DNA of 45,916 nt from an uncultured Gammaproteobacteria bacterium (GTDB taxonomy: Bacteria > Patescibacteriota > Patescibacteriia > 2-12-FULL-60-25), in assembly GCA_964443315.1 (NCBI GenBank), contig CAYUCP010000003.1, forward strand, positions 1 through 45,916. Reading direction: 5' to 3'. The notes beneath the pieces are model-generated. The model worked only from the letters and a program-made list of their open reading frames with translations. It was not told where the DNA came from and made no database searches. The first letter of the stretch is position 1; each line of letters begins with the position of its first letter. Shown in pieces: positions 1 through 45,916 of this stretch. The position numbers were made by a program, and so were the translations under genes.

Positions 1-55
1 CTGCGCCAATGCCGCGCGGTAAACGGCAACGAGTTTTACCCCCTCGCGTTCGGCT
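1..55. repeat. 55-bp terminal direct repeat, copy 1 (circular assembly overlap / genome closure)
   Basis: Bases 1-55 are identical to bases 45862-45916; a minus-strand ORF reads in frame through the junction. Confidence 0.9.
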
Positions 56-342
56 ATCTCCGAGCACGCCTTGTGCATCTCGATAGAAACACTCGTCTGA
101 ACACTGGAGATATTGGCTTGCACTTGATCCCATTCTCGGAGGACGCCTGCGTCAATTCCAGAATCGAGGTAGGCGGGAATGGCCTGCCTCAGAATAAAGG
201 CCATATCAACGCCTGCTTTTCTGGATGCCTTTTTGTAGTAGTCAAGCAGGCTGCTTGGCATACTGATGTATGCCGGGATGCGATAGGTTGGGCTTGGCTT
301 TTGGCTGATAAGCCGGGTTACAACGCCATTAAAGTCTTTCAT
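1..342 (-). CDS. Tandem ribbon-helix-helix (RHH) DNA-binding regulator, N-terminal 114 codons; continues across the circular junction to 45823
   Basis: ATG at 342..340. Translation MKDFNGVVTRLISQKPSPTYRIPAYISMPSSLLDYYKKASRKAGVDMAFILRQAIPAYL...VSIEMHKACSEIAEREGVKLVAVYRAALAQ shows two strand-helix-helix units. Total is 381 nt once joined to 45823..45861. Missing from the ORF track because it is cut by the window edge. Confidence 0.6.
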   Translation of the reverse strand, partial: MKDFNGVVTRLISQKPSPTYRIPAYISMPSSLLDYYKKASRKAGVDMAFILRQAIPAYLDSGIDAGVLREWDQVQANISSVQTSVSIEMHKACSEIAEREGVKLVAVYRAALAQ

Positions 343-395
343 TTCTTTACTTAATCAAGAATAACATGATTATAGTCATCTTGTCAAGTGGTATA
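343..395 (-). promoter_or_regulatory. Promoter/operator region for the RHH gene
   Basis: Minus strand reads acTTGACAagatgactataatcatgttattcttgattaagtaaagaaATG. The 16-mer cttgacaagatgacta (373..388) also occurs at 1068..1083 (+), and ttaatcaagaa (351..361) also occurs at 1047..1057. Confidence 0.45.
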
Positions 396-432
396 GAAAA
401 ACAAAAAACCGGCGGTAATGTCCGCCGGTTTG
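396..432 (-). terminator. Rho-independent terminator after the sunset-domain gene
   Basis: Stem aaccggcgg/ccgccggtt (407..415, 422..430) with a 6-nt loop, followed on the minus strand by a T-run (ttttttgttttt). Confidence 0.7.
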
Positions 433-459
433 TAAACTACTTCAAAATTTTTTAATTCT

Positions 460-1007
460 CTATCTTTGCGCCCGCCTAAACCCCGCGTTTCGTGCCTCGG
501 CTTCACTCTTAAAACATGCCACATTCGAGAACGTGTAGGCGTAATCACGCATCCCCGGCGCGTGATAAATTCCGCTGTTGCGGTTGCCCTTCACCTCATT
601 TTGCTGGCACGGCCACCACGCCGGGTCAACCCGCCGCCGCGAGGCCGTCTCCTGCGTGAACACTGGCGCGGCTGGGGCCGGGATGGCGGTCGCGGTTGGC
701 GCGGGCTTTGGCGTAGCGGTGTAGAGCGCCGTGGCCGGTGGGCGGGGCGTCTCGGTTGGCTTTGCGGTCGCCGTTGGCGGGATGGCCGTTGCAGTTGGGA
801 AGAGCGTGTTGGTCGGGTAGGCAACCAGCGTTTTGACAGCGGCGGTGTTGGTATTGCTACTTCGTATCCGATACCCTGGTGACCACTCTCAATATGCGAA
901 AATTTTGAAGAGTTAAATCCGCCCTTGTTCGCAAGCCATTCCCTAGTGCGCTCACGACCAGCTAACTCAAGGTCAATCCAAGCTAGCCACTCACGCGCAT
1001 TAGCCAC
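460..1007 (-). pseudogene. Sunset-domain protein with Pro/Thr-rich linker, apparently frameshifted
   Basis: The ORF from 1007 (GTG) gives MANAREWLAWIDLELAGRERTREWLANKGG..., then degenerates into an R/P/Q-rich string. The -1 frame reads a natural linker (TATAIPPTATAKPTETPRPPATALYTATPKPAPTATAIPAPAAP) running into VDPAWWPCQQNEVKGNRNSGIYHAPGMRDYAYTFSNVACFKSEAEARNAGFRRAQR, which ends at 460. Confidence 0.5.
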
Positions 1008-1068
1008 ATTTTTTTGCCCGCCATGTTAATAATGATAATCCTGTTTTTAATCAAGAAAAAACTGATAC

Positions 1069-1096
1069 TTGACAAGATGACTAGAATCAATATAAT
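1069..1096 (+). promoter_or_regulatory. Sigma70-type promoter of the rightward early operon
   Basis: TTGACA (1069..1074), 16-nt spacer, TATAAT (1091..1096). SD aaggag at 1127..1132 precedes the ATG at 1138. Confidence 0.7.
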
Positions 1097-1137
1097 CTTT
1101 ACTAAGTCAAGAAAACACAAGTTTCAAAGGAGACCAA

Positions 1138-1494
1138 ATGAGCAACATCGGACTAGCACACGCATTCGCCCACTTAAAGCGAATGCCCATCAATTGCCAT
1201 GTGGAGGGCACAGTGACAGACGAAAAAACAAAGCTGGCCGCGGAGGTCGCCCAGGTGCAGGCCGCCCTCGCCAAATCTTGCACCCCCTGGGTGGTGTTTG
1301 AAGCGCAGGACAACGAGCGATACCTCGTTCAAGTAAACGGCGTCAACTGCATGGTCACCCACGCCAGCCGCGCCCACGCCCTCGCGCTGGCAAACTACGC
1401 CGTCCTCGCGCCCACATCCCACAACGAGCGCAATTTCTGGTTTGTCGGCCCGCAGGCCGCCCGCGCCGCGCTCCAACAGGCGGTGCAATCGTGA
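1138..1494 (+). CDS. Hypothetical early protein
   Basis: ATG with aaggag SD; stop overlaps the next start (GTGA). Confidence 0.7.
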   Translation: MSNIGLAHAFAHLKRMPINCHVEGTVTDEKTKLAAEVAQVQAALAKSCTPWVVFEAQDNERYLVQVNGVNCMVTHASRAHALALANYAVLAPTSHNERNFWFVGPQAARAALQQAVQS

Positions 1495-1895
1495 CCGCCG
1501 TCCAGCCAGTCCAAAACTGGTTCTACACAAATGAGCCGGCGCGCATGCCTGGCGAGGCAGACCGCCACGCCTACCATCTCATTCCTGGGCGCGATCCTCG
1601 CCCCGGCAATTTTGAGGACGAGCTGGTGAACGACTTCCTCGTATTCACAAACCAACCAGAGTGGGTTGGTGACGATGTGGAAGGCAATTTGCGCATCGCC
1701 CTGCGCCGCGCGGCAGATGCCGCCGTGCGCACCACGCTGGACGCGGAGAAGCCCGCCAGTGTGGTCTACGAGACCGCCGAGGAGCGCGAGGTAAGGAAGA
1801 CCGACCCGTCCACACTGATTGACGTATTGCTTGCGCAAACGCTCCAAATTGGGCGCATCGCAGACGCGCTTGAGGCAAAGGCGGCGCGTCCATGA
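1491..1895 (+). CDS. Hypothetical protein
   Basis: GTG start coupled to the upstream stop; ends in an ATGA overlap with the next gene. Confidence 0.6.
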   Translation: MTAVQPVQNWFYTNEPARMPGEADRHAYHLIPGRDPRPGNFEDELVNDFLVFTNQPEWVGDDVEGNLRIALRRAADAAVRTTLDAEKPASVVYETAEEREVRKTDPSTLIDVLLAQTLQIGRIADALEAKAARP

Positions 1896-2176
1896 CCCAG
1901 CCCACAATCCAATTCTCCTGCGTTCAATCCGCATACGAAATTCGCCACGCCTGCTTGCGCCGAGACTGGAACAAGCTCAAAACCGAGATGGACTGGGTAA
2001 GGCAGAACGGCGCAACCGTAACCGCCCAGCAAGATTCCAACAGCATCCTCATCATCATCAAACGCGCCAATTCCGATGGGGTGGACTACATCAATGACCT
2101 GCATTCCCGCGATGTAACCCAAATAGTCGAATCCCTGCGTGAGTGCGGCGCAACCATAGAGGAGAAATCAGAATGA
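1892..2176 (+). CDS. Hypothetical protein
   Basis: ATGA coupling at both ends. Confidence 0.6.
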   Translation: MTQPTIQFSCVQSAYEIRHACLRRDWNKLKTEMDWVRQNGATVTAQQDSNSILIIIKRANSDGVDYINDLHSRDVTQIVESLRECGATIEEKSE

Positions 2177-2412
2177 GCAACGGCACAAACATATCCCGCA
2201 TCGCCCGCGCTGGTTCGCTACAAACGCCCAGCATCGTGCGCCGCAACCCAAAACTCGCCCGCGAGATTCGCGCCCGCCGGTTTGCCGCGCCCACCCGCAA
2301 CCGGTGGAGTGGGGCGCTCTGGGCAGCCAACGATACGCTGAAAACCATCTTTGCCATCATCGGCGCCATCGTGGTGCTGGTGATAGGGCTGGTTTTCTTC
2401 GGAGGGTTTTAA
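2173..2412 (+). CDS. Small membrane protein (C-terminal TM helix)
   Basis: ATG at 2173 preceded by ggaga; C-terminus TIFAIIGAIVVLVIGLVFFGGF. Confidence 0.6.
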   Translation: MSNGTNISRIARAGSLQTPSIVRRNPKLAREIRARRFAAPTRNRWSGALWAANDTLKTIFAIIGAIVVLVIGLVFFGGF

Positions 2413-2672
2413 TGGCACCCGCAACCGCAAACCGCGTCATCGCCGCGTCACCGGCGATGGAAATCCGCGTTCCAGAGATTTTCGACATCGAAGCCGCAGA
2501 AGCGCGTGACGCGCTCCGCCTGGCGCGCGGCGTGGCGGCGCATCAATTCGCCCTGTATGCCTTCGTGCTGAAACTTAGCAACGCGGGCAACCCAGAGGCG
2601 CGGCGGCTGGTTGCCCTGTGCAACACCGAGCCGATGCCGCAAGAAATTTATCCAGACATTCCGTTTATTTAG
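2412..2672 (+). CDS. Hypothetical protein
   Basis: TAATG overlap with the upstream stop; 86 aa. Confidence 0.55.
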   Translation: MAPATANRVIAASPAMEIRVPEIFDIEAAEARDALRLARGVAAHQFALYAFVLKLSNAGNPEARRLVALCNTEPMPQEIYPDIPFI

Positions 2673-2681
2673 GAGCAAATC

Positions 2682-3758
2682 ATGGGAGTGCAACCAGCAC
2701 AACAAACTCAGACGATTACGCCATCAACCAGTATCTACATGCCCGCCATGACCATCGTTGAGGCGATGGCGCGGCGCAAGTACTTGGTGGAATTTACCAA
2801 AACGCAGGGGCTTTTTGAGGAAGGCACGCACTTCGGAAAAATCCCCGGCACGGACAAGCCGACCCTGCTAAAGCCTGGCGCAGAAATGCTGCTCACCTTT
2901 TTTGGTCTGAACGCAAAGCCCGAATTGGTGGAAAGCGTGCTGGACTGGACAGGTAAGTCCACTAGTGGAGAGCCGTTCTTTTCGTTCAGTTACCGCTACA
3001 ACATTTATCGCGGCGAACAGCTTATTGCCAGCGCCGATGGCTCATGCAACAGCATGGAAAGCAAGTATCGTTACCGCTGGGTTGGCATACACGATGTGCC
3101 ACCCGGCATGGATACGACCAACCTAAAAAAGAACGAAGGCTCAGTCATCGAGTTCGGATTCTCGATTGACAAGGCGGAATCCACTGGGAAGTATGGCAAA
3201 CCCGCCGCGTATTGGGAAATGTGGCGCGAAGCCATTCGCACTGGCAAGGCAACGAAAACTAAAAAGAAAACACAGGCGGGCAAAGAGTTTGATGCGTGGC
3301 AAATGACGAGCGTGGTGGTTCGTGTTCCAAACCCAGACATCGCCGACCAGGTGAATACGATCATGCAGATGGCGCAGAAACGCGCCCTTGTCGCCGCCAC
3401 GCGCATCGCCGTAAACGCCTCGGAGTTTTTTACGCAGGACTTGGAAGATTTTGCCAACGGCGAGATTATCGAGGGGTCGTTCAAGGATGCGACGCCGCCA
3501 GAGCCCCCGTCCGGTTTTGGTGATTACGGTCATCAAGCGGCTGCACAAAAACCACAAAACGGTAAAACTCAAACCGAACTGCAAATCGCGGTCAGTGCAT
3601 GGCAGGACGCAAAAGCCCGCGCATTAAAAATCGGCGGGCTGGATGAAACCATCAGCAAATTCAAGCCAGCGTCAGACTGCAAAGACCCGCAAATCATTAG
3701 CAACGCCGCCGCCGCACTTCAAGCCGCGTGCGATGCAATCTCGCCGCCCGTCAACTAA
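2682..3758 (+). CDS. Putative single-strand annealing / recombination protein (RecT/ERF-like, weak call)
   Basis: 358 aa with aggag SD. Motifs GKIPGTDKPTLLKPGAEMLLTFFGL and QVNTIMQMAQKRALVAATRIA recall phage SSAPs, and a Gam-like gene lies nearby. No search was done. Confidence 0.35.
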   Translation: MGVQPAQQTQTITPSTSIYMPAMTIVEAMARRKYLVEFTKTQGLFEEGTHFGKIPGTDKPTLLKPGAEMLLTFFGLNAKPELVESVLDWTGKSTSGEPFFSFSYRYNIYRGEQLIASADGSCNSMESKYRYRWVGIHDVPPGMDTTNLKKNEGSVIEFGFSIDKAESTGKYGKPAAYWEMWREAIRTGKATKTKKKTQAGKEFDAWQMTSVVVRVPNPDIADQVNTIMQMAQKRALVAATRIAVNASEFFTQDLEDFANGEIIEGSFKDATPPEPPSGFGDYGHQAAAQKPQNGKTQTELQIAVSAWQDAKARALKIGGLDETISKFKPASDCKDPQIISNAAAALQAACDAISPPVN

Positions 3759-3813
3759 CCCAATCACCCAGCAAGCCCCGCCAGAGCGCGCGGCGGGGCA
3801 AAGGAACATACAA

Positions 3814-4371
3814 ATGATTTGCTTTATCTACTCACAAGAAATGACGAATGCATTCCGGCCCACGCCCTGGCATTTGTCAAACGACCCATTCCCCGCCCTG
3901 CGTGGCAATAGTCACACCTATTCCGCGTTTCATGCTGTTTCACAGTCATACGCACCCCGCTGGCACAACGATGTGATGCCAACAGAGGACGGATGCGCCT
4001 GCCCGCGCATCGCGCTCGACGGGAGTTTTACAAAAATCATCACCACCGCCAAGGGCGCCAGCCTGCTCGTTCCCTGCGATGAAAACGAAGACGAAATGTT
4101 GATCTTCGCCAGCCTTCGCGGCGGTTTTCGCGGCAACTACAGTCGCATTGAAGCCGTTGGCGCAGAAATGCTTTTCCAGCGTCAGGGCGAAAAACACTGT
4201 GTGCCCACCGCGCACATCATCGCTCGCCTCAACCGCCCCGCAGGTTACCTCTTTGCCGAAACCGGGCGGCGGTGCGGAACTGGCATTGTGGAAGTCTTTC
4301 AGTGGAACTACTACAAAACCATGCCCACCGAAGAATTTGAGGCATGGCGCGAACATCAACCAGCCAACTAG
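3814..4371 (+). CDS. Hypothetical protein
   Basis: ATG at 3814 preceded by aaaggaaca directly after a GC hairpin; the longer track ORF (3643) starts inside the previous gene. Confidence 0.55.
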   Translation: MICFIYSQEMTNAFRPTPWHLSNDPFPALRGNSHTYSAFHAVSQSYAPRWHNDVMPTEDGCACPRIALDGSFTKIITTAKGASLLVPCDENEDEMLIFASLRGGFRGNYSRIEAVGAEMLFQRQGEKHCVPTAHIIARLNRPAGYLFAETGRRCGTGIVEVFQWNYYKTMPTEEFEAWREHQPAN

Positions 4372-4438
4372 CCGGATTCACTCCTCCTCATTTGCTTGCC
4401 CCGCCATGCGCATCCGGCGGGGCAAAGGAACAACAACG

Positions 4439-4729
4439 ATGAAGATTCAAATAAAAACAATTCTGGCCCACGAGCCGACCACCGTGGAGTTGGCGGATGT
4501 TGGCGCGTGCTACCCGGATGATGATGTAATTTATTTCAACAACTCTCCGTTCTTGCTTCATTCCGCAAGCCCTGTTATTGAAGCGACAGACGAGCAAATA
4601 AACGAGCTAATCGCATCATTATTTGACGGTTTCTACCCGTGGTCGGAGGACGAGCTTGTCTCAATGCGCCCTCTTGTCCGCAACTGGCTCGCCGCGCTCA
4701 ACCAGCCCGCGAACGCAGAGGTGAAGTAA
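4439..4729 (+). CDS. Hypothetical protein
   Basis: ATG at 4439 preceded by the same hairpin plus aaaggaaca element. Confidence 0.6.
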   Translation: MKIQIKTILAHEPTTVELADVGACYPDDDVIYFNNSPFLLHSASPVIEATDEQINELIASLFDGFYPWSEDELVSMRPLVRNWLAALNQPANAEVK

Positions 4730-4732
4730 ACC

Positions 4733-5104
4733 ATGTTAGATATAACCAAACTTTTAGACCAATACGGCGACCTCACTGCGCACTACGATGCTATTCGCAT
4801 TGGCGCAGAGGTCAAACGCGCCGAGATTATGCGCCCAGTCCAAGACGATCTGGACGCGCTGGAAGCCGAGACCACGCCGGCGCTCGCCGAGATTCAGAAT
4901 GCCATCAATGATATTTCCGCGGAGATAAAAGCCGCCGTTGCCAGCGGCGGTCAGAGCGTGAAAGGCGGGCGGTTTCAAGCCGTCTATACAAAGGGTCGCG
5001 TGTCGTGGGACACAAAAGCCCTGGATGGCTACGCCGCCGCGCATCCAGAAATCCAGCAATTCAAGAAAGTTGGCGAGCCGAGCGTGAGCATCCGCGCCAA
5101 TTGA
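4733..5104 (+). CDS. Coiled-coil protein, possibly Mu Gam-like DNA-end-binding protein
   Basis: N-terminal coiled coil followed by GRVSWDTKAL...EPSVSIR, which resembles the Mu Gam GDVSWRVRPPSVSIRG segment. Confidence 0.35.
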   Translation: MLDITKLLDQYGDLTAHYDAIRIGAEVKRAEIMRPVQDDLDALEAETTPALAEIQNAINDISAEIKAAVASGGQSVKGGRFQAVYTKGRVSWDTKALDGYAAAHPEIQQFKKVGEPSVSIRAN

Positions 5105-5114
5105 GCAATAAATC

Positions 5115-5252
5115 ATGGACGAAACAACACTCAGCTTTGCCGCGATTGTGTTTGCGGTCATCGTGACCCGCGCGGCCATCCGCCAGTTTCGTATCGCCGA
5201 CCAACAACTAATTGACCTCTGCTGTCCAATGGCCTGCGCGACTAAACCATGA
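5115..5252 (+). CDS. Small hydrophobic protein (45 aa)
   Basis: MDETTLSFAAIVFAVIVTRAAIRQF...; ATGA overlap with the next gene; below the track's length cut-off. Confidence 0.4.
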   Translation: MDETTLSFAAIVFAVIVTRAAIRQFRIADQQLIDLCCPMACATKP

Positions 5253-5725
5253 GAATCCAATCACCACCATCCCCGGCGCAGCCCAACCCATTTGCGGCGT
5301 TGCCGTTGTTCAACCTGCCGCCCATAGACTTGCCAAAAGACGCCCGCGGCCAGACCCGCTACGAGCGGTTTGCAGCATTCAACGCGGCCAACCCGCATGT
5401 GTATGAAACCCTGCGCGAGATGGCGCTGGCCGCCAAGCGCGCCGGGCGCCAGCGGGGTGGGGTAAAGGCGATGTTGGAAGCATTGCGCTGGTCGTCCATC
5501 ACCACGCGCGGCGAGGATTGGAAGATCAACAACGACTTCGCGCCGTTTTATTCGCGCCTGCTCAAAAAGAACAACCCGGAACTGGTTGACTTCTTCGCAG
5601 ACCGCGAGAGCGAGGCAGATAACGAACCCTCGCTCAAAATCGTAGCTCACAGCCCGCAGGAGCAGGCTGGTGTGAGCGCGGCCCCCAGCCGCGCGGCCCT
5701 TCCCCAAGGGCATTCCTCCTTTTGA
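5249..5725 (+). CDS. Hypothetical conserved phage protein
   Basis: 158 aa, coupled to the upstream ORF, followed by a GC hairpin. Confidence 0.6.
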   Translation: MRIQSPPSPAQPNPFAALPLFNLPPIDLPKDARGQTRYERFAAFNAANPHVYETLREMALAAKRAGRQRGGVKAMLEALRWSSITTRGEDWKINNDFAPFYSRLLKKNNPELVDFFADRESEADNEPSLKIVAHSPQEQAGVSAAPSRAALPQGHSSF

Positions 5726-5739
5726 ACAACTCGGCAATG

Positions 5740-5765
5740 TCCCCGGCGTGCTCCTGCGCCGGGGA
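5740..5765 (+). other. Intercistronic GC-rich stem-loop
   Basis: tccccggcg (5740..5748) pairs with cgccgggga (5757..5765). Confidence 0.6.
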
Positions 5766-5785
5766 CGACTTAAAGAACAAATAAA

Positions 5786-6661
5786 ATGGTAACCAATAAC
5801 ATTAGTCGCCCGGCATTGCGCTGGTTCGGCGGCAAGTGGAAACTGGCCGACTGGATCATCTCGCACTTTCCCGAGCATACTTGCTATTGTGAGCCATACT
5901 CTGGCGCAGCCAGCGTCCTCATCCGTAAGCCGCCCGCTTTTGTGGAGGTTTACAACGACCTCAACGGCATGGCGGTCAACTTTTTCAGAGTTTTGCGCGA
6001 GCGCCCGGATGACCTCATTCGCGCAATTACGCTTACACCATACAGCCGCGCCGAGTATCTGCAAGCGCAAAAGCCGGGTGCGGATGAGGACCCGCTGGAA
6101 AGCGCCCGCCGTTTTGCGGTCTGGTGCTGGCAGGGCAGGGGACGGGGCGGGGTGGTAGAGCTGGGTGGCTGGCGTTTTATGCGAACAGATAGTCGTGGGC
6201 AAACTCCATGCGATGACTGGAACAACATGGCGCACCTTTACGAGATAGCCGCGCGGTTTAAGCGGGCGCAAATTGAATCCGGCGACGCGCTGGACTGCAT
6301 TCGCCGCTATGACACACCAGAAACACTGTTCTATGTGGACCCGCCTTACGTGCGATCCACTCGTTCAGGGCGGTGGGCATCCACCACATATGTTCACGAG
6401 ATGGATGACGCGGCGCATCGTGCGCTTGCCACCACTCTTCTGCAGGCGAAGGGGATGGTCATCCTCAGCGGCTACCCCAGCGACCTTTACGATGAACTTT
6501 ACGCCGGCTGGCATCGTGTAGAAACCACTGCCCGCACCGACGCGCTTGCCTCCAATCGTGAGCGCACAGAAGTGCTCTGGATTTCACCCAACACAGTGAA
6601 GTCCAAAGCCGCGCATTGCTATACGCCCGCGTTCAAATTCGAGAGCGAGGTGGACGCATAA
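5786..6661 (+). CDS. dam: DNA N6-adenine methyltransferase, D12/Dam class
   Basis: N-terminal RWFGGKWKLADWI, EPYSGAASV (AdoMet site) and FYVDPPYV (DPPY catalytic motif). Confidence 0.85.
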   Translation: MVTNNISRPALRWFGGKWKLADWIISHFPEHTCYCEPYSGAASVLIRKPPAFVEVYNDLNGMAVNFFRVLRERPDDLIRAITLTPYSRAEYLQAQKPGADEDPLESARRFAVWCWQGRGRGGVVELGGWRFMRTDSRGQTPCDDWNNMAHLYEIAARFKRAQIESGDALDCIRRYDTPETLFYVDPPYVRSTRSGRWASTTYVHEMDDAAHRALATTLLQAKGMVILSGYPSDLYDELYAGWHRVETTARTDALASNRERTEVLWISPNTVKSKAAHCYTPAFKFESEVDA

Positions 6662-6693
6662 GCCTTCGCCTCATCTTATGAGGTATTAAACCC

Positions 6694-6942
6694 ATGAACC
6701 CAGTTTTACAACAAATGCACCTGCACCACCAGAACGGCCAGCCCGTGGCGCTCATGCGCTACGCAAACGGCACGGCGTTCCTCGCAGATCGTCGTGGCTG
6801 CATCGTCAGCCCGCGCACACCGCGCGGCCTGAATCGCAAGCACGTAGATGCCGCGCTCGCCAGCGGCGAATTAACCGAGTGTTCAACGCCATTGGCGCAA
6901 TCCTTGCGCGAGCGCGGGGTGGGGACGTGGAGGGTGATGTGA
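6694..6942 (+). CDS. Hypothetical protein
   Basis: 82-aa ORF in the operon. Confidence 0.55.
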   Translation: MNPVLQQMHLHHQNGQPVALMRYANGTAFLADRRGCIVSPRTPRGLNRKHVDAALASGELTECSTPLAQSLRERGVGTWRVM

Positions 6943-7217
6943 AATCCAAAAGACGCAAAACCGGCCGCGGATTCGTAAAAATAGAACTTGACGAGGCTTA
7001 TGGGGAGCGGTGTTCTCTTCAAGAAAGCTCATCCGTCGTCCCGCATGTGTGGCTTGGGCTTGAAAAGGCAAAGCTAAAACATCTCAGTGGGAATGGATGG
7101 GTAGAGTATTCAGTCCCGCCGTATGTTCTAATTAACATGCGAATGTGCCTAAATAGGCGGCAAGTAAAACAACTCATCAAGCGATTGCAAAAATTTGTTG
7201 ATACGGGGAGGCTTTAG
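6939..7217 (+). CDS. Hypothetical basic protein
   Basis: GTG at 6939 overlaps the upstream TGA (GTGA); lower GC than its neighbours. Confidence 0.5.
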   Translation: MKSKRRKTGRGFVKIELDEAYGERCSLQESSSVVPHVWLGLEKAKLKHLSGNGWVEYSVPPYVLINMRMCLNRRQVKQLIKRLQKFVDTGRL

Positions 7218-7445
7218 ATGACCAACTCAATTCAATTCATTCTCGCGCAAGAACGCGCCCGCATTCGCGCGGCATTGGCCGAACGTCTCATCGGGGCAAT
7301 TCCAGAGCCAGAGCATAGCGCAGACTTGTTGTGTTGGTGCATGAAGCGCGTCCGGGGCGTGGACGGCACAGACACCGACATCGTGGTGCACGGCACGATA
7401 GACGAGTTTGTTAAAGCTGCGCTGGATGATGTGCTGGGGATATGA
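7218..7445 (+). CDS. Hypothetical protein
   Basis: ATG directly after the upstream stop; ATGA overlap downstream. Confidence 0.55.
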   Translation: MTNSIQFILAQERARIRAALAERLIGAIPEPEHSADLLCWCMKRVRGVDGTDTDIVVHGTIDEFVKAALDDVLGI

Positions 7446-7627
7446 AAACAATCCATAAAGGACAACCGTTCTGTGACACTACAATCGCAAGCGAACTTTT
7501 CGCGGCTCCAGTAATATGCCTACCCATAGACAAGGCATGGCTAAGGGCATTCGCACGAGAGCTTCTTGATGGCGCCCGCGCTTCATTTAACGATGGACAG
7601 AACACTACCTCCGCTTCGCCTAAATAG
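7442..7627 (+). CDS. Hypothetical protein
   Basis: 61-aa ORF coupled to the upstream gene. Confidence 0.45.
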   Translation: MKTIHKGQPFCDTTIASELFAAPVICLPIDKAWLRAFARELLDGARASFNDGQNTTSASPK

Positions 7628-7850
7628 CATTCCGCAGTCAGAATGGAGCGCCATCACGTATGGACGCCGCTCGTTTGTGCGTGGCACGGTGGATATGGTG
7701 GGCGTAGAGAAGCAGGTCGCCTACGGAAACGAGAAAGCCATCCAGAAGGGTGTAAGCCCGGATCGCATCTTTGTTTTCAGAGATGACAAAGGCCATCGCC
7801 CTGCGCGATTAACGCCCGCAAGGTCAACGGCGGCGGGGCTAAAATTATAA
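7566..7850 (+). CDS. Hypothetical protein (start uncertain, possibly 7593)
   Basis: ORF overlaps the previous one by 35-62 nt depending on the start chosen. Confidence 0.4.
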   Translation: MMAPALHLTMDRTLPPLRLNSIPQSEWSAITYGRRSFVRGTVDMVGVEKQVAYGNEKAIQKGVSPDRIFVFRDDKGHRPARLTPARSTAAGLKL

Positions 7851-7852
7851 AA

Positions 7853-8095
7853 ATGAAACCAAAATCCGCAGTTACGGTTGGAGAACTACGAAAACAAGGG
7901 AACACAGTTTTGCGCCTCATTGAAGTCAAACGAGGAATTGCCGAGGTCGCGTTCGATTCCGCTACCCTGACAAAGATCATTCCCTTGCCCTGGTATGTCA
8001 CTGCGCTCAATGAACAGGGAGAACGGTCGTCTATTTCGCTGGAGGATTGGAAAAAACTACCCGCGATACAAATCTCCAATCCTCCAGCGACGTAG
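7853..8095 (+). CDS. Hypothetical protein, last gene of the rightward operon
   Basis: 80-aa ORF. Confidence 0.55.
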   Translation: MKPKSAVTVGELRKQGNTVLRLIEVKRGIAEVAFDSATLTKIIPLPWYVTALNEQGERSSISLEDWKKLPAIQISNPPAT

Positions 8096-8155
8096 CAATT
8101 CTTAATTGTCTTACGCGGCCGATGTGTAGCGGCGGCGGGGCGGTTTTTTGGGGTT

Positions 8156-8169
8156 TGCCAGTACTGGCA
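8156..8169. repeat. 14-bp perfect palindrome TGCCAGTACTGGCA, copy 1
   Basis: Read directly; lies in the convergent intergenic region. Confidence 0.95.
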
Positions 8170-8272
8170 CGGCTCAAACCGCGCACATTTGCCGCTGGAA
8201 TACCCCCAAAACGCATCCAGAACGCGCTGGGCGCGTCGAAACGCCTTGTCCCCGACAAATTCCCATGCGCTC

Positions 8273-8300
8273 AAAAATGCGCCAAAACGGGCGCATTTTT
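8273..8300. terminator. Bidirectional rho-independent terminator between convergent operons
   Basis: aaaaatgcgcc (8273..8283) pairs with ggcgcattttt (8290..8300); A/T runs on both sides. Confidence 0.7.
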
Positions 8301-8305
8301 GCATG

Positions 8306-8319
8306 TGCCAGTACTGGCA
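8306..8319. repeat. 14-bp perfect palindrome TGCCAGTACTGGCA, copy 2
   Basis: Read directly; abuts the stop of the last leftward gene; centres of copies 1 and 2 are 150 bp apart. Confidence 0.95.
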
Positions 8320-8320
8320 G

Positions 8321-8686
8321 TTAATCCACCAGCTTCAAATCGGCCTCGCCGCGCAGGTGCGCCCCGCCTGGCAAATACAAATCAATCACAAATCTCCCGT
8401 CTTTCAGGCTGTCGGTGGTCGCGCTGGGAATCACAGTCACGGGCAGCTGCGTCGCTGCGCCATCATCCAGCGTGAAAACAATCTCGCCCGCGCCGGCTTT
8501 TACGCCGTTCACCGACCCCCATCTTTCTGCGTTGATTACATCCACCGGCCAGCCCTCGATGCAATCGGGCGTTTCAATCTTCACTAATTTTGCGCCGGTT
8601 GGGATATACACACTTACGCCAACCTTTTTCCCAATTTCAACAGTTACGCTGTTTGGGCTAAATCCGCATCCGATCTTGTTGCTCAT
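8321..8686 (-). CDS. Small structural/tail-associated protein (beta-rich)
   Basis: 121 aa, last gene of the tail-fibre cluster. Confidence 0.55.
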   Translation of the reverse strand: MSNKIGCGFSPNSVTVEIGKKVGVSVYIPTGAKLVKIETPDCIEGWPVDVINAERWGSVNGVKAGAGEIVFTLDDGAATQLPVTVIPSATTDSLKDGRFVIDLYLPGGAHLRGEADLKLVD

Positions 8687-8695
8687 AATTTTTTT

Positions 8696-9976
8696 TTATG
8701 CTGATGGTGTTTTTGGCCCCAGCCCGCCATCGTAAACAGGCTCTTTAACAGTGTATGTCCCCCGCCCCTGGGTGATCACGTCGTAATTCGCAGGCGGCCC
8801 GGCGGCGCGCAGGTAATACGCTTTGATCTCCCACTCGTATGTGCCAGCAGTCATCGCGCGGGAAACCTCATCCGTGAACCCAAAAAGGATCGTATACGCA
8901 AACAAGTTGAGGCCATTCGACACCACCGCGTATGGCTTCACTACAATCTCGCTCGTGGCGGTTTTAAGATGCACCCGCACTGCGTGGGGTTCTTCCATGA
9001 GTGCCGCCAAATCGTATGGCACCGCTTCGCATGTAAGCTGAAGCGGGCGGTTTGGGAACGGCGTTTCGTTTGTGTAGCTGTCACCGCGAATAATCTCAAA
9101 TTCCTTGATGCTCACAACCGGCGTTTGCAGCGTCATCGTCATCACGCCCAGCATCCGCGTTTTTGCCTCGACCGCCGCCAGCACATCCTCAACCTTCGCA
9201 GGCGCGTAAATATCCATATTCACCGCGACGGCGCACGTCACATCCGGCGCGTCCACTGTTGCATCATCGGTGTGGAATTTGCAGATGAGCAAACCGGCGC
9301 GGTTGCCAATCACCGCGCTGGCCAGCACCCCAAAGGCGTAATAGCTCTTGGTTGTGCTGTTGTATTGCAGTGAGAGCGCGCCAAAATTGAAGGTGTGCCC
9401 AGTCGGGTAATCATCGCTCACCACGATGCAGTCTGCCGCGCACGTTGGCGCAACGCTCGGCTCAACAGCCGCACCGGCCTTTGTGAACTGCGCGGCCACC
9501 ATGTAGCGATCATCCGAGCGGATGCTGGCGGTGATGGGGATATGCCCGTTCCCGATCGCAACTGATGCGGAGACTTTGCCATCCGCTCCGTAATCCTGAG
9601 CCATGTTGTATAAATTAAACGTGTTTCCCTCGTTGCCAGTACTGGCAATGATCCGCATGTTCGCGTTGATGTTCCCCTGATAAAAGCTGATGGGCAATGT
9701 GCGGATGTCAATGGGTATCACTTGAACGTTTGCCGTGCTGGATTTGCCAGCGATGCGCACGGTGTCGTAGTTCATCTCCGCGGCGGTGAGCGCGATTTTG
9801 TATGTGCCGGGGGCGTTTGTCGCATCAACTTCCACGGGCGCGTTGGATGGCGCGGCGGCCACGCCATCCTGAATCAGTTTAATCGTGAGATTTGCCGCAT
9901 CCCCGGTTTTTCCCAGCCCCGTTGACACATCAACCACGCTGAACTGTATCGTAATCGCTTGATTTTTTACTGCCAT
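8696..9976 (-). CDS. Tail fibre / receptor-binding protein
   Basis: Start taken at MAVKNQAITIQFSVVDV (9976), right after the upstream stop at 9979. Beta-rich and sits in the fibre cluster. The track ORF start at 10234 lies inside the upstream gene. Confidence 0.55.
   Translation of the reverse strand: MAVKNQAITIQFSVVDVSTGLGKTGDAANLTIKLIQDGVAAAPSNAPVEVDATNAPGTYKIALTAAEMNYDTVRIAGKSSTANVQVIPIDIRTLPISFYQGNINANMRIIASTGNEGNTFNLYNMAQDYGADGKVSASVAIGNGHIPITASIRSDDRYMVAAQFTKAGAAVEPSVAPTCAADCIVVSDDYPTGHTFNFGALSLQYNSTTKSYYAFGVLASAVIGNRAGLLICKFHTDDATVDAPDVTCAVAVNMDIYAPAKVEDVLAAVEAKTRMLGVMTMTLQTPVVSIKEFEIIRGDSYTNETPFPNRPLQLTCEAVPYDLAALMEEPHAVRVHLKTATSEIVVKPYAVVSNGLNLFAYTILFGFTDEVSRAMTAGTYEWEIKAYYLRAAGPPANYDVITQGRGTYTVKEPVYDGGLGPKTPSA
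9634..9647. repeat. 14-bp perfect palindrome TGCCAGTACTGGCA, copy 3 (inside a CDS)
   Basis: Read directly (ttgccagtactggcaa, 9633..9648); encodes IASTGN. Confidence 0.95.
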
Positions 9977-9978
9977 TT

Positions 9979-10644
9979 TTATGCTCCATGCCACCAGCGC
10001 AACGCTGGCGAAACTCTGCGCGATAAAAGCCGCGCCAGCGGCACTCGCGGGTATTCGTATGCCTTTAGCGCTATTGCGCCGATGGTGGTTCTTCCATCCC
10101 CTGTTGTCGTAAAGCCCGGAGATGATATTTTTTGTGGGGCCCATGCCGTTGAGATTTTGGCGTTGGCCTGCTGCAATGAAGCAAATCCGCCCAGGGGCGC
10201 ATCGGCGCTCACGGTATTTGAACCAAGAGCGCACAGAGATGCAAACGTTGCTGATTGCATTTGTTCGGTTGTCGTTGGGTGTCCGCTGTTGGAATTAAAG
10301 TCCCACTTTGGCGCAAAGATGGGGGCATTCTGATCTACGCCGCCAAACAAAAAAAGCGTAACTGCTGCATCTGCGTTGCTCGTGCCAGCGTACGAATACG
10401 CTCCCGGCGGGGGCAGCTTGTCATCCAGCCAGTAATACATCGCCAAATACGCAGGCGCGTTGGTGGAAACAAACAACAGCGTGCCAGTCGCACTATTGAA
10501 TGACGCGGTTTGAGTTGGCTGCGCTCCTGCCCACATCGCAATGGAAGCGATCAACAGTCGTTTCTCGCCTCGCCCCGCTCCAATTGTGAGTGAGAACGAT
10601 CCACTCATGGACTGCCCGCTGGCCGTGTTTAACAGCTTGATCAT
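9979..10644 (-). CDS. Hypothetical tail/baseplate protein
   Basis: 221-aa ORF in the fibre cluster with a 4-nt overlap upstream. Confidence 0.5.
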   Translation of the reverse strand: MIKLLNTASGQSMSGSFSLTIGAGRGEKRLLIASIAMWAGAQPTQTASFNSATGTLLFVSTNAPAYLAMYYWLDDKLPPPGAYSYAGTSNADAAVTLFLFGGVDQNAPIFAPKWDFNSNSGHPTTTEQMQSATFASLCALGSNTVSADAPLGGFASLQQANAKISTAWAPQKISSPGFTTTGDGRTTIGAIALKAYEYPRVPLARLLSRRVSPALRWWHGA

Positions 10645-11231
10645 TGAATTGAATCAATCGTAGACAAAACGACTTCGACAGCAAACAACTGGGTGAACAG
10701 CGATCCATCCACAACCGCCCTTACCCGCATGGCCCCATCTGGTATTGCCACTGGCGCGTATATCTCCGCGCTGTCAAAGATTGTGTTTCCGGTTTGCGCA
10801 TTGGCAAGCGCGTCTTCAATTGTCGCGCTCGTGTTGGTGACTATGCTTGACACGCGCCCCCATTCGCAGCTTGCGGCGTTGCTGTTATCAATAAAAACAA
10901 TGTCGCCAGCGGTGATCCCGGTGGTCGAAGCCATTGCCAGCACGTTTTGGTCGGCGGCGCACGTTCCCAGCGTTTGAGACTGGCAGGCGGCATACGCAGT
11001 TGTGAAAATCGCAAATGGATGCCAGTGATTTCCGCTGGCGCGGTTTGAGGCTTCGAGCCGGATGTTCACCCCGGCGGTTGATGCGCTCGCCGACCTGCGG
11101 CCAAATCTGGCATTGATATATCCGCCTATTTTTGCGGAAACATCCACCGCGGATCCAACGATTACAGCATTTGCCGCCGCGCGGGTGAGCGTTATGAGTG
11201 TTTGATTGCCTGTTTTTGTGTAGCTTGCCAT
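10641..11231 (-). CDS. Hypothetical tail/baseplate protein
   Basis: Start at MASYTKTGNQ (11231), TAATG-coupled to the small upstream ORF. Confidence 0.5.
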   Translation of the reverse strand: MASYTKTGNQTLITLTRAAANAVIVGSAVDVSAKIGGYINARFGRRSASASTAGVNIRLEASNRASGNHWHPFAIFTTAYAACQSQTLGTCAADQNVLAMASTTGITAGDIVFIDNSNAASCEWGRVSSIVTNTSATIEDALANAQTGNTIFDSAEIYAPVAIPDGAMRVRAVVDGSLFTQLFAVEVVLSTIDSIQ

Positions 11232-11371
11232 TAGTTTGTGCCTCCAAAGGCGCGAACAATCACATCTTTCCACGCCACCCCGGAGTTGTTGTTCCCTAAC
11301 GGCACGGGGATATGATAAACAAGCCGCGCGTATGTCCCGCGCTGAACATCAAGTATGTGAACATTTGCCAT
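11231..11371 (-). CDS. Small protein (46 aa)
   Basis: MANVHILDVQRGTYARLVYHIPVPLGNNNSGVAWKDVIVRAFGGTN with a strong SD (gcaggagaaaa); below the track cut-off. Confidence 0.5.
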   Translation of the reverse strand: MANVHILDVQRGTYARLVYHIPVPLGNNNSGVAWKDVIVRAFGGTN

Positions 11372-11381
11372 TTTTCTCCTG

Positions 11382-13091
11382 CTAAATTGTCAAATCGCAC
11401 ACCGCCGCGGCGGTGAGAACAGCCACGCCCGTTCCGGTGATGGCGCTTATTTGCGCCTCCACGCTCACCGGCACGGTGATGGCAAAATCACTGTTGTTAA
11501 ACCCGCTCACGACCTGCGGTGTGATGGTGAGCGTGGCCGTCCCGGCGCTCAAAAGATTCACGCTGGCCGCATTCCCGCTTTTTGAGATGGTTGCCACCCC
11601 CGCGTTGCTGGTTGCAACGGAGGCGATGGTCTCTCCCGCGCTGCCGACCAGCGCGAGCGCGAGAGATGTGCCAGTTTTTCCGCTCAGGCTGGCAGGGGTC
11701 ACGCTGGGCCGGCTTACTTGTTTGAATCCAAACACATCCGAGCTTGCGCCCCCATCGTATTCAACGTAAAATATCCCGCCGTTGCACACAAAATCATCTG
11801 ATGCGTATGTGAAAGTAGCATTTCCCGATGTGTGCGTGATAACGCCACGCCGTGTTTCGTACGCGGATCCATCGCCCTTGTCAAACCAAGCCCGCACTTT
11901 TGTCACAGATTTCCCGGCCAGATTGGAAAACGTCATCAGCTGCGTTGTGTTGGTGTAATACGTGGCGGGGTTATTTAATGTGGGTTTAGAGGGTGTTGAG
12001 GATGTGACGGTCACGGTTACGCTGGCGGTGGCTGTGCTTCCATCCGCTCCGGTGGCGGTGATGGTGTATGTGGTTGTTGCGCTTGGCGATACTGTGCGCG
12101 AGTTTCCCGTGACTGTGCCGATGCCCTGATTGATGCTCACGCTGACCGCTTTTGTCACGGTCCACCGCAAAACCGTGGACCCGCCAGGGGGTATGGATGC
12201 GGCGTCGGCGGCAAATGAATCCACCCGCACATTGTTTGTTACGCTGCCCCCGCTGAGCGGAAACAGCGGATCAAATCCCGCGCCCTGCGCATCCACGCAG
12301 AATTTTTTGATAGTCGGCCAGTTTGCGGAGTGATTCATGGGAAACTCGCCGTCATAGTCGTTGTCAGCTATCCATGCGTACAGCCCGATGAGAGACAAAT
12401 TGCTCCCAAAAACCTCTTTTAGAACGCTCAAATAACCAGAATAAAGAGTGTCGCCAAACGGGGTGCTCTTTTCGGCAATTTCCTTGGCGCATCGCAGTTG
12501 CTTAAACGCTTGAATCACAAACCCGTATGAATATCCGCCCGCGCGGGTCAACCCCGCGGCCTCGCAGTTTTCTTTTAGCCATCGCGCCGCTTCCAGCACG
12601 GCATTGCCGCGTGTTCCTGCGCCATACGTGCGCAACGTGTTGATCCAGTCGCAGGCATTGTTTCCGTTGCAATACGCATCTACACTGTTAATGTTCGCCT
12701 TTACAGATGCGATAAATGGAACGCTCTCGGCGTTCGCGACAAGGTTCATCACAATTGGGATCGTGCTTACTTGGCGTATCGCATCTGCCATGTCTGTCAT
12801 TTGCGTCACGCTGATGCCGTTGAATGTCGGCTCGTCTGGCAGTAGCCAGAACTTAACTTTTGATGGGAAATACAGCATCCAATTCGCAATAATTGCTTTG
12901 GTGTCATCTTTGCTATACGCTCCGGCAAATTTTGGAATCACGGGTTTGTTGTATGTCGCAAGCCACGTCCGCACGCTTACATCGTTGATGTGATGCGCCT
13001 TGATGTCGTGCAGGTGGCATCCAAGCGCTCCCACCGGGTCGGTGTTGAGATAGTCGTTAAACGTCCAGGCAAAAATAGGTATATCGCTCAT
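11382..13091 (-). CDS. Tail-associated enzyme: N-terminal TIM-barrel-like glycoside hydrolase domain plus Ig-like (Big) repeats
   Basis: N-terminal about 290 aa contain WLLPDEPTFNG. These are followed by PPGGSTVLRWTVTKAVSVSINQGIGTVTGNSRTVSPSATTTYTITATGADGSTATASVTVTV and a Big2-like C-terminus. Confidence 0.5.
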   Translation of the reverse strand: MSDIPIFAWTFNDYLNTDPVGALGCHLHDIKAHHINDVSVRTWLATYNKPVIPKFAGAYSKDDTKAIIANWMLYFPSKVKFWLLPDEPTFNGISVTQMTDMADAIRQVSTIPIVMNLVANAESVPFIASVKANINSVDAYCNGNNACDWINTLRTYGAGTRGNAVLEAARWLKENCEAAGLTRAGGYSYGFVIQAFKQLRCAKEIAEKSTPFGDTLYSGYLSVLKEVFGSNLSLIGLYAWIADNDYDGEFPMNHSANWPTIKKFCVDAQGAGFDPLFPLSGGSVTNNVRVDSFAADAASIPPGGSTVLRWTVTKAVSVSINQGIGTVTGNSRTVSPSATTTYTITATGADGSTATASVTVTVTSSTPSKPTLNNPATYYTNTTQLMTFSNLAGKSVTKVRAWFDKGDGSAYETRRGVITHTSGNATFTYASDDFVCNGGIFYVEYDGGASSDVFGFKQVSRPSVTPASLSGKTGTSLALALVGSAGETIASVATSNAGVATISKSGNAASVNLLSAGTATLTITPQVVSGFNNSDFAITVPVSVEAQISAITGTGVAVLTAAAVCDLTI

Positions 13092-14287
13092 GTTAGTTTT
13101 AATACCAGCTTGTTTGCTGGAATTTGCGGCGGGGTTTGGCTGCTTTTAGTGAGCGCGTCCACATTTGGAACAACCCAGCATCGCGTTCCGCTGGCGCCAT
13201 CGCAAAGACCGATGCCATAGATCGGGATGGGCTGCGTGACCTGCGCCACATCCAGACTTGACAAGAAACTGTTGTTTGCGCCCGCCGCGCCCGCGCCCAC
13301 CGCGGCGGCGCAAATCATGATCCGGCCAGTCACAACCGGAAATGTGGACGTGTCGCGCGGGATTACGGCCTGTTTGTAATTTGTAAACGCGCTGAGGGCA
13401 ACCTCGCTTCCGTTCGCGTCCGTGAGAATCCCCACCCGATAATTTGCCCGCGTGAGGCTCATGTTGTTAAGCGCAACATTCAGATAATTGCGGGCCTCAA
13501 AATCTGTAAGCGCGTCCGCGTTAAACCGCGCCCTCATCCCGCCCGCCGGGATGTTGAATGTGCTGCCCGCGGCCACGCCGCGTTTGACCGCTCCGTTTGC
13601 CGGATCAAACTTTGCGCCAAACCAAAAATTGCCGCCGCTGGCCGCATCAAAAATGCCCCACCCCTCGATGTCGGCGGCCAACGCAAACCCCGTCCCGCTG
13701 CCTAGAAAAGAATCTGCCGCGCCTGCCGCGCCCGCCCCCGCGGCGATGGCATTTGCAATCTCGCGCCCGCTGGTCGCCAGCGGAAATTCGGTTGTGTTGC
13801 GGCTTTTGGCCGCCCGCTTGATGTTGCCCACACTGGCCGATGTGATCTCGGCGTAATCGTTTTTGTTGTTGATCCGGCTCATCAACGCAACGTAAATCGC
13901 GCTCGCGCTGGGAAGCGGCGTGGCGTTGAAAAAGTAATTCAACATCATCGCGCTGAAATAGTCGCTCACCACAAGCCCATCTCCCAACGTTTGAGCGAGG
14001 TCGCCATCTTGCGAGATGTTCAACTCAACTATCCGCGCCGCGCCTGCCGCGCCTGCATTCCGGCCACCGGCTATAAAAGGCATTTCTCGCTCATTCCAGC
14101 GCACCATCACCGCCGCGCCGGGGGCATACGTCGCGCCGCCAGGCATGGCTATATCCACCACGCTTGAATCGGCAAGCCTGACGCTGACCGTGCCGCCAGC
14201 CATGCGCAAAACAACCCCCGCCAGCGGCGCACGGCTGCCCTGCCGGTTGATGGCCCGGCCAAGCGATGAAGCGGGCAGCCTAGGCAT
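13088..14287 (-). CDS. Tail fibre-like protein with an internally duplicated domain
   Basis: 399 aa, Gly/Ala-rich, with two related segments (NYFFNATPLP... and NYLNVALNNM...); ATGA-type overlap downstream. Confidence 0.5.
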   Translation of the reverse strand: MPRLPASSLGRAINRQGSRAPLAGVVLRMAGGTVSVRLADSSVVDIAMPGGATYAPGAAVMVRWNEREMPFIAGGRNAGAAGAARIVELNISQDGDLAQTLGDGLVVSDYFSAMMLNYFFNATPLPSASAIYVALMSRINNKNDYAEITSASVGNIKRAAKSRNTTEFPLATSGREIANAIAAGAGAAGAADSFLGSGTGFALAADIEGWGIFDAASGGNFWFGAKFDPANGAVKRGVAAGSTFNIPAGGMRARFNADALTDFEARNYLNVALNNMSLTRANYRVGILTDANGSEVALSAFTNYKQAVIPRDTSTFPVVTGRIMICAAAVGAGAAGANNSFLSSLDVAQVTQPIPIYGIGLCDGASGTRCWVVPNVDALTKSSQTPPQIPANKLVLKLT

Positions 14288-17200
14288 CGTAGAACCCCCT
14301 CAGCTCCCACTGCCCTTTTAGCGCGTCCGGCGTGGCCGCCAGTGTTTTTTTTGTGATGACAAAATCGGTGGGCGGGAGTTGCGGCCATCCAGCGCCGGGC
14401 ATATATGAGATTGAGATCGCATCTTCGGGCTGGGCTTCGAGAATTCCAAATCCATCCATTGCCCGGCCCGCATATTGCTCTTTGAGACGACGCAGATAAA
14501 GCCGCGCTTCATCCACCGCTTGCGCCACTGTTTTTACCGCCCCCGCGCGGACGCTTACAAAACGATGGCCGTATTTCGCCAAAACGCCATCATCAATCCA
14601 TTCCCCGCTCGCGCCATCTCCGATGGCCTGCACCTGCCCGGCCATCGTCACCGAGTTCCCGCCGTGCGTGTCTCGCAGAATCAGCCCCGTCAACGGCGCG
14701 AGCGTATCGCGTTCCCAAAACGCGGAAAATTCAACGCCGCCATCTGCGGTGGCGCGATGACGCACATTGCGATCCCGCAGCAGCCCGTCTGCAATGATGC
14801 TGCTGATTGTTTGCTCATTCGTAAACGTGGTGTCGCCAATTTCTCCGCACAGCTCAATCATTCGCGCGGTGACGGTCTGAATAATCGGGCTGGAAATTTG
14901 AACCGGAGCGGTGTCGGTGTTCACGTATCCAATCGCTTCAAGATCAAATGTCCAAAGCGTTTGTCCCGCGCACTCCACGATGATCTCCGTGCCAGCGGCG
15001 ATAACGCGCAGGGCGATCTCGCCAACCAGATGGAAATCGCTCGCGGGCACATCCACCGCGCGCAAAACGCGCAGCCCGTTGGACGCGGCGATAACATCCT
15101 GAGTGGCGATCAGCCGGAGGGCGATCACACCCGGCGCGGGCTGAGAAAAGTCAACGCGATAATAGCCGCGCAGATATACGCTCAGCCACGTGTCTGCCGT
15201 TAGCGCAGCCGTCACGTCCATCGCAAAATCGCTCTGGTCGCGTTTTGAAATAGTCTTTGCCGTGTTTGCCTGCAACGTGGTTTGCAGAGTTCCCGCGTCT
15301 CTAAAACGCGGCTTGTGCATTCCGGCCAGGGCGCAAAATCGGGCGATTGCATCTTCCAGCGTGATAAATCGCCCGCTCCAAAATCCCGCTCGCTTTAGTG
15401 TGATCGCGGCGGGTTTCCCATCTGACCCTGCCGGATAGTAGGCCACCGGCTCATCTGGTTTGTGTGATGATTTTGGTGTGCCAAACGCCCCGCGCCCGCT
15501 GGCAATCACCATATCGCGCGGGTTCAGGTCGCCCTCGTATGTTGCCGCGCGCATTGCCCCCAGCGGCGTGTCGTATTTTGCCAGCGCGAGAGATGCGCCA
15601 GTTTTGCCAAACGCATACAGTTGTGTTTGCGTTTTGTCGTCTTCCGCGCTGAAATAGCCGTTGTCGCCCGAATTGCGGGTGGTAAGTTCGACCAAATCGC
15701 CAGCCCGAACCGCGCCAAATGGATCGCCCGCGTCCGGCGCGATGGCAGAAATCGGGCCATACTGCTCGCCCGGCAAAAAATATTTTGTCGGCGCGTGCAG
15801 CCATGTTTCAGTGATCGCGTAATTTGCGGATGTCAAATTCTCGCGCCACGCGGTGAAGCTCGTTTCCTCGTATCGAACGATCTCTTTTGCGCATATCATG
15901 TAACGGGCGCGGGAAATCCCGTTCGGCAACCCGTAAAAGCTCGCGGGCTTTTTGGCGATGAGCGCGGCCCGGCCAATGATGCGCCATGCGCTTGGCTCGC
16001 TTCCGCCATACCCCGGAGAACCGGACGGGATGGGGTTTGTAGGGTCCCACCCGCTGTTCATCAAGAGATGATTCACGCCATCAGACAGCACTAATCGGTC
16101 TGAATGCGCAGTGTTGTCGTCCGAGCTAATCCGGGCCGCCATCCCAATTTCCAATGCCGCGCGAAGAGCGTGAGGGTTGAGATGCAGCGTCAAGTCATCA
16201 CCAACTACTTTTTCTGTTTTCGCAGACGTGCACCAGGCATATCCATCCCCGGAACGGATGAACGCCTGACCGCTTATAACCCGGCTGTACACATCAAGCG
16301 CGGCCCCAAACTCATCAACTGTCGCGCAAGATATTTGCGTGTCGCCGATGATGTTTGTCACTGCGCGGACGTGGTTGTTAAAGCGCAATTTTTGGCCGAT
16401 ATGAACTTCGCTTGTAAACAGTGTCCCAACGCCGGTGACGGTGGCATTCACGCTTCCAGGCGGATATTCCACTTCTGTGACGACCCCTGTGAGCGGGGTG
16501 AGGTATGCGCTCGCCCGCGCCCCGTGCTTTGTTTGCGCGTCGCTAAGCTGCGCCTCTATGTCTTTGTAAAACGCACCCGCAAACGCGGTTTTGCTGGCAA
16601 AAACATCGTGCGCGAGAACGATGCCGCAAAATGGCCGCGCCCCATGCGCACGGCGGGTGATGCGGCTAAAACGAGCGCGGGTGATCAGCGTGTATTTTGC
16701 GTTCGCGGCGCATCCCGCGTAACTTTTGTCGCGCGGTTTGGCGTATATGCAGATGTATTCGCCAAACATCCGCACCGCAATTTCTGTGTCTGCGCCAGCG
16801 GGAATGCTGTAATCATTGTCAGTTGGGTAGGCCGCGTCCGCATCTTCAGTGATGGCCGTCGTCTCGCCGACCGCTTCGACCAGCGGCGACATGCGCTCCG
16901 CAACATCCCATCCCGCCGCGCCCAGCTTAAGTTTGCGCAAACGCGAGCGGGTTTGAGTGTGGCCCGTCCAGCTTGATTGTTTCGGAATGATCAAAACGTT
17001 GCCAGACGCGCTCAACCCATCGCCAGCGTCCACCGCGCCAAACACAACCCCAACCTGCCCGCGATGGTATTCATCATCGCAATCAGCCCGCACGATCAAC
17101 TCTGTCAGGAAATCTTCGTGCGCAAATGCGTCAAAATAAGCAAAAAAGGGATCGTTTAGTCCATCGTGCCGCAGCCCGCCCCCATCAACAATTCCCCACG

Positions 17201-18695
17201 ACCTATCCGGGGTTTTGCGCGTCAGCCCGCCGTCATCTTTGAGATCGCTCCGCCACGCTGATCGCCCGCGCATCATGCCCGAAAATGGCAGGGTGCAATC
17301 TACGAGCTGGGCGTGTCCGAGGTCGCGCCCGGTTACGCCCCAATTTCCCCAGCCTTCTTTTGTGATGTTCTTGCTCAAACGAACGCGGTACTGTCCAAGA
17401 TCAATCGGGTCATACCCGTCGTGGCTGCCGCGCAGGGTAAGCGTTGCATCTTCGGCTACGCTTGATTTATCGTTCAGACCGCCGTCTCCATTCAGCAGCG
17501 AGAGGGTGAGTTCGTCCGCGCCGTCGGCAATTTGCGAGAGCGTCCAATCGCCCACCCGCCCGGCCAAATCAAATTCCGGCGCGGCGTATTGCTCTGGCGT
17601 GGTTTCAAACACGACCTGCGAGCCGTTCCCGGCATAAACGATAGTTGAGATTGAGTTTGTGCCGGGCATGAGCATCATCGTGCCGTTGCGCCGGTTCGGG
17701 GTGATGTAGTGCCCCAGCCCGCCAAAACTCCACAATTCTGGCCGCGCGGTTGAGGCCGTCAAATACACGTCATATTGCGTGCGCAAGGTTGTTCCGCTCG
17801 CGTCGCTGGTTAGGCGGGTGACATGCGCAGTCAAATGCAAAACGCTGTTGATGTTTGTGATGGCGCACGGGAATATGTGCGCGTTGTCCGCCAGCGCGTC
17901 CACTGGCACAAGTGGCTGAACGGCGCTTTCTACTCCGTTTTGCAGTGTCCACACCACCGCCCGCCCCGCCGGGTCGGCGTTGGCAACAATCACGATTCCG
18001 CTTGCGCAACTGGCGGCGGCGATGTAAGAGCAATGCTTGGCGATGCCCTGCCACGTTGAGCGCGGCTCTGTCAGCGGCATCTCAATCGCGTTGCGCAGCG
18101 TGATTGCATTCCACGCATCAACAAGATAAAAACGAATGTATGAAACGCCCGCCGAAAATTGATGGGCGCCATCCGCAACCAGCACGTGCCCATCCGCCAG
18201 CGGAATGATGGCCTCAACCCGGCGCACGTACTCCGCCGTGTCCACCCCGCCATACGCAAACGGCGGACCAAAATTGGTAAATTCCAACGCCACCGGCGCA
18301 GTTGTCCCGCTTATCGCCGCGCGTTGCAATTGCCATCGCGTGTCTGCCGTCACCACGCGATACACATGCAGCAGATTTTCTGACCCGCTGCGCTCCATGC
18401 CATATCTCATGGCGGCGGGCAATGCGCCATCGTCAAGCTGCGTTGAATTGACCGTTTCCAATCTGCCCGCGCCCGCAATGCTTAATCTGCCCTTCCCATC
18501 CATGCCTCGCCAGGTGGCATATATCACGCTTCCCGTGTTGGCATACATCTGTGGTGTGTCAGCATCAACGCTGGCCGACAAACGATAGTTGTCTGCCACG
18601 CGGCGCATGAAACCGGGCTTGATGCTGGCCGTCGTGCGCGGGGCGAGCGCAGTTTTGCGCTCGGCGGCAGCGAGGGCGGCGGAGATGGGTCTCAT
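14280..18695 (-). CDS. Large tail tip / host-specificity protein (1471 aa)
   Basis: Start chosen at MRPISAAL (18695) because of its ATGA overlap with the upstream stop; sits after the tape measure and distal tail protein. Confidence 0.65.
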   Translation of the reverse strand: MRPISAALAAAERKTALAPRTTASIKPGFMRRVADNYRLSASVDADTPQMYANTGSVIYATWRGMDGKGRLSIAGAGRLETVNSTQLDDGALPAAMRYGMERSGSENLLHVYRVVTADTRWQLQRAAISGTTAPVALEFTNFGPPFAYGGVDTAEYVRRVEAIIPLADGHVLVADGAHQFSAGVSYIRFYLVDAWNAITLRNAIEMPLTEPRSTWQGIAKHCSYIAAASCASGIVIVANADPAGRAVVWTLQNGVESAVQPLVPVDALADNAHIFPCAITNINSVLHLTAHVTRLTSDASGTTLRTQYDVYLTASTARPELWSFGGLGHYITPNRRNGTMMLMPGTNSISTIVYAGNGSQVVFETTPEQYAAPEFDLAGRVGDWTLSQIADGADELTLSLLNGDGGLNDKSSVAEDATLTLRGSHDGYDPIDLGQYRVRLSKNITKEGWGNWGVTGRDLGHAQLVDCTLPFSGMMRGRSAWRSDLKDDGGLTRKTPDRSWGIVDGGGLRHDGLNDPFFAYFDAFAHEDFLTELIVRADCDDEYHRGQVGVVFGAVDAGDGLSASGNVLIIPKQSSWTGHTQTRSRLRKLKLGAAGWDVAERMSPLVEAVGETTAITEDADAAYPTDNDYSIPAGADTEIAVRMFGEYICIYAKPRDKSYAGCAANAKYTLITRARFSRITRRAHGARPFCGIVLAHDVFASKTAFAGAFYKDIEAQLSDAQTKHGARASAYLTPLTGVVTEVEYPPGSVNATVTGVGTLFTSEVHIGQKLRFNNHVRAVTNIIGDTQISCATVDEFGAALDVYSRVISGQAFIRSGDGYAWCTSAKTEKVVGDDLTLHLNPHALRAALEIGMAARISSDDNTAHSDRLVLSDGVNHLLMNSGWDPTNPIPSGSPGYGGSEPSAWRIIGRAALIAKKPASFYGLPNGISRARYMICAKEIVRYEETSFTAWRENLTSANYAITETWLHAPTKYFLPGEQYGPISAIAPDAGDPFGAVRAGDLVELTTRNSGDNGYFSAEDDKTQTQLYAFGKTGASLALAKYDTPLGAMRAATYEGDLNPRDMVIASGRGAFGTPKSSHKPDEPVAYYPAGSDGKPAAITLKRAGFWSGRFITLEDAIARFCALAGMHKPRFRDAGTLQTTLQANTAKTISKRDQSDFAMDVTAALTADTWLSVYLRGYYRVDFSQPAPGVIALRLIATQDVIAASNGLRVLRAVDVPASDFHLVGEIALRVIAAGTEIIVECAGQTLWTFDLEAIGYVNTDTAPVQISSPIIQTVTARMIELCGEIGDTTFTNEQTISSIIADGLLRDRNVRHRATADGGVEFSAFWERDTLAPLTGLILRDTHGGNSVTMAGQVQAIGDGASGEWIDDGVLAKYGHRFVSVRAGAVKTVAQAVDEARLYLRRLKEQYAGRAMDGFGILEAQPEDAISISYMPGAGWPQLPPTDFVITKKTLAATPDALKGQWELRGFYDA

Positions 18696-19108
18696 GTTTC
18701 GCGCAACTCCAAAGAGACTTCCCATATCGCGCCAGATTTGAAGCATTGCGCATCCAGTGGCTTTGGCAAAAATTCGCCTTTGTTGATGATTGAAACGGTA
18801 TAGGTGTTCGTGTCGCCGCGCATATCTTGAAACGCAAAAGCGTTCCCCGTTCCAGCGAACATATCCTCCAGGTGTTGATACGTGGCGAACCCATCCGGCG
18901 CGGCGGTGTAATAAACGGCCACATCAATATCCCATGCCTTTTTCCGCACGCCAGACGATGTGACGGTGTTCCCGCTCAAATCCTGTTGGATAAGAACGGG
19001 CGCGATCGTTCCTGCGCTATTCTTTGTCCGGCTGAATCTGACAAACATCAGCTTTCCATCACTGATGTTTGCGGTGGGCGATAGTTTTATCAGATACTCG
19101 TTAGCCAT
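18692..19108 (-). CDS. Distal tail protein-like (138 aa)
   Basis: Lies immediately downstream of the tape measure with an 8-nt overlap. Confidence 0.5.
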   Translation of the reverse strand: MANEYLIKLSPTANISDGKLMFVRFSRTKNSAGTIAPVLIQQDLSGNTVTSSGVRKKAWDIDVAVYYTAAPDGFATYQHLEDMFAGTGNAFAFQDMRGDTNTYTVSIINKGEFLPKPLDAQCFKSGAIWEVSLELRET

Positions 19109-21344
19109 ACCGCAACCCGTCCTGATAAATGCGCCGCTCTACCCAGTCAATGGCAACCTCGCCCAGTGTCTTGTCATTTATTCGTATAACCAATGGTTCT
19201 CGTGTGGCGCCGGTAGGTTCTCGCGCCGATGGCGCAACGCGCGATTGAACCTGAGAAGGGGTAGAAAACAACGCGCTGTATTGCCCGGCATCACCGCCAA
19301 AACGTCCCGCCATATCAAGAGAAGGAAACGCCGGCGCGCTTAACGGTTTTAGGGTGGCGACGTAGCCTGCATTCAACCCCAGCGCCATATTTGCGCCAAT
19401 GCCGGCGAATACGGTGGATGGGGATTTAATGCCAAGCAGTTTTTTAATATCGCTAATCGCCTGGTCAATCAGCCCGCGCAGCGCCTGGACGACCTTATCC
19501 CCGTTTGAGAGAATACCCTCAACTAATCCACCGATTAAATTTTTAGCCAAACCAACCATCACGCTGGGCAGCCCCTCCATAAATTTCTTTATGCCTTCCC
19601 ACACATCTGTTACGGTTTGCTGAATGGTCGCCCACGCCCCCGCCCAATCGCCGTTGATGATTTGCATCACCGTTGTAATCACACCCAGCACGGCGTTAAT
19701 GACAGTTTCTACAACGGCCTTGATGCTGTTAAACGCGCCTTCCACCACCCGCAAAAGAATTGGCAAAACAACATCCAAAACCCCTTTTATCGCGTTAAAA
19801 ACGGTGCTAACTGTTTGCTGAATAAGCGGCCAGTTCGTCTGCACCCACGCAACTATCACGCCGAGTTGTGTAATCAAAAATTGAACCATCGGCACGACAA
19901 ATTCATTTATCACCGCCCCAATCCCGCCTAAAACGCCGCCTATGATGGCGCTAATTTGCGGCCAGTTAGTTTGAATCCACCCGATGACCGACCCCAACGC
20001 GCCAATAATGGTTGAAATTGCCGGAATGATGTAAGTGGAAACGACCATCCCAACATCCGCCAGAACCTTGCCAATCACCGCCTGTATTTGCGGCCAGTTC
20101 GCTTGAACCCATGTTATTGCCTGCCCCAGCCCCGCAATAAGCCGCCCAACAAAAGCGCCTACACCCGCGCCAATGTTTTGTATTTGCGCGCGAATGGCGG
20201 GGTCTTGCAGCGCATCCACAAACTTGTTTAGATACGGTTGCGCTTCGCGGAAAATGGGGCCAAAAAAATCGCGTTCAGCGGCTTGTTTCAAATCGCCCAG
20301 CGAGCTTACCAGCCCTGCCAGTGTTCCTGCCTGATCTTTGGCGGCGGTCGCAAAGTTCTTTTCAACGTAACCGTTATAGGCTTCCATCGCAACCTGAGCT
20401 GAGATTAACCCAGCCGCCATTTTCTTGTCAAAGTTGTCACCCGTCAGCCCGGCCACCTTGCCAGATTCAATCAGCATTTCACGGAACGGGATACCGGCTT
20501 CGGTCATCTGCATCAGCTCCTGCCCCATCAATTTGCCTTTGCCGCGCATCTGCCCTAACGCCAGCGAAACGCGCTGCATTACATCGCCAGACGCGCCGGT
20601 GGCCGCCGCTAAATTGACATTTGCCTGGGTCAGTCGCTTTGCCTCGTCGCTGGTGAAGCCGTAGGCCATCGCCTGTTTTATGGATGCTGAAACGTCCTCC
20701 ATGCTGAATGGGGACTGGATGGCGAGTTTCTCCATCCATTTCATCAAATCCTTCGCCTTCTCACCTGCCTGCCGTTGCGCCTCGGCCAGCGTAACGGTTT
20801 GGGTGGATGTCGTCTTAAACACCCCCACCGTTTTGCCCGCGCTCGCGTTATTTTTGTCCATCTCGGCGGTCATTTTGCCGATGCTGGCGTTAAGCGCCGC
20901 AATGCTTGCCTTGCGCTGGTTTATCTCAGCCGCGCTTTCCTTGCCTTTTTTGATGGATTCGCCGAGATGCTCATTGGCAACCGCCAGCCGCGCTTTGGCA
21001 GATTCAATCTTTACCGCCAGTTCCGCGTTTGCCGCCGACTGTTTTGCGGTCATCTGCGTGACCGCTGACCCGATTTGAACCGTCTTTGTTTGAACGCCCT
21101 GTTTTACAATCTCGCGGGCAAGCATTGTTTCGAGCGACTTTCCCAGTCGTTCCTGCGCGGCCACCGCGCCAAACGCTTCTTTCCCGATGTTGGCGATCCC
21201 ATTCCCGATGCCAACCAACCCCGCGGCCAGCGTCCCCCCAATGGCGATCTTTCCGATGTCACCCAGCGCGCCGCCAATTTTTTGCAGCACGCTCGTGGCG
21301 GCGTCCTTTGCCTCCACAAAAATGACAACTCGTTTCTCGCTCAT
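19101..21344 (-). CDS. Tape measure protein
   Basis: 747 aa, alpha-helical and Gly/Ala-rich, with periodic W(V/I)Q(A/T)NWPQI repeats; follows the G/GT chaperone pair. Confidence 0.85.
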   Translation of the reverse strand: MSEKRVVIFVEAKDAATSVLQKIGGALGDIGKIAIGGTLAAGLVGIGNGIANIGKEAFGAVAAQERLGKSLETMLAREIVKQGVQTKTVQIGSAVTQMTAKQSAANAELAVKIESAKARLAVANEHLGESIKKGKESAAEINQRKASIAALNASIGKMTAEMDKNNASAGKTVGVFKTTSTQTVTLAEAQRQAGEKAKDLMKWMEKLAIQSPFSMEDVSASIKQAMAYGFTSDEAKRLTQANVNLAAATGASGDVMQRVSLALGQMRGKGKLMGQELMQMTEAGIPFREMLIESGKVAGLTGDNFDKKMAAGLISAQVAMEAYNGYVEKNFATAAKDQAGTLAGLVSSLGDLKQAAERDFFGPIFREAQPYLNKFVDALQDPAIRAQIQNIGAGVGAFVGRLIAGLGQAITWVQANWPQIQAVIGKVLADVGMVVSTYIIPAISTIIGALGSVIGWIQTNWPQISAIIGGVLGGIGAVINEFVVPMVQFLITQLGVIVAWVQTNWPLIQQTVSTVFNAIKGVLDVVLPILLRVVEGAFNSIKAVVETVINAVLGVITTVMQIINGDWAGAWATIQQTVTDVWEGIKKFMEGLPSVMVGLAKNLIGGLVEGILSNGDKVVQALRGLIDQAISDIKKLLGIKSPSTVFAGIGANMALGLNAGYVATLKPLSAPAFPSLDMAGRFGGDAGQYSALFSTPSQVQSRVAPSAREPTGATREPLVIRINDKTLGEVAIDWVERRIYQDGLRYG

Positions 21345-21780
21345 GATTTTCTACTGTGCCGTTCTTCCTCAGACAGACAGGTCATAAACTGATACAACCG
21401 CGCGGGTTCAACTGTGCGCGGGTCGCACCCCAAAATACGCCACCAGTGCAATTCCACATAGGCTGGCGGTGGTGGCGCCCCTGTTTCCAGATGCGCCACC
21501 ATTGCCAGCTTTAGCCGCTCACCGGTGGCGTTGATTTTGGGTTAAACGCCTCGCCAATTAACTCGATCGCGCGTTTTGTAACTTCTCCAAGTTCGCTCAG
21601 CGGCACGCCATCAAGACCGCCATCAACAACCTTGCCCACAATCTCCATCACTTCTGGCAGGCTGGACATTGGCATATCGCTGCTTGTCCCAATGGCGGCA
21701 AGCAAGCGCATCCCAGAAGGGATGTCCAGCTTGTTTACATCAAACACGAGATCAGCCGCGAGACGGGTTTTGTTTGCCAT
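21341..21780 (-). CDS. Tail assembly chaperone G-T fusion made by a -1 programmed frameshift
   Basis: The -1 frame after the slippery site stays open for about 60 codons (PKINATGERLKLAMVAHLETGAPPPPAYVELHWWRILGCDPRTVEPARLYQFMTCLSEEERHSRKS). It stops in an ATGA overlap with the tape measure start. Confidence 0.7.
21511..21780 (-). CDS. Tail assembly chaperone (gpG analogue)
   Basis: 89 aa, acidic, between the tail tube and tape measure genes. Confidence 0.7.
   Translation of the reverse strand: MANKTRLAADLVFDVNKLDIPSGMRLLAAIGTSSDMPMSSLPEVMEIVGKVVDGGLDGVPLSELGEVTKRAIELIGEAFNPKSTPPVSG
21535..21541 (-). promoter_or_regulatory. -1 frameshift slippery heptamer C CCA AAA
   Basis: Minus strand reads aaC CCA AAA tca in the zero frame, 8 codons before the G stop. 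Confidence 0.65.
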
Positions 21781-21783
21781 AAA

Positions 21784-22233
21784 TTACGCTACGGTTGCCT
21801 GAGAAACGCTTGGGATGACAATGTTCAGTTCCACCATAATCGGGTTCGCGTCCGATGCGTCTGCGCTCGGATACGGTGGGTTTTTCAACACACCCTTGCC
21901 GGATGTAAACTGAAAGTTCCCCGTTGTCCCGCCCTTTGGCGACCAGCGCACGTAGATATCACCGCCACCCTCGTAAGCGGTTTTTGCCATCGTGTAAGCC
22001 TCGGTTGGCACTTCGGTATAGACGATGGATATTTTTGTCTCCATCTCTTTCAGCGCGCCAGACGTGACGATGGGAGAGTTATTGCCAAACACCGGCATAC
22101 TGCCCGTGTCTCGCTCGCCCCCCGATAATTCGATTTTGTTTGAGTGGCCGGAAATGTCCGTCCACGTTGTGCCGTTTGCGCTCAGTTCAAGCTCTAGGTT
22201 TCTTGCCACCACTGCGCCGGTTGTCGTTGCCAT
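21784..22233 (-). CDS. Major tail tube protein
   Basis: Start at MATTTGAVVARNLELE preceded by aaggag; about 150 aa, beta-rich, upstream of the chaperones. Confidence 0.7.
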   Translation of the reverse strand: MATTTGAVVARNLELELSANGTTWTDISGHSNKIELSGGERDTGSMPVFGNNSPIVTSGALKEMETKISIVYTEVPTEAYTMAKTAYEGGGDIYVRWSPKGGTTGNFQFTSGKGVLKNPPYPSADASDANPIMVELNIVIPSVSQATVA

Positions 22234-22390
22234 CTGTTTGCTCCTTGTCTTCAACGCGCTCTATCGCGCCGTTGTCAATCAATCCATCTATTTGCTCTGG
22301 TGTCAGATGAGACAGATCAACTTCTTCTCCAATCGCCACCTCGCACTCGTTTTTGCTGTGCCAGAGCGGTGTTTTTGCCAGATATTTCAT
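22187..22390 (-). CDS. Hypothetical small protein
   Basis: MKYLAKTPLWHSKNECEVAIGEEVDL...; start coupled to the upstream stop; 3' end overlaps the tail tube start. Confidence 0.4.
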   Translation of the reverse strand: MKYLAKTPLWHSKNECEVAIGEEVDLSHLTPEQIDGLIDNGAIERVEDKEQTDGNDNRRSGGKKPRA

Positions 22391-22854
22391 CAAAAAACCC
22401 TCGCGTCCAGGTATATCTTTTCCAGCCGATACTCGACCCCGTTCAGAATCAAGGTGCTGGTGGTTGTCATTTCTGAATACGTCAGATTTTTTACATCTGC
22501 TATGGATGGGTTGGCGTGAACCCACGCGGCAAGTCTTTCTTCGCACGCATCCAGAATTTGCTCGGCGCGTGTCTGTGTCCAGGTTAGATCGTCCTCAACC
22601 GCGTAGCGAACGCACAAGGCTACTTCAACCCGATAATCCGCGCTATCCCCGCCGAATACAGACCCCGAATCACTAGGCCGCCGCGAGCCAGCCGATGCCA
22701 CATACATCGCCGCCGCCTGCCCGCCAAAGTTTGCGGGCAGGCCATTGCAAACCATTTGCACATATCCATCCGTAAGCGGCTTCGATGGGTCAACCATCCA
22801 CGCCAGCAGCGCGGTATAAACTGCATCCCGAACATCGGCTCGCGTCACATTCAC
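22390..22854 (-). CDS. Tail completion / tail terminator-like protein
   Basis: 154 aa, positioned between the head-tail adaptors and the tail tube; ATGA coupling. Confidence 0.5.
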   Translation of the reverse strand: MNVTRADVRDAVYTALLAWMVDPSKPLTDGYVQMVCNGLPANFGGQAAAMYVASAGSRRPSDSGSVFGGDSADYRVEVALCVRYAVEDDLTWTQTRAEQILDACEERLAAWVHANPSIADVKNLTYSEMTTTSTLILNGVEYRLEKIYLDARVF

Positions 22855-23246
22855 GGCATACTCCCCACAAAGCGCGAGACAGCAGAATCAACCGCCGAAA
22901 CCGCCCGCTCATCAACCGTGCGCTGCGCCGCCGCGTGTGCGCCGCCGCGCTCTTCTTCGTAAAGCCCATATACAGCCGGGCGACTGCCAGAACGCGGGTT
23001 TATCGCCCCTTCATCGGTAAACAAAACAGCCCGCGCCCCGCCGTTTTCTATTCGGATTTGCTGCGCGGCGCGAAGCGATCCGGTATCAACATGAGTTATC
23101 CCAATCTTGTAACGATGCAGGTCAATGGCAACCGCCTTGACCATGCGCCCCAGTGCGTCATCCGGGCGCAGGGCGGCGATCATCCTCAGGTTGTCGTGTT
23201 GCGCTTCCTGAATTCCTGTGATGGTTAGGGCGGGGTCGTAACTCAT
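22851..23246 (-). CDS. Head-tail adaptor (HK97 gp10-like)
   Basis: Start at MSYDPALTITGIQ; call rests on position and size. Confidence 0.5.
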   Translation of the reverse strand: MSYDPALTITGIQEAQHDNLRMIAALRPDDALGRMVKAVAIDLHRYKIGITHVDTGSLRAAQQIRIENGGARAVLFTDEGAINPRSGSRPAVYGLYEEERGGAHAAAQRTVDERAVSAVDSAVSRFVGSMP

Positions 23247-23584
23247 CGTTTTGTGTCCTCGCATTTCACATTCCAGAACCCGCCCATCCCGTCCCATGCC
23301 GCTACCGAGATAACTGGAAGTTGCCTGCCTGCATGAAAACCATTTGTTGGCGCGATAAAATCCCCGTTTTTTATCCCGCTTGACGGGGTAAATGTCTGCA
23401 AAAGGGCATACGGCGGCGCAAACCCATCACGCGCGGCCAACTCAGGCGATACTGGATCAAGCGGCGTGCAAAGGATTCCAGACAGCACCAGTGTTGACGC
23501 GCCCGTCCCCGCCACCGCAGTCGCTGGGCGCATCACATTGGCCGTGACCGTAAGTTTTCTGGAGAATGCCCTACTGACGCTCAT
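23243..23584 (-). CDS. Head closure / head-tail joining protein
   Basis: Start at MSVSRAFSRKLTV; call rests on position. Confidence 0.45.
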   Translation of the reverse strand: MSVSRAFSRKLTVTANVMRPATAVAGTGASTLVLSGILCTPLDPVSPELAARDGFAPPYALLQTFTPSSGIKNGDFIAPTNGFHAGRQLPVISVAAWDGMGGFWNVKCEDTKR

Positions 23585-23954
23585 ATTCGTCAATGCCCTC
23601 CTCGTCCGCGCGCTTAAGCCCAACCGAAAACGCGCCTGATACCCCGCTCCCCGGAGTTTCGCCATATGAAGCGCGCAATGCCCGCGCCCTGTTTGCCCAT
23701 TGCCCTGCCAGGGCGCCAAACGTCTCGGTGCGCGGCCCCACCGTGATGGTCGCGCTCGCCGTCCACGCGCGAGACAATGCCTCGCACGCGGCGGCAACCC
23801 CGCGCATCAAATCGCCTTCGCGGTCCAACCAAATCTGCAACTCTTCATCGGTCAAGTTCGCGCCTGTTGGCGTAATGCCAACGCCGGGGGTGGTATCCCC
23901 CAGTTCGAGCCGCATTTTCCCAATGTCTGTTTGCAGGAAATAGGTAAAAGACAC
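23571..23954 (-). CDS. Head-tail connector (gp6-like)
   Basis: GTG start; MSFTYFLQTDIGKMRLELGDTTPG...LTDEELQIWL is typical of connector proteins downstream of the capsid gene. Confidence 0.55.
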   Translation of the reverse strand: MSFTYFLQTDIGKMRLELGDTTPGVGITPTGANLTDEELQIWLDREGDLMRGVAAACEALSRAWTASATITVGPRTETFGALAGQWANRARALRASYGETPGSGVSGAFSVGLKRADEEGIDEYERQ

Positions 23955-23955
23955 G

Positions 23956-24099
23956 CTATTTCTCCTTGCTCTTGCTCTTCTTTTCCAATGGCTTCTCGCT
24001 CAGCTTTGCGGTTTCCTGCGGCGCGACTATCGGGTTTCCGTTCGCGTCATGCGGCTTGCCATCCGTCCCGATGTAATGCCCGCCTGGTATCGTGTCCAT
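23956..24099 (-). CDS. Small Lys-rich protein (47 aa)
   Basis: MDTIPGGHYIGTDGKPHDANGNPIVAPQETAKLSEKPLEKKSKSKEK with an aggagg SD. Confidence 0.45.
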   Translation of the reverse strand: MDTIPGGHYIGTDGKPHDANGNPIVAPQETAKLSEKPLEKKSKSKEK

Positions 24100-24116
24100 A
24101 CACCTCCTGTTTTATT

Positions 24117-24140
24117 AAAAGCCGGATTGCTCCGGCTTCT
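24117..24140 (-). terminator. Weak terminator/attenuator after the major capsid gene
   Basis: Stem agccgga/tccggct (24120..24126, 24131..24137) followed on the minus strand by ttttaat. Confidence 0.5.
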
Positions 24141-24143
24141 AAA

Positions 24144-25199
24144 TTAGGCAATCGTTGGGTCTGTGTAACTTGCGCCAGCAAAATACAAAACGGCGGCGGC
24201 GGTGCGATTCCACACGCCAACGCCGAACTCATCTTCCATAAAGCGGGCATACAACTGGTGCATTGGCGTTTCAGCCGCCATGCGCAAACCCTGCAACGTG
24301 GACTGAGCGCGCTGGCGGAATGCCAAAGGCTTCTGAGAAGCGGAGGGGTCATAGGCCAGAGCGTAGTTTGCGATACCCCACGGGCGCACCCACACTTCAG
24401 CGGCCCCAAAATACCCAACCATGCGGTTGTCCAGCCGGCTCAGGTCAAGTGTTTGTTTTGTCACATCAGTCGCGTTGTAAACAAACCGAGCGTCAGACAA
24501 GGCTTTGAACCCCGTCAATGCGCTCACGGCTGTCTCGTCTGCGGCATTGATCACCACGCGCACCCCGCCATTCCCATGTTCAACCACATCTCGGATGTTG
24601 TCCAAAAACGCGGCTGCGGTCAGGCTCGCATTGGCGTTGTAGTGCGTGTGCGTAGAGCCGTCAAATGTTTCGCCATTGGGGCCGCCGGGGATGTTCGCGC
24701 CATCGGCGTTGATCAACCGCTTCACCGAAAGATCAACCTTGTCCACGAGAAAATCCGTCCACGTGTAGTTTGCGCTCAAAAAGACAGCCTTTTTAATGTC
24801 GCGCAAAACTGCGCGCAGATGGGCTTTTTCGGCCGCGATCTGGGCCATCGCCATATCCTCCGGAGTGTGCATCTCAAACCACTTGGCCGTCCACCCAATG
24901 TTGTATTGAAACAGCCGGAGCGGGAAGGCAACTGTATCGCCAGACGTTGTGGTCTGAGTTGGGGCGCGCCCAAACTCATCAACCTCAACCATTTCTCCGT
25001 CAGTCGCGCCGCCGTAGCGGCGTTGGCGGTCTGTGGTGACTTCGCACAAGTCGCTCAGCATGGCGAGCGTGTTTGCATTGTGCGCGGCCAAATCCGCCCT
25101 CAACACAGGCTCAATGTTGCTCAGCCCATATTGGGCTACGCTTTGATTTTTGACAGCCAGCAAAGCGCTGATGTCATATGTTCCAGTGTTCTGTGCCAT
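24144..25199 (-). CDS. Major capsid protein (HK97-fold type)
   Basis: 351 aa, directly downstream of scaffold and decoration genes, followed by a hairpin. Confidence 0.8.
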   Translation of the reverse strand: MAQNTGTYDISALLAVKNQSVAQYGLSNIEPVLRADLAAHNANTLAMLSDLCEVTTDRQRRYGGATDGEMVEVDEFGRAPTQTTTSGDTVAFPLRLFQYNIGWTAKWFEMHTPEDMAMAQIAAEKAHLRAVLRDIKKAVFLSANYTWTDFLVDKVDLSVKRLINADGANIPGGPNGETFDGSTHTHYNANASLTAAAFLDNIRDVVEHGNGGVRVVINAADETAVSALTGFKALSDARFVYNATDVTKQTLDLSRLDNRMVGYFGAAEVWVRPWGIANYALAYDPSASQKPLAFRQRAQSTLQGLRMAAETPMHQLYARFMEDEFGVGVWNRTAAAVLYFAGASYTDPTIA

Positions 25200-25200
25200 T

Positions 25201-25614
25201 TTATGCAGCCCCCTTTCCGTTCGCGCGGATCACGATGATGTCTGTTGCCGTGATGACTTTCGCCACGCCTACCGCGTCACCAGTTGTGGCGGCTGTATCC
25301 AGTGCCCCAGCCGTTGCCGCTGCATACAGGGTTGCACCAATGGTCAACCCGCTCCCATACTTGAACCGTGTACCCAACCCATACAGCGTGATGGGCTGGC
25401 CCGATTTAGCCGCGCGGGGTGTGAATCCGTAAACAGTCGCGGCTTCGTTAGCCGCCGTGCCGTTGGACTGATACACCTTGCCATCGCTGGCTTTGATGTA
25501 GCAAGGCGCGGCAATCCCCAAATCCTCACCGGCATACAACCCGCTGATTTGTGGCGCGACCTGCGCCGTCACGGTGTCCATGCTGGCGGTAGAAACTTTC
25601 GTTACCAATGCCAT
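25201..25614 (-). CDS. Head decoration protein (DUF2190-like)
   Basis: 137 aa, Gly/Ala/Thr-rich (GLYAGEDLGIAAPCYIKASDGKVYQSNG), between the scaffold and capsid genes. Confidence 0.6.
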   Translation of the reverse strand: MALVTKVSTASMDTVTAQVAPQISGLYAGEDLGIAAPCYIKASDGKVYQSNGTAANEAATVYGFTPRAAKSGQPITLYGLGTRFKYGSGLTIGATLYAAATAGALDTAATTGDAVGVAKVITATDIIVIRANGKGAA

Positions 25615-25625
25615 TTTTTAACCTC

Positions 25626-26165
25626 TTAGAATTGCGAATAAATTCCGCTCGCGCGTTTCTTCGCAATCAACTGTTCGTGTGTCAGTCCGCCGCCCTTCCC
25701 GCGTTCCTGACTGTTTGTATCCGGCGGCGGTGTTTGCTGTTTTGCAAACATTTCCGGGTAAGCCTCTTTGAGGCCGTCCCAGTCCACCTTGCCGTCTTTG
25801 TCAATCAATCCATCTGCAATAGCCAGCGTGAGGGCAGCTTTAACGTTGGTCACACCTTTTGCCGGAGCGTCAAGCGCAAAGTCGGCGCGGCGGCTGGCCG
25901 ATTGGAGTTGCTCCTGCATCTGGCTGAGTTTGGTTTGCATTTCGCTCCCCGCCTCGGCCTTTCCCTGCAATTCCTTAACCAGTTTTGCTAACGCCTTTTG
26001 GTTCTCCCGCTCCGTGTCAAGAGCTTTTTTTAGGTTCTCCGTTTGAGCCTTGTAAAGCCCCTTTTGCTCCTCAGTCCAAGCGGTCTGCCACGTATCCCAC
26101 GTAAGCGGCGCCTCAGACTTCGGTTGCGCCGGCGTCTCGCCGGGGTTGGTTGTGTTATCTGCCAT
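25626..26165 (-). CDS. Scaffolding protein
   Basis: 179 aa, helical and charged (LKKALDTERENQKALAKLVKELQGKAEAGSEMQTKLSQMQEQLQ). Confidence 0.7.
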   Translation of the reverse strand: MADNTTNPGETPAQPKSEAPLTWDTWQTAWTEEQKGLYKAQTENLKKALDTERENQKALAKLVKELQGKAEAGSEMQTKLSQMQEQLQSASRRADFALDAPAKGVTNVKAALTLAIADGLIDKDGKVDWDGLKEAYPEMFAKQQTPPPDTNSQERGKGGGLTHEQLIAKKRASGIYSQF

Positions 26166-26200
26166 GGCATCTCACCATTTCGCGCATCTCGCGCAATGTG

Positions 26201-26257
26201 GAAAAACAAAAACGCGCCGCTTTCAACACAGATTTCTCTGCGTCAAAAGCGGCGCGT
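26201..26257 (-). terminator. Intrinsic terminator inside the leader of the capsid operon
   Basis: 12-bp stem acgcgccgcttt/aaagcggcgcgt (26212..26223, 26246..26257), followed on the minus strand by tttttgtttttc. Confidence 0.7.
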
Positions 26258-26332
26258 CATGCCTTCCGGTTTTGCGTCACCCGCAAGTGCTATGCAGTTG
26301 CAGGTGGAACGTTTGTTCTTTTGTCAGGGGCG

Positions 26333-26362
26333 ATTATACACCCGGTTATTGCTTGCTGTCAA
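26333..26362 (-). promoter_or_regulatory. Consensus sigma70-type promoter facing the capsid operon
   Basis: Minus strand reads TTGACA (26362..26357), 18-nt spacer ending in tg, TATAAT (26338..26333). Confidence 0.65.
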
Positions 26363-26391
26363 TTGCTTTTAACTAAATTTTGAGCGATACT
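26363..26391 (+). promoter_or_regulatory. Candidate promoter of the AT-rich moron (leaderless geometry)
   Basis: TTGCTT (26363..26368), 17-nt spacer, GATACT (26386..26391), then 8 nt to the ATG at 26400. Confidence 0.4.
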
Positions 26392-26399
26392 CCCGCTTG

Positions 26400-26762
26400 A
26401 TGAGATTCATTTTTGTTTACATGATTGTTGAATTTTGGAACGCCATCAAAAACACTTATAAAAACGCAAGAATTATAAATGCGCAACTCGAAATTATTAG
26501 AAATACCAGCAATTCTTCCGAAGAATTAAATCGTTTTATTTTTATCAAGTTGCGCCAAATGGATTGCATGGGGTTAATAAACGCTGGATACAGACTCATG
26601 GTCTGGTACGACGACGAAGATAATGAGTGGAAATCTATTCCTATCAATCACGGCATGGCAAATAATTTACAGGGTGAAGTTAATTGGTGGAAGCACTACG
26701 CGATAACAACCAAGAAAAATGCGATGCTGGTATTGCGCGGCAAGAACGCAAATTCCATTTAG
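26400..26762 (+). CDS. AT-rich opposite-strand moron, unknown function (120 aa)
   Basis: The only plus-strand ORF inside the leftward structural operon. Visibly AT-rich with Asn/Ile/Lys-rich codon use. N-terminus MRFIFVYMIVEFW is hydrophobic. Confidence 0.6.
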   Translation: MRFIFVYMIVEFWNAIKNTYKNARIINAQLEIIRNTSNSSEELNRFIFIKLRQMDCMGLINAGYRLMVWYDDEDNEWKSIPINHGMANNLQGEVNWWKHYAITTKKNAMLVLRGKNANSI

Positions 26763-26932
26763 GACTTTGACGCGTGCTCAAATTCACCATTTGCATTGCA
26801 TGGCATTTCTGAAATTGGCGTCCCGCCCATACTGGATAGCAACCCCGCGCGAACGCGCCCCAGCCGCGCCAGTGCGTCTCGATGCGCCTGAATCTCAGCC
26901 TCGATAGCCCGCAAAAGGTCGCTATCACTCAT
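26759..26932 (-). CDS. Small coiled-coil protein (57 aa)
   Basis: MSDSDLLRAIEAEIQAHRDALARLGRVRAGLL...; ATGA overlap with the MuF-like gene; its stop codon overlaps the moron's stop (tTTAGg). Confidence 0.5.
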   Translation of the reverse strand: MSDSDLLRAIEAEIQAHRDALARLGRVRAGLLSSMGGTPISEMPCNANGEFEHASKS

Positions 26933-27780
26933 CGCCTGCTCCTCGCGTGCGCCGGGTGTATTTCTTTCCGGCTACCATCCTGCCGCGCGTTTAGTTCCGC
27001 CCGCGCGGCCTCGCGCATCGAGCGCGTCAATGCGTCATCCGCCGCGTCCGCCCTGACCAAAGCGGTGGCCGTTCTGCAATTCCAATGAAACGGCGGGGCA
27101 TGAACATGGTCTGCAAATCGCGGCGTTCCCGTCAGGGTGAAATCACCGTCCAATGTGGCAATCTGGCCGTTTACGCGCAGACAACAATCGGTAGTGCGCT
27201 CATCAATAGCCGCCACTGCCTGTCGCACGTATACATCCGCGCCGCGCTCACTTTTTGCGTTCGGCAATGCGGATCGAAACACCATTCCAACGAGAATGGC
27301 CGCCCACTTTGCCGCCTCCACCGTAATTACGCCAGGCGTAACAATTCCCGCGCGGGTGTCATCTCCCAGCAACAAAGAAATATCCGGCGTCCCACTGAGA
27401 ATCAACGCCGCCGCGCCCTGCAATTGCGCGTCTACTGCGCTCATCAACGCGGCGTATATGTCCGTTTTAGCAATTGGCGCGGCCTCGACCGGCGCAATTC
27501 CAAGCGCGGCCAATTGCTTCTCGGCCTGCCATCGCCCCAGCTCCTCGCTTTTGGTCAACATGTTCCCGATGACGGCATACAACTGTTCGCGCAATGTCCG
27601 CAAAGTGTCCAACGCAGCGGACTCATTTTGCAGATTGTGCAACAATGCCGCGCGCGCCATGCGATAAAGCCGCACGATACTCCCGTGCGGGTTGCTGGCA
27701 TTCCCCAACCCATCAAATATCGCGCCAAGTTTGTCGTTGGCATCCAGCGCGGCATTTACGGCTTTTTCGTGCGCGTTCAT
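26929..27780 (-). CDS. Head morphogenesis protein (Mu F / SPP1 gp7 family)
   Basis: C-terminal motif CCLRVNGQIATLDGDF...PPFHWNCRTA; lies directly after the portal gene. Confidence 0.8.
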   Translation of the reverse strand: MNAHEKAVNAALDANDKLGAIFDGLGNASNPHGSIVRLYRMARAALLHNLQNESAALDTLRTLREQLYAVIGNMLTKSEELGRWQAEKQLAALGIAPVEAAPIAKTDIYAALMSAVDAQLQGAAALILSGTPDISLLLGDDTRAGIVTPGVITVEAAKWAAILVGMVFRSALPNAKSERGADVYVRQAVAAIDERTTDCCLRVNGQIATLDGDFTLTGTPRFADHVHAPPFHWNCRTATALVRADAADDALTRSMREAARAELNARQDGSRKEIHPAHARSRR

Positions 27781-29187
27781 TTATCCCTGCTGGCTGGTCA
27801 GCCCCATGCTGGTTAGTTTCTGGCGGCTGGCATAAGACGGCATGACCTTAAATCCTTCAATCTGCGCGTCTGAATAGCCAAGTTCGCTCCATATCTGCTC
27901 GTCCGGCACACCCAGTAGTTTCTTTTCTTTCGCGGCGGCAATTCGTTCGGTTTCTGGTATTTTGCGCGCGGTTTCCCACTGCACTTTTATATCCCCATCC
28001 GGCAATGCCTTCCCGCCAAAAGTGCGGTCAATTTCACGCGCCATGTAAAGCGCGTCATCCCACGCATCCCCAAACCGCGCCTGTCGCTTTACACACTTCG
28101 CAATCAAAGGCTCGTCCTGCTGGCGCAGAGTATCAGCCGAAGCAATTTGTCCCGAAACCATAAAGCGATACATCGGTGTATCAGTCACAGTGGCCGCGTA
28201 AAAAATAAACTCGCGCACAATGTCTATATGCGGTGATAAAGATGCGCCCTCAATGGCCTGAAACGTGGCCTCCCCCGGCCCCTTCGTCCCGTTTCCAATA
28301 ACATGCCCCGGCTTCAACCCCAGCGCGTTCGAGCCATCCGCCGCCGGAGGCTTGCCGTCCGTTGTCGGATACCATCCCATCGCCACAAAAATTCTAAACG
28401 CAGAATATCTGGACGACCCCAGCAGGTCATATACCGCGTTCACAATATCGTCCTGTGTTCCGAATGCATCCAGCGCATATGGCCGCATGGAGCGTTCCGA
28501 GAAATGAATTACCGGAACACCCAGTGGTTCTCCCTTCGCGTTTACCCACCCCAGCGGCCAGCTTACATCCTCCGCGTCCCGAAGCGGAACAAGCCCGCTC
28601 CCTGTATCCTCATATTTCTCTATTCGGTCTGGGTAATACTCGGTAAGCCGAAGCCGCGTATCGCCGTTGTCCAATTCCTCGCGCCAGCGTTTTGAGGCGC
28701 GGATGACCGGCTGGTTTTCGTCATCGTTTTCGTAAAACACCTTGCAGCCAAACTCATCACCGCCAGCCGCGCCGCATGTAAATCTTGGGTGAGGGGTAAG
28801 GCGGGCGCGAGCGTTTTTTGCATCCCAGTCCACAATCACAAACGCCTCTCCATCGTTTACCGCGTTGTGATATACGTCGTCCTGCTGTATCGCCATTCTG
28901 TTGTCGCGCCAGAGCCTCCATGCCCACGCTTTAAGCTCGCTGTTATCCGCTTCAACATCAAACACGTTAAGACGTTCGGTGATCGCCGAGACAATGATCC
29001 GAATGATGTTCATCCTGCGCTTCACATCATCCGCCGTTTCCATTCCCAGCGCGTTCATTATTTTGACGCTTGGAATTGGCATTTTATCCCCATCAAAATA
29101 CGCGCGAGCCTGCACAACTTCATGCTGACGCGATATTTCTTCCGCGCTGCGCCACGCAGCATACGCGGCTTTTGCTAAATTGTTCAT
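27781..29187 (-). CDS. Portal protein
   Basis: 468 aa, between terminase large subunit and the MuF-like gene. Confidence 0.85.
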   Translation of the reverse strand: MNNLAKAAYAAWRSAEEISRQHEVVQARAYFDGDKMPIPSVKIMNALGMETADDVKRRMNIIRIIVSAITERLNVFDVEADNSELKAWAWRLWRDNRMAIQQDDVYHNAVNDGEAFVIVDWDAKNARARLTPHPRFTCGAAGGDEFGCKVFYENDDENQPVIRASKRWREELDNGDTRLRLTEYYPDRIEKYEDTGSGLVPLRDAEDVSWPLGWVNAKGEPLGVPVIHFSERSMRPYALDAFGTQDDIVNAVYDLLGSSRYSAFRIFVAMGWYPTTDGKPPAADGSNALGLKPGHVIGNGTKGPGEATFQAIEGASLSPHIDIVREFIFYAATVTDTPMYRFMVSGQIASADTLRQQDEPLIAKCVKRQARFGDAWDDALYMAREIDRTFGGKALPDGDIKVQWETARKIPETERIAAAKEKKLLGVPDEQIWSELGYSDAQIEGFKVMPSYASRQKLTSMGLTSQQG

Positions 29188-29190
29188 TTT

Positions 29191-30579
29191 TTACACCTCG
29201 AAATTTCCCCCGCCATACCCAGCGGACATCACCATATAACGAAGAGCGTCATAAAGATCGTCTCCTCCCTCGCCGTCTTCGTCCACATTTGTTTTCAGCA
29301 CATCCTCCGGCCTGTTTGGGTCGTGCTGCATGGCTTGCAACGTCTCAATCGTTCTGGCGCAATTGCCTGAAATAAATAAACGCGGCCTGATTTGCCGCTC
29401 AGCATCCCCAAACAATTGAAGTATTCGTCCCGCCCCAGCCACGCGGTCTGTATTCGCCCGCTGTATCGGAATCCCGTTCTGCTCATACTCCGCGGCAATC
29501 GTCACATCTGAGCGGATTTTGCTAAAAAAATCTGACCCGCCATAGGTGGCATGAACGCGATCCATGCCGACCCCCATTCGCCCCCATAAACCGCGAATAG
29601 ACTGCGCGTGAAATTCCGGCAACTTCTTCGCCTCGGCGTGTTCTCCGAGCGCGTATATGTTGCCCTCGTTGTCCATCGCCCCCGCCACGTAAGCGGTAAA
29701 GTGAGTAAATCCGTAGTCCAGACCACCCCACAAAAGCCAGTCGATGGGAATATATTCCAGCGGCTTGACCACATGAATATCAGCGCGAAAGTTTGTAAAA
29801 AATTGCCCCGCCTCAATATCCCAATCGCCATACCGCCATGCCTTAAGAAGCCATCCGGTGTAACTATCCAGCGTTTTGCGATACTCCGGGTTCACAAATG
29901 CGTTGTCGTCTATTGTGGCCGGAATAAATCGCGTCTCGGTCTGTTTTCCTTTGCGAAATGACTCAATAAACATGCGCTTAAACCACGCATGCCCAATCCC
30001 GCCGGGGTTGGTGGTGAAATAAATACGCGGACGCCAGCCGTCTTTTGACGTGCGGATGACCGAGCGGATGGAGCGCATTTTTGCGTTAGATAGCGTTGTC
30101 GCCTCTTCAATTACCGCCGCGTCATATTCAATCCCTAGATAAGCGTCAATGTCGCTCTCGTTTTTGAAGTGGCCGAGAATAACCCTGCTCCCATTGTCAA
30201 ATTTTAGGACGCCCTCATGCGCCTTGTATTCGTGCGCAAGCCCGCCATATACACGCGGGAACACATCAGAGAATGCCTCACGCGCAGATTTCATCACCTT
30301 GCGAAGATACAAAAACTTGAGGCCAGGGTAACGCTGGCAGTCGTCTGCCCCCATTTGCGCAAATGCCCAGTGCGTTTTGCCCCCGCCGCGCGCGCCGCCA
30401 ACTCCAACCATCACCGGCCCGTCTGGCGCATCGCATTCTCGTGCCGCCGCCGCCATTGCCAGTTGGCGCGGTTGCAGCACTACCCCCGCTTTGTAGAAGT
30501 TTTCCATCTGCTCGCGCGGGCATCCGGCGAAGCGTCCCGCATCAACGTAGCGCGAGATGCTATCCATTCGCGCCACCAT
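29191..30579 (-). CDS. terL: Terminase large subunit
   Basis: Walker A VGGARGGGKTH; size and position fit; the start may be M5 at 30567. Confidence 0.85.
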   Translation of the reverse strand: MVARMDSISRYVDAGRFAGCPREQMENFYKAGVVLQPRQLAMAAAARECDAPDGPVMVGVGGARGGGKTHWAFAQMGADDCQRYPGLKFLYLRKVMKSAREAFSDVFPRVYGGLAHEYKAHEGVLKFDNGSRVILGHFKNESDIDAYLGIEYDAAVIEEATTLSNAKMRSIRSVIRTSKDGWRPRIYFTTNPGGIGHAWFKRMFIESFRKGKQTETRFIPATIDDNAFVNPEYRKTLDSYTGWLLKAWRYGDWDIEAGQFFTNFRADIHVVKPLEYIPIDWLLWGGLDYGFTHFTAYVAGAMDNEGNIYALGEHAEAKKLPEFHAQSIRGLWGRMGVGMDRVHATYGGSDFFSKIRSDVTIAAEYEQNGIPIQRANTDRVAGAGRILQLFGDAERQIRPRLFISGNCARTIETLQAMQHDPNRPEDVLKTNVDEDGEGGDDLYDALRYMVMSAGYGGGNFEV

Positions 30580-31162
30580 AAATCTTATTAAGCGCGGCGG
30601 TAAACTCCGGCGACAATCCGCCCTGCACCTTTACCGCCCCGCCGTCCTTGCCGGTGAGTTCCTGACGGGTTACGCCAACGGGCATTTCAAGAACGCCGCG
30701 CATAAATTCGCGGGCGGTTTTCAGCATATCCGCCGCCTTTCCAAATTCACTGGCATGGGCGGGCGCAAACACAATCGGGCGTCCTTGCTCGTCCTTTGCC
30801 GTCGCCATGCGCTCGTTTAAGGCAAGCAGCTTTAGCGCCTTTGTTTCAAGCGCGTCCGCATGCCGCAGCTCCCGGTCTAATTGCTCCTCGCGCAATCTCT
30901 CGCGCCGAATAGCCCATTTCCGTTCCCGCTTTTCGCGTTCCTGCTGGCGGATGGCGGCCATGTGCGCATCGTAGGCGGCGGAACGGTCAACCCAATCGTG
31001 GCGCGTTGACCACGTGCGCCAAGTGCCGTTTGTCTTTCCGTTTTTATTCCGCTTTTGATACGCCGCATCAATACTGCGCTCGTCAAATTCAAGCGTGTAA
31101 TAAGCCTCAAACGCGGCATAGGCTTCTTTGCTCTCGCCCTTGCGCCGCTCCCATGCGTTCAT
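30560..31162 (-). CDS. terS: Terminase small subunit (putative)
   Basis: 200 aa, basic coiled-coil centre, immediately upstream of and overlapping terL. Confidence 0.55.
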   Translation of the reverse strand: MNAWERRKGESKEAYAAFEAYYTLEFDERSIDAAYQKRNKNGKTNGTWRTWSTRHDWVDRSAAYDAHMAAIRQQEREKRERKWAIRRERLREEQLDRELRHADALETKALKLLALNERMATAKDEQGRPIVFAPAHASEFGKAADMLKTAREFMRGVLEMPVGVTRQELTGKDGGAVKVQGGLSPEFTAALNKIYGGANG

Positions 31163-32709
31163 TGTAATAATTTAGGCGTTTTCCCGGTTGCGTCGACCCA
31201 CCGCTGCAACGCAACTGCCACATAGGCTGGAGAGATTTCTATGGCGCGGCATTTGCGGCCTGTATTTTCTGCACCCATTAAAGTTGACCCACTGCCTCCG
31301 AAAGGCTCCACGCATATTCCGCCCTTGGGCAAACTTGAAAGCATGACGCGCTTCATCATCTCAACGGGTTTCGGCGTGGCGTGGCCGTGGCGTTCTTCTC
31401 CAGTGACGCGAGGAAATGACCAAACATCTGCCATGTTGTCGTGCGTGTTGTCGAAGTGTGCGCGTGTTGAATAAAATTCCCGCTTGAGGTCGTCGTATTC
31501 CCGCTTGAGGTCGTCGTATTCCCGCTTGAAAGCGTCGTATTCCCGCGCTTCTTTTTGCAATCTTTTATATTGGTCTTCCGTTGGAAAACTCCACTGGCTT
31601 TTACTAAACCAATGGTCTGCCATTCTTGGATGAAAACCAAAAAAGTCGGCGACCACTTTATTTGTCCACCCAACCTTTTTTCTTTCTCCGTCAAGATATA
31701 ACCGTATTTTTTCAAACCCCTCCCAATAGTTGTCCGCGTTGTTATTAAATCCCTGCTCGCCAAGCATGAAGAAAAGGCACCGCTCCGACACGGTTGGAAA
31801 CATTCGATGATCGGCGGAGCCTATGCCTTGCCCGTGGCCCTTATCCCACACGATTTCGTTGCGCATCGTTAGGCGCTCGCTGTTTTTTAGCCCGCCGCAA
31901 TACCAGAGTCGCCAGAGGTTTTCAGCGTTTCCCCAGATGTAAGCGCTGGCGTTGTCTTCGGTGTGTGGCCGAAAGGCTTGCCACCATGCCATTTGGAAGG
32001 CGTCCAACTCCTCGCGGTAGAGGTTGTCATTTTCTACCCCGTCCTTTTCTTTTCCCATTCCATACGGCGGGTCTGCGTGAATGAGTTGCGCCTTCTCTCC
32101 GCGCATAAGGTTCGCCACATCCTCCTTCTTCGTGCTATCCCCGCACAGCAACCGATGGTCGCCAAGCTCCCAAAGCTGCCCCGTCTCGACACCCCACTTG
32201 GCGCGGAGTTCTTCGGCTTTGTCAATTTGCGGTTCTGCGTCAACGTTGCTATTTCCGCCCGTATTGCTCTCTTCCTCTTGCGCGGATTCAATCATCGCCT
32301 TTAGTTCATCATCACGCACAAAATCGCTCAAATCATCTGCCTGCGCCGCTGACAGCAACGCCTGAGCGTCCCACGCCAAATTTTGCGCCCCAACCTGATT
32401 GTCCGCAAATGCCAGTTGCCGCGCGCGCGGGTCGTCTGGGTCGGCCATATCCAAATCCGTGCGTTGCACCACAATTAACTCCGTCCCATCCGTCTCAATT
32501 ACGCGCACCTTGCCTATGCCCAATTCGCCAGCCACTTCGGTGGTTTTATTGCCCGCAATCAGTGTTCCATTTTTGTCCGCCAGAACCGAGCGGCCAAGCC
32601 CCAGCTTGCTCACGGACGTTTCCAGTAAATAACGCCCGCGTTCCGTGCCTTTATTGAGATTGGCTGCGTCTGGCGTCAAATCGGCAATGGTTTTAATCTT
32701 TTTGGTCAT
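31159..32709 (-). CDS. ParB-like N-terminal domain fused to an N4/N6 DNA methyltransferase
   Basis: Start at MTKKIKTIADL (ATGA overlap upstream). IHADPPYGMGKE (motif IV) and EPFGGSGSTLMGAE (AdoMet site). The N-terminal about 150 aa are ParB-like (GLGRSVLADKNGTLIAGNKTTEVAGELG). Confidence 0.8.
   Translation of the reverse strand: MTKKIKTIADLTPDAANLNKGTERGRYLLETSVSKLGLGRSVLADKNGTLIAGNKTTEVAGELGIGKVRVIETDGTELIVVQRTDLDMADPDDPRARQLAFADNQVGAQNLAWDAQALLSAAQADDLSDFVRDDELKAMIESAQEEESNTGGNSNVDAEPQIDKAEELRAKWGVETGQLWELGDHRLLCGDSTKKEDVANLMRGEKAQLIHADPPYGMGKEKDGVENDNLYREELDAFQMAWWQAFRPHTEDNASAYIWGNAENLWRLWYCGGLKNSERLTMRNEIVWDKGHGQGIGSADHRMFPTVSERCLFFMLGEQGFNNNADNYWEGFEKIRLYLDGERKKVGWTNKVVADFFGFHPRMADHWFSKSQWSFPTEDQYKRLQKEAREYDAFKREYDDLKREYDDLKREFYSTRAHFDNTHDNMADVWSFPRVTGEERHGHATPKPVEMMKRVMLSSLPKGGICVEPFGGSGSTLMGAENTGRKCRAIEISPAYVAVALQRWVDATGKTPKLLQ
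31479..31541. repeat. 21-bp tandem repeat x3 inside the methyltransferase gene
   Basis: cccgcttgaggtcgtcgtatt twice, then cccgcttgaaagcgtcgtatt; encodes KREYDAF-KREYDDL-KREYDDL. Confidence 0.95.
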
Positions 32710-32987
32710 CTGGCTGTTTCCTTCTCCAAGATTTTTATCGCCTCGCCCGCGCCAAACACCACAAACACGGACGCCCGCGCCTCGTTGTGCCACCTCGCTT
32801 CGTCTGGCGTGAGTTTCCCGCCGGGCGACTTCACCTCGAACACAAACCACTTGCCGCGAAACGAGACCAGCAAGTCCGGGCACCCATCGCCTATATTTGC
32901 AATAGATTGCACGAATGCACCCATGTCACGTAATGCGCGCACAATCTCGGACTGGTTAGCGTCAACTTTTCCGTATATGCGCATCAT
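32706..32987 (-). CDS. VRR-NUC / PD-(D/E)xK nuclease
   Basis: GCPDLLVSFRGKWFVFEVKSPGGKLTPDEARW; start coupled to the lysin stop. Confidence 0.65.
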   Translation of the reverse strand: MMRIYGKVDANQSEIVRALRDMGAFVQSIANIGDGCPDLLVSFRGKWFVFEVKSPGGKLTPDEARWHNEARASVFVVFGAGEAIKILEKETAR

Positions 32988-34627
32988 TACCCCTTTGGCT
33001 TCATCGCCTTGCGCAATGCCCGCGCCCCAACCCATGCGCCGGCCTTCACAAACGGCGCTGGGCCAAATCTGCGGACGTCATAGCCATTGGCCCAGCGCGG
33101 GTCACCGTTATTGCCGTAACAAAATATCGCACCACCGCGCACAGGCGATGGATACTCGCGCCCGTCCACCACCACCGGACGGGATTGAATCTCTACCACC
33201 CGCGCGATGTGTTTTGTTACATCTTCAGTGGTTGCTTTGTGCGCGGGCAGTCCGCCCACGCCCTCCTCATCCACGCCGCACTCACCAAAGAACACACCCT
33301 GCCCCTTGTCCGGCGCAAACCCGCACACGGTAAAGTAAAACTGCCAGCGGCGTTCGTGCCAGACCAAATCTTCGTCGTAAATATGCGCCATGCTCGGCGC
33401 GTAGGCGTGATAGTCAAGTCCAATTTCGCCCGCGTCCCACAATGGCGTGTAATACTGCCGAATGAGCCGCACGGTGTCGGCGTATTCAGGCGCGCCCAGC
33501 GCAAATTGCGGGTTTCCCACACTGAACGTGCCAAGCGCGATAACAGCCTTGCATTCCATCGCCCGCGCCTTGCGCACGAACTCCACTTCCACCCTCATGC
33601 GCTCTTCCAGCTCGCGCGGCGATGAACCCCAGCTATCGGCCTCGTTGAACAACGTCAAAACCAAATTGGACGGCATATCGGCAGACACGCCAAGAGCGCG
33701 AATAAAGTCGTCCGCCGTCCATCGGGAGTTGCCAATATAGACACGAGACATGCAATACCCGTCGGGGTGATTGCGCGCAAAATCGGCGGCCTCTCTGTTG
33801 GCGCCCATCACCAGCGCGAATTTGCAGCCGGCCCGCTCGGCCTCGGCCAGAGCGCCGGTGTCGGTGATAACGTTCACCCCAACCAAAACCTTGCGCGGCG
33901 CGGCCACAACCGGTGCGGGTTGCGCCGTTCTGGCGGCGAGGTAGTCGGACTTCACCCATCCCTTGGCCCAGCTCGGCGGCTCATCTACAAGCTGAATCCG
34001 CGACCAGCCACTTTGTTCCTCCACCACCGTCATGGCTCGCCCCTCGCCCATCACCCCAATTTTTTGCGCGTTGATGGCTCCAGAGGCGCGGACATTCACA
34101 CCCATACCATCCGTTCCGGTGACAATCAGCGCGGCGGGCAAACTTCGCGCAGTGTCGCGGATGCCAACCTTGACTACAAACCCGCCCCAGTATTTACCCG
34201 CACCGGTTCTGATGGCCGTATCCAGCGTAGCCGCGTCCGCCACATGGTTGCCGTGCGCGGCATACGGGTCATGATATTCGGTGTCGCTCAGGCGCACAAT
34301 CCAGTGCCCAAATGTGCGCCCGCTTTGGTCGTAACGTTGCGCTACTGGCAACATCGCATAGTCAACCAGCGCGATGCAAGGGTAAGGCGCGACAGGCGAA
34401 AGAATCGGGTCGCATCCCATCTTTTTTAGCATGGCCGCCAGTTCATTAGCGGTCGTGCCGTTGTCCTCCGCGTCAATCTGGCGCGCGGTGGGCAGTTCTT
34501 TGCTCCATTGCTCCACCGTGTCGGTCAGCCCCTTGCCGACTGACCGCGCCAGCATGAGGGCGCAAGCCGGGCCGCAGTCGTTGCGCGGCGCATTGTTGAG
34601 CTGAGAAATAAAAGGAACGGTTGTCAT
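32987..34627 (-). CDS. Three-domain lysin: papain-like (C39-like) cysteine peptidase, SH3b, and clan GH-A-like glycoside hydrolase
   Basis: NDCGPACALML...GHWIV for the peptidase. GVNVRASGAINAQKIGVMGEGRAMTVVEEQSGWSRIQL...GWVKSDYL for SH3b. TLFNEADSW and FFGECGVD look like GH-A acid/base and nucleophile motifs. Confidence 0.65.
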   Translation of the reverse strand: MTTVPFISQLNNAPRNDCGPACALMLARSVGKGLTDTVEQWSKELPTARQIDAEDNGTTANELAAMLKKMGCDPILSPVAPYPCIALVDYAMLPVAQRYDQSGRTFGHWIVRLSDTEYHDPYAAHGNHVADAATLDTAIRTGAGKYWGGFVVKVGIRDTARSLPAALIVTGTDGMGVNVRASGAINAQKIGVMGEGRAMTVVEEQSGWSRIQLVDEPPSWAKGWVKSDYLAARTAQPAPVVAAPRKVLVGVNVITDTGALAEAERAGCKFALVMGANREAADFARNHPDGYCMSRVYIGNSRWTADDFIRALGVSADMPSNLVLTLFNEADSWGSSPRELEERMRVEVEFVRKARAMECKAVIALGTFSVGNPQFALGAPEYADTVRLIRQYYTPLWDAGEIGLDYHAYAPSMAHIYDEDLVWHERRWQFYFTVCGFAPDKGQGVFFGECGVDEEGVGGLPAHKATTEDVTKHIARVVEIQSRPVVVDGREYPSPVRGGAIFCYGNNGDPRWANGYDVRRFGPAPFVKAGAWVGARALRKAMKPKG

Positions 34628-35508
34628 CTGCGCATCTCCAGAATCGGGATGTCCATCTGCCCGACAGATTGCATCCCGGCATTTGCAACGCCAACGTCAA
34701 ACGCGGACTGAACGTTTTTCCCTTCGGCCAGCGCCATGTAAAACCCATCAGAAAACCCGATGGCGGATGGGTCTTGCACCGCCTTGCGCATCCCCACCGC
34801 CCACTGCGAAACACTCATCAACGGAGCGAGGTTTTGAGCGGAATAACAAGCATTGAGAACCACTCCAGTCACGGGCATGGGTTTCAAAAGGCGCGAAATG
34901 GCTTCCAGCGTGACGGCTTTTGGCTTTTGCGTCTCATCTTCCAGGTAAATTTCTCCGTCAGCGCCATGTCCCGCAAAATGCAAAATGGTTGGGCGAAAAT
35001 CTAAAATGGCGCGGGTGATGTCGTGCGGTCGCGCGGCCTGTATCGCCCGAAACTCGAACCCTGTCTTGCGTAGAGCGTCCTCTACCACCCGCGCTTCCAC
35101 ACCGGTGTTGAGAATCGCGCCGGGCATGGATGAAGTAGACACGAAAAGAACAGCGCGGCGCGAGGCGGCGGAAGAATTTTTCTGCGATGACTTTTTGCCT
35201 GTTACCTGTTCAAACAAAAACTCCACCCGACTGCGCAAAGCCGCGTTCTCATTTTCGAGATCGGCGATTCTGCGTTTCAAGCCATCTATTTCCAGTAAAA
35301 ACGTTTCTTTTTCGGCTTTCAAGGTGTCTTTTTCGGCTGCGAGGGTTTTGTTTTGCTTTAGCAACTCCTCGTTCTCTTTTTTGTAATACCTCACCACCTC
35401 ACCCCCGTCCTCTCCGCCCTTCCGCTGAAACGGTTTCAAAAACAGCACGGCGGTTAAAACGAGCAGCCCAATCAGAGATATGACACCGAGAATTACCCCC
35501 AAATCCAT
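34624..35508 (-). CDS. Membrane-anchored coiled-coil protein with a C-terminal CHAT-like (caspase-fold) domain
   Basis: Start at MDLGVILGVISLIGLLVLTAVLFL (TM helix). Coiled coil at ELLKQNKTLAAEKDTLKAEKETFLLEIDGLKRRIADLENENAALRSR. Then ILHFAGHG and VVLNACYS (His/Cys dyad positions) and GFYMALAEGKNVQSAF. Confidence 0.6.
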   Translation of the reverse strand: MDLGVILGVISLIGLLVLTAVLFLKPFQRKGGEDGGEVVRYYKKENEELLKQNKTLAAEKDTLKAEKETFLLEIDGLKRRIADLENENAALRSRVEFLFEQVTGKKSSQKNSSAASRRAVLFVSTSSMPGAILNTGVEARVVEDALRKTGFEFRAIQAARPHDITRAILDFRPTILHFAGHGADGEIYLEDETQKPKAVTLEAISRLLKPMPVTGVVLNACYSAQNLAPLMSVSQWAVGMRKAVQDPSAIGFSDGFYMALAEGKNVQSAFDVGVANAGMQSVGQMDIPILEMRR

Positions 35509-35831
35509 CACACCTCTCCTTTGCCACGATGAATTACAAGTAACACGTAGCCAAGAAAGGTGATGATGCCGTGCAAATAGGCCAGTGTTGCCCACATTTC
35601 AATCATGCCGCCCGGTAAAAAGTGCGTTCCCCAAAGATTTAAGTCCAGCACCAGCACCACGTAAAGCCGATAGATAAAAACATGCGCGGCCATCGTCAAC
35701 GCTGCTAGCAAGTCGCGGCCATCAACGATACGCTTTCTCCAGGCATAAACAAGACAGGCAAACAGTCCGCCCGCCGCCAGCGCCACGACCAGTCGCATAA
35801 ACATCAAAACATCAAAATCCGCCGCGCTCAT
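35508..35831 (-). CDS. Three-TM membrane protein (holin-like)
   Basis: 107 aa with three hydrophobic helices, sitting in the lysis cassette. Confidence 0.5.
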   Translation of the reverse strand: MSAADFDVLMFMRLVVALAAGGLFACLVYAWRKRIVDGRDLLAALTMAAHVFIYRLYVVLVLDLNLWGTHFLPGGMIEMWATLAYLHGIITFLGYVLLVIHRGKGEV

Positions 35832-35834
35832 TGC

Positions 35835-36605
35835 CTACCCGACCTCCACCTGTGGCTCTTGATCAAATCCGCCCTTGCGCAAAAGCGTGCGGCACCGCGC
35901 CAAAATCTGCGCGTCCGTGCCGCGTTTGGCGGCGGCGTTCAACCACGCATAGGTAAACGCCCCGCACGGCTTGCCGCCAATCACTGCATCGGCGGCGGTC
36001 TGATCGGCCCGGCACGCGCTCCAAATTCGGCGGTTGATGCGGCCCGCCCGTTCCAGCTCTTTCACGCGAGACGGCGTGAGCAGGCCGCGGGGGCGCGGCT
36101 GGGTAATGGCGCGGCCATCGGGCTGGGGAAGGTATCGGATGGCATAGTGCAACGCCGCGCGGCTTACCGTGCCGCTGTGGCACGAATCGGCCCACATTTG
36201 CACGTCCACATCCGCAGGAAAGCTGGCCAGCCATTTGTTAATGTCGTCATCCACAAGAAGCTGCACCCATCGCCCGTTTGCGACGTGGGTGTCCCACGTC
36301 GCAATAGCCTCGTCCCATTTGTCTGTCTCGTCCGCGTTTTTGTCCGGCACCTGCGTGCCGTGCGAGGAGATGCTGAAGGCGATACGCTTCACTTCGCTAC
36401 GCTGAGCGGCAATCGCGGCCCGGCCCATCCATTCCGCGATGCGCGCCAAGCCAGCCGCTTCTCCGGTGGCCGTTTGCACCTCGTAGCCCGCTTTGGCGAG
36501 GTAGTCGGCCATGTTACGCATGTCGTTTTCGCACCCGTTCAGGCGCGGAATTTGCGGGCTGAGAAATGCGTTGAGGCCCACACACAGGGCGATGCTGTCA
36601 TTCAT
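35835..36605 (-). CDS. Peptidase C14 metacaspase/orthocaspase-like protease
   Basis: Start at MNDSIALCVGLN with a ggagg SD. FSISSHGTQ supplies the catalytic His, ADSCHSG is the hallmark Cys motif, and the p10-like SACRADQTAADAVIGGKPCGAFTYAW follows. Confidence 0.75.
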   Translation of the reverse strand: MNDSIALCVGLNAFLSPQIPRLNGCENDMRNMADYLAKAGYEVQTATGEAAGLARIAEWMGRAAIAAQRSEVKRIAFSISSHGTQVPDKNADETDKWDEAIATWDTHVANGRWVQLLVDDDINKWLASFPADVDVQMWADSCHSGTVSRAALHYAIRYLPQPDGRAITQPRPRGLLTPSRVKELERAGRINRRIWSACRADQTAADAVIGGKPCGAFTYAWLNAAAKRGTDAQILARCRTLLRKGGFDQEPQVEVG

Positions 36606-36951
36606 CTTGCGCCTCCGGTGGCTGAATATCATCCGGGAATTTACCGATGATGCGCACGGGGATGGTTGTGCTATTCCCACCCCATGCACTTGTTCGCGCG
36701 GTTGGGGTTTTAACATTCAACCCGCGCGAGGTGAGTTCGCGGCTGATGGCGCGTTGCACCAGTGGCTCAGCCTCATCGTTGATGGTGAACGCCACGATCA
36801 ATAGCCCCACAATCGGCTGGGCGATAAGCCAAATCTGGTGCAGCATGTCTGCCGCGTCTGGCGCGGCGTATTTGCCCGCCACCAAAAACACAATTTTTAC
36901 GATGGCATCCACCACCGCCGTGATGAATGCGCGGGATTTAAGCAATTTCAT
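36598..36951 (-). CDS. Holin-like protein (two TM helices)
   Basis: AFITAVVDAIVKIVFLVAG and IWLIAQPIVGLLIVAFTI, followed by a charged C-terminal tail. Confidence 0.5.
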   Translation of the reverse strand: MKLLKSRAFITAVVDAIVKIVFLVAGKYAAPDAADMLHQIWLIAQPIVGLLIVAFTINDEAEPLVQRAISRELTSRGLNVKTPTARTSAWGGNSTTIPVRIIGKFPDDIQPPEAQDE

Positions 36952-37324
36952 TCGCGGCCTCCAAATCCTTGTAAATCACGGCCATGCCAGCCTCGACCAG
37001 CTGGGTGTTCACGCTCTTGTCCTCGCCGTCCAGCCACACCTCGGCCAAAACGCGCCCGTGCTGGTCGCGGCTGTTCTTGACGACCAGCGTCACCGGTTTG
37101 TCGCCCAACTTTTCCTTGAGCCATGCGGTGGCTTTGTCGCCATTGGATGTTCCCGCCGGCGGCGCGTCCACGCCAGTGAAACGCACATATTCGCGCATAG
37201 ATACTTTTGTCCATGCGGGCAGCCCGACATCCGCCACGATGGTGTCGCCATCCACCACCCGGACATTGGCCGCCGGGCAAATGGAGAGCGCGGCAGACGC
37301 GGCTTTGAGGATTCCGTTAAGCAT
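36938..37324 (-). CDS. Staphylococcal nuclease (SNase)-like thermonuclease, probably exported
   Basis: VRVVDGDT...VRFTGVDAPP...QHGRVLAEVWLDG...NTQLVEAGMAV; hydrophobic N-terminus MLNGILKAASAALSIC. Confidence 0.7.
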   Translation of the reverse strand: MLNGILKAASAALSICPAANVRVVDGDTIVADVGLPAWTKVSMREYVRFTGVDAPPAGTSNGDKATAWLKEKLGDKPVTLVVKNSRDQHGRVLAEVWLDGEDKSVNTQLVEAGMAVIYKDLEAANEIA

Positions 37325-37616
37325 ATTTCACCTTCTTTTTTGCGTTGGCGAGGGCGTGCCGCTCTGCGTGGCAACAGTCGCACAACACCTCTAAATCTTG
37401 TGGTTGCTCATCGCCCAGGTGGGCGTATGTTTTGTGATGAACTTCCAGCCCGCGCGTGTTGCCGCACTCGTGACAACACCCACCAGCGAGGGCAATGGCT
37501 TTCTCGCGCGTTTCCTGCCAGTGCGCGGTTTTCAAATAAATGGCGGCGTAATTCCGGCGACGCAGTTTCGTTATCTGCGCGTCAACCCAACGAAACATCC
37601 ACATCCGCCAGTCCAT
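37317..37616 (-). CDS. HNH endonuclease
   Basis: CCHECGNTRGLEVHHKTYAHLGDEQPQDLEVLCDCCHAERH; start coupled to the upstream stop. Confidence 0.8.
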   Translation of the reverse strand: MDWRMWMFRWVDAQITKLRRRNYAAIYLKTAHWQETREKAIALAGGCCHECGNTRGLEVHHKTYAHLGDEQPQDLEVLCDCCHAERHALANAKKKVKYA

Positions 37617-38170
37617 CACTTCACCGCCTTCATGCCTTCGCTCACGGCGATGGCATACCGCCACGCGCGGGCGCAAATACCGCCCGCCCGCGCAAATGCT
37701 GGCATGGCGCGGCTGTCGCGCCCGCCGCCGATGACGCACTTAGACGTGCCGCCGTTGTAAACGCGCAGGGCGCACATCAAATCTCCCTTGCAGTAGCGGT
37801 CGCGGTTCTCGCGCAAAATCTTTGCGGCGGCGTAGACGTTTGCCTGCGCATCCATGAGTTCAATTGTGGTGGGGCGGTCTGTGAACCACACGCGAGGCAG
37901 TAGCGTAGTATCGCGCGGCACAATCTGCGCCAGCCCAATTTCACCACTCGCGCCGATGAAATCACCCTGACACCGACTTTCTTTCCACACAATCGCCCAC
38001 ACCGCCGCGCGCGGGATGCCCGTTTGCTTTTCAAACAATTTCAAGGATTCATCTGCAAACGAGTAGGCCGCGATGCAGTGATTCACGTCTGGGCGCGGCG
38101 TGGCCGCGCTGGCCGCGTTGGGGTGCGCGAAAATGAAAGCGAAAGTTAAAAGCGCGAGAATAAATCTCAT
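37616..38170 (-). CDS. Secreted lytic transglycosylase (SLT domain)
   Basis: Signal-like MRFILALLTFAFIFAHPNAASAA; WKESRCQ...GLAQIVP...VYNGG. Start at 38170 because the longer ORF would run through a terminator. Confidence 0.7.
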   Translation of the reverse strand: MRFILALLTFAFIFAHPNAASAATPRPDVNHCIAAYSFADESLKLFEKQTGIPRAAVWAIVWKESRCQGDFIGASGEIGLAQIVPRDTTLLPRVWFTDRPTTIELMDAQANVYAAAKILRENRDRYCKGDLMCALRVYNGGTSKCVIGGGRDSRAMPAFARAGGICARAWRYAIAVSEGMKAVK

Positions 38171-38175
38171 AAAGT

Positions 38176-38224
38176 GAAAAACAAAAAAGCGCGGCTGGCA
38201 CAATCTCTTGTGCATCAGCCGCGC
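38176..38224 (-). terminator. Rho-independent terminator upstream of the SLT gene
   Basis: Stem gcgcggctg/cagccgcgc (38189..38197, 38216..38224) with an inner gcacaa/ttgtgc stem, followed on the minus strand by ttttttgttttt. Confidence 0.65.
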
Positions 38225-38269
38225 TCAACTGAGTCGCGTTTATTGAATTGAGATTATTCTACATCCATT

Positions 38270-38494
38270 TTATTCTTTCGCGGGCATCATAGCCGCGCCA
38301 AGCGGCAACTGTATTTTTGCGCCCCGGCGCTCAATAGCCGGGGTTAGCTCTCGCGCATTGTGGATGGCCAGGCTTAACACCACCGTGCCAGACAAATCAC
38401 CGCCCGTGCGCAACAAATCGCGCACGGCAATCATGCACATGCGTTCAAGTTCGGTTTTTGCGGAAACAGCTGCCACGCCATAAATATAGCACAT
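38270..38494 (-). CDS. Hypothetical protein
   Basis: 74-aa ORF. Confidence 0.45.
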   Translation of the reverse strand: MCYIYGVAAVSAKTELERMCMIAVRDLLRTGGDLSGTVVLSLAIHNARELTPAIERRGAKIQLPLGAAMMPAKE

Positions 38495-38579
38495 CCGTTC
38501 TGCCTGTCAATAATCAACTGCCCTATGCCGCGCAACTCGGCGGCGGCAACATCTCAGATGGCATCGAGATTGCCCTGCG

Positions 38580-39014
38580 TCAACTCGCTGGTTCAATATC
38601 TCTGAATAGCGAGTAATTCTCAATATCCAAAGAAGCGCGTTCGGGGTCGTCAATCGGGCACCACCCACCCCCGGCATCAAACGGCTCATCCTTGAGCCGC
38701 CACAAATACACGACTACAATCTCCCCGTTGCGCACGGCAAGTTGCAACCCCTTGCGCGCCACGAGCGAGGTGCGTGTGCCGTCCGTTTCAACCCCGGTCA
38801 GCGTCCGCGCCGCGCCAGACGCATCGGCGGCGGCGATGAGGAGTTTCTCATCACCGAGCATCTCATAAGCGCGGCGAATGCCGTGCGTCAATCCTTCCCC
38901 ATCCGCGAGTTTCACAAAAAAATCGCGTTCATGCTCGCGCAAAGTTATTTGCCTGACGCGAGTTTTTTCCCCAGCGGGCTTTGCCGCGTTTTTATTTCCT
39001 ATTTTTCCTGCCAT
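38580..39014 (-). CDS. Hypothetical protein, possibly an N-terminal RHH-like DNA binder; first gene of the leftward block
   Basis: MAGKIGNKNAAKP...VRQITLREHERDFFVKLADGEGLTHGIRRAYEML; promoter geometry suggests a leaderless mRNA. Confidence 0.5.
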   Translation of the reverse strand: MAGKIGNKNAAKPAGEKTRVRQITLREHERDFFVKLADGEGLTHGIRRAYEMLGDEKLLIAAADASGAARTLTGVETDGTRTSLVARKGLQLAVRNGEIVVVYLWRLKDEPFDAGGGWCPIDDPERASLDIENYSLFRDIEPAS

Positions 39015-39022
39015 TTCAAGCT

Positions 39023-39051
39023 ATTGTATTGATTTCTAGCTATAAAGTCAA
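39023..39051 (-). promoter_or_regulatory. Promoter of the leftward block (leaderless geometry)
   Basis: Minus strand reads TTGACT (39051..39046), 17-nt spacer, TACAAT (39028..39023), then 8 nt to the ATG at 39014. Confidence 0.6.
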
Positions 39052-39057
39052 GGGAAC

Positions 39058-39073
39058 CTAGCCACTTGGCTAG
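39058..39073. promoter_or_regulatory. Operator-like inverted repeat CTAGCCA-ct-TGGCTAG
   Basis: Perfect 7-bp arms between the divergent promoters. Confidence 0.5.
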
Positions 39074-39096
39074 TATTTTCAAAAATTGCTGTGTTA

Positions 39097-39139
39097 TTGT
39101 CAATTTTGCTATTGACAAGATTTATTTTATAGCTATAAT
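39097..39139 (+). promoter_or_regulatory. Promoter of the rightward orphan operon with an overlapping inverted repeat
   Basis: TTGACA (39112..39117), 16-nt spacer, TATAAT (39134..39139). The inverted repeat ttgtcaat-N6-attgacaa (39097..39118) covers the -35 element. Confidence 0.65.
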
Positions 39140-39179
39140 ACGACCATCAACCAAAAATAAAAAAAACAAGGAAAATAAA

Positions 39180-39377
39180 ATGACAAAACAAGAAGCCAAA
39201 AAACTCGCAAAAGAAGCCATCGAAAATGCAACCCCGCAAGGTTACGATGTTGCTGGTTTAACAGTTGTGTATCTTGAAAAGAACGGCAAGTATGCCGTTG
39301 CCGACAACGGAGAGGAAGTCGGAAACCTCGATCGCAACAATGCAATCCGCATTATTGTTGAGAATCTAACCAACTAA
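39180..39377 (+). CDS. Hypothetical protein (65 aa)
   Basis: ATG at 39180 preceded by caaggaaaa; AT-rich. Confidence 0.55.
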   Translation: MTKQEAKKLAKEAIENATPQGYDVAGLTVVYLEKNGKYAVADNGEEVGNLDRNNAIRIIVENLTN

Positions 39378-39431
39378 AAACCAACGCGCGACCTGTTGAA
39401 AAAGAAAGCATAAAAATATTTCTTCCCGCAG

Positions 39432-39647
39432 ATGAGCTTGAGCCTGCGGGAAATGGAGGAAATCATGGAAGAGCTGCACGACAAAAGAACCATCAAAATC
39501 AACGATAAAACATATCAAATCGCGGTTTCCCGCGAGGCATACTCCCCAGATAAATTGAAAGTCTGGGGGCATGGCAAAGAGTGGTGTCAGCGTTCAGATG
39601 AAACACGCGCCGAATTTGTCCAGCGCGTCAAGAGCGATACTAAATAA
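39432..39647 (+). CDS. Hypothetical protein (71 aa)
   Basis: ORF in the operon. Confidence 0.5.
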   Translation: MSLSLREMEEIMEELHDKRTIKINDKTYQIAVSREAYSPDKLKVWGHGKEWCQRSDETRAEFVQRVKSDTK

Positions 39648-39656
39648 CAAAAATTC

Positions 39657-39687
39657 GCCCCGCCGATGATGCAGTCACCGGCGGGGC
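39657..39687 (+). other. Intercistronic GC-rich stem-loop
   Basis: gccccgccg (39657..39665) pairs with cggcggggc (39679..39687); same arm family as 3775..3799 and 4397..4424. Confidence 0.6.
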
Positions 39688-39741
39688 ATTTGAGAGGGAT
39701 TAACTCTCCCTCGCATTCTAAAGCAAAACAGAGGGATTAAC

Positions 39742-40533
39742 ATGAACACTCAACACATTCGCATAACCGATTTTGAAGCAACACCTCCTAAAAAATCGCG
39801 CGTCGCCGTCACGAGTGATGGGGATAGAATCACCATCACCCACATCGGGGGAAAAGCCCCCCGGCTGACCTCTCAATTGCTGTGGAAAGCAATTGAGGTC
39901 GCCGGAATGAGCATTTCAGAATCCTTAGAGCTGTCATCTAAAACTCGCGTGAACCCATTCAAAGTGGTGCGCCGCAAGGGAATGAGCGGCGCGTGTGACT
40001 GGAAGCTCGTCGTCAGACAAAACGATGAGACGCGAGATTATCCAACAAAAGCTCTCGTTCACGAGAGCATGCTTGGAAAAATGAACGAGCCTATCCGCGG
40101 GATGTGGGTAGGCGATCTCGCAGAGATCGCCCAGTCGATTGAGAACTGGGAGAGCTTTCTGCTCTCCCAGCCGGGGCAACAAGAGTTTTTTATTCCCTCT
40201 CCCCCGGCGTGGGAGGAAATACAGGGGATTCAGGATCAATGCGCATCTGACTCTAACGTTGCAGCGTTACGCGTGTTGATGAACGCACATCATCACGAGT
40301 CTTGCTGGCAAAACGCCCAGCAGGTATGGCACGAGAGAAAGGACGATTTTATGGCGGCGATCGCCACCTACGTCATGAATGGCGGGGTAATATCCGCCGA
40401 GGAAATTGAAATTGTCAAGAATCTTCCGCGCCCGGACACGTGGCCGGAAGAGTTGGAGGAACACTGGCGCGGGCAGTGCGCCGCCAATGCGACCATCATG
40501 GCCGCCGCCAATGACAACAAGGAGGTGGAATAA
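39742..40533 (+). CDS. Hypothetical protein (263 aa)
   Basis: ATG preceded by agaggg; no recognisable motif. Confidence 0.6.
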   Translation: MNTQHIRITDFEATPPKKSRVAVTSDGDRITITHIGGKAPRLTSQLLWKAIEVAGMSISESLELSSKTRVNPFKVVRRKGMSGACDWKLVVRQNDETRDYPTKALVHESMLGKMNEPIRGMWVGDLAEIAQSIENWESFLLSQPGQQEFFIPSPPAWEEIQGIQDQCASDSNVAALRVLMNAHHHESCWQNAQQVWHERKDDFMAAIATYVMNGGVISAEEIEIVKNLPRPDTWPEELEEHWRGQCAANATIMAAANDNKEVE

Positions 40534-40742
40534 TGAAAATCTATCTAGCCTCTGACAAAGAATTGTTCTTGAAAGAAATTTCTCGCGCAAAGGAAGTTTT
40601 ACGCAAGAGGGGTTCACGAGGAACAGCGGAGAAACTTAATGATGCGACAAATTGGTTTGATGCTGGCGTAATTGTCCTGCACAGAAAGAAAAATTTAATC
40701 TTCAAGTGTTGCCATTTTTCTCATGCCCACCCCGTATTCTGA
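40533..40742 (+). CDS. Hypothetical protein (69 aa)
   Basis: TAATG coupling to the upstream stop; AT-rich. Confidence 0.5.
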   Translation: MKIYLASDKELFLKEISRAKEVLRKRGSRGTAEKLNDATNWFDAGVIVLHRKKNLIFKCCHFSHAHPVF

Positions 40743-40746
40743 GCGC

Positions 40747-40983
40747 ATGAGCAAACAAAAACAATATCCCCGCGAAGAGTTTGATGATGACTTGCTGACC
40801 GTTCTAGAGCAGGGCAAGGCAGTCGGTATCCTGCAAGGTATCAACGTGCTGTTAATTGCGCCGGAGAATTTGCAATCACATCACCATATTTTGAGTGCAG
40901 CAGAAGCCGCCAGGCGGCTCAACCTCAAACACCAGCCAGAGCCGCGCGGTCTGCGCAGGCTTTGGCGCTGGCTGGTGGACTAG
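40747..40983 (+). CDS. Small helix-turn-helix protein (Xis/AlpA-like, putative)
   Basis: MSKQKQYPREEF...HHILSAAEAARRLNL. Confidence 0.4.
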   Translation: MSKQKQYPREEFDDDLLTVLEQGKAVGILQGINVLLIAPENLQSHHHILSAAEAARRLNLKHQPEPRGLRRLWRWLVD

Positions 40984-41132
40984 AATACAAATACCCTATC
41001 GTGGTTGAAAGTCGGCTTCATGCCGTGCTCTCGGAAACGAGACTAGGCCGCGCCGGGGTGCATCGCCCTGCCGCCCGCGAACGCCCACGCGCCGCGTGGG
41101 TCAAACGTGTAGCGGCGGCGGGGCGACTCGCC

Positions 41133-41213
41133 TACTGCTACTGCTACTGCTACCCCTCTCCCGCGCGTTTTAATCGGGTAGGGGAGGGTTTTCTGCGGTA
41201 GCAGTAGCAGTAT
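41133..41213. repeat. Inverted repeat built from the hexamer (TACTGC)n, spanning the stop codon of the FtsK-like gene
   Basis: Left arm ctactgctactgctactgctac lies downstream of the stop. Right arm gtagcagtagcagta lies in the last codons. Inner ccctc/gaggg pairings also occur. Confidence 0.85.
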
Positions 41214-42498
41214 GAGTAGACATTGCCGCGTCATACAACTTAGATAACCCGCCTTCCACCAAATTCCCGGCAAGCGGACGACCAGTCACCAATCGCACGA
41301 ACATGGACTTGCTCAGTTGCCCGCGCGCATCGCCAAGCGCAACGTCCGCCTTTATCGCGTTGGCAAGAACATACTCTCCCACGATCAACCGCCGATCATC
41401 CTCGTTCGCCCCATTCCACAATTCGCGCAGCGCGGCAGGTTTTGTGGGCGCGGCGGCGTGGCGATATTCCGAACGTGGTGGAGCGGGCGGCGTCCAGTCG
41501 GCGGGGACATCTGGCAGTTTTGTTCGCAACACGCGAAACCGCTCCGGGTTGCCGCCGCCAACGAACATGGCCTCGCCCTTCAGTTGCAACTTTTCCGCGC
41601 CCGTGTTTTCATAACGCCCTGTGGCTGCGCGGGCGTCGCCAGCGGTGGCAGTGTGCAGCACGATGAACGCGCTATTTGTGCGCACGGGCTGGGGTATCTC
41701 GCTTGAGGAGGGGCGCTGGGTGGCGCACACCAGATGAACACGCAACTCGCGCCCAACCCGCGCGATACGCGCGACCATCTCTGAAAATTCTGACCCGTTC
41801 ACCACGCACGAATCAGCCAACTCATCTATTAAAACAATGATGCGCGGCGGCGGAGCGGGGATGACCCGGCCATCCATGATGCGCACGATCTCGCGCATCC
41901 CGGCAAGCTGCTCGCTGGCAGAACGCGCCACGAACATGAGATTTTTGCGCAGCGCGTGGGCGAGCGGGTCAGGGTTGCGCGGCTTGCGGTCGAAGAGCGC
42001 GAACATTGTGCCCGCGCGGTTGTCTCGCGCCATGCTGACCGCCATCGTGCGCATGAGTTCCGTTTTGCCGTAGCCGCTTGCGCCGCTGATAAGCAGATGC
42101 GCCACGTGTTTGTGATCAATGGGCAGACAGATGGCCTCGCCTTGCACACCCACGCCGACCAACGCGCCGCCGATGGGAATGCTGTCGAGCATTTTTACAT
42201 CCGCCCATTGCTCTGGCATCTCCAGCGGAATTTCAAAGCGCACATAGCCATTTTCTTGCTCCACAAATAAACGCGAAATTTTTGCCTGCAGACACAAATC
42301 GTTTACGCGGGCTTTGACCTGCTCCAGCGACGTGACCTTGCCGCCCTCTTTCATCCGCGCCGGGCGAAAATACAGGCGCAGTGCGGATGGGTAGACCACC
42401 TGCGAGACAAACTCACAGGGGACAAAATAAGCAACGGACGCATTTTGCAGGGCGCGACCAATAGCCAGCGCGTCGCGCCGCGCCTCGTCCATGTTCAT
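41170..42498 (-). CDS. FtsK/SpoIIIE-family dsDNA translocase ATPase
   Basis: Start at MNMDEARRDAL (ATGA overlap upstream). Walker A ISGASGYGKTE, Walker B RIIVLIDELAD, and VHLVCATQRPS. Confidence 0.8.
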   Translation of the reverse strand: MNMDEARRDALAIGRALQNASVAYFVPCEFVSQVVYPSALRLYFRPARMKEGGKVTSLEQVKARVNDLCLQAKISRLFVEQENGYVRFEIPLEMPEQWADVKMLDSIPIGGALVGVGVQGEAICLPIDHKHVAHLLISGASGYGKTELMRTMAVSMARDNRAGTMFALFDRKPRNPDPLAHALRKNLMFVARSASEQLAGMREIVRIMDGRVIPAPPPRIIVLIDELADSCVVNGSEFSEMVARIARVGRELRVHLVCATQRPSSSEIPQPVRTNSAFIVLHTATAGDARAATGRYENTGAEKLQLKGEAMFVGGGNPERFRVLRTKLPDVPADWTPPAPPRSEYRHAAAPTKPAALRELWNGANEDDRRLIVGEYVLANAIKADVALGDARGQLSKSMFVRLVTGRPLAGNLVEGGLSKLYDAAMSTHTATATAENPPLPD

Positions 42499-42956
42499 GG
42501 GCGTCCTCCAAGAACACGCGCGGGAGGAGCTTCCTCGAACATCGGCGCGGCCATCGCGTATTGATTCTGCGGGGGTGGAAGCTGGCCGCGCGGTTGCTGC
42601 TGGGGGAAGCTGTCCATCCAACCAGCCGGCATGTTCTCAATATCCATTTGCGCGGCATCGCTTTTGCCGCGCCCGCCCAGTTTTAGGGTTGGGGCGTTGA
42701 TATTGTTGCCGCGAAACATGCTCACCAGAGACACAACGACCACGCTCAGCCCGACCGGCAGCATCAACGCCGCCGCGCCAAACAGAATGGTTTGCAGCCC
42801 GCGCGAAGCCTCGCGCTGGCCCAGCACGATGGCGCGCTGGTCTGGCGTCAGCGATTCAATCTGGCGCGATTCGTTTGAGCTGATGATGGCCGAGCCGCCC
42901 ACAACGACGGCGGCGCACACGGCCATGACAAGCAAAAAGTTTGTGAATGATTTCAT
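42495..42956 (-). CDS. Membrane protein (two TM helices), Gln/Pro-rich tail
   Basis: FLLVMAVCAAVVVGGSAII and ILFGAAALMLPVGLSVVVVSLVSMF. Confidence 0.6.
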   Translation of the reverse strand: MKSFTNFLLVMAVCAAVVVGGSAIISSNESRQIESLTPDQRAIVLGQREASRGLQTILFGAAALMLPVGLSVVVVSLVSMFRGNNINAPTLKLGGRGKSDAAQMDIENMPAGWMDSFPQQQPRGQLPPPQNQYAMAAPMFEEAPPARVLGGRP

Positions 42957-42965
42957 GTCTCTCCT

Positions 42966-43682
42966 TTATGCGTTAGCCGCCGCGCGGGTTTGCCACGCGG
43001 CCATCTGCCGGATGCGCGGCGCGCTTACGCGGAACGCCCGCGCAGCTTCGTTGCTGTTAGCCCCCGCGTTAGCCGTCAGCCAGGCGCGTAAGCTGTCATC
43101 TGTAAGCGCTAACGGCTCGCTTACACCTGCCGTTAGCTGTTTTTGCCCCGCCATTTGCGGGATATTTTGCGGCGCGGCGTCAGGAACGCCCTCAAAACGC
43201 ATTGGCATGGCTTCTGGCTGGCTTTCGGTCACCGTCTCCACCTCAATCGCCCCCCTCACGGTCGTGCGCGTTTTGGGGGCATTGGGCGAAGTGTTAGCGC
43301 GGGAATGGGCGGCGATAGGCAAAACCACCACCGCTAACGTGGGCGCCAGCGCCGCGCACAGAACAGCGAGCCATCCTTGCGCGCCGACTAACGCGCTTAC
43401 GGTCGCGGCGGTCGAGGTTACGATAGTGCCCGTTAGCAACCCAAACAGCAGCGGCGACCAGTTACGCACCAACTCGCCCGCCGCGATAATGATAACGGCG
43501 GCTAACACCAGCCCGAACGCGCCGGTCGTTAGCCCGTGAATCATTCCACGGGCGTTCTCCCACTCCACCCACTTCGAGCCATACAGTCCCAGACCGATTT
43601 CAACGAAGCGCGGCGCGTCCACCAACGCGCCCAAAAAAGCCACGAGCAATTCAAGTCTTGATAGCTTCACTTCTTCCTCCAT
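42966..43682 (-). CDS. Polytopic membrane protein with a C-terminal HTH (DUF2637-like, putative)
   Basis: Start at MEEEVKLSRLELLVAFLGAL; about 4 TM helices; C-terminal SNEAARAFRVSAPRIRQMAAW. Confidence 0.5.
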   Translation of the reverse strand: MEEEVKLSRLELLVAFLGALVDAPRFVEIGLGLYGSKWVEWENARGMIHGLTTGAFGLVLAAVIIIAAGELVRNWSPLLFGLLTGTIVTSTAATVSALVGAQGWLAVLCAALAPTLAVVVLPIAAHSRANTSPNAPKTRTTVRGAIEVETVTESQPEAMPMRFEGVPDAAPQNIPQMAGQKQLTAGVSEPLALTDDSLRAWLTANAGANSNEAARAFRVSAPRIRQMAAWQTRAAANA

Positions 43683-44104
43683 CCTTGCGGAATCGGGATG
43701 CCCGCCCTGCGCATCGCCCATTCTGTGTTGCGAGATTCTTTTAATACGCTGGTCACCGGAATACCCGCGCGAAGCAAAACATATTCGGCCCACTTCACCT
43801 GGCGACGTTTGACGCAAAAGTAGAGTTCATGGCTCGTAGCGCCGCGATCCCACAAGCGAACTCCGAATTTTTTGAGAAGGCGCTCAATTTCGATACCGCT
43901 GTGCCCATCGTGTCGAGACACGCGGATGGTTGGCGCGTTGTGTGACACCACACATGACACAAGCTCGGTGAGGATGCCGACCACGCCGCGCTTTTTATAA
44001 GCCTTGCGCCAGTCGGCATTTATGAACGTGGATATCATGCCCTCGATGCGGTCTATATAGTCCATGCCGAGAACGGTGTCATAGATGAGGTCGGGAATGT
44101 TCAT
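43667..44104 (-). CDS. Hypothetical protein
   Basis: 145-aa ORF. Confidence 0.55.
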   Translation of the reverse strand: MNIPDLIYDTVLGMDYIDRIEGMISTFINADWRKAYKKRGVVGILTELVSCVVSHNAPTIRVSRHDGHSGIEIERLLKKFGVRLWDRGATSHELYFCVKRRQVKWAEYVLLRAGIPVTSVLKESRNTEWAMRRAGIPIPQGWRKK

Positions 44105-44371
44105 CTATTTAGCCTCCTTTTCGTAAATCGTCTCCACCGCGTATCCCTCATTCGAGAGATACAACCTGGCCCACCCCAACCCGCTGGCGATGCGCCCGGC
44201 GCACTTTTCAGCATCACTGCGCGTGCGCGGGTCGTCTATTGCCATCGTGATCTTACCGGTCATGCTCAGGTCAAACATGTTGCTGCCCCGCACGGCGCGG
44301 ATGCCCGCAATCCGCCGGGCAGGGCGGGCGGCAACGCCCATAAACGCCGTGTCAATATTGCCGTAACTCAT
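44105..44371 (-). CDS. Hypothetical protein
   Basis: Start at MSYGNIDTAF with a ggagg SD and an ATGA overlap. Confidence 0.5.
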   Translation of the reverse strand: MSYGNIDTAFMGVAARPARRIAGIRAVRGSNMFDLSMTGKITMAIDDPRTRSDAEKCAGRIASGLGWARLYLSNEGYAVETIYEKEAK

Positions 44372-44481
44372 CTGTCCTCCAAAGACCAAAAAACAAGCCC
44401 GGCAATTGCCAGCGCCAGCACGCCCAGCGCGGCGGCAATACCAAACGCGGTCACGATGACCGCGACAAGCTGGCTAGTCAT
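44368..44481 (-). CDS. Small single-TM protein (37 aa)
   Basis: MTSQLVAVIVTAFGIAAALGVLALAIAGLVFWSLEDR; ATGA overlaps at both ends. Confidence 0.5.
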   Translation of the reverse strand: MTSQLVAVIVTAFGIAAALGVLALAIAGLVFWSLEDR

Positions 44482-44846
44482 GGCTGCACCTCGTTGACGA
44501 TGCGCAACAACACATCGGCATGACATGGTTCATTCAAAGCGCACCAACACGCCAGATTTTTGCCTCGTAAATAGTGTTTGCAAATAATGGCTTTTTGCAT
44601 TCCAGCCCAACCGTCTACACCATGCTTCTCTTCACAGGTTTGCCGAAATTCGTAAAGCGAACTTCCAACATCTACAGAACTTGGGTTAAACCATTTCTCA
44701 AACAACGCCACGCACTGTTGAGCATTGCCGTGAACGCCAACGCGAAACGGATTTCCCCAAGGGCTTCCGCGTCCAACATATTTTGTGTCGGGCGGCATCC
44801 GCCAACCCTTAGTGCGCTTGCGTTGAATTCTTTTAGGATTTGCCAT
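44478..44846 (-). CDS. DUF4326-domain protein
   Basis: YVGRGSPWGNPF...LRGKNLACWCALNEPCHADVLL. Confidence 0.7.
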   Translation of the reverse strand: MANPKRIQRKRTKGWRMPPDTKYVGRGSPWGNPFRVGVHGNAQQCVALFEKWFNPSSVDVGSSLYEFRQTCEEKHGVDGWAGMQKAIICKHYLRGKNLACWCALNEPCHADVLLRIVNEVQP

Positions 44847-45693
44847 TGCTTGATCCTCTCCTCGCAGCACGTTCAGCAATTTGCTGGCGCGCGCGTTCCT
44901 TGGCGGCTTCGCGCATTTCATCGGTGTATTGAATTTGCGTTCTGCGCGAAACACCACGCTTGGATTGCTTGCGTTGGTATGTCTTCGCCGTCTTCTCGCC
45001 CTGCGCCGCCGCGCCCTCACTTGGCATCTCCAAAATCAGCGGGAGCGGGTCTTGCAGCACACCCCGCGCCCGGGTGCGCAGACGCACAAACATGATCTTG
45101 GCGGGTTTTCGCCACGCCTCAGCCTCTTTTTGCGTTCTGACGCAAATCGCCCGCGCATCGTCCAGCGTCATTACGTTTTTGACGATGGCGGGCGCGATGT
45201 CTTTGACCAGCATGTCCCTAAAGGGCGGGGTTATGCCATACTCGCCCAGCAGCGCGGCTACGGAATCTGAAATTTTTTTGGCGCGCGCGTCATCATCATC
45301 AAATTCATCATCAGTACGTACTTCATCAAGAGGGGGACCAGTCCGGACTGGTGCGGACTGGTGCGGACTGGTGCGGACTGGTGCGGACTGGTTGCCGCTC
45401 ATCGTCATGGAATCGGAGCACGCTTGCAACTTGTGGCCGCGCTTTCCCTCCGCTGTCTCTTGTGTTCCACGCCCGATGATTTTGTATCGGCGAGCCATGC
45501 CCGCCTCTTTGTCCACTGCGATGATCTCACCGGCATACGCCAGCTCCCGCATCGCCTCGGCGATGTTGGTGCGCCCCACGCCCGCCGCCTGGGCAATTTG
45601 CGCCCAGCTTGCGTTCGTGATGCCGTCATCGCCCGCCAGCCCGCGCAGAGCGTCTAACGCCCGCCGAGCCTTGCGGCTTAGTTCTGGTTGCAT
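44833..45693 (-). CDS. Replication initiator-like winged-HTH protein carrying internal iterons
   Basis: N-terminal ITNASWAQIAQAAGVGRTNIAEAMRELAYAGEIIAV (wHTH), iteron array in the middle, acidic DDEFDDDD stretch. Confidence 0.55.
   Translation of the reverse strand: MQPELSRKARRALDALRGLAGDDGITNASWAQIAQAAGVGRTNIAEAMRELAYAGEIIAVDKEAGMARRYKIIGRGTQETAEGKRGHKLQACSDSMTMSGNQSAPVRTSPHQSAPVRTGPPLDEVRTDDEFDDDDARAKKISDSVAALLGEYGITPPFRDMLVKDIAPAIVKNVMTLDDARAICVRTQKEAEAWRKPAKIMFVRLRTRARGVLQDPLPLILEMPSEGAAAQGEKTAKTYQRKQSKRGVSRRTQIQYTDEMREAAKERARQQIAERAARRGSSNGKS
45341..45390. repeat. Five tandem 10-bp iterons (gtccggactg, then gtgcggactg x4): candidate replication origin
   Basis: Read directly. The first unit forms the 16-bp palindrome accagtccggactggt (45337..45352). 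An A/T-richer stretch lies at 45270..45330. Confidence 0.85.
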
Positions 45694-45782
45694 AAATTCC
45701 TTGCGCCCACCTCTGGCGCGTTGCCGGTTCTTCTGTTAGAATCAACAACGAATGCAGTCCTTTGGGCTGTTTTCTTGACTAG

Positions 45783-45817
45783 AAAACCGCGCTTCGGCTG
45801 CCCGCCCGCGCGGTTTT
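45783..45817 (-). terminator. Hairpin terminator after the RHH gene
   Basis: aaaaccgcgc (45783..45792) pairs with gcgcggtttt (45808..45817). Confidence 0.6.
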
Positions 45818-45822
45818 CGCTT

Positions 45823-45916
45823 TTATGCCAAACCCTTTGAGTTGGGTTGCATCTCAAACATCTGCGCCAATGCCGCGCGGTAAACGGCAACGAGTTTTAC
45901 CCCCTCGCGTTCGGCT
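45823..45916 (-). CDS. C-terminal end of the junction-spanning RHH regulator (continuation of 1..342)
   Basis: ...AALAQMFEMQPNSKGLA, stop TAA at 45825..45823; 45862..45916 duplicates 1..55. Confidence 0.6.
   Translation of the reverse strand, partial: AEREGVKLVAVYRAALAQMFEMQPNSKGLA
45862..45916. repeat. 55-bp terminal direct repeat, copy 2
   Basis: Exact repeat of bases 1-55. Confidence 0.9.

Follow-up and report, generated by a model that had tools for sequence, protein, structure and literature searches.

Several described systems resemble parts of the locus analyzed here. In the SAVED-CHAT/PCaspase system of Haliangium ochraceum, a type III-B CRISPR/CBASS hybrid whose operon contains both the CHAT gene and one for a Peptidase_C14, oligomerization activates the CHAT protease of SAVED-CHAT, which in turn is able to switch on a C14 enzyme (Steens et al., bioRxiv 10.1101/2023.06.23.546230; PDB 8tl0); the H375/C422 dyad of SAVED-CHAT was validated by H375A/C422A mutants (bioRxiv 10.1101/2023.06.23.546230). 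Bacterial gasdermin operons, which are host-encoded and serve abortive defense, also place the gene of an activating clan-CD protease, caspase-like or CHAT, beside membrane-permeabilizing proteins, and proteolysis licenses the pore. On the viral side, holin-endolysin cassettes of the lambda S-R type encode small membrane proteins and a signal-less wall hydrolase at the start of the late operon, ahead of the terminase genes. BhlA, XhlA and mycobacteriophage LysF1b consist of an N-terminal TM segment and a cytoplasmic coiled coil, are predicted to be N-out/C-in, and have an endolysin gene and a gene for a holin-like multi-TM protein as neighbors; LysF1b, a single-TM holin-like protein, is required for efficient lysis (PMC13056207).

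The window analyzed here, a stretch of 45,916 nt, represents a tailed phage genome of ~46 kb that encodes two intact caspase-family cysteine proteases between holin-like membrane proteins and a cell-wall hydrolase. The phage is siphovirus-like, and its host is probably a filamentous member of the Chloroflexota. The original prediction considered such proteases unfamiliar as components of phage lysis, and we likewise found no cultured-phage precedent for caspase-type proteases in a lysis cassette among characterized phages or in the searchable literature.

Organization of the block

The part of the block that encodes the proteases and membrane proteins (34624..36951, minus strand) comprises four proteins translationally coupled to a 546-aa wall hydrolase. 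The five leftward open reading frames, their coordinates and their junctions are as originally predicted: the gene for a 117-aa two-TM protein overlaps the C14 protease gene by 8 nt, a 3-nt gap separates the latter from a three-TM gene, and overlaps of 1 and 4 nt join the three-TM gene to the CHAT gene and the CHAT gene to the lysin gene. A GGAG/GGAGG-type Shine-Dalgarno sequence lies 5' of each start. Tight coupling extends beyond these genes, with overlaps of 1 nt between SLT and HNH genes (given the probable HNH start at ATG 37616), 8 nt between HNH and SNase genes, 14 nt between the SNase and 117-aa genes, and 1 nt between the lysin and VRR-NUC genes (given the probable VRR-NUC start at ATG 32987). 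Upstream of the leftward block is a promoter-like site (TTGACA-16-TATATT with TG; 38483..38510, minus strand), an 11/12 match recognized by consensus scan only, which may be the start of a late, or exit, operon.

The block carrying both proteases is very probably the phage lysis block, as the original prediction had supposed. All recognizable wall hydrolases of the 46-kb genome, namely the 546-aa protein and the SLT, are encoded here, as are all small multi-TM open reading frames recognized in that genome; the TerS and TerL terminase genes lie just downstream; and the block is conserved across divergent relatives. Because the HNH, SNase and VRR-NUC nucleases are encoded in the same block, position by itself falls short of proving a lysis role.

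The first gene of the run encodes an SLT lytic transglycosylase (37616..38215, minus strand; Pfam SLT, E 9.9e-11) with one N-terminal hydrophobic segment, a Sec-type signal or anchor; it heads the conserved block in L001, L002-L006, L022 and L107. The following HNH endonuclease (37317..37616, minus strand; PHROG HNH, E 2.5e-9), of which L022 and L107 have homologs (100-101 aa), is missing from the L002-type block. The staphylococcal nuclease-like SNase (36938..37324, minus strand; Pfam SNase, E 2.7e-12; PHROG endonuclease, E 6e-21) is always encoded directly upstream of the two-TM gene. At the other end, the gene for a VRR-NUC, or Holliday junction resolvase-like, nuclease (32706..32987, minus strand, assigned by family matches) forms the downstream boundary of these closely spaced genes and represents neighboring context outside the lysis function.

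Two clan-CD proteases

The C14 and CHAT proteins were confirmed as genuine caspase-fold proteases of clan CD whose catalytic dyads align, as proposed before any database search. The C14 protein (256 aa; 35835..36605, minus strand) is metacaspase/orthocaspase-like, with catalytic His82 in SSHGT and Cys142 in DSCHSG, and it matches Pfam Peptidase_C14 with 59.4 bits (cut-off 21.4; E 5.6e-16) and PDB 3bij with an E value of 5e-19; Foldseek with its structural model matched metacaspases, caspases and MALT1. It has no signal peptide. With GSU0716 (PDB 3bij), a standalone protein of ~275 aa, and with eukaryotic type I and II metacaspases, it has in common the fold and His/Cys dyad, an acidic cluster after the catalytic histidine (invariant D88, D92, E93, D95, D98, E99, D105, D119 and D120) and a linker, disordered in the model, between the p20 and p10 parts. 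This linker occupies ~40 residues just after Cys142 (approximately 147-190) and includes an invariant Arg157 and a PRGL motif. In contrast to the cellular GSU0716 family, to which they are ~35-40% identical, the phage C14 proteins are slightly shorter (252-256 aa) and lack a C-terminal extension; they form a clade of at least 46% mutual identity, found in the lysis block only. The C14 protein of the window matches the PADLOC "caspase" model weakly (E 1e-4).

The second protease (294 aa; 34624..35508, minus strand) begins with an N-terminal TM segment (~4-24) and a coiled coil (~35-105), which a low-complexity linker joins to a compact CHAT domain (~120-294) with His181 in ILHFAGHG and Cys221 in VVLNACYS. 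It matches Pfam CHAT with 42.7 bits (cut-off 24; E 6.2e-11), PADLOC SAVED_CHAT (E 1.6e-8) and PDB 8tl0 (E 2e-9), in which His181 and Cys221 align with H375 and C422. Unlike SAVED-CHAT, the phage protein has a TM helix and coiled coil instead of the SAVED sensor. By the positive-inside rule only, given the basic residues C-terminal of the TM segment, it is probably N-out/C-in with a cytoplasmic protease domain, the predicted topology of BhlA, XhlA and LysF1b. The sequence of the CHAT protein does not match the BhlA or XhlA model significantly; what it has in common with these proteins is architecture and a position beside an endolysin gene and a gene for a holin-like multi-TM protein, and it differs from them in that the stalk bears a 175-aa CHAT protease.

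Both proteases are under purifying selection as judged by dN/dS relative to L107, which is 0.19 for C14 and 0.089 for the CHAT protein (0.055 for the CHAT domain).

Membrane proteins and lysin

The numbers of hydrophobic segments in the membrane proteins, two, three and a single anchor before the coiled coil, agree with the original prediction, and the two-TM and three-TM proteins are holin-like by architecture only; a Pfam and PHROG search gave no holin match for the two-TM or three-TM protein. The 117-aa protein (36598..36951, minus strand; no family match; dN/dS 0.21 versus L107) is predicted to be N-in/C-in and would be a class II holin-like protein by architecture only. Its C-terminal tail of ~60 aa is Arg-rich, partly conserved, including the motif RAISRELTSRG, and probably cytoplasmic. 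The 107-aa protein (35508..35831, minus strand) has three predicted TM segments, with invariant His50 inside TM2 and His87 inside TM3, and is predicted to be N-out/C-in with a short basic C terminus. Its family has only three representatives among 1.84 billion proteins and is confined to the protease cassette, where its gene immediately precedes the TM-coiled-coil gene in every case. The two-TM protein is paired with C14 and the three-TM protein with the CHAT protein.

The 546-aa protein (32987..34627, minus strand), a probable endolysin by domain matches and model, has a papain-like (Peptidase_C39_2-like) N terminus, an SH3_3 domain for wall binding and, at the C terminus, a clan GH-A TIM barrel with invariant N328-E329 and E449; it lacks a signal peptide and has a dN/dS of 0.165 versus L107. 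In its relatives P0133-P0136 a Peptidase_M23 domain replaces the N-terminal domain, so the family exhibits endolysin-type domain shuffling in which a C39-like or M23 N terminus precedes SH3 and the GH-A barrel.

The block resembles the lambda S-R type in its small class I-like (three-TM) and class II-like (two-TM) proteins with charged C termini, its signal-less wall hydrolase and its position at the start of the late operon and ahead of the terminase genes. It differs in the two cysteine proteases and a nuclease that are interleaved and in membrane proteins that fall outside known holin families. Unlike gasdermin operons, it encodes no gasdermin homolog, its membrane proteins being helical TM proteins of 107-117 aa, and we propose a role in viral lysis.

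Variation among relatives and recurrence in other phages

The gene order SLT-(HNH)-SNase-2TM-C14-3TM-CHAT-lysin is kept in related uncultured phages, with C14 identities of 46-87%. In L107 the conserved block is found beside a different terminase/capsid module; this phage also has a patatin gene, which lies immediately ahead of the block on the other strand. L027 keeps C14, and its coiled-coil stalk bears a domain with weak resemblance to EAD7 in place of CHAT; between L027 and L028 the three-TM and TM-coiled-coil genes have been swapped jointly as one unit. In L112/L113 and L115, CHAT is encoded beside the lysin without C14, and the TM-coiled-coil-CHAT protein, or CHAT alone, adjoins homologous lysins in L112 and L115.

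Homologous lysins also occur in the protease-free phages L008, L012 and L014, where they are accompanied only by a protein of ~95-99 aa with two or three predicted TM segments and a coiled-coil protein of 76-102 aa, the latter a BhlA/XhlA/LysF1b-like protein at the place equivalent to that of the CHAT protein. The coiled-coil protein of L012 has a predicted N-terminal TM segment; those of L008 and L014 have an N-terminal hydrophobic stretch under the hydropathy threshold used. One small protein of these cassettes scores 22.1 bits on Holin_BhlA. Since ordinary small-TM genes take the place of the proteases in these phages, the C14 and CHAT proteases are lineage-specific additions to the lysis block.

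C14 and CHAT each recur independently beside lysins in other phages. Among other viral C14 genes (other sequence clusters, <50% identity), C14 is directly beside a GH108+PG_binding_3 lysin with two-TM and one-TM neighbors in L031, a Phage_lysozyme (GH24) in L033, an Amidase_3 followed by a two-TM protein in L053, and a CHAP lysin in L081, and all four retain the catalytic His and Cys. The L033 protein is TM-anchored, and basic residues place its C14 domain in the cytoplasm. In the L053 cluster, C14 and a 77-aa two-TM protein are co-conserved. With crude open reading frame calls, 23 of 40 viral C14 clusters have a small-TM neighbor versus a background of 39%, a modest enrichment, and a recognized lysin is adjacent in 4 of the 40.

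Discussion

We favor, at a probability of roughly 0.45, a reading in which the region is a lysis, or exit, block where two clan-CD cysteine proteases have become fixed as accessory lysis factors, switched on at holin firing and acting in parallel. The original prediction had presented the proteases as a cooperating pair, which the variants that keep C14 alone or CHAT alone do not require, and the same variants make an obligate cascade from CHAT to C14 unlikely. A two-tier cascade after the manner of SAVED-CHAT/PCaspase, with a membrane-tethered CHAT initiator that cuts the linker of a C14 zymogen to release a broad-specificity executioner, would accord with the best matches of the CHAT domain, which are to SAVED-CHAT, with the placement of both genes in one translationally coupled run, and with the C14 linker and its conserved Arg157 and PRGL. 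It is nevertheless unlikely, because L027 has an EAD7-like domain instead of CHAT, L112/L113 and L115 lack C14, and cellular homologs of the C14 family stand alone and have the same linker and arginine, and the phage protein is a weak match to the PADLOC caspase model. The phage cassette differs from the H. ochraceum system in further ways: its C14 is of the GSU0716/3bij-like standalone type, genes for CRISPR, CD-NTase, sigma factor, kinase and inhibitor are missing, and it is encoded by a virus within a lysis block.

Proteolytic licensing, in which the proteases trim the tail of a holin or antiholin, for example the RAISRELTSRG tail, or cut lysin linkers and thereby set the timing of lysis, is an explanation that we consider doubtful. 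The tight pairing of each protease with a membrane protein, the exchange of the three-TM and TM-coiled-coil genes as a unit, the long Arg-rich tail and the low-confidence interdomain linkers with Arg/Lys in the lysin model would fit with it. However, other viral C14 genes accompany tail-less two-TM proteins of 73-78 aa, and a motif for the cleavage site could not be derived. As for the multidomain lysin, whose processing the original prediction raised, this is unlikely to be a general role since unrelated viral C14 genes adjoin small single-domain lysins (179-191 aa).

It is improbable that the proteases serve counter-defense or host takeover, directed at host immune or death effectors of caspase-, CHAT- or EAD-based systems, with an incidental location in the late operon. 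Both families come from cellular conflict-system repertoires (PMC7159879), such systems are abundant in multicellular bacteria, and the probable host phylum, Chloroflexota, is filamentous; the domain that replaces CHAT in L027 weakly resembles EAD7, an effector-recruiting adaptor. Coexpression with the lysin would, however, be late for an anti-defense factor, several unrelated phages have the protease genes next to lysins and holin-like genes, and CHAT is tethered to the membrane through a lysis-type scaffold.

Even less probable is an extracytoplasmic second lysin, in which C14 leaves through the holin lesion with the endolysin and cuts S-layer, sheath or wall-anchored proteins, or peptidoglycan stem peptides at basic residues. 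C14 is signal-less like canonical endolysins, lies between holin-like genes and, in the L053, L031 and L081 cassettes, is placed as an endolysin would be; the block encodes other exit enzymes, the SNase and the secreted SLT. Metacaspase-type enzymes require high Ca2+, which is found outside the cell. Against this, the L033 C14 domain is membrane-anchored and placed in the cytoplasm, a cytoplasmic location is predicted for the CHAT partner, a cysteine protease would be unusual in an oxidizing environment, and we know of no clan-CD peptidase that cleaves peptidoglycan. An abortive-infection or superinfection-exclusion cassette, that is, a defense moron expressed from a prophage, is very improbable even though caspase-like and CHAT proteases are known defense effectors and the L107 block has the patatin gene nearby, because no sensor domain (SAVED, NTPase, TIR) or gasdermin-like gene was found with Pfam and PADLOC, the cassette lacks a separate promoter and a separate terminator and is coupled into a run leading to packaging genes, no integrase was found among the open reading frames searched, and a scan of 185,579 species-representative genomes, sensitive to close relatives only, found no relative.

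If the two proteases are accessory lysis factors, both would be made late and would stay inactive in the cytoplasm, with CHAT held at the cytoplasmic face of the membrane by its BhlA/XhlA/LysF1b-like TM and coiled-coil stalk, until holin firing activates them. The trigger for CHAT may be clustering or oligomerization in the membrane, by analogy with the activation of SAVED-CHAT. The trigger for C14 may be Ca2+ entry and/or autoprocessing in the disordered linker, as in Ca2+-dependent metacaspases; the conserved acidic residues that align with those of metacaspases suggest Ca2+ gating. Working in parallel and with no obligate cascade between them, the active proteases would cut proteins of the host or of the lysis machinery, and so would make killing and envelope breakdown fast and irreversible.

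Two proteases within a lysis cassette

In the minus-strand cassette at 34624-36951, two intact cysteine proteases are encoded and translated together with lysis proteins. Each has a small membrane protein as its constant partner, and each can occur without the other. The ORFs, coordinates, junctions and motifs that the original prediction had set out for this interval were all confirmed on rechecking the sequence. Reading leftward, a 117-aa protein with two transmembrane (TM) segments (36598-36951), the 256-aa C14 protease (35835-36605), a 107-aa protein with three TM segments (35508-35831), the 294-aa TM-anchored coiled-coil CHAT or stalk protein (34624-35508) and the 546-aa probable lysin (32987-34627) are joined by an 8-nt overlap, a 3-nt gap and overlaps of 1 and 4 nt.

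Assignment of the C14 protein to the caspase-hemoglobinase fold, with aligned His and Cys residues, is upheld by Pfam, PDB alignment and AlphaFold with Foldseek. The protein matches PF00656 at 59.4 bits (cut-off 21.4, E 5.6e-16) and aligns with 3bij, a caspase-like bacterial structure, at E 5e-19, and its His82 (SSHGT) and Cys142 (DSCHSG) are in register with 3bij and the Candida metacaspase 7qp0. His82, Cys142 and Arg157 are invariant in a 20-sequence alignment of the C14 family, and the His/Cys pair is also kept in other viral C14 proteins. The AlphaFold model has a pTM of 0.81; its best Foldseek matches are 3bij, AtMC9, AtMC4, TbMCA2, caspase-9 and MALT1 (E 2e-14 to 1e-6), and yeast metacaspases are likewise retrieved beside those of plants and trypanosomes. 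An acidic cluster (D88, D92, E93, D95, D98, E99, D105, D119 and D120) is invariant and aligned with acidic residues of 7qp0, a type I metacaspase. Disorder, the expectation for a p20-p10 linker, is predicted for residues ~147-190 directly past the catalytic Cys. Distant C14 homologues, at 40% identity or less, are standalone cellular genes whose neighbors are uninformative.

The stalk protein matches the CHAT profile PF12770 above threshold (42.7 bits, cut-off 24). Among solved structures its closest relative is 8tl0, a CHAT protein of 496 residues taken here to be SAVED-CHAT of Haliangium, and its top PADLOC model is SAVED_CHAT. In the 8tl0 alignment the CHAT GHG His falls at chain position 355 and the NAC Cys at 402, which by a shared offset of 20 would be H375 and C422 of SAVED-CHAT. 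Double mutation of H375 and C422 inactivates SAVED-CHAT (bioRxiv 10.1101/2023.06.23.546230), and the dyad of the CHAT call made from motifs aligns with this validated one. The corresponding His181 and Cys221 are invariant in 18 homologues. Against L107, a phage relative with 87-90% protein identity, dN/dS is 0.19 for C14, 0.089 for the CHAT gene, 0.055 for the CHAT domain alone and 0.165 for the lysin. Both protease genes are under purifying selection, and both enzymes are ordinary members of their own families.

What precedes the CHAT domain is a TM helix at residues 5-23 and a region with coiled-coil profile matches at 37-116. Helix and coiled coil fill residues 1-115, and neither Pfam nor PADLOC gave a SAVED match in the protein; PF18145 (SAVED) is present only in a distant CHAT homologue, P0171. 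The PHROG match to 'hol-like chemotaxis' (E 1.5e-5) is at the level of the coiled coil only, and Pfam gave no match to Holin_BhlA or XhlA at E up to 0.1. With proteins of the BhlA/XhlA/LysF1b type it shares an N-terminal TM helix and coiled coil within a lysis cassette, and it looks like a BhlA-type stalk with a fused protease. LysF1b, a single-TM protein with N-out/C-in topology that is needed for efficient mycobacteriophage lysis (PMC13056207), is comparable to the coiled-coil stalk-type protein of the protease-free relatives.

The nearest cellular relatives of the phage CHAT protein (P0166-P0172, loci L016-L019) are cyanobacterial proteins of ~265 aa in which a coiled coil already precedes the CHAT domain, without a TM helix. 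A gene with an FGE-sulfatase domain adjoins P0166 and P0167, the only two looked up; this cyanobacterial, non-phage setting is uninformative as a guide to the role of the phage protein. A scan of GTDB species representatives with the CHAT protein, which detects close relatives only, returned a single spurious coiled-coil match in a Geobacter MAG, so there is no sign of a prophage or cellular copy among those representatives.

Membrane proteins and lysin

The 2-TM protein (117 aa, with a charged tail) and the 3-TM protein (107 aa, ending in HRGKGEV) are the sole small multi-TM ORFs recognized in the window, and both genes lie within the translationally coupled run of the lysin. The predicted topology of the former is class II-like (N-in/C-in, long charged tail) and that of the latter class I-like (N-out/C-in, short basic end). 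Size, number of TM segments, charged C terminus and endolysin-adjacent position all agree with the proposal that these are holin-like proteins; homology to described holin families does not, since neither protein has a match to one in Pfam or PHROG, and 'holin' is accordingly an architectural call. The 3-TM family is narrow. A HMMER search of 1.84 billion proteins returned three representatives, all of this cassette type, and an IMG/VR scan with the 3-TM alignment gave no loci beyond those already known. The gene stands immediately upstream of the stalk gene in all variants and is known only beside it. The family has an invariant His50 in TM2, an invariant His87 in TM3 and three invariant tyrosines in TM helices, and the protein could be a proton- or PMF-sensing partner instead of a simple holin.

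The lysin begins with a weak papain-like domain (Peptidase_C39_2, 18.2 bits, below the cut-off of 24), followed by SH3_3 (31.5 bits, cut-off 27). The C-terminal ~300 residues have no Pfam match and are modeled as a clan GH-A TIM barrel, for which the best Foldseek match is a GH5 mannanase (E 3.6e-5, target TM-score 0.55). With N328-E329 and E449 invariant, the barrel appears from its predicted structure to be an undescribed glycoside-hydrolase-like endolysin domain. In lysin relatives the SH3 domain and barrel are kept and the N terminus is C39-like, Peptidase_M23, Peptidase_C39 or devoid of a peptidase, a modular shuffling of domains that is typical of endolysins. Every context examined for this lysin family is a phage one, beside small TM genes and upstream of terminase. 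The lysin and the signal peptide-bearing SLT (37616-38215) are the only wall hydrolases recognized in the window. The term 'lysis cassette' is well supported by content, position and comparison.

Phage genome and transcription unit

The window is apparently the genome of a tailed phage, complete or nearly so. Genes for TerS, TerL, portal, a head-morphogenesis protein, major capsid, tape measure and tail-fibre-like proteins are all on its minus strand, and elsewhere it encodes a ParB-methyltransferase fusion, a second methyltransferase, an FtsK-like ATPase and a protein with a weak match to replication-initiator families. No tRNA genes were found in the window and no integrase among the window ORFs searched. 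The fusion, at 31159-32883, is an N6/N4 DNA methyltransferase with a ParB-like N terminus and contains a short tandem peptide repeat (KREYDDLKREYDDLKREF); its longest ORF carries an Arg/Gly-rich N-terminal extension that is probably untranslated. The nearest relative in IMG/VR is a contig of 46,241 bp. Names attached to relatives, the Thermoflexales MAG GCA_035426025.1 and an Anaerolineae MAG, point at the level of binning to Chloroflexota.

Close packing extends beyond the protease genes. SLT overlaps the HNH gene (37317-37616) by 1 nt, the HNH gene overlaps the SNase gene (36938-37324) by 8 nt and the SNase gene overlaps that of the 117-aa protein by 14 nt, while lysin and VRR-NUC (32706-32987) overlap by 1 nt, given an internal ATG start. 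A GGAG or GGAGG Shine-Dalgarno sequence precedes each gene start of the run. From this packing, a promoter-like site upstream of SLT and the failure to find a convincing terminator inside the SLT-to-lysin run, we infer a single leftward late transcription unit, probably continuing into the packaging genes. The region at 39020-39690 is a divergent control region. On the plus strand it has a perfect TTGACA-16-TATAAT site (39112-39139), on the minus strand two sites resembling promoters (39103-39075 and 39051-39023), and at 39688-39656 there is a strong terminator-like hairpin with a 14 bp stem. The SNase homologue and the SLT are constant members of the block, and together with the lysin and the proteases they look like a general 'exit toolkit' directed against wall, DNA and protein.

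Natural variants of the cassette

The order SLT-(HNH)-SNase-2TM-C14-3TM-TM/CC/CHAT-lysin is shared by relatives with C14 identities of 87% (L107), 52% (L002-L007) and 46% (L001/L022-L024), so the synteny sought in viral metagenomes does recur, down to 46% identity. A narrower metagenome alignment scan added only L135, a new close relative, and L138, which matches weakly and in part. In L107 a different terminase and a Gp23/S77-type capsid module (10629-14771 region) adjoin the block downstream, and it therefore behaves as a mobile unit, shared between phages that are otherwise mosaic. Immediately upstream of the L107 block, the other strand carries a patatin-like phospholipase gene (4066-5040).

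Three loci (L008, L012 and L014) encode homologous lysins and no proteases. At or near the same position they have just two small genes, one for a protein of ~95-99 aa with two to three predicted TM segments and one for a coiled-coil protein of 76-102 aa. The latter has a predicted N-terminal TM helix in L012; in L008 and L014 the N-terminal hydrophobic stretch is under the hydropathy threshold. The stalk-equivalent gene of L014 scores 22.1 bits against Holin_BhlA, for which the cut-off is 22.6. The proteases have thus been added to what is otherwise an ordinary cassette of Gram-positive style.

The additions are separable. L027 (IMGVR_UViG_3300029242_000003) has flanks with 85-88% nucleotide identity to those of L028 and no similarity to it over the 3-TM and stalk genes, which have been exchanged as one; C14 is kept. 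Its stalk protein (4862-5476) has the TM helix and coiled coil, followed by a ~60-aa helical domain in place of CHAT, with a weak match to Effector-associated domain 7 (EAD7; 20.7 bits, below the cut-off of 32). Conversely, C14 is absent from L112 and L113, which encode a TM-CC-CHAT protein (43% identity) and a 3-TM protein with a lysin homologue, HNH and SLT; in L112 (2263-6658) the genes are 2-TM, lysin, 3-TM, TM-CC-CHAT, HNH and SLT. In a third IMG/VR locus, L115 (3126-5564), the gene after an M23-like/SH3/GH-A lysin encodes a standalone CHAT protein of ~190 aa, and again C14 is absent. C14 thus occurs without CHAT in L027, and CHAT without C14 in L112 and L115.

C14 proteases in other viruses

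A scan of IMG/VR with the single C14 protein gave no match, and an alignment query was needed. The alignment scan found 118 stretches, from which 80 loci were kept, four of them from the phage's own group. Leaving out those four and the loci in which crude ORF calling had missed C14, 68 loci formed 40 clusters at 50% identity. Many belong to giant viruses or to contigs of very large size, where C14 has unrelated neighbors. A recognized lysin directly adjoins C14 in four of the 40 clusters, all with His and Cys kept: L031 (4193-6394) encodes a 1-TM and a 2-TM protein, C14 and a GH108+PG_binding_3 lysin; L033 (3693-5165) a TM-anchored C14 and Phage_lysozyme; L053 (4361-6561) Amidase_3, C14 and a 78-aa 2-TM protein; and L081 (3947-6506) CHAP and C14. 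A Pfam census of 115 neighbors of viral C14 genes contained at least three recognized lysin families, and CHAP, found in a separate look at L081, is a fourth. In the L053 cluster (14 loci), C14 and the following 2-TM gene of ~77 aa are co-conserved across 47-79% identity, and the upstream gene varies. A small TM protein neighbors C14 in 23 of the 40 clusters, against a background of 39%. The adjacency of C14 to lysins and small TM proteins is therefore best described as recurrence, with modest enrichment and no established statistical association.

Four viral C14 loci also encode, nearby downstream, a secreted protein of 155-257 aa that carries a Sec-type signal peptide and has an aromatic residue as its last (L047, 5927-6394; L053, 6085-6561; L090, 3055-3543; L081, 5733-6506). 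The two tested, from L047 and L053, have no family match; such a protein might be an outer-membrane beta-barrel-like lysis component.

Among 50,697 GenBank phage records, a nucleotide search with the block gave no match and a protein search found no CHAT relative and a C14 relative in one record only, at 30% identity in an unannotated 485-kb uncultured phage. Caspase-fold matches to the C14 model in BFVD (E up to 0.001) that had a listed source all came from giant viruses or an ascovirus.

A model for protease function and its rivals

We propose, with a probability of roughly 0.3 and hence tentatively, that clan-CD caspase-family proteases are an unrecognized recurrent class of lysis-cassette component, drawn independently and more than once from the cellular repertoires of death and immunity, served each by a small membrane protein of its own and triggered by holin-induced membrane failure. 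In the present cassette CHAT would be fused to a BhlA/LysF1b-type stalk acting as an exchangeable effector scaffold, which mostly carries CHAT and in L027 an EAD-like adaptor.

Both proteases probably face the cytoplasm, since C14 has no predicted signal peptide and the CHAT stalk has basic residues C-terminal to its TM helix. Metacaspases are typically Ca2+-dependent and the acidic cluster is kept, so that C14 could plausibly be triggered by ions entering through a holin lesion or by its own release into the wall compartment. The CHAT domains could cluster through the stalk coiled coil and the 3-TM partner upon membrane-protein assembly or PMF collapse; oligomerization is what switches on SAVED-CHAT (bioRxiv 10.1101/2023.06.23.546230).

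The rivals to a lysis-coupled accessory role are self-processing of lysis proteins, counter-defence, an extracytoplasmic 'second lysin', an obligate cascade and a defence moron. Because C14 accompanies several lysin and holin types, its target seems likelier to be a protein of the host, or some generic component of envelope or cytoplasm, than a specific phage lysin. An obligate cascade in which CHAT activates C14 was prompted by the CHAT match to 8tl0, and the pairing of CHAT with C14 does recall SAVED-CHAT/PCaspase; we have downgraded it, as L027, L112 and L115 have one protease only. The SAVED-CHAT/PCaspase system needs its protease genes linked in a cluster with Cas10 or a CD-NTase, and neither the sensor nor the obligate linkage is found here, no cyclase or CRISPR gene having been detected in the window. 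A gasdermin operon was rejected, the cassette proteins having no gasdermin match in Pfam or PADLOC and the neighbors being helical TM proteins of 107-117 aa, and a defence-system reading was likewise rejected after the PADLOC and Pfam scans.

Novelty and implications

The accessory-protease reading places these enzymes in an unfamiliar setting. Phage lysis is usually accounted for by holins and endolysins, with spanins or disruptins in addition in diderm hosts, and to our knowledge proteases are absent from this scheme. In prokaryotes, proteases of the caspase-like and CHAT kinds are known to execute abortive infection on the side of the host, as in gasdermin, CRISPR III-B/III-E and Thoeris-type systems. 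The cassette of the window is similar to holin-endolysin cassettes that include stalk proteins of the BhlA/XhlA/LysF1b type; the new element is clan-CD death proteases inside phage lysis cassettes, one of them fused to a lysis-type membrane stalk. A literature search on caspase, metacaspase or CHAT in phage lysis found nothing relevant, in line with the original prediction, to which caspase-fold proteases were not known as parts of a phage lysis module; the only mentions were of CHAT, as an annotation in a preprint on mycobacteriophages, and of metacaspases from giant viruses, and PMC7159879 mentions neither holins nor prophages.

The natural variants, with C14 only, CHAT only, an adaptor-like swap or neither protease, make the question testable by simple genetics. 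If phages do use death proteases for exit, these would be a new functional class in lysis cassettes, and compact membrane-triggered protease modules would be open to study and engineering. Lysis would then be a protease-executed program, like caspase-driven cell death, beyond holin and endolysin alone, and one death-protease toolkit would serve both sides of the phage-host conflict.

Follow-up and report, generated by a model that had tools for sequence, protein, structure and literature searches.

A coupled phage operon encoding an FtsK-type motor with small membrane proteins, and its possible role in moving phage DNA

The locus and its genome

The window, which is the whole 45,916-nucleotide stretch of DNA analysed here, carries an exact 55-bp repeat at both ends and is therefore a complete circular assembly, with a genome of 45.86 kb. 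This genome is that of a full, lytic-competent tailed phage with its own TerS, TerL and portal. All genes between 41170 and 45693 lie on the minus strand with starts and stops that overlap or abut throughout, which bears out the coupled leftward operon ending in an ATPase gene that had been described in the initial annotation (Table 1). The two-TM protein, the polytopic protein with a C-terminal HTH, the 37-aa TM peptide and the DUF4326 protein that it listed are likewise all encoded on this strand. Two further genes, for p145 and p88, lie within 41170-44481 and were absent from that annotation, and the DUF4326 gene sits slightly beyond the interval it covered.

Table 1. Features of the operon, its 3' end and the terminase gene
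Feature	Position	Strand	Description
DUF3800-VIII RNA motif (Rfam RF03075)	41062-41127	+	Opposite strand to ATPase gene; abuts hairpin
Long hairpin	41125-41232		Spans ATPase stop codon; outer arms (CTACTG)n / (CAGTAG)n, inner stem G+C-rich
FtsK-type ATPase	41170-42498	-	442 aa, soluble; ATG overlaps upstream stop as ATGA
p153	42495-42956	-	153 aa, 2-TM hairpin protein; TM at 7-25 and 57-75; Pro/Gln-rich tail
p238	42966-43682	-	238 aa, polytopic membrane protein; 3-4 TM, cytoplasmic linker, C-terminal HTH-like stretch (hydropathy)
p145	43667-44104	-	145 aa, soluble; undescribed family recurring beside FtsK-like genes
p88	44105-44371	-	88 aa, conserved protein
p37	44368-44481	-	37 aa, single-TM peptide (hydropathy); ATGA overlap at both ends
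DUF4326 protein	44478-44846	-	122 aa; Pfam DUF4326 E 2.4e-24; PHROG 464
Replication-initiator-like protein	44833-45693	-	286 aa; N-terminal wHTH; first clearly assignable operon gene
10-bp tandem repeats	45335-45395		GGACTGGTGC, five to six, inside initiator gene; candidate origin iterons (repeat search)
Phage terminase	29191-30579		Separate from FtsK-type ATPase

The iteron-bearing initiator-like gene reported upstream is present, with weak support from PHROG profiles for replication initiation or O-like proteins (PHROG 270 and 678; E 2e-4 and 6.5e-4). A homologue with 67% identity occupies the equivalent place in the related phages L012-15, and in L010/11 the position is taken by a HTH_36 protein. 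No lambda-type P-like helicase loader was identified. The DUF4326 protein probably starts at the ATG at 44846, giving 122 aa, and its homologue in the relative L002 is also 122 aa in length and 75% identical. The small p37 is kept in L002 (59% identity), with a 38-aa ORF at the matching place in L012, and against Pfam it gave a single sub-threshold match, to DUF5654 (E 0.044; 14.2 bits vs a cut-off of 23.8). The p88 protein is 61-96% identical across all relatives and matched no family in Pfam, PHROG, NCBIfam and PADLOC profile searches. Relatives also carry an inserted J-domain protein gene within the operon.

No recombinase was detected when every large ORF on either strand of the window was scanned with Pfam, and the serine recombinase of a relative gave no match to the window using tblastn, in agreement with the reported absence of an integrase. 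However, the phage-plasmid behaviour that had been proposed alongside this absence is not supported, since Pfam and PHROG scans of the genome detected neither a ParA/ParB partition pair nor a plasmid Rep, the iterons are placed as in lambda, where the origin lies inside gene O, and the relative L001 combines an 81%-identical ATPase and a large serine recombinase in one genome. These scans also detected no addiction module, and the sole ParB-like match is an N-terminal nuclease-type domain fused to a DNA methylase. The contigs of relatives are circularly permuted, ~47.5 kb long and free of host flanks, an outcome that virion DNA would also give.

Loci with p145 homologues lie almost entirely in Chloroflexota MAGs (36/39), and the database entry of one p238 homologue belongs to an Anaerolineae MAG. 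The phage host is almost certainly a member of the Chloroflexota and not an actinomycete, and it is probably filamentous; multicellular filaments predominate in classes of this phylum such as Anaerolineae.

The FtsK-type ATPase

The 442-aa FtsK/SpoIIIE-type ATPase of the initial annotation was confirmed by profile searches. Its catalytic motifs are intact (Walker A, GASGYGKT; Walker B, VLIDE; TQRPS), and it matches Pfam FtsK_SpoIIIE (PF01580; E 2.4e-14, 53.8 bits vs a cut-off of 24), PHROG 1358 (E 1.5e-26) and, as its best PDB sequence match, the FtsK motor profile (E 1.4e-24), with an alignment that spans the alpha and beta domains. Using Foldseek with an AF2 model (pLDDT 79.5), FtsK motors were found at the top (E 1e-19; TM 0.6-0.69 over ~370 columns; 2IUS/6T8O), with TcpA, EccC and HerA classes below them. 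The protein is formed of an alpha+beta motor (residues ~1-340), a linker and a helical C-terminal domain of ~80 aa, and hydropathy analysis detected no TM or hydrophobic segments in its 442 aa. As judged from motifs and predicted fold, it appears to be a true translocase motor of the FtsK type, and it is not the phage terminase. In a neighbour-joining tree, bootstraps for the position of the window's sub-clade are ≤ 25.

We considered and rejected the C-terminal domain as a FtsK gamma domain, as there was no Pfam match to PF09397 and hhalign against 14 gamma domains gave a probability of 0.1%. No recognisable DNA-binding signature was observed in this domain, and no significantly skewed guide motif was detected.

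Membrane proteins and p145

The p153 gene overlaps the start of the ATPase gene (ATGA), and we propose p153 as a membrane tether of the ATPase. Among relatives, p153 identity rises and falls with motor identity (r = 0.92, 10 pairs) while the identities of p238, p145 and the ATPase C-terminal domain do not, and recombination breakpoints flank the p153/motor pair on either side with none between the two genes, although linkage alone could account for part of this co-variation. The p238 gene in relatives is always directly upstream of the 2-TM/ATPase pair, and alignment showed conservation of its TM segments and of the HTH-like stretch 'AARAF.VS.PRIRQM'; just six database homologues were found, none of them annotated.

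The p145 family comprises 273 clusters in a 50% representative library. An AF2 model of p145 (pLDDT 87) is formed of a helical hairpin and a ferredoxin-like domain, and there was no match to p145 in Pfam or the PDB, nor to its model below E 0.02 using Foldseek. None of p153, p238, p145 and p88 matched Pfam at E ≤ 0.1, and for the membrane proteins no family was matched across Pfam, NCBIfam and PHROG, including DUF2637. The initial annotation had proposed testing these membrane proteins against Spd/DUF2637 profiles, and the absence of any relation is an outcome that it had itself named as evidence against a plasmid-transfer module.

Recurrence of the cassette

We defined a cassette as a FtsK-like motor gene, a gene for a small 2-3-TM protein and a p145-family gene, all within ~2 kb. 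Cassettes are present in the window, in the related phages L002, L006, L009 and L012, and also at L046/47/49, L051, L054, L064, L065, L067 and L068. When IMG/VR contigs were retrieved by p145 alone, 4/5 contained all three genes together, as did five GTDB loci, and 2-TM genes flank FtsK-like genes at Chloroflexota and viral loci. The initial annotation had suggested a search for the module in related phages, and it recurs in these, in other viral contigs and in Chloroflexota genomes, with a variable gene order; one related IMG/VR phage shows no cassette in the 26 kb of it that the analysis covered. The motor, the 2-TM protein and p145 form the core that recurs, and the cellular and IMG/VR versions have no p238.

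In four diverged sub-lineages of the phage (L001, L002, L006-8 and L009-15) the cassette has a fixed place, just past the initiator, with a strong hairpin and a variable island on its other side. By this constant position, the cassette is part of the phage backbone and not a moron. This bears on whether the proteins could form a membrane complex for superinfection exclusion or defence that expels or blocks incoming foreign DNA. The ATPase core does match mad8, a defence-system component in PADLOC (E 2e-19), exclusion systems typically include membrane proteins and the cassette borders the variable island. However, the match is limited to the P-loop core, the partner proteins match no defence model, the cassette is conserved backbone of the replication operon outside the island and its cellular versions sit in housekeeping contexts, and we regard this function as very unlikely.

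The place of the cassette directly after the initiator and iterons would also suit a membrane-anchored replication or packaging factory, in which p238, which unites TM segments and a HTH, acts like p16.7 of phage phi29, which sits in the membrane and binds the DNA of the phage, and the ATPase remodels or resolves replication intermediates with no transport across a septum. Consistent with this, p238 immediately follows the HTH_36 initiator in L010/11, and the J-domain protein of relatives is inserted in the same operon. However, FtsK alpha/beta motors are dsDNA translocases and we know of none that are replication remodelers, while the recurrent core does not include p238, which makes such a factory rather unlikely.

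Outside phages, the motor is closest to short soluble FtsKs (31% identity, 103-119 bits), found at Anaerolineae MAG loci (L046/47/49) and on chromosome-like metagenome contigs of unassigned taxonomy, each with a nearby 2-TM gene. Likewise, many Chloroflexota carry p145 homologues as ordinary genes of the chromosome. To our knowledge, the short soluble FtsK and adjacent 2-TM gene of Chloroflexota have never been described as a system. There was no detectable sequence homology between the phage and host 2-TM proteins (hhalign probability 0.65%), and so capture of the cassette from a host would be argued from the motor, p145 and the shared architecture.

This kinship, together with predicted expression in the early operon and the PHROGs category of host takeover for phage FtsK-like proteins, which is an annotation and not a test, could indicate that the phage copy competes with or replaces a split FtsK of the host, such that septation is stalled or the nucleoid re-routed to give a larger, undivided compartment. 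We consider this unlikely, as its own membrane partners and distinct C-terminal domain suggest a machine that works autonomously, not a mimic, and the intact catalytic motifs would be needless in a simple dominant-negative inhibitor.

The 3' hairpin and the plasmid-transfer comparison

The long hairpin at the end of the ATPase gene has a minimum free energy of -66 kcal/mol (z -4.9) and contains inverted repeats I1-I4, and its repeat motif is unique to this site within the window (5 matches vs 0.3 expected). A similar nested hairpin is present 3' of the ATPase gene in L002, L006, L009 and L012, and those of L009/L012 have a T-run. The abutting DUF3800-VIII RNA motif matches over the full model length (55.6 bits vs a gathering score of 40.2) and is found at the equivalent place and in equal relative orientation in L006, L009 and L012, with compensatory changes at three pairs. 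No DUF3800 gene was detected near the motif.

The initial annotation had likened the operon to actinomycete Tra/Spd modules. In Streptomyces, TraB and Spd proteins push plasmid dsDNA into neighbouring cells, the C-terminal wHTH of TraB binds 8-bp TRS repeats in the clt locus, and in some plasmids clt adjoins the 3' end of the tra gene. When the ATPase was placed among 30 FtsK-like proteins, the Chloroflexota short FtsKs were the nearest of non-phage origin and pIJ101 Tra (NC_001387) came last, with 34 bits and 25% identity over 237 aa. Using blastp, the operon proteins gave no match below E 0.6 to SpdA, SpdB, KilB, orf66 and orf56 of pIJ101. With Tra as the weakest match, unrelated Spd proteins, a reversed gene order and an inferred Chloroflexota host, this layout is not supported, and membership of the Tra/Spd family was rejected, the likeness to Tra being limited to the generic P-loop core.

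None-the-less, a pump anchored at septa or junctions could drive phage dsDNA into adjacent cells of the host filament, which would be Tra/Spd-like by function and not by family. The joining of a FtsK-type dsDNA pump with membrane proteins and a membrane-anchored HTH, the largely filamentous inferred hosts, the lack of an integrase in the window and a repeat-bearing palindrome placed like some clt loci are all consistent with this. However, the terminator-like inner stem, the T-runs of relatives and the adjoining RNA motif mean that ordinary transcript-end functions explain the hairpin. In addition, homology to Tra/Spd stops at the P-loop core, this type of cassette also occurs in ordinary chromosomal contexts of hosts, the close relative L001 has an integrase and the genome is that of a lytic-competent tailed phage. 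Conjugation-like spread is consequently improbable in our view.

Proposed function

We tentatively favour, at a little short of even confidence, a dsDNA translocase of the FtsK type that is split, tethered to the membrane and part of the early or replication programme of the phage, and that moves phage DNA at the membrane or septum. The soluble alpha/beta motor would be the 442-aa protein, presumably as a hexameric ring pumping duplex DNA, with the translationally coupled p153 replacing the membrane domain, which in canonical FtsK is part of the same polypeptide. The polytopic p238 may use its C-terminal HTH to keep DNA at the membrane and p145 may be an accessory subunit, while the exchangeable C-terminal domain of the ATPase could take over from the FtsK gamma domain in giving specificity for a target or partner. 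The cassette is related to a Chloroflexota host gene set of short FtsK, 2-TM protein and p145. Its most likely job would be the FtsK role performed on phage DNA, in which replicating or concatemeric genomes are cleared from closing septa and shared out between daughter compartments of a filamentous host. The unusual replication or segregation motor that the initial annotation had offered as a fallback is the best reading of the locus.

Comparison with known systems

As with FtsK/SpoIIIE translocases of E. coli and P. aeruginosa (PDB 2IUS, 2IUT, 6T8B), the ATPase has the alpha+beta motor fold, Walker A/B motifs and TQRPS. However, unlike canonical FtsK it contains neither an N-terminal 4-TM domain nor a long linker within its own polypeptide and is instead coupled translationally to a separate 2-TM protein, such that small proteins encoded apart from the motor apparently provide the membrane attachment. 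The gamma winged-helix domain, which in FtsK reads KOPS/SRS, is replaced by an unrelated C-terminal domain, and the gene is phage-encoded. TcpA of Clostridium perfringens pCW3 (PDB 6O1W) also has a FtsK-like fold (Foldseek E 5e-16; sequence profile 1.6e-9), but with a TM-score of 0.45-0.47 that is below those of FtsK. TcpA has its own N-terminal TM segments, which the ATPase lacks, and acts within the Tcp conjugation locus; no other Tcp-like genes are present in the window.

The initiator-like protein resembles lambda O in its N-terminal wHTH and in the tandem repeats in the middle of its own gene, but its profile matches are weak (E ~1e-4) and the repeat period is 10 bp, compared with ~19 bp for lambda iterons.

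Tailed and temperate phages encode other soluble FtsK-like ATPases of ~440 aa, the function of which is acknowledged as unknown (PMC3335513, PMC8597652). Those compared here (PHROG 1358, mycobacteriophage Phoebus gp199, p50 of the B. cereus-group phage phIS3501 and a Chloroflexus-associated vOTU) share only 26-30% identity with the motor, and Phoebus gp199, unlike the ATPase of the window, has no adjoining membrane partner. Among phage FtsK-like proteins, the 2-TM, p238 and p145 partners and the C-terminal domain are specific to the lineage of the window.

Streptomyces Tra/TraB with SpdA/SpdB/KilB likewise combines one FtsK-like ATPase gene with adjacent genes for small membrane proteins, and Tra also has a C-terminal extension after the motor and a repeat-containing palindrome near the 3' end of its gene. 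In the window, these would correspond to the helical C-terminal domain of the AF2 model and the hexamer-repeat palindrome, which is also terminator-like. However, tra is first in pIJ101 whereas the ATPase gene is last here, and Streptomyces Tra belongs to conjugative plasmids or AICEs of mycelial actinomycetes, in contrast to a complete tailed phage with an inferred Chloroflexota host.

The short FtsKs of Chloroflexota (P0009-P0011; L005, L046, L047, L049) differ from the phage protein in being without the ~80-aa C-terminal domain and p238, and in a gene order of motor, 2-TM and p145. They have the same soluble alpha/beta architecture with a nearby 2-TM hairpin gene, and at some loci a p145 homologue as in the phage. 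The cassette is much closer in kind to an FtsK gene set of the host type than to a plasmid-transfer module of actinomycetes.

Genome organisation and the early operon

Both ends of the 45,916-base window bear the same exact 55-bp direct repeat, which identifies it as a complete, circularly closed assembly of ~45.86 kb. Tailed-phage late genes lie on the minus strand at ~8-31 kb and encode TerS, TerL, portal, head morphogenesis, scaffold, major head, tape measure and fibre-like proteins, and there are no tRNA genes in the window. The initial annotation had described a leftward operon with an FtsK-type ATPase and membrane proteins in a phage with no integrase. Gene calls, motifs, Pfam and hydropathy showed this description of the operon to be accurate, with its genes joined by three ATGA overlaps and by overlaps of 14 and 16 nt, and the others abutting. 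Likewise, no recombinase was detected when all large ORFs of the two strands were scanned with Pfam, and tblastn of the window with the serine recombinase of a relative gave no match.

Positions and properties of features in the early operon and at its downstream end
Feature	Position	Strand	Description
Tightly packed operon	45693 down to 41170	minus	Ends in the 442-aa ATPase gene
Initiator-like gene	44833-45693	minus	Weak PHROG replication-initiator matches (E 2e-4 and 6.5e-4)
10-bp repeats, five to six	45335-45395		Inside the initiator-like gene
DUF4326 gene	probable start 44846	minus	E 2.4e-24; start as in the 122-aa homologue of the related phage locus L002
37-aa peptide, 88-aa protein (p88) and 145-aa protein (p145)	within operon	minus	Peptide with a single TM segment
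p238	within operon	minus	238 aa, 3-4 hydrophobic segments, C-terminal HTH-like stretch
p153	within operon	minus	153 aa, two TM segments, Pro/Gln-rich tail
Hairpin, ~30 bp	41125-41232		Across the ATPase stop codon; -66 kcal/mol, z -4.9
DUF3800-VIII RNA (Rfam RF03075)	41062-41127	plus, opposite the ATPase	Full-length, 55.6 bits (gathering 40.2)

Phage-plasmid behaviour, which had also been suggested, found no support, as the window has neither a partition pair nor a plasmid Rep. The sole ParB-like signal is a nuclease-type domain fused to a methylase, and iterons within an O-like gene are a lambdoid feature. Two DNA methyltransferases are encoded, one Dam-like and of the D12 class, the other the N6_N4 methylase whose N-terminal domain is ParB-like (5786-6661, plus strand; 31159-32883, minus strand).

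A late-operon block at 32987-38215 (minus strand) encodes an SLT lytic transglycosylase, a staphylococcal-nuclease homologue (SNase), a caspase-like Peptidase_C14, a coiled-coil protein with a CHAT domain and an SH3/C39-like protein of 546 aa. This block is kept in all relatives, where it opens the late genes, and the presence of two caspase-type proteases in a lysis-proximal phage block is unusual. The heptamer CGCCCGC, with 8-mers containing it, was counted 47 times on the plus strand versus 11 on the minus strand, with identical polarity in plus- and minus-transcribed regions, and GC skew is negative across the whole window. A KOPS-like polar motif was rejected, since the best 8-mer (p = 0.001, 166 tested) was not significant once corrected.

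The ATPase motor and its C-terminal domain

The 442-aa ATPase contains GASGYGKT, VLIDE and TQRPS motifs, scores above the Pfam FtsK_SpoIIIE threshold and has an FtsK motor as its best match among solved structures (E 1.4e-24). Its AlphaFold model (pLDDT 79.5) superposes on FtsK alpha+beta motors over ~370 columns (E 1e-19, TM 0.6-0.69), with more distant structural matches to TcpA of pCW3 and then to EccC/EssC and HerA, and no transmembrane segment was found in the protein. A role as packaging ATPase was rejected because TerS, TerL and portal are already encoded by the phage. Scoring the motor (residues 1-340) pairwise against 30 other FtsK-like proteins gave the top scores to short soluble FtsKs (31% identity, 103-119 bits), from the Anaerolineae MAG loci L046, L047 and L049 and from metagenome contigs of unassigned taxonomy (P0009-P0011). 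Scores were 76-104 bits against the other phage sub-lineages, 53-78 bits against canonical gamma-domain FtsKs and 58-68 bits against actinomycete plasmid/phage FtsK-like proteins, with Tra of pIJ101 last in the ranking at 34 bits. These pairwise scores were used for motor affinity because a neighbour-joining tree of the 31 motor domains left the window sub-clade unplaced on a long branch (bootstraps <= 25), pulled toward pIJ101 Tra at the midpoint root.

Residues ~350-435 form a C-terminal domain (CTD) of four helices (pLDDT 72-83). This domain is 76% identical to that of the FtsK-like protein P0007, although the motors share only 28% identity, and against P0002, P0005 and P0006 the CTD identity is only 44-50%, although the motors share 84-92%. 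As CTD and motor identities disagree between relatives, the CTD is an exchangeable module, and the values for P0007 place a recombination breakpoint in the motor-CTD linker. Identification of the CTD as an FtsK gamma domain was rejected, as no relationship was detectable, and the same was true of a comparison between CTDs of the window type and those of L009-type ATPases. The CTD is the natural candidate for target or partner recognition. We also observed that the CTD and the hairpin are swapped as one block between sub-lineages (window 41170-41440 versus L002 5220-5545).

Co-variation of the motor and its membrane partner

Across ten genome pairs of the phage lineage, the identity of the two-TM protein (p153 in the window) tracks that of the motor with r = 0.92, whereas p238 (r = 0.2), p145 (r = -0.03) and the CTD (r = 0.36) do not. 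Because only the two-TM protein tracks the motor, recombination has cut on both sides of this pair and not within it. The pattern fits a co-adapted two-TM/motor complex, with tight linkage contributing to the correlation. The membrane proteins gave no match to Pfam, NCBIfam, PHROG or PADLOC models.

Relatives and synteny

There were no close DNA relatives among INPHARED phages, pattern scans of IMG/VR and GTDB genomes with the ATPase alignment recovered no relative, and protein searches of phages and plasmids gave generic FtsK matches only (<= 35% identity). A handful of metagenomic relatives was found in a large protein database, with the same architecture in four diverged sub-lineages. Their early genes run in the order initiator, small genes (some relatives have an additional J-domain protein here) and homologues of p88, p145 and p238, then the two-TM protein, the FtsK-like ATPase and a strong hairpin, followed by a variable island in the opposite transcription direction and the late genes. 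As this architecture is common to all four sub-lineages, the cassette of FtsK-type motor, two-TM protein and p145-family protein is an early-operon backbone element rather than a moron. For several relatives the contig is ~47.5 kb long, begins at different points in different samples and has no host flanks.

One relative, the phage locus L001, has an ATPase 81% identical to that of the window and, 2 kb downstream, a gene for a large serine recombinase of the Resolvase family (453 aa). A second locus, L012, has an HTH_3/HTH_31 repressor-like gene, which the window is without. Together, the recombinase and the repressor-like gene indicate that the lineage includes temperate members, and since cassette and integrase coexist in L001, the cassette in the window is no integrase substitute. 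What adjoins the ATPase operon in L001 (1791-2050) is a homologue of the distal end of the second early operon of the window (6678-6937), and next come methylase, serine recombinase and tail-fibre genes, so that the two genomes differ by a large rearrangement.

The hairpin at the end of the ATPase gene has outer arms of (CTACTG)n hexamer repeats and their complement, and a G+C-rich inner stem. Relatives have the same nested design with different short repeats, such as (CCTA)n in L009 and L012, in which a T-run after the inner stem makes a classical intrinsic terminator. Adjoining the hairpin, where the ATPase gene gives way to the variable island, is the DUF3800-VIII RNA, which was found at the same place and relative orientation in L006 (3042-3109), L009 (5098-5163) and L012 (12837-12904), and also in L069 (7810-7862). 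Its outer stem hardly varies, even though identity among the neighbouring proteins is only 27-60%, and compensatory changes were seen at three pairs of the motif; no gene for DUF3800 was detected in its vicinity. Since the gene ahead of the motif in one IMG/VR relative encodes a methylase instead of an FtsK, the motif marks the variable-island border and is not tied to the ATPase. Most simply, the hairpin and the RNA motif are transcript-end structures.

The variable island of the window (38270-41169) is of low GC (0.48). It contains a perfect sigma-70-type predicted promoter (TTGACA-16-TATAAT; 39112-39139, plus strand) ahead of five small unannotated genes that are convergent on the ATPase operon, and a divergently transcribed 144-aa gene (38580-39014). 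Other cargo at this site includes patatin in L002 and the methylase and serine recombinase in L001.

The p145 family, the recurrent cassette and the host

The p145 family comprises 273 sequence clusters, and p145 matched neither Pfam nor any PDB sequence. Assignment of a function from structure was also unsuccessful, as the model was confident yet gave no significant PDB match. A one-genome-per-species scan detected 39 p145 loci, of which 36 lie in MAGs of the Chloroflexota (Anaerolineae, Thermoflexales, Caldilineae, Roseilinea and Chloroflexia), and the deposited source of one p238 homologue is an Anaerolineae MAG. These two findings make it very probable that the phage host belongs to the Chloroflexota, a phylum in which many lineages form multicellular filaments. 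The nearest p145 homologues stand alone on the chromosome in housekeeping contexts, such as beside CobS-/CobU-type genes (assigned by eye).

Some of the short FtsKs are in chromosomal contexts, adjoining rpsT, ParAB or YidC, and a gene for a small two-TM hairpin protein lies near every such locus that was readable. Three Anaerolineae loci have the order short FtsK, two-TM protein, p145 homologue. In L046, L047 and L049 (~3600-8300) the cassette comes after a tandem pair of LexA-like genes and a gene for a small Cys-rich protein, an arrangement suggestive of either SOS-type control or an integrated element. An IMG/VR search with p145 alone returned five distant viral contigs, four of which have an FtsK-like ATPase (435-476 aa) and a 2-3-TM protein beside p145, in varying order, with the fifth ending at the cassette position. 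The same grouping is present in the GTDB loci L051 and L054. This recurrence in Chloroflexota and their viruses argues that FtsK motor, small TM protein and p145 are a conserved functional set. Homology of the phage two-TM proteins to the host two-TM partners was rejected (hhalign probability 0.65%). Overall, the analysis suggests that the Chloroflexota have a split FtsK of their own; how cells of this phylum divide and segregate their chromosomes is poorly understood. The phage cassette might act by interfering with the host's own FtsK, but we consider this unlikely.

Proposed function and comparison with known systems

In the mechanism that we propose, p153 would form an N-in/C-in membrane hairpin whose cytoplasmic tail holds a hexameric motor at the membrane, p238 would tether DNA via its HTH, p145 would be an accessory subunit and the CTD would supply specificity, with the assembled machine pumping duplex DNA. 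As the cassette is expressed with replication genes and its closest cellular counterparts resemble a split divisome pump, we tentatively favour, at rather less than an even chance, a role in clearing or distributing replicating phage DNA at the septa of a filamentous host. Membrane anchoring of a replication factory is a less likely role for the same proteins than interference with the host FtsK. Cell-to-cell spread along the filament is improbable, and more so in its fully specified form, in which a septal pump would pass the phage genome between the cells of a Chloroflexota filament with no virions made, as a functional analogue of Streptomyces TraB/Spd transfer independently invented from the host split FtsK, with the palindromic repeats at the ATPase gene end as its recognition site. 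Superinfection exclusion or defence is the least probable of these roles, and the match to a PADLOC model was confined to the P-loop core. Should the favoured septal handling of phage DNA be correct, it would represent a new viral route to inheritance, or spread, in a multicellular host; were the spread reading true, the boundary between phage infection and conjugation would be blurred.

FtsK-like genes are scattered among temperate and tailed phages whose hosts are monoderm and filamentous bacteria. In tailed phages they have been recognised by annotation, also on one viral contig associated with Chloroflexus, with their role stated to be unknown (PMC3335513, PMC8597652), and we found no literature description of a split, membrane-partnered FtsK form, of the p145 family or of the exchangeable CTD. 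The present lineage is an unusually well-defined case of a phage FtsK, in which a motor with co-inherited membrane partners and a membrane-anchored HTH protein is joined by an unannotated accessory family and an exchangeable specificity domain, all within the replication operon.

The operon had initially been likened to the Tra/Spd modules of actinomycete plasmids, and comparison with pIJ101 does not uphold such a kinship. Tra matches the ATPase over the P-loop core only (25% identity), and SpdA, SpdB, KilB and small pIJ101 ORFs all gave E > 0.6 against the operon. Furthermore, the pIJ101 order is tra, spdA, spdB, kilB, whereas the phage operon puts its ATPase last. The pIJ101 Tra/Spd system likewise combines one FtsK-like pump with small membrane proteins, and the likeness is one of general design and not of family membership.
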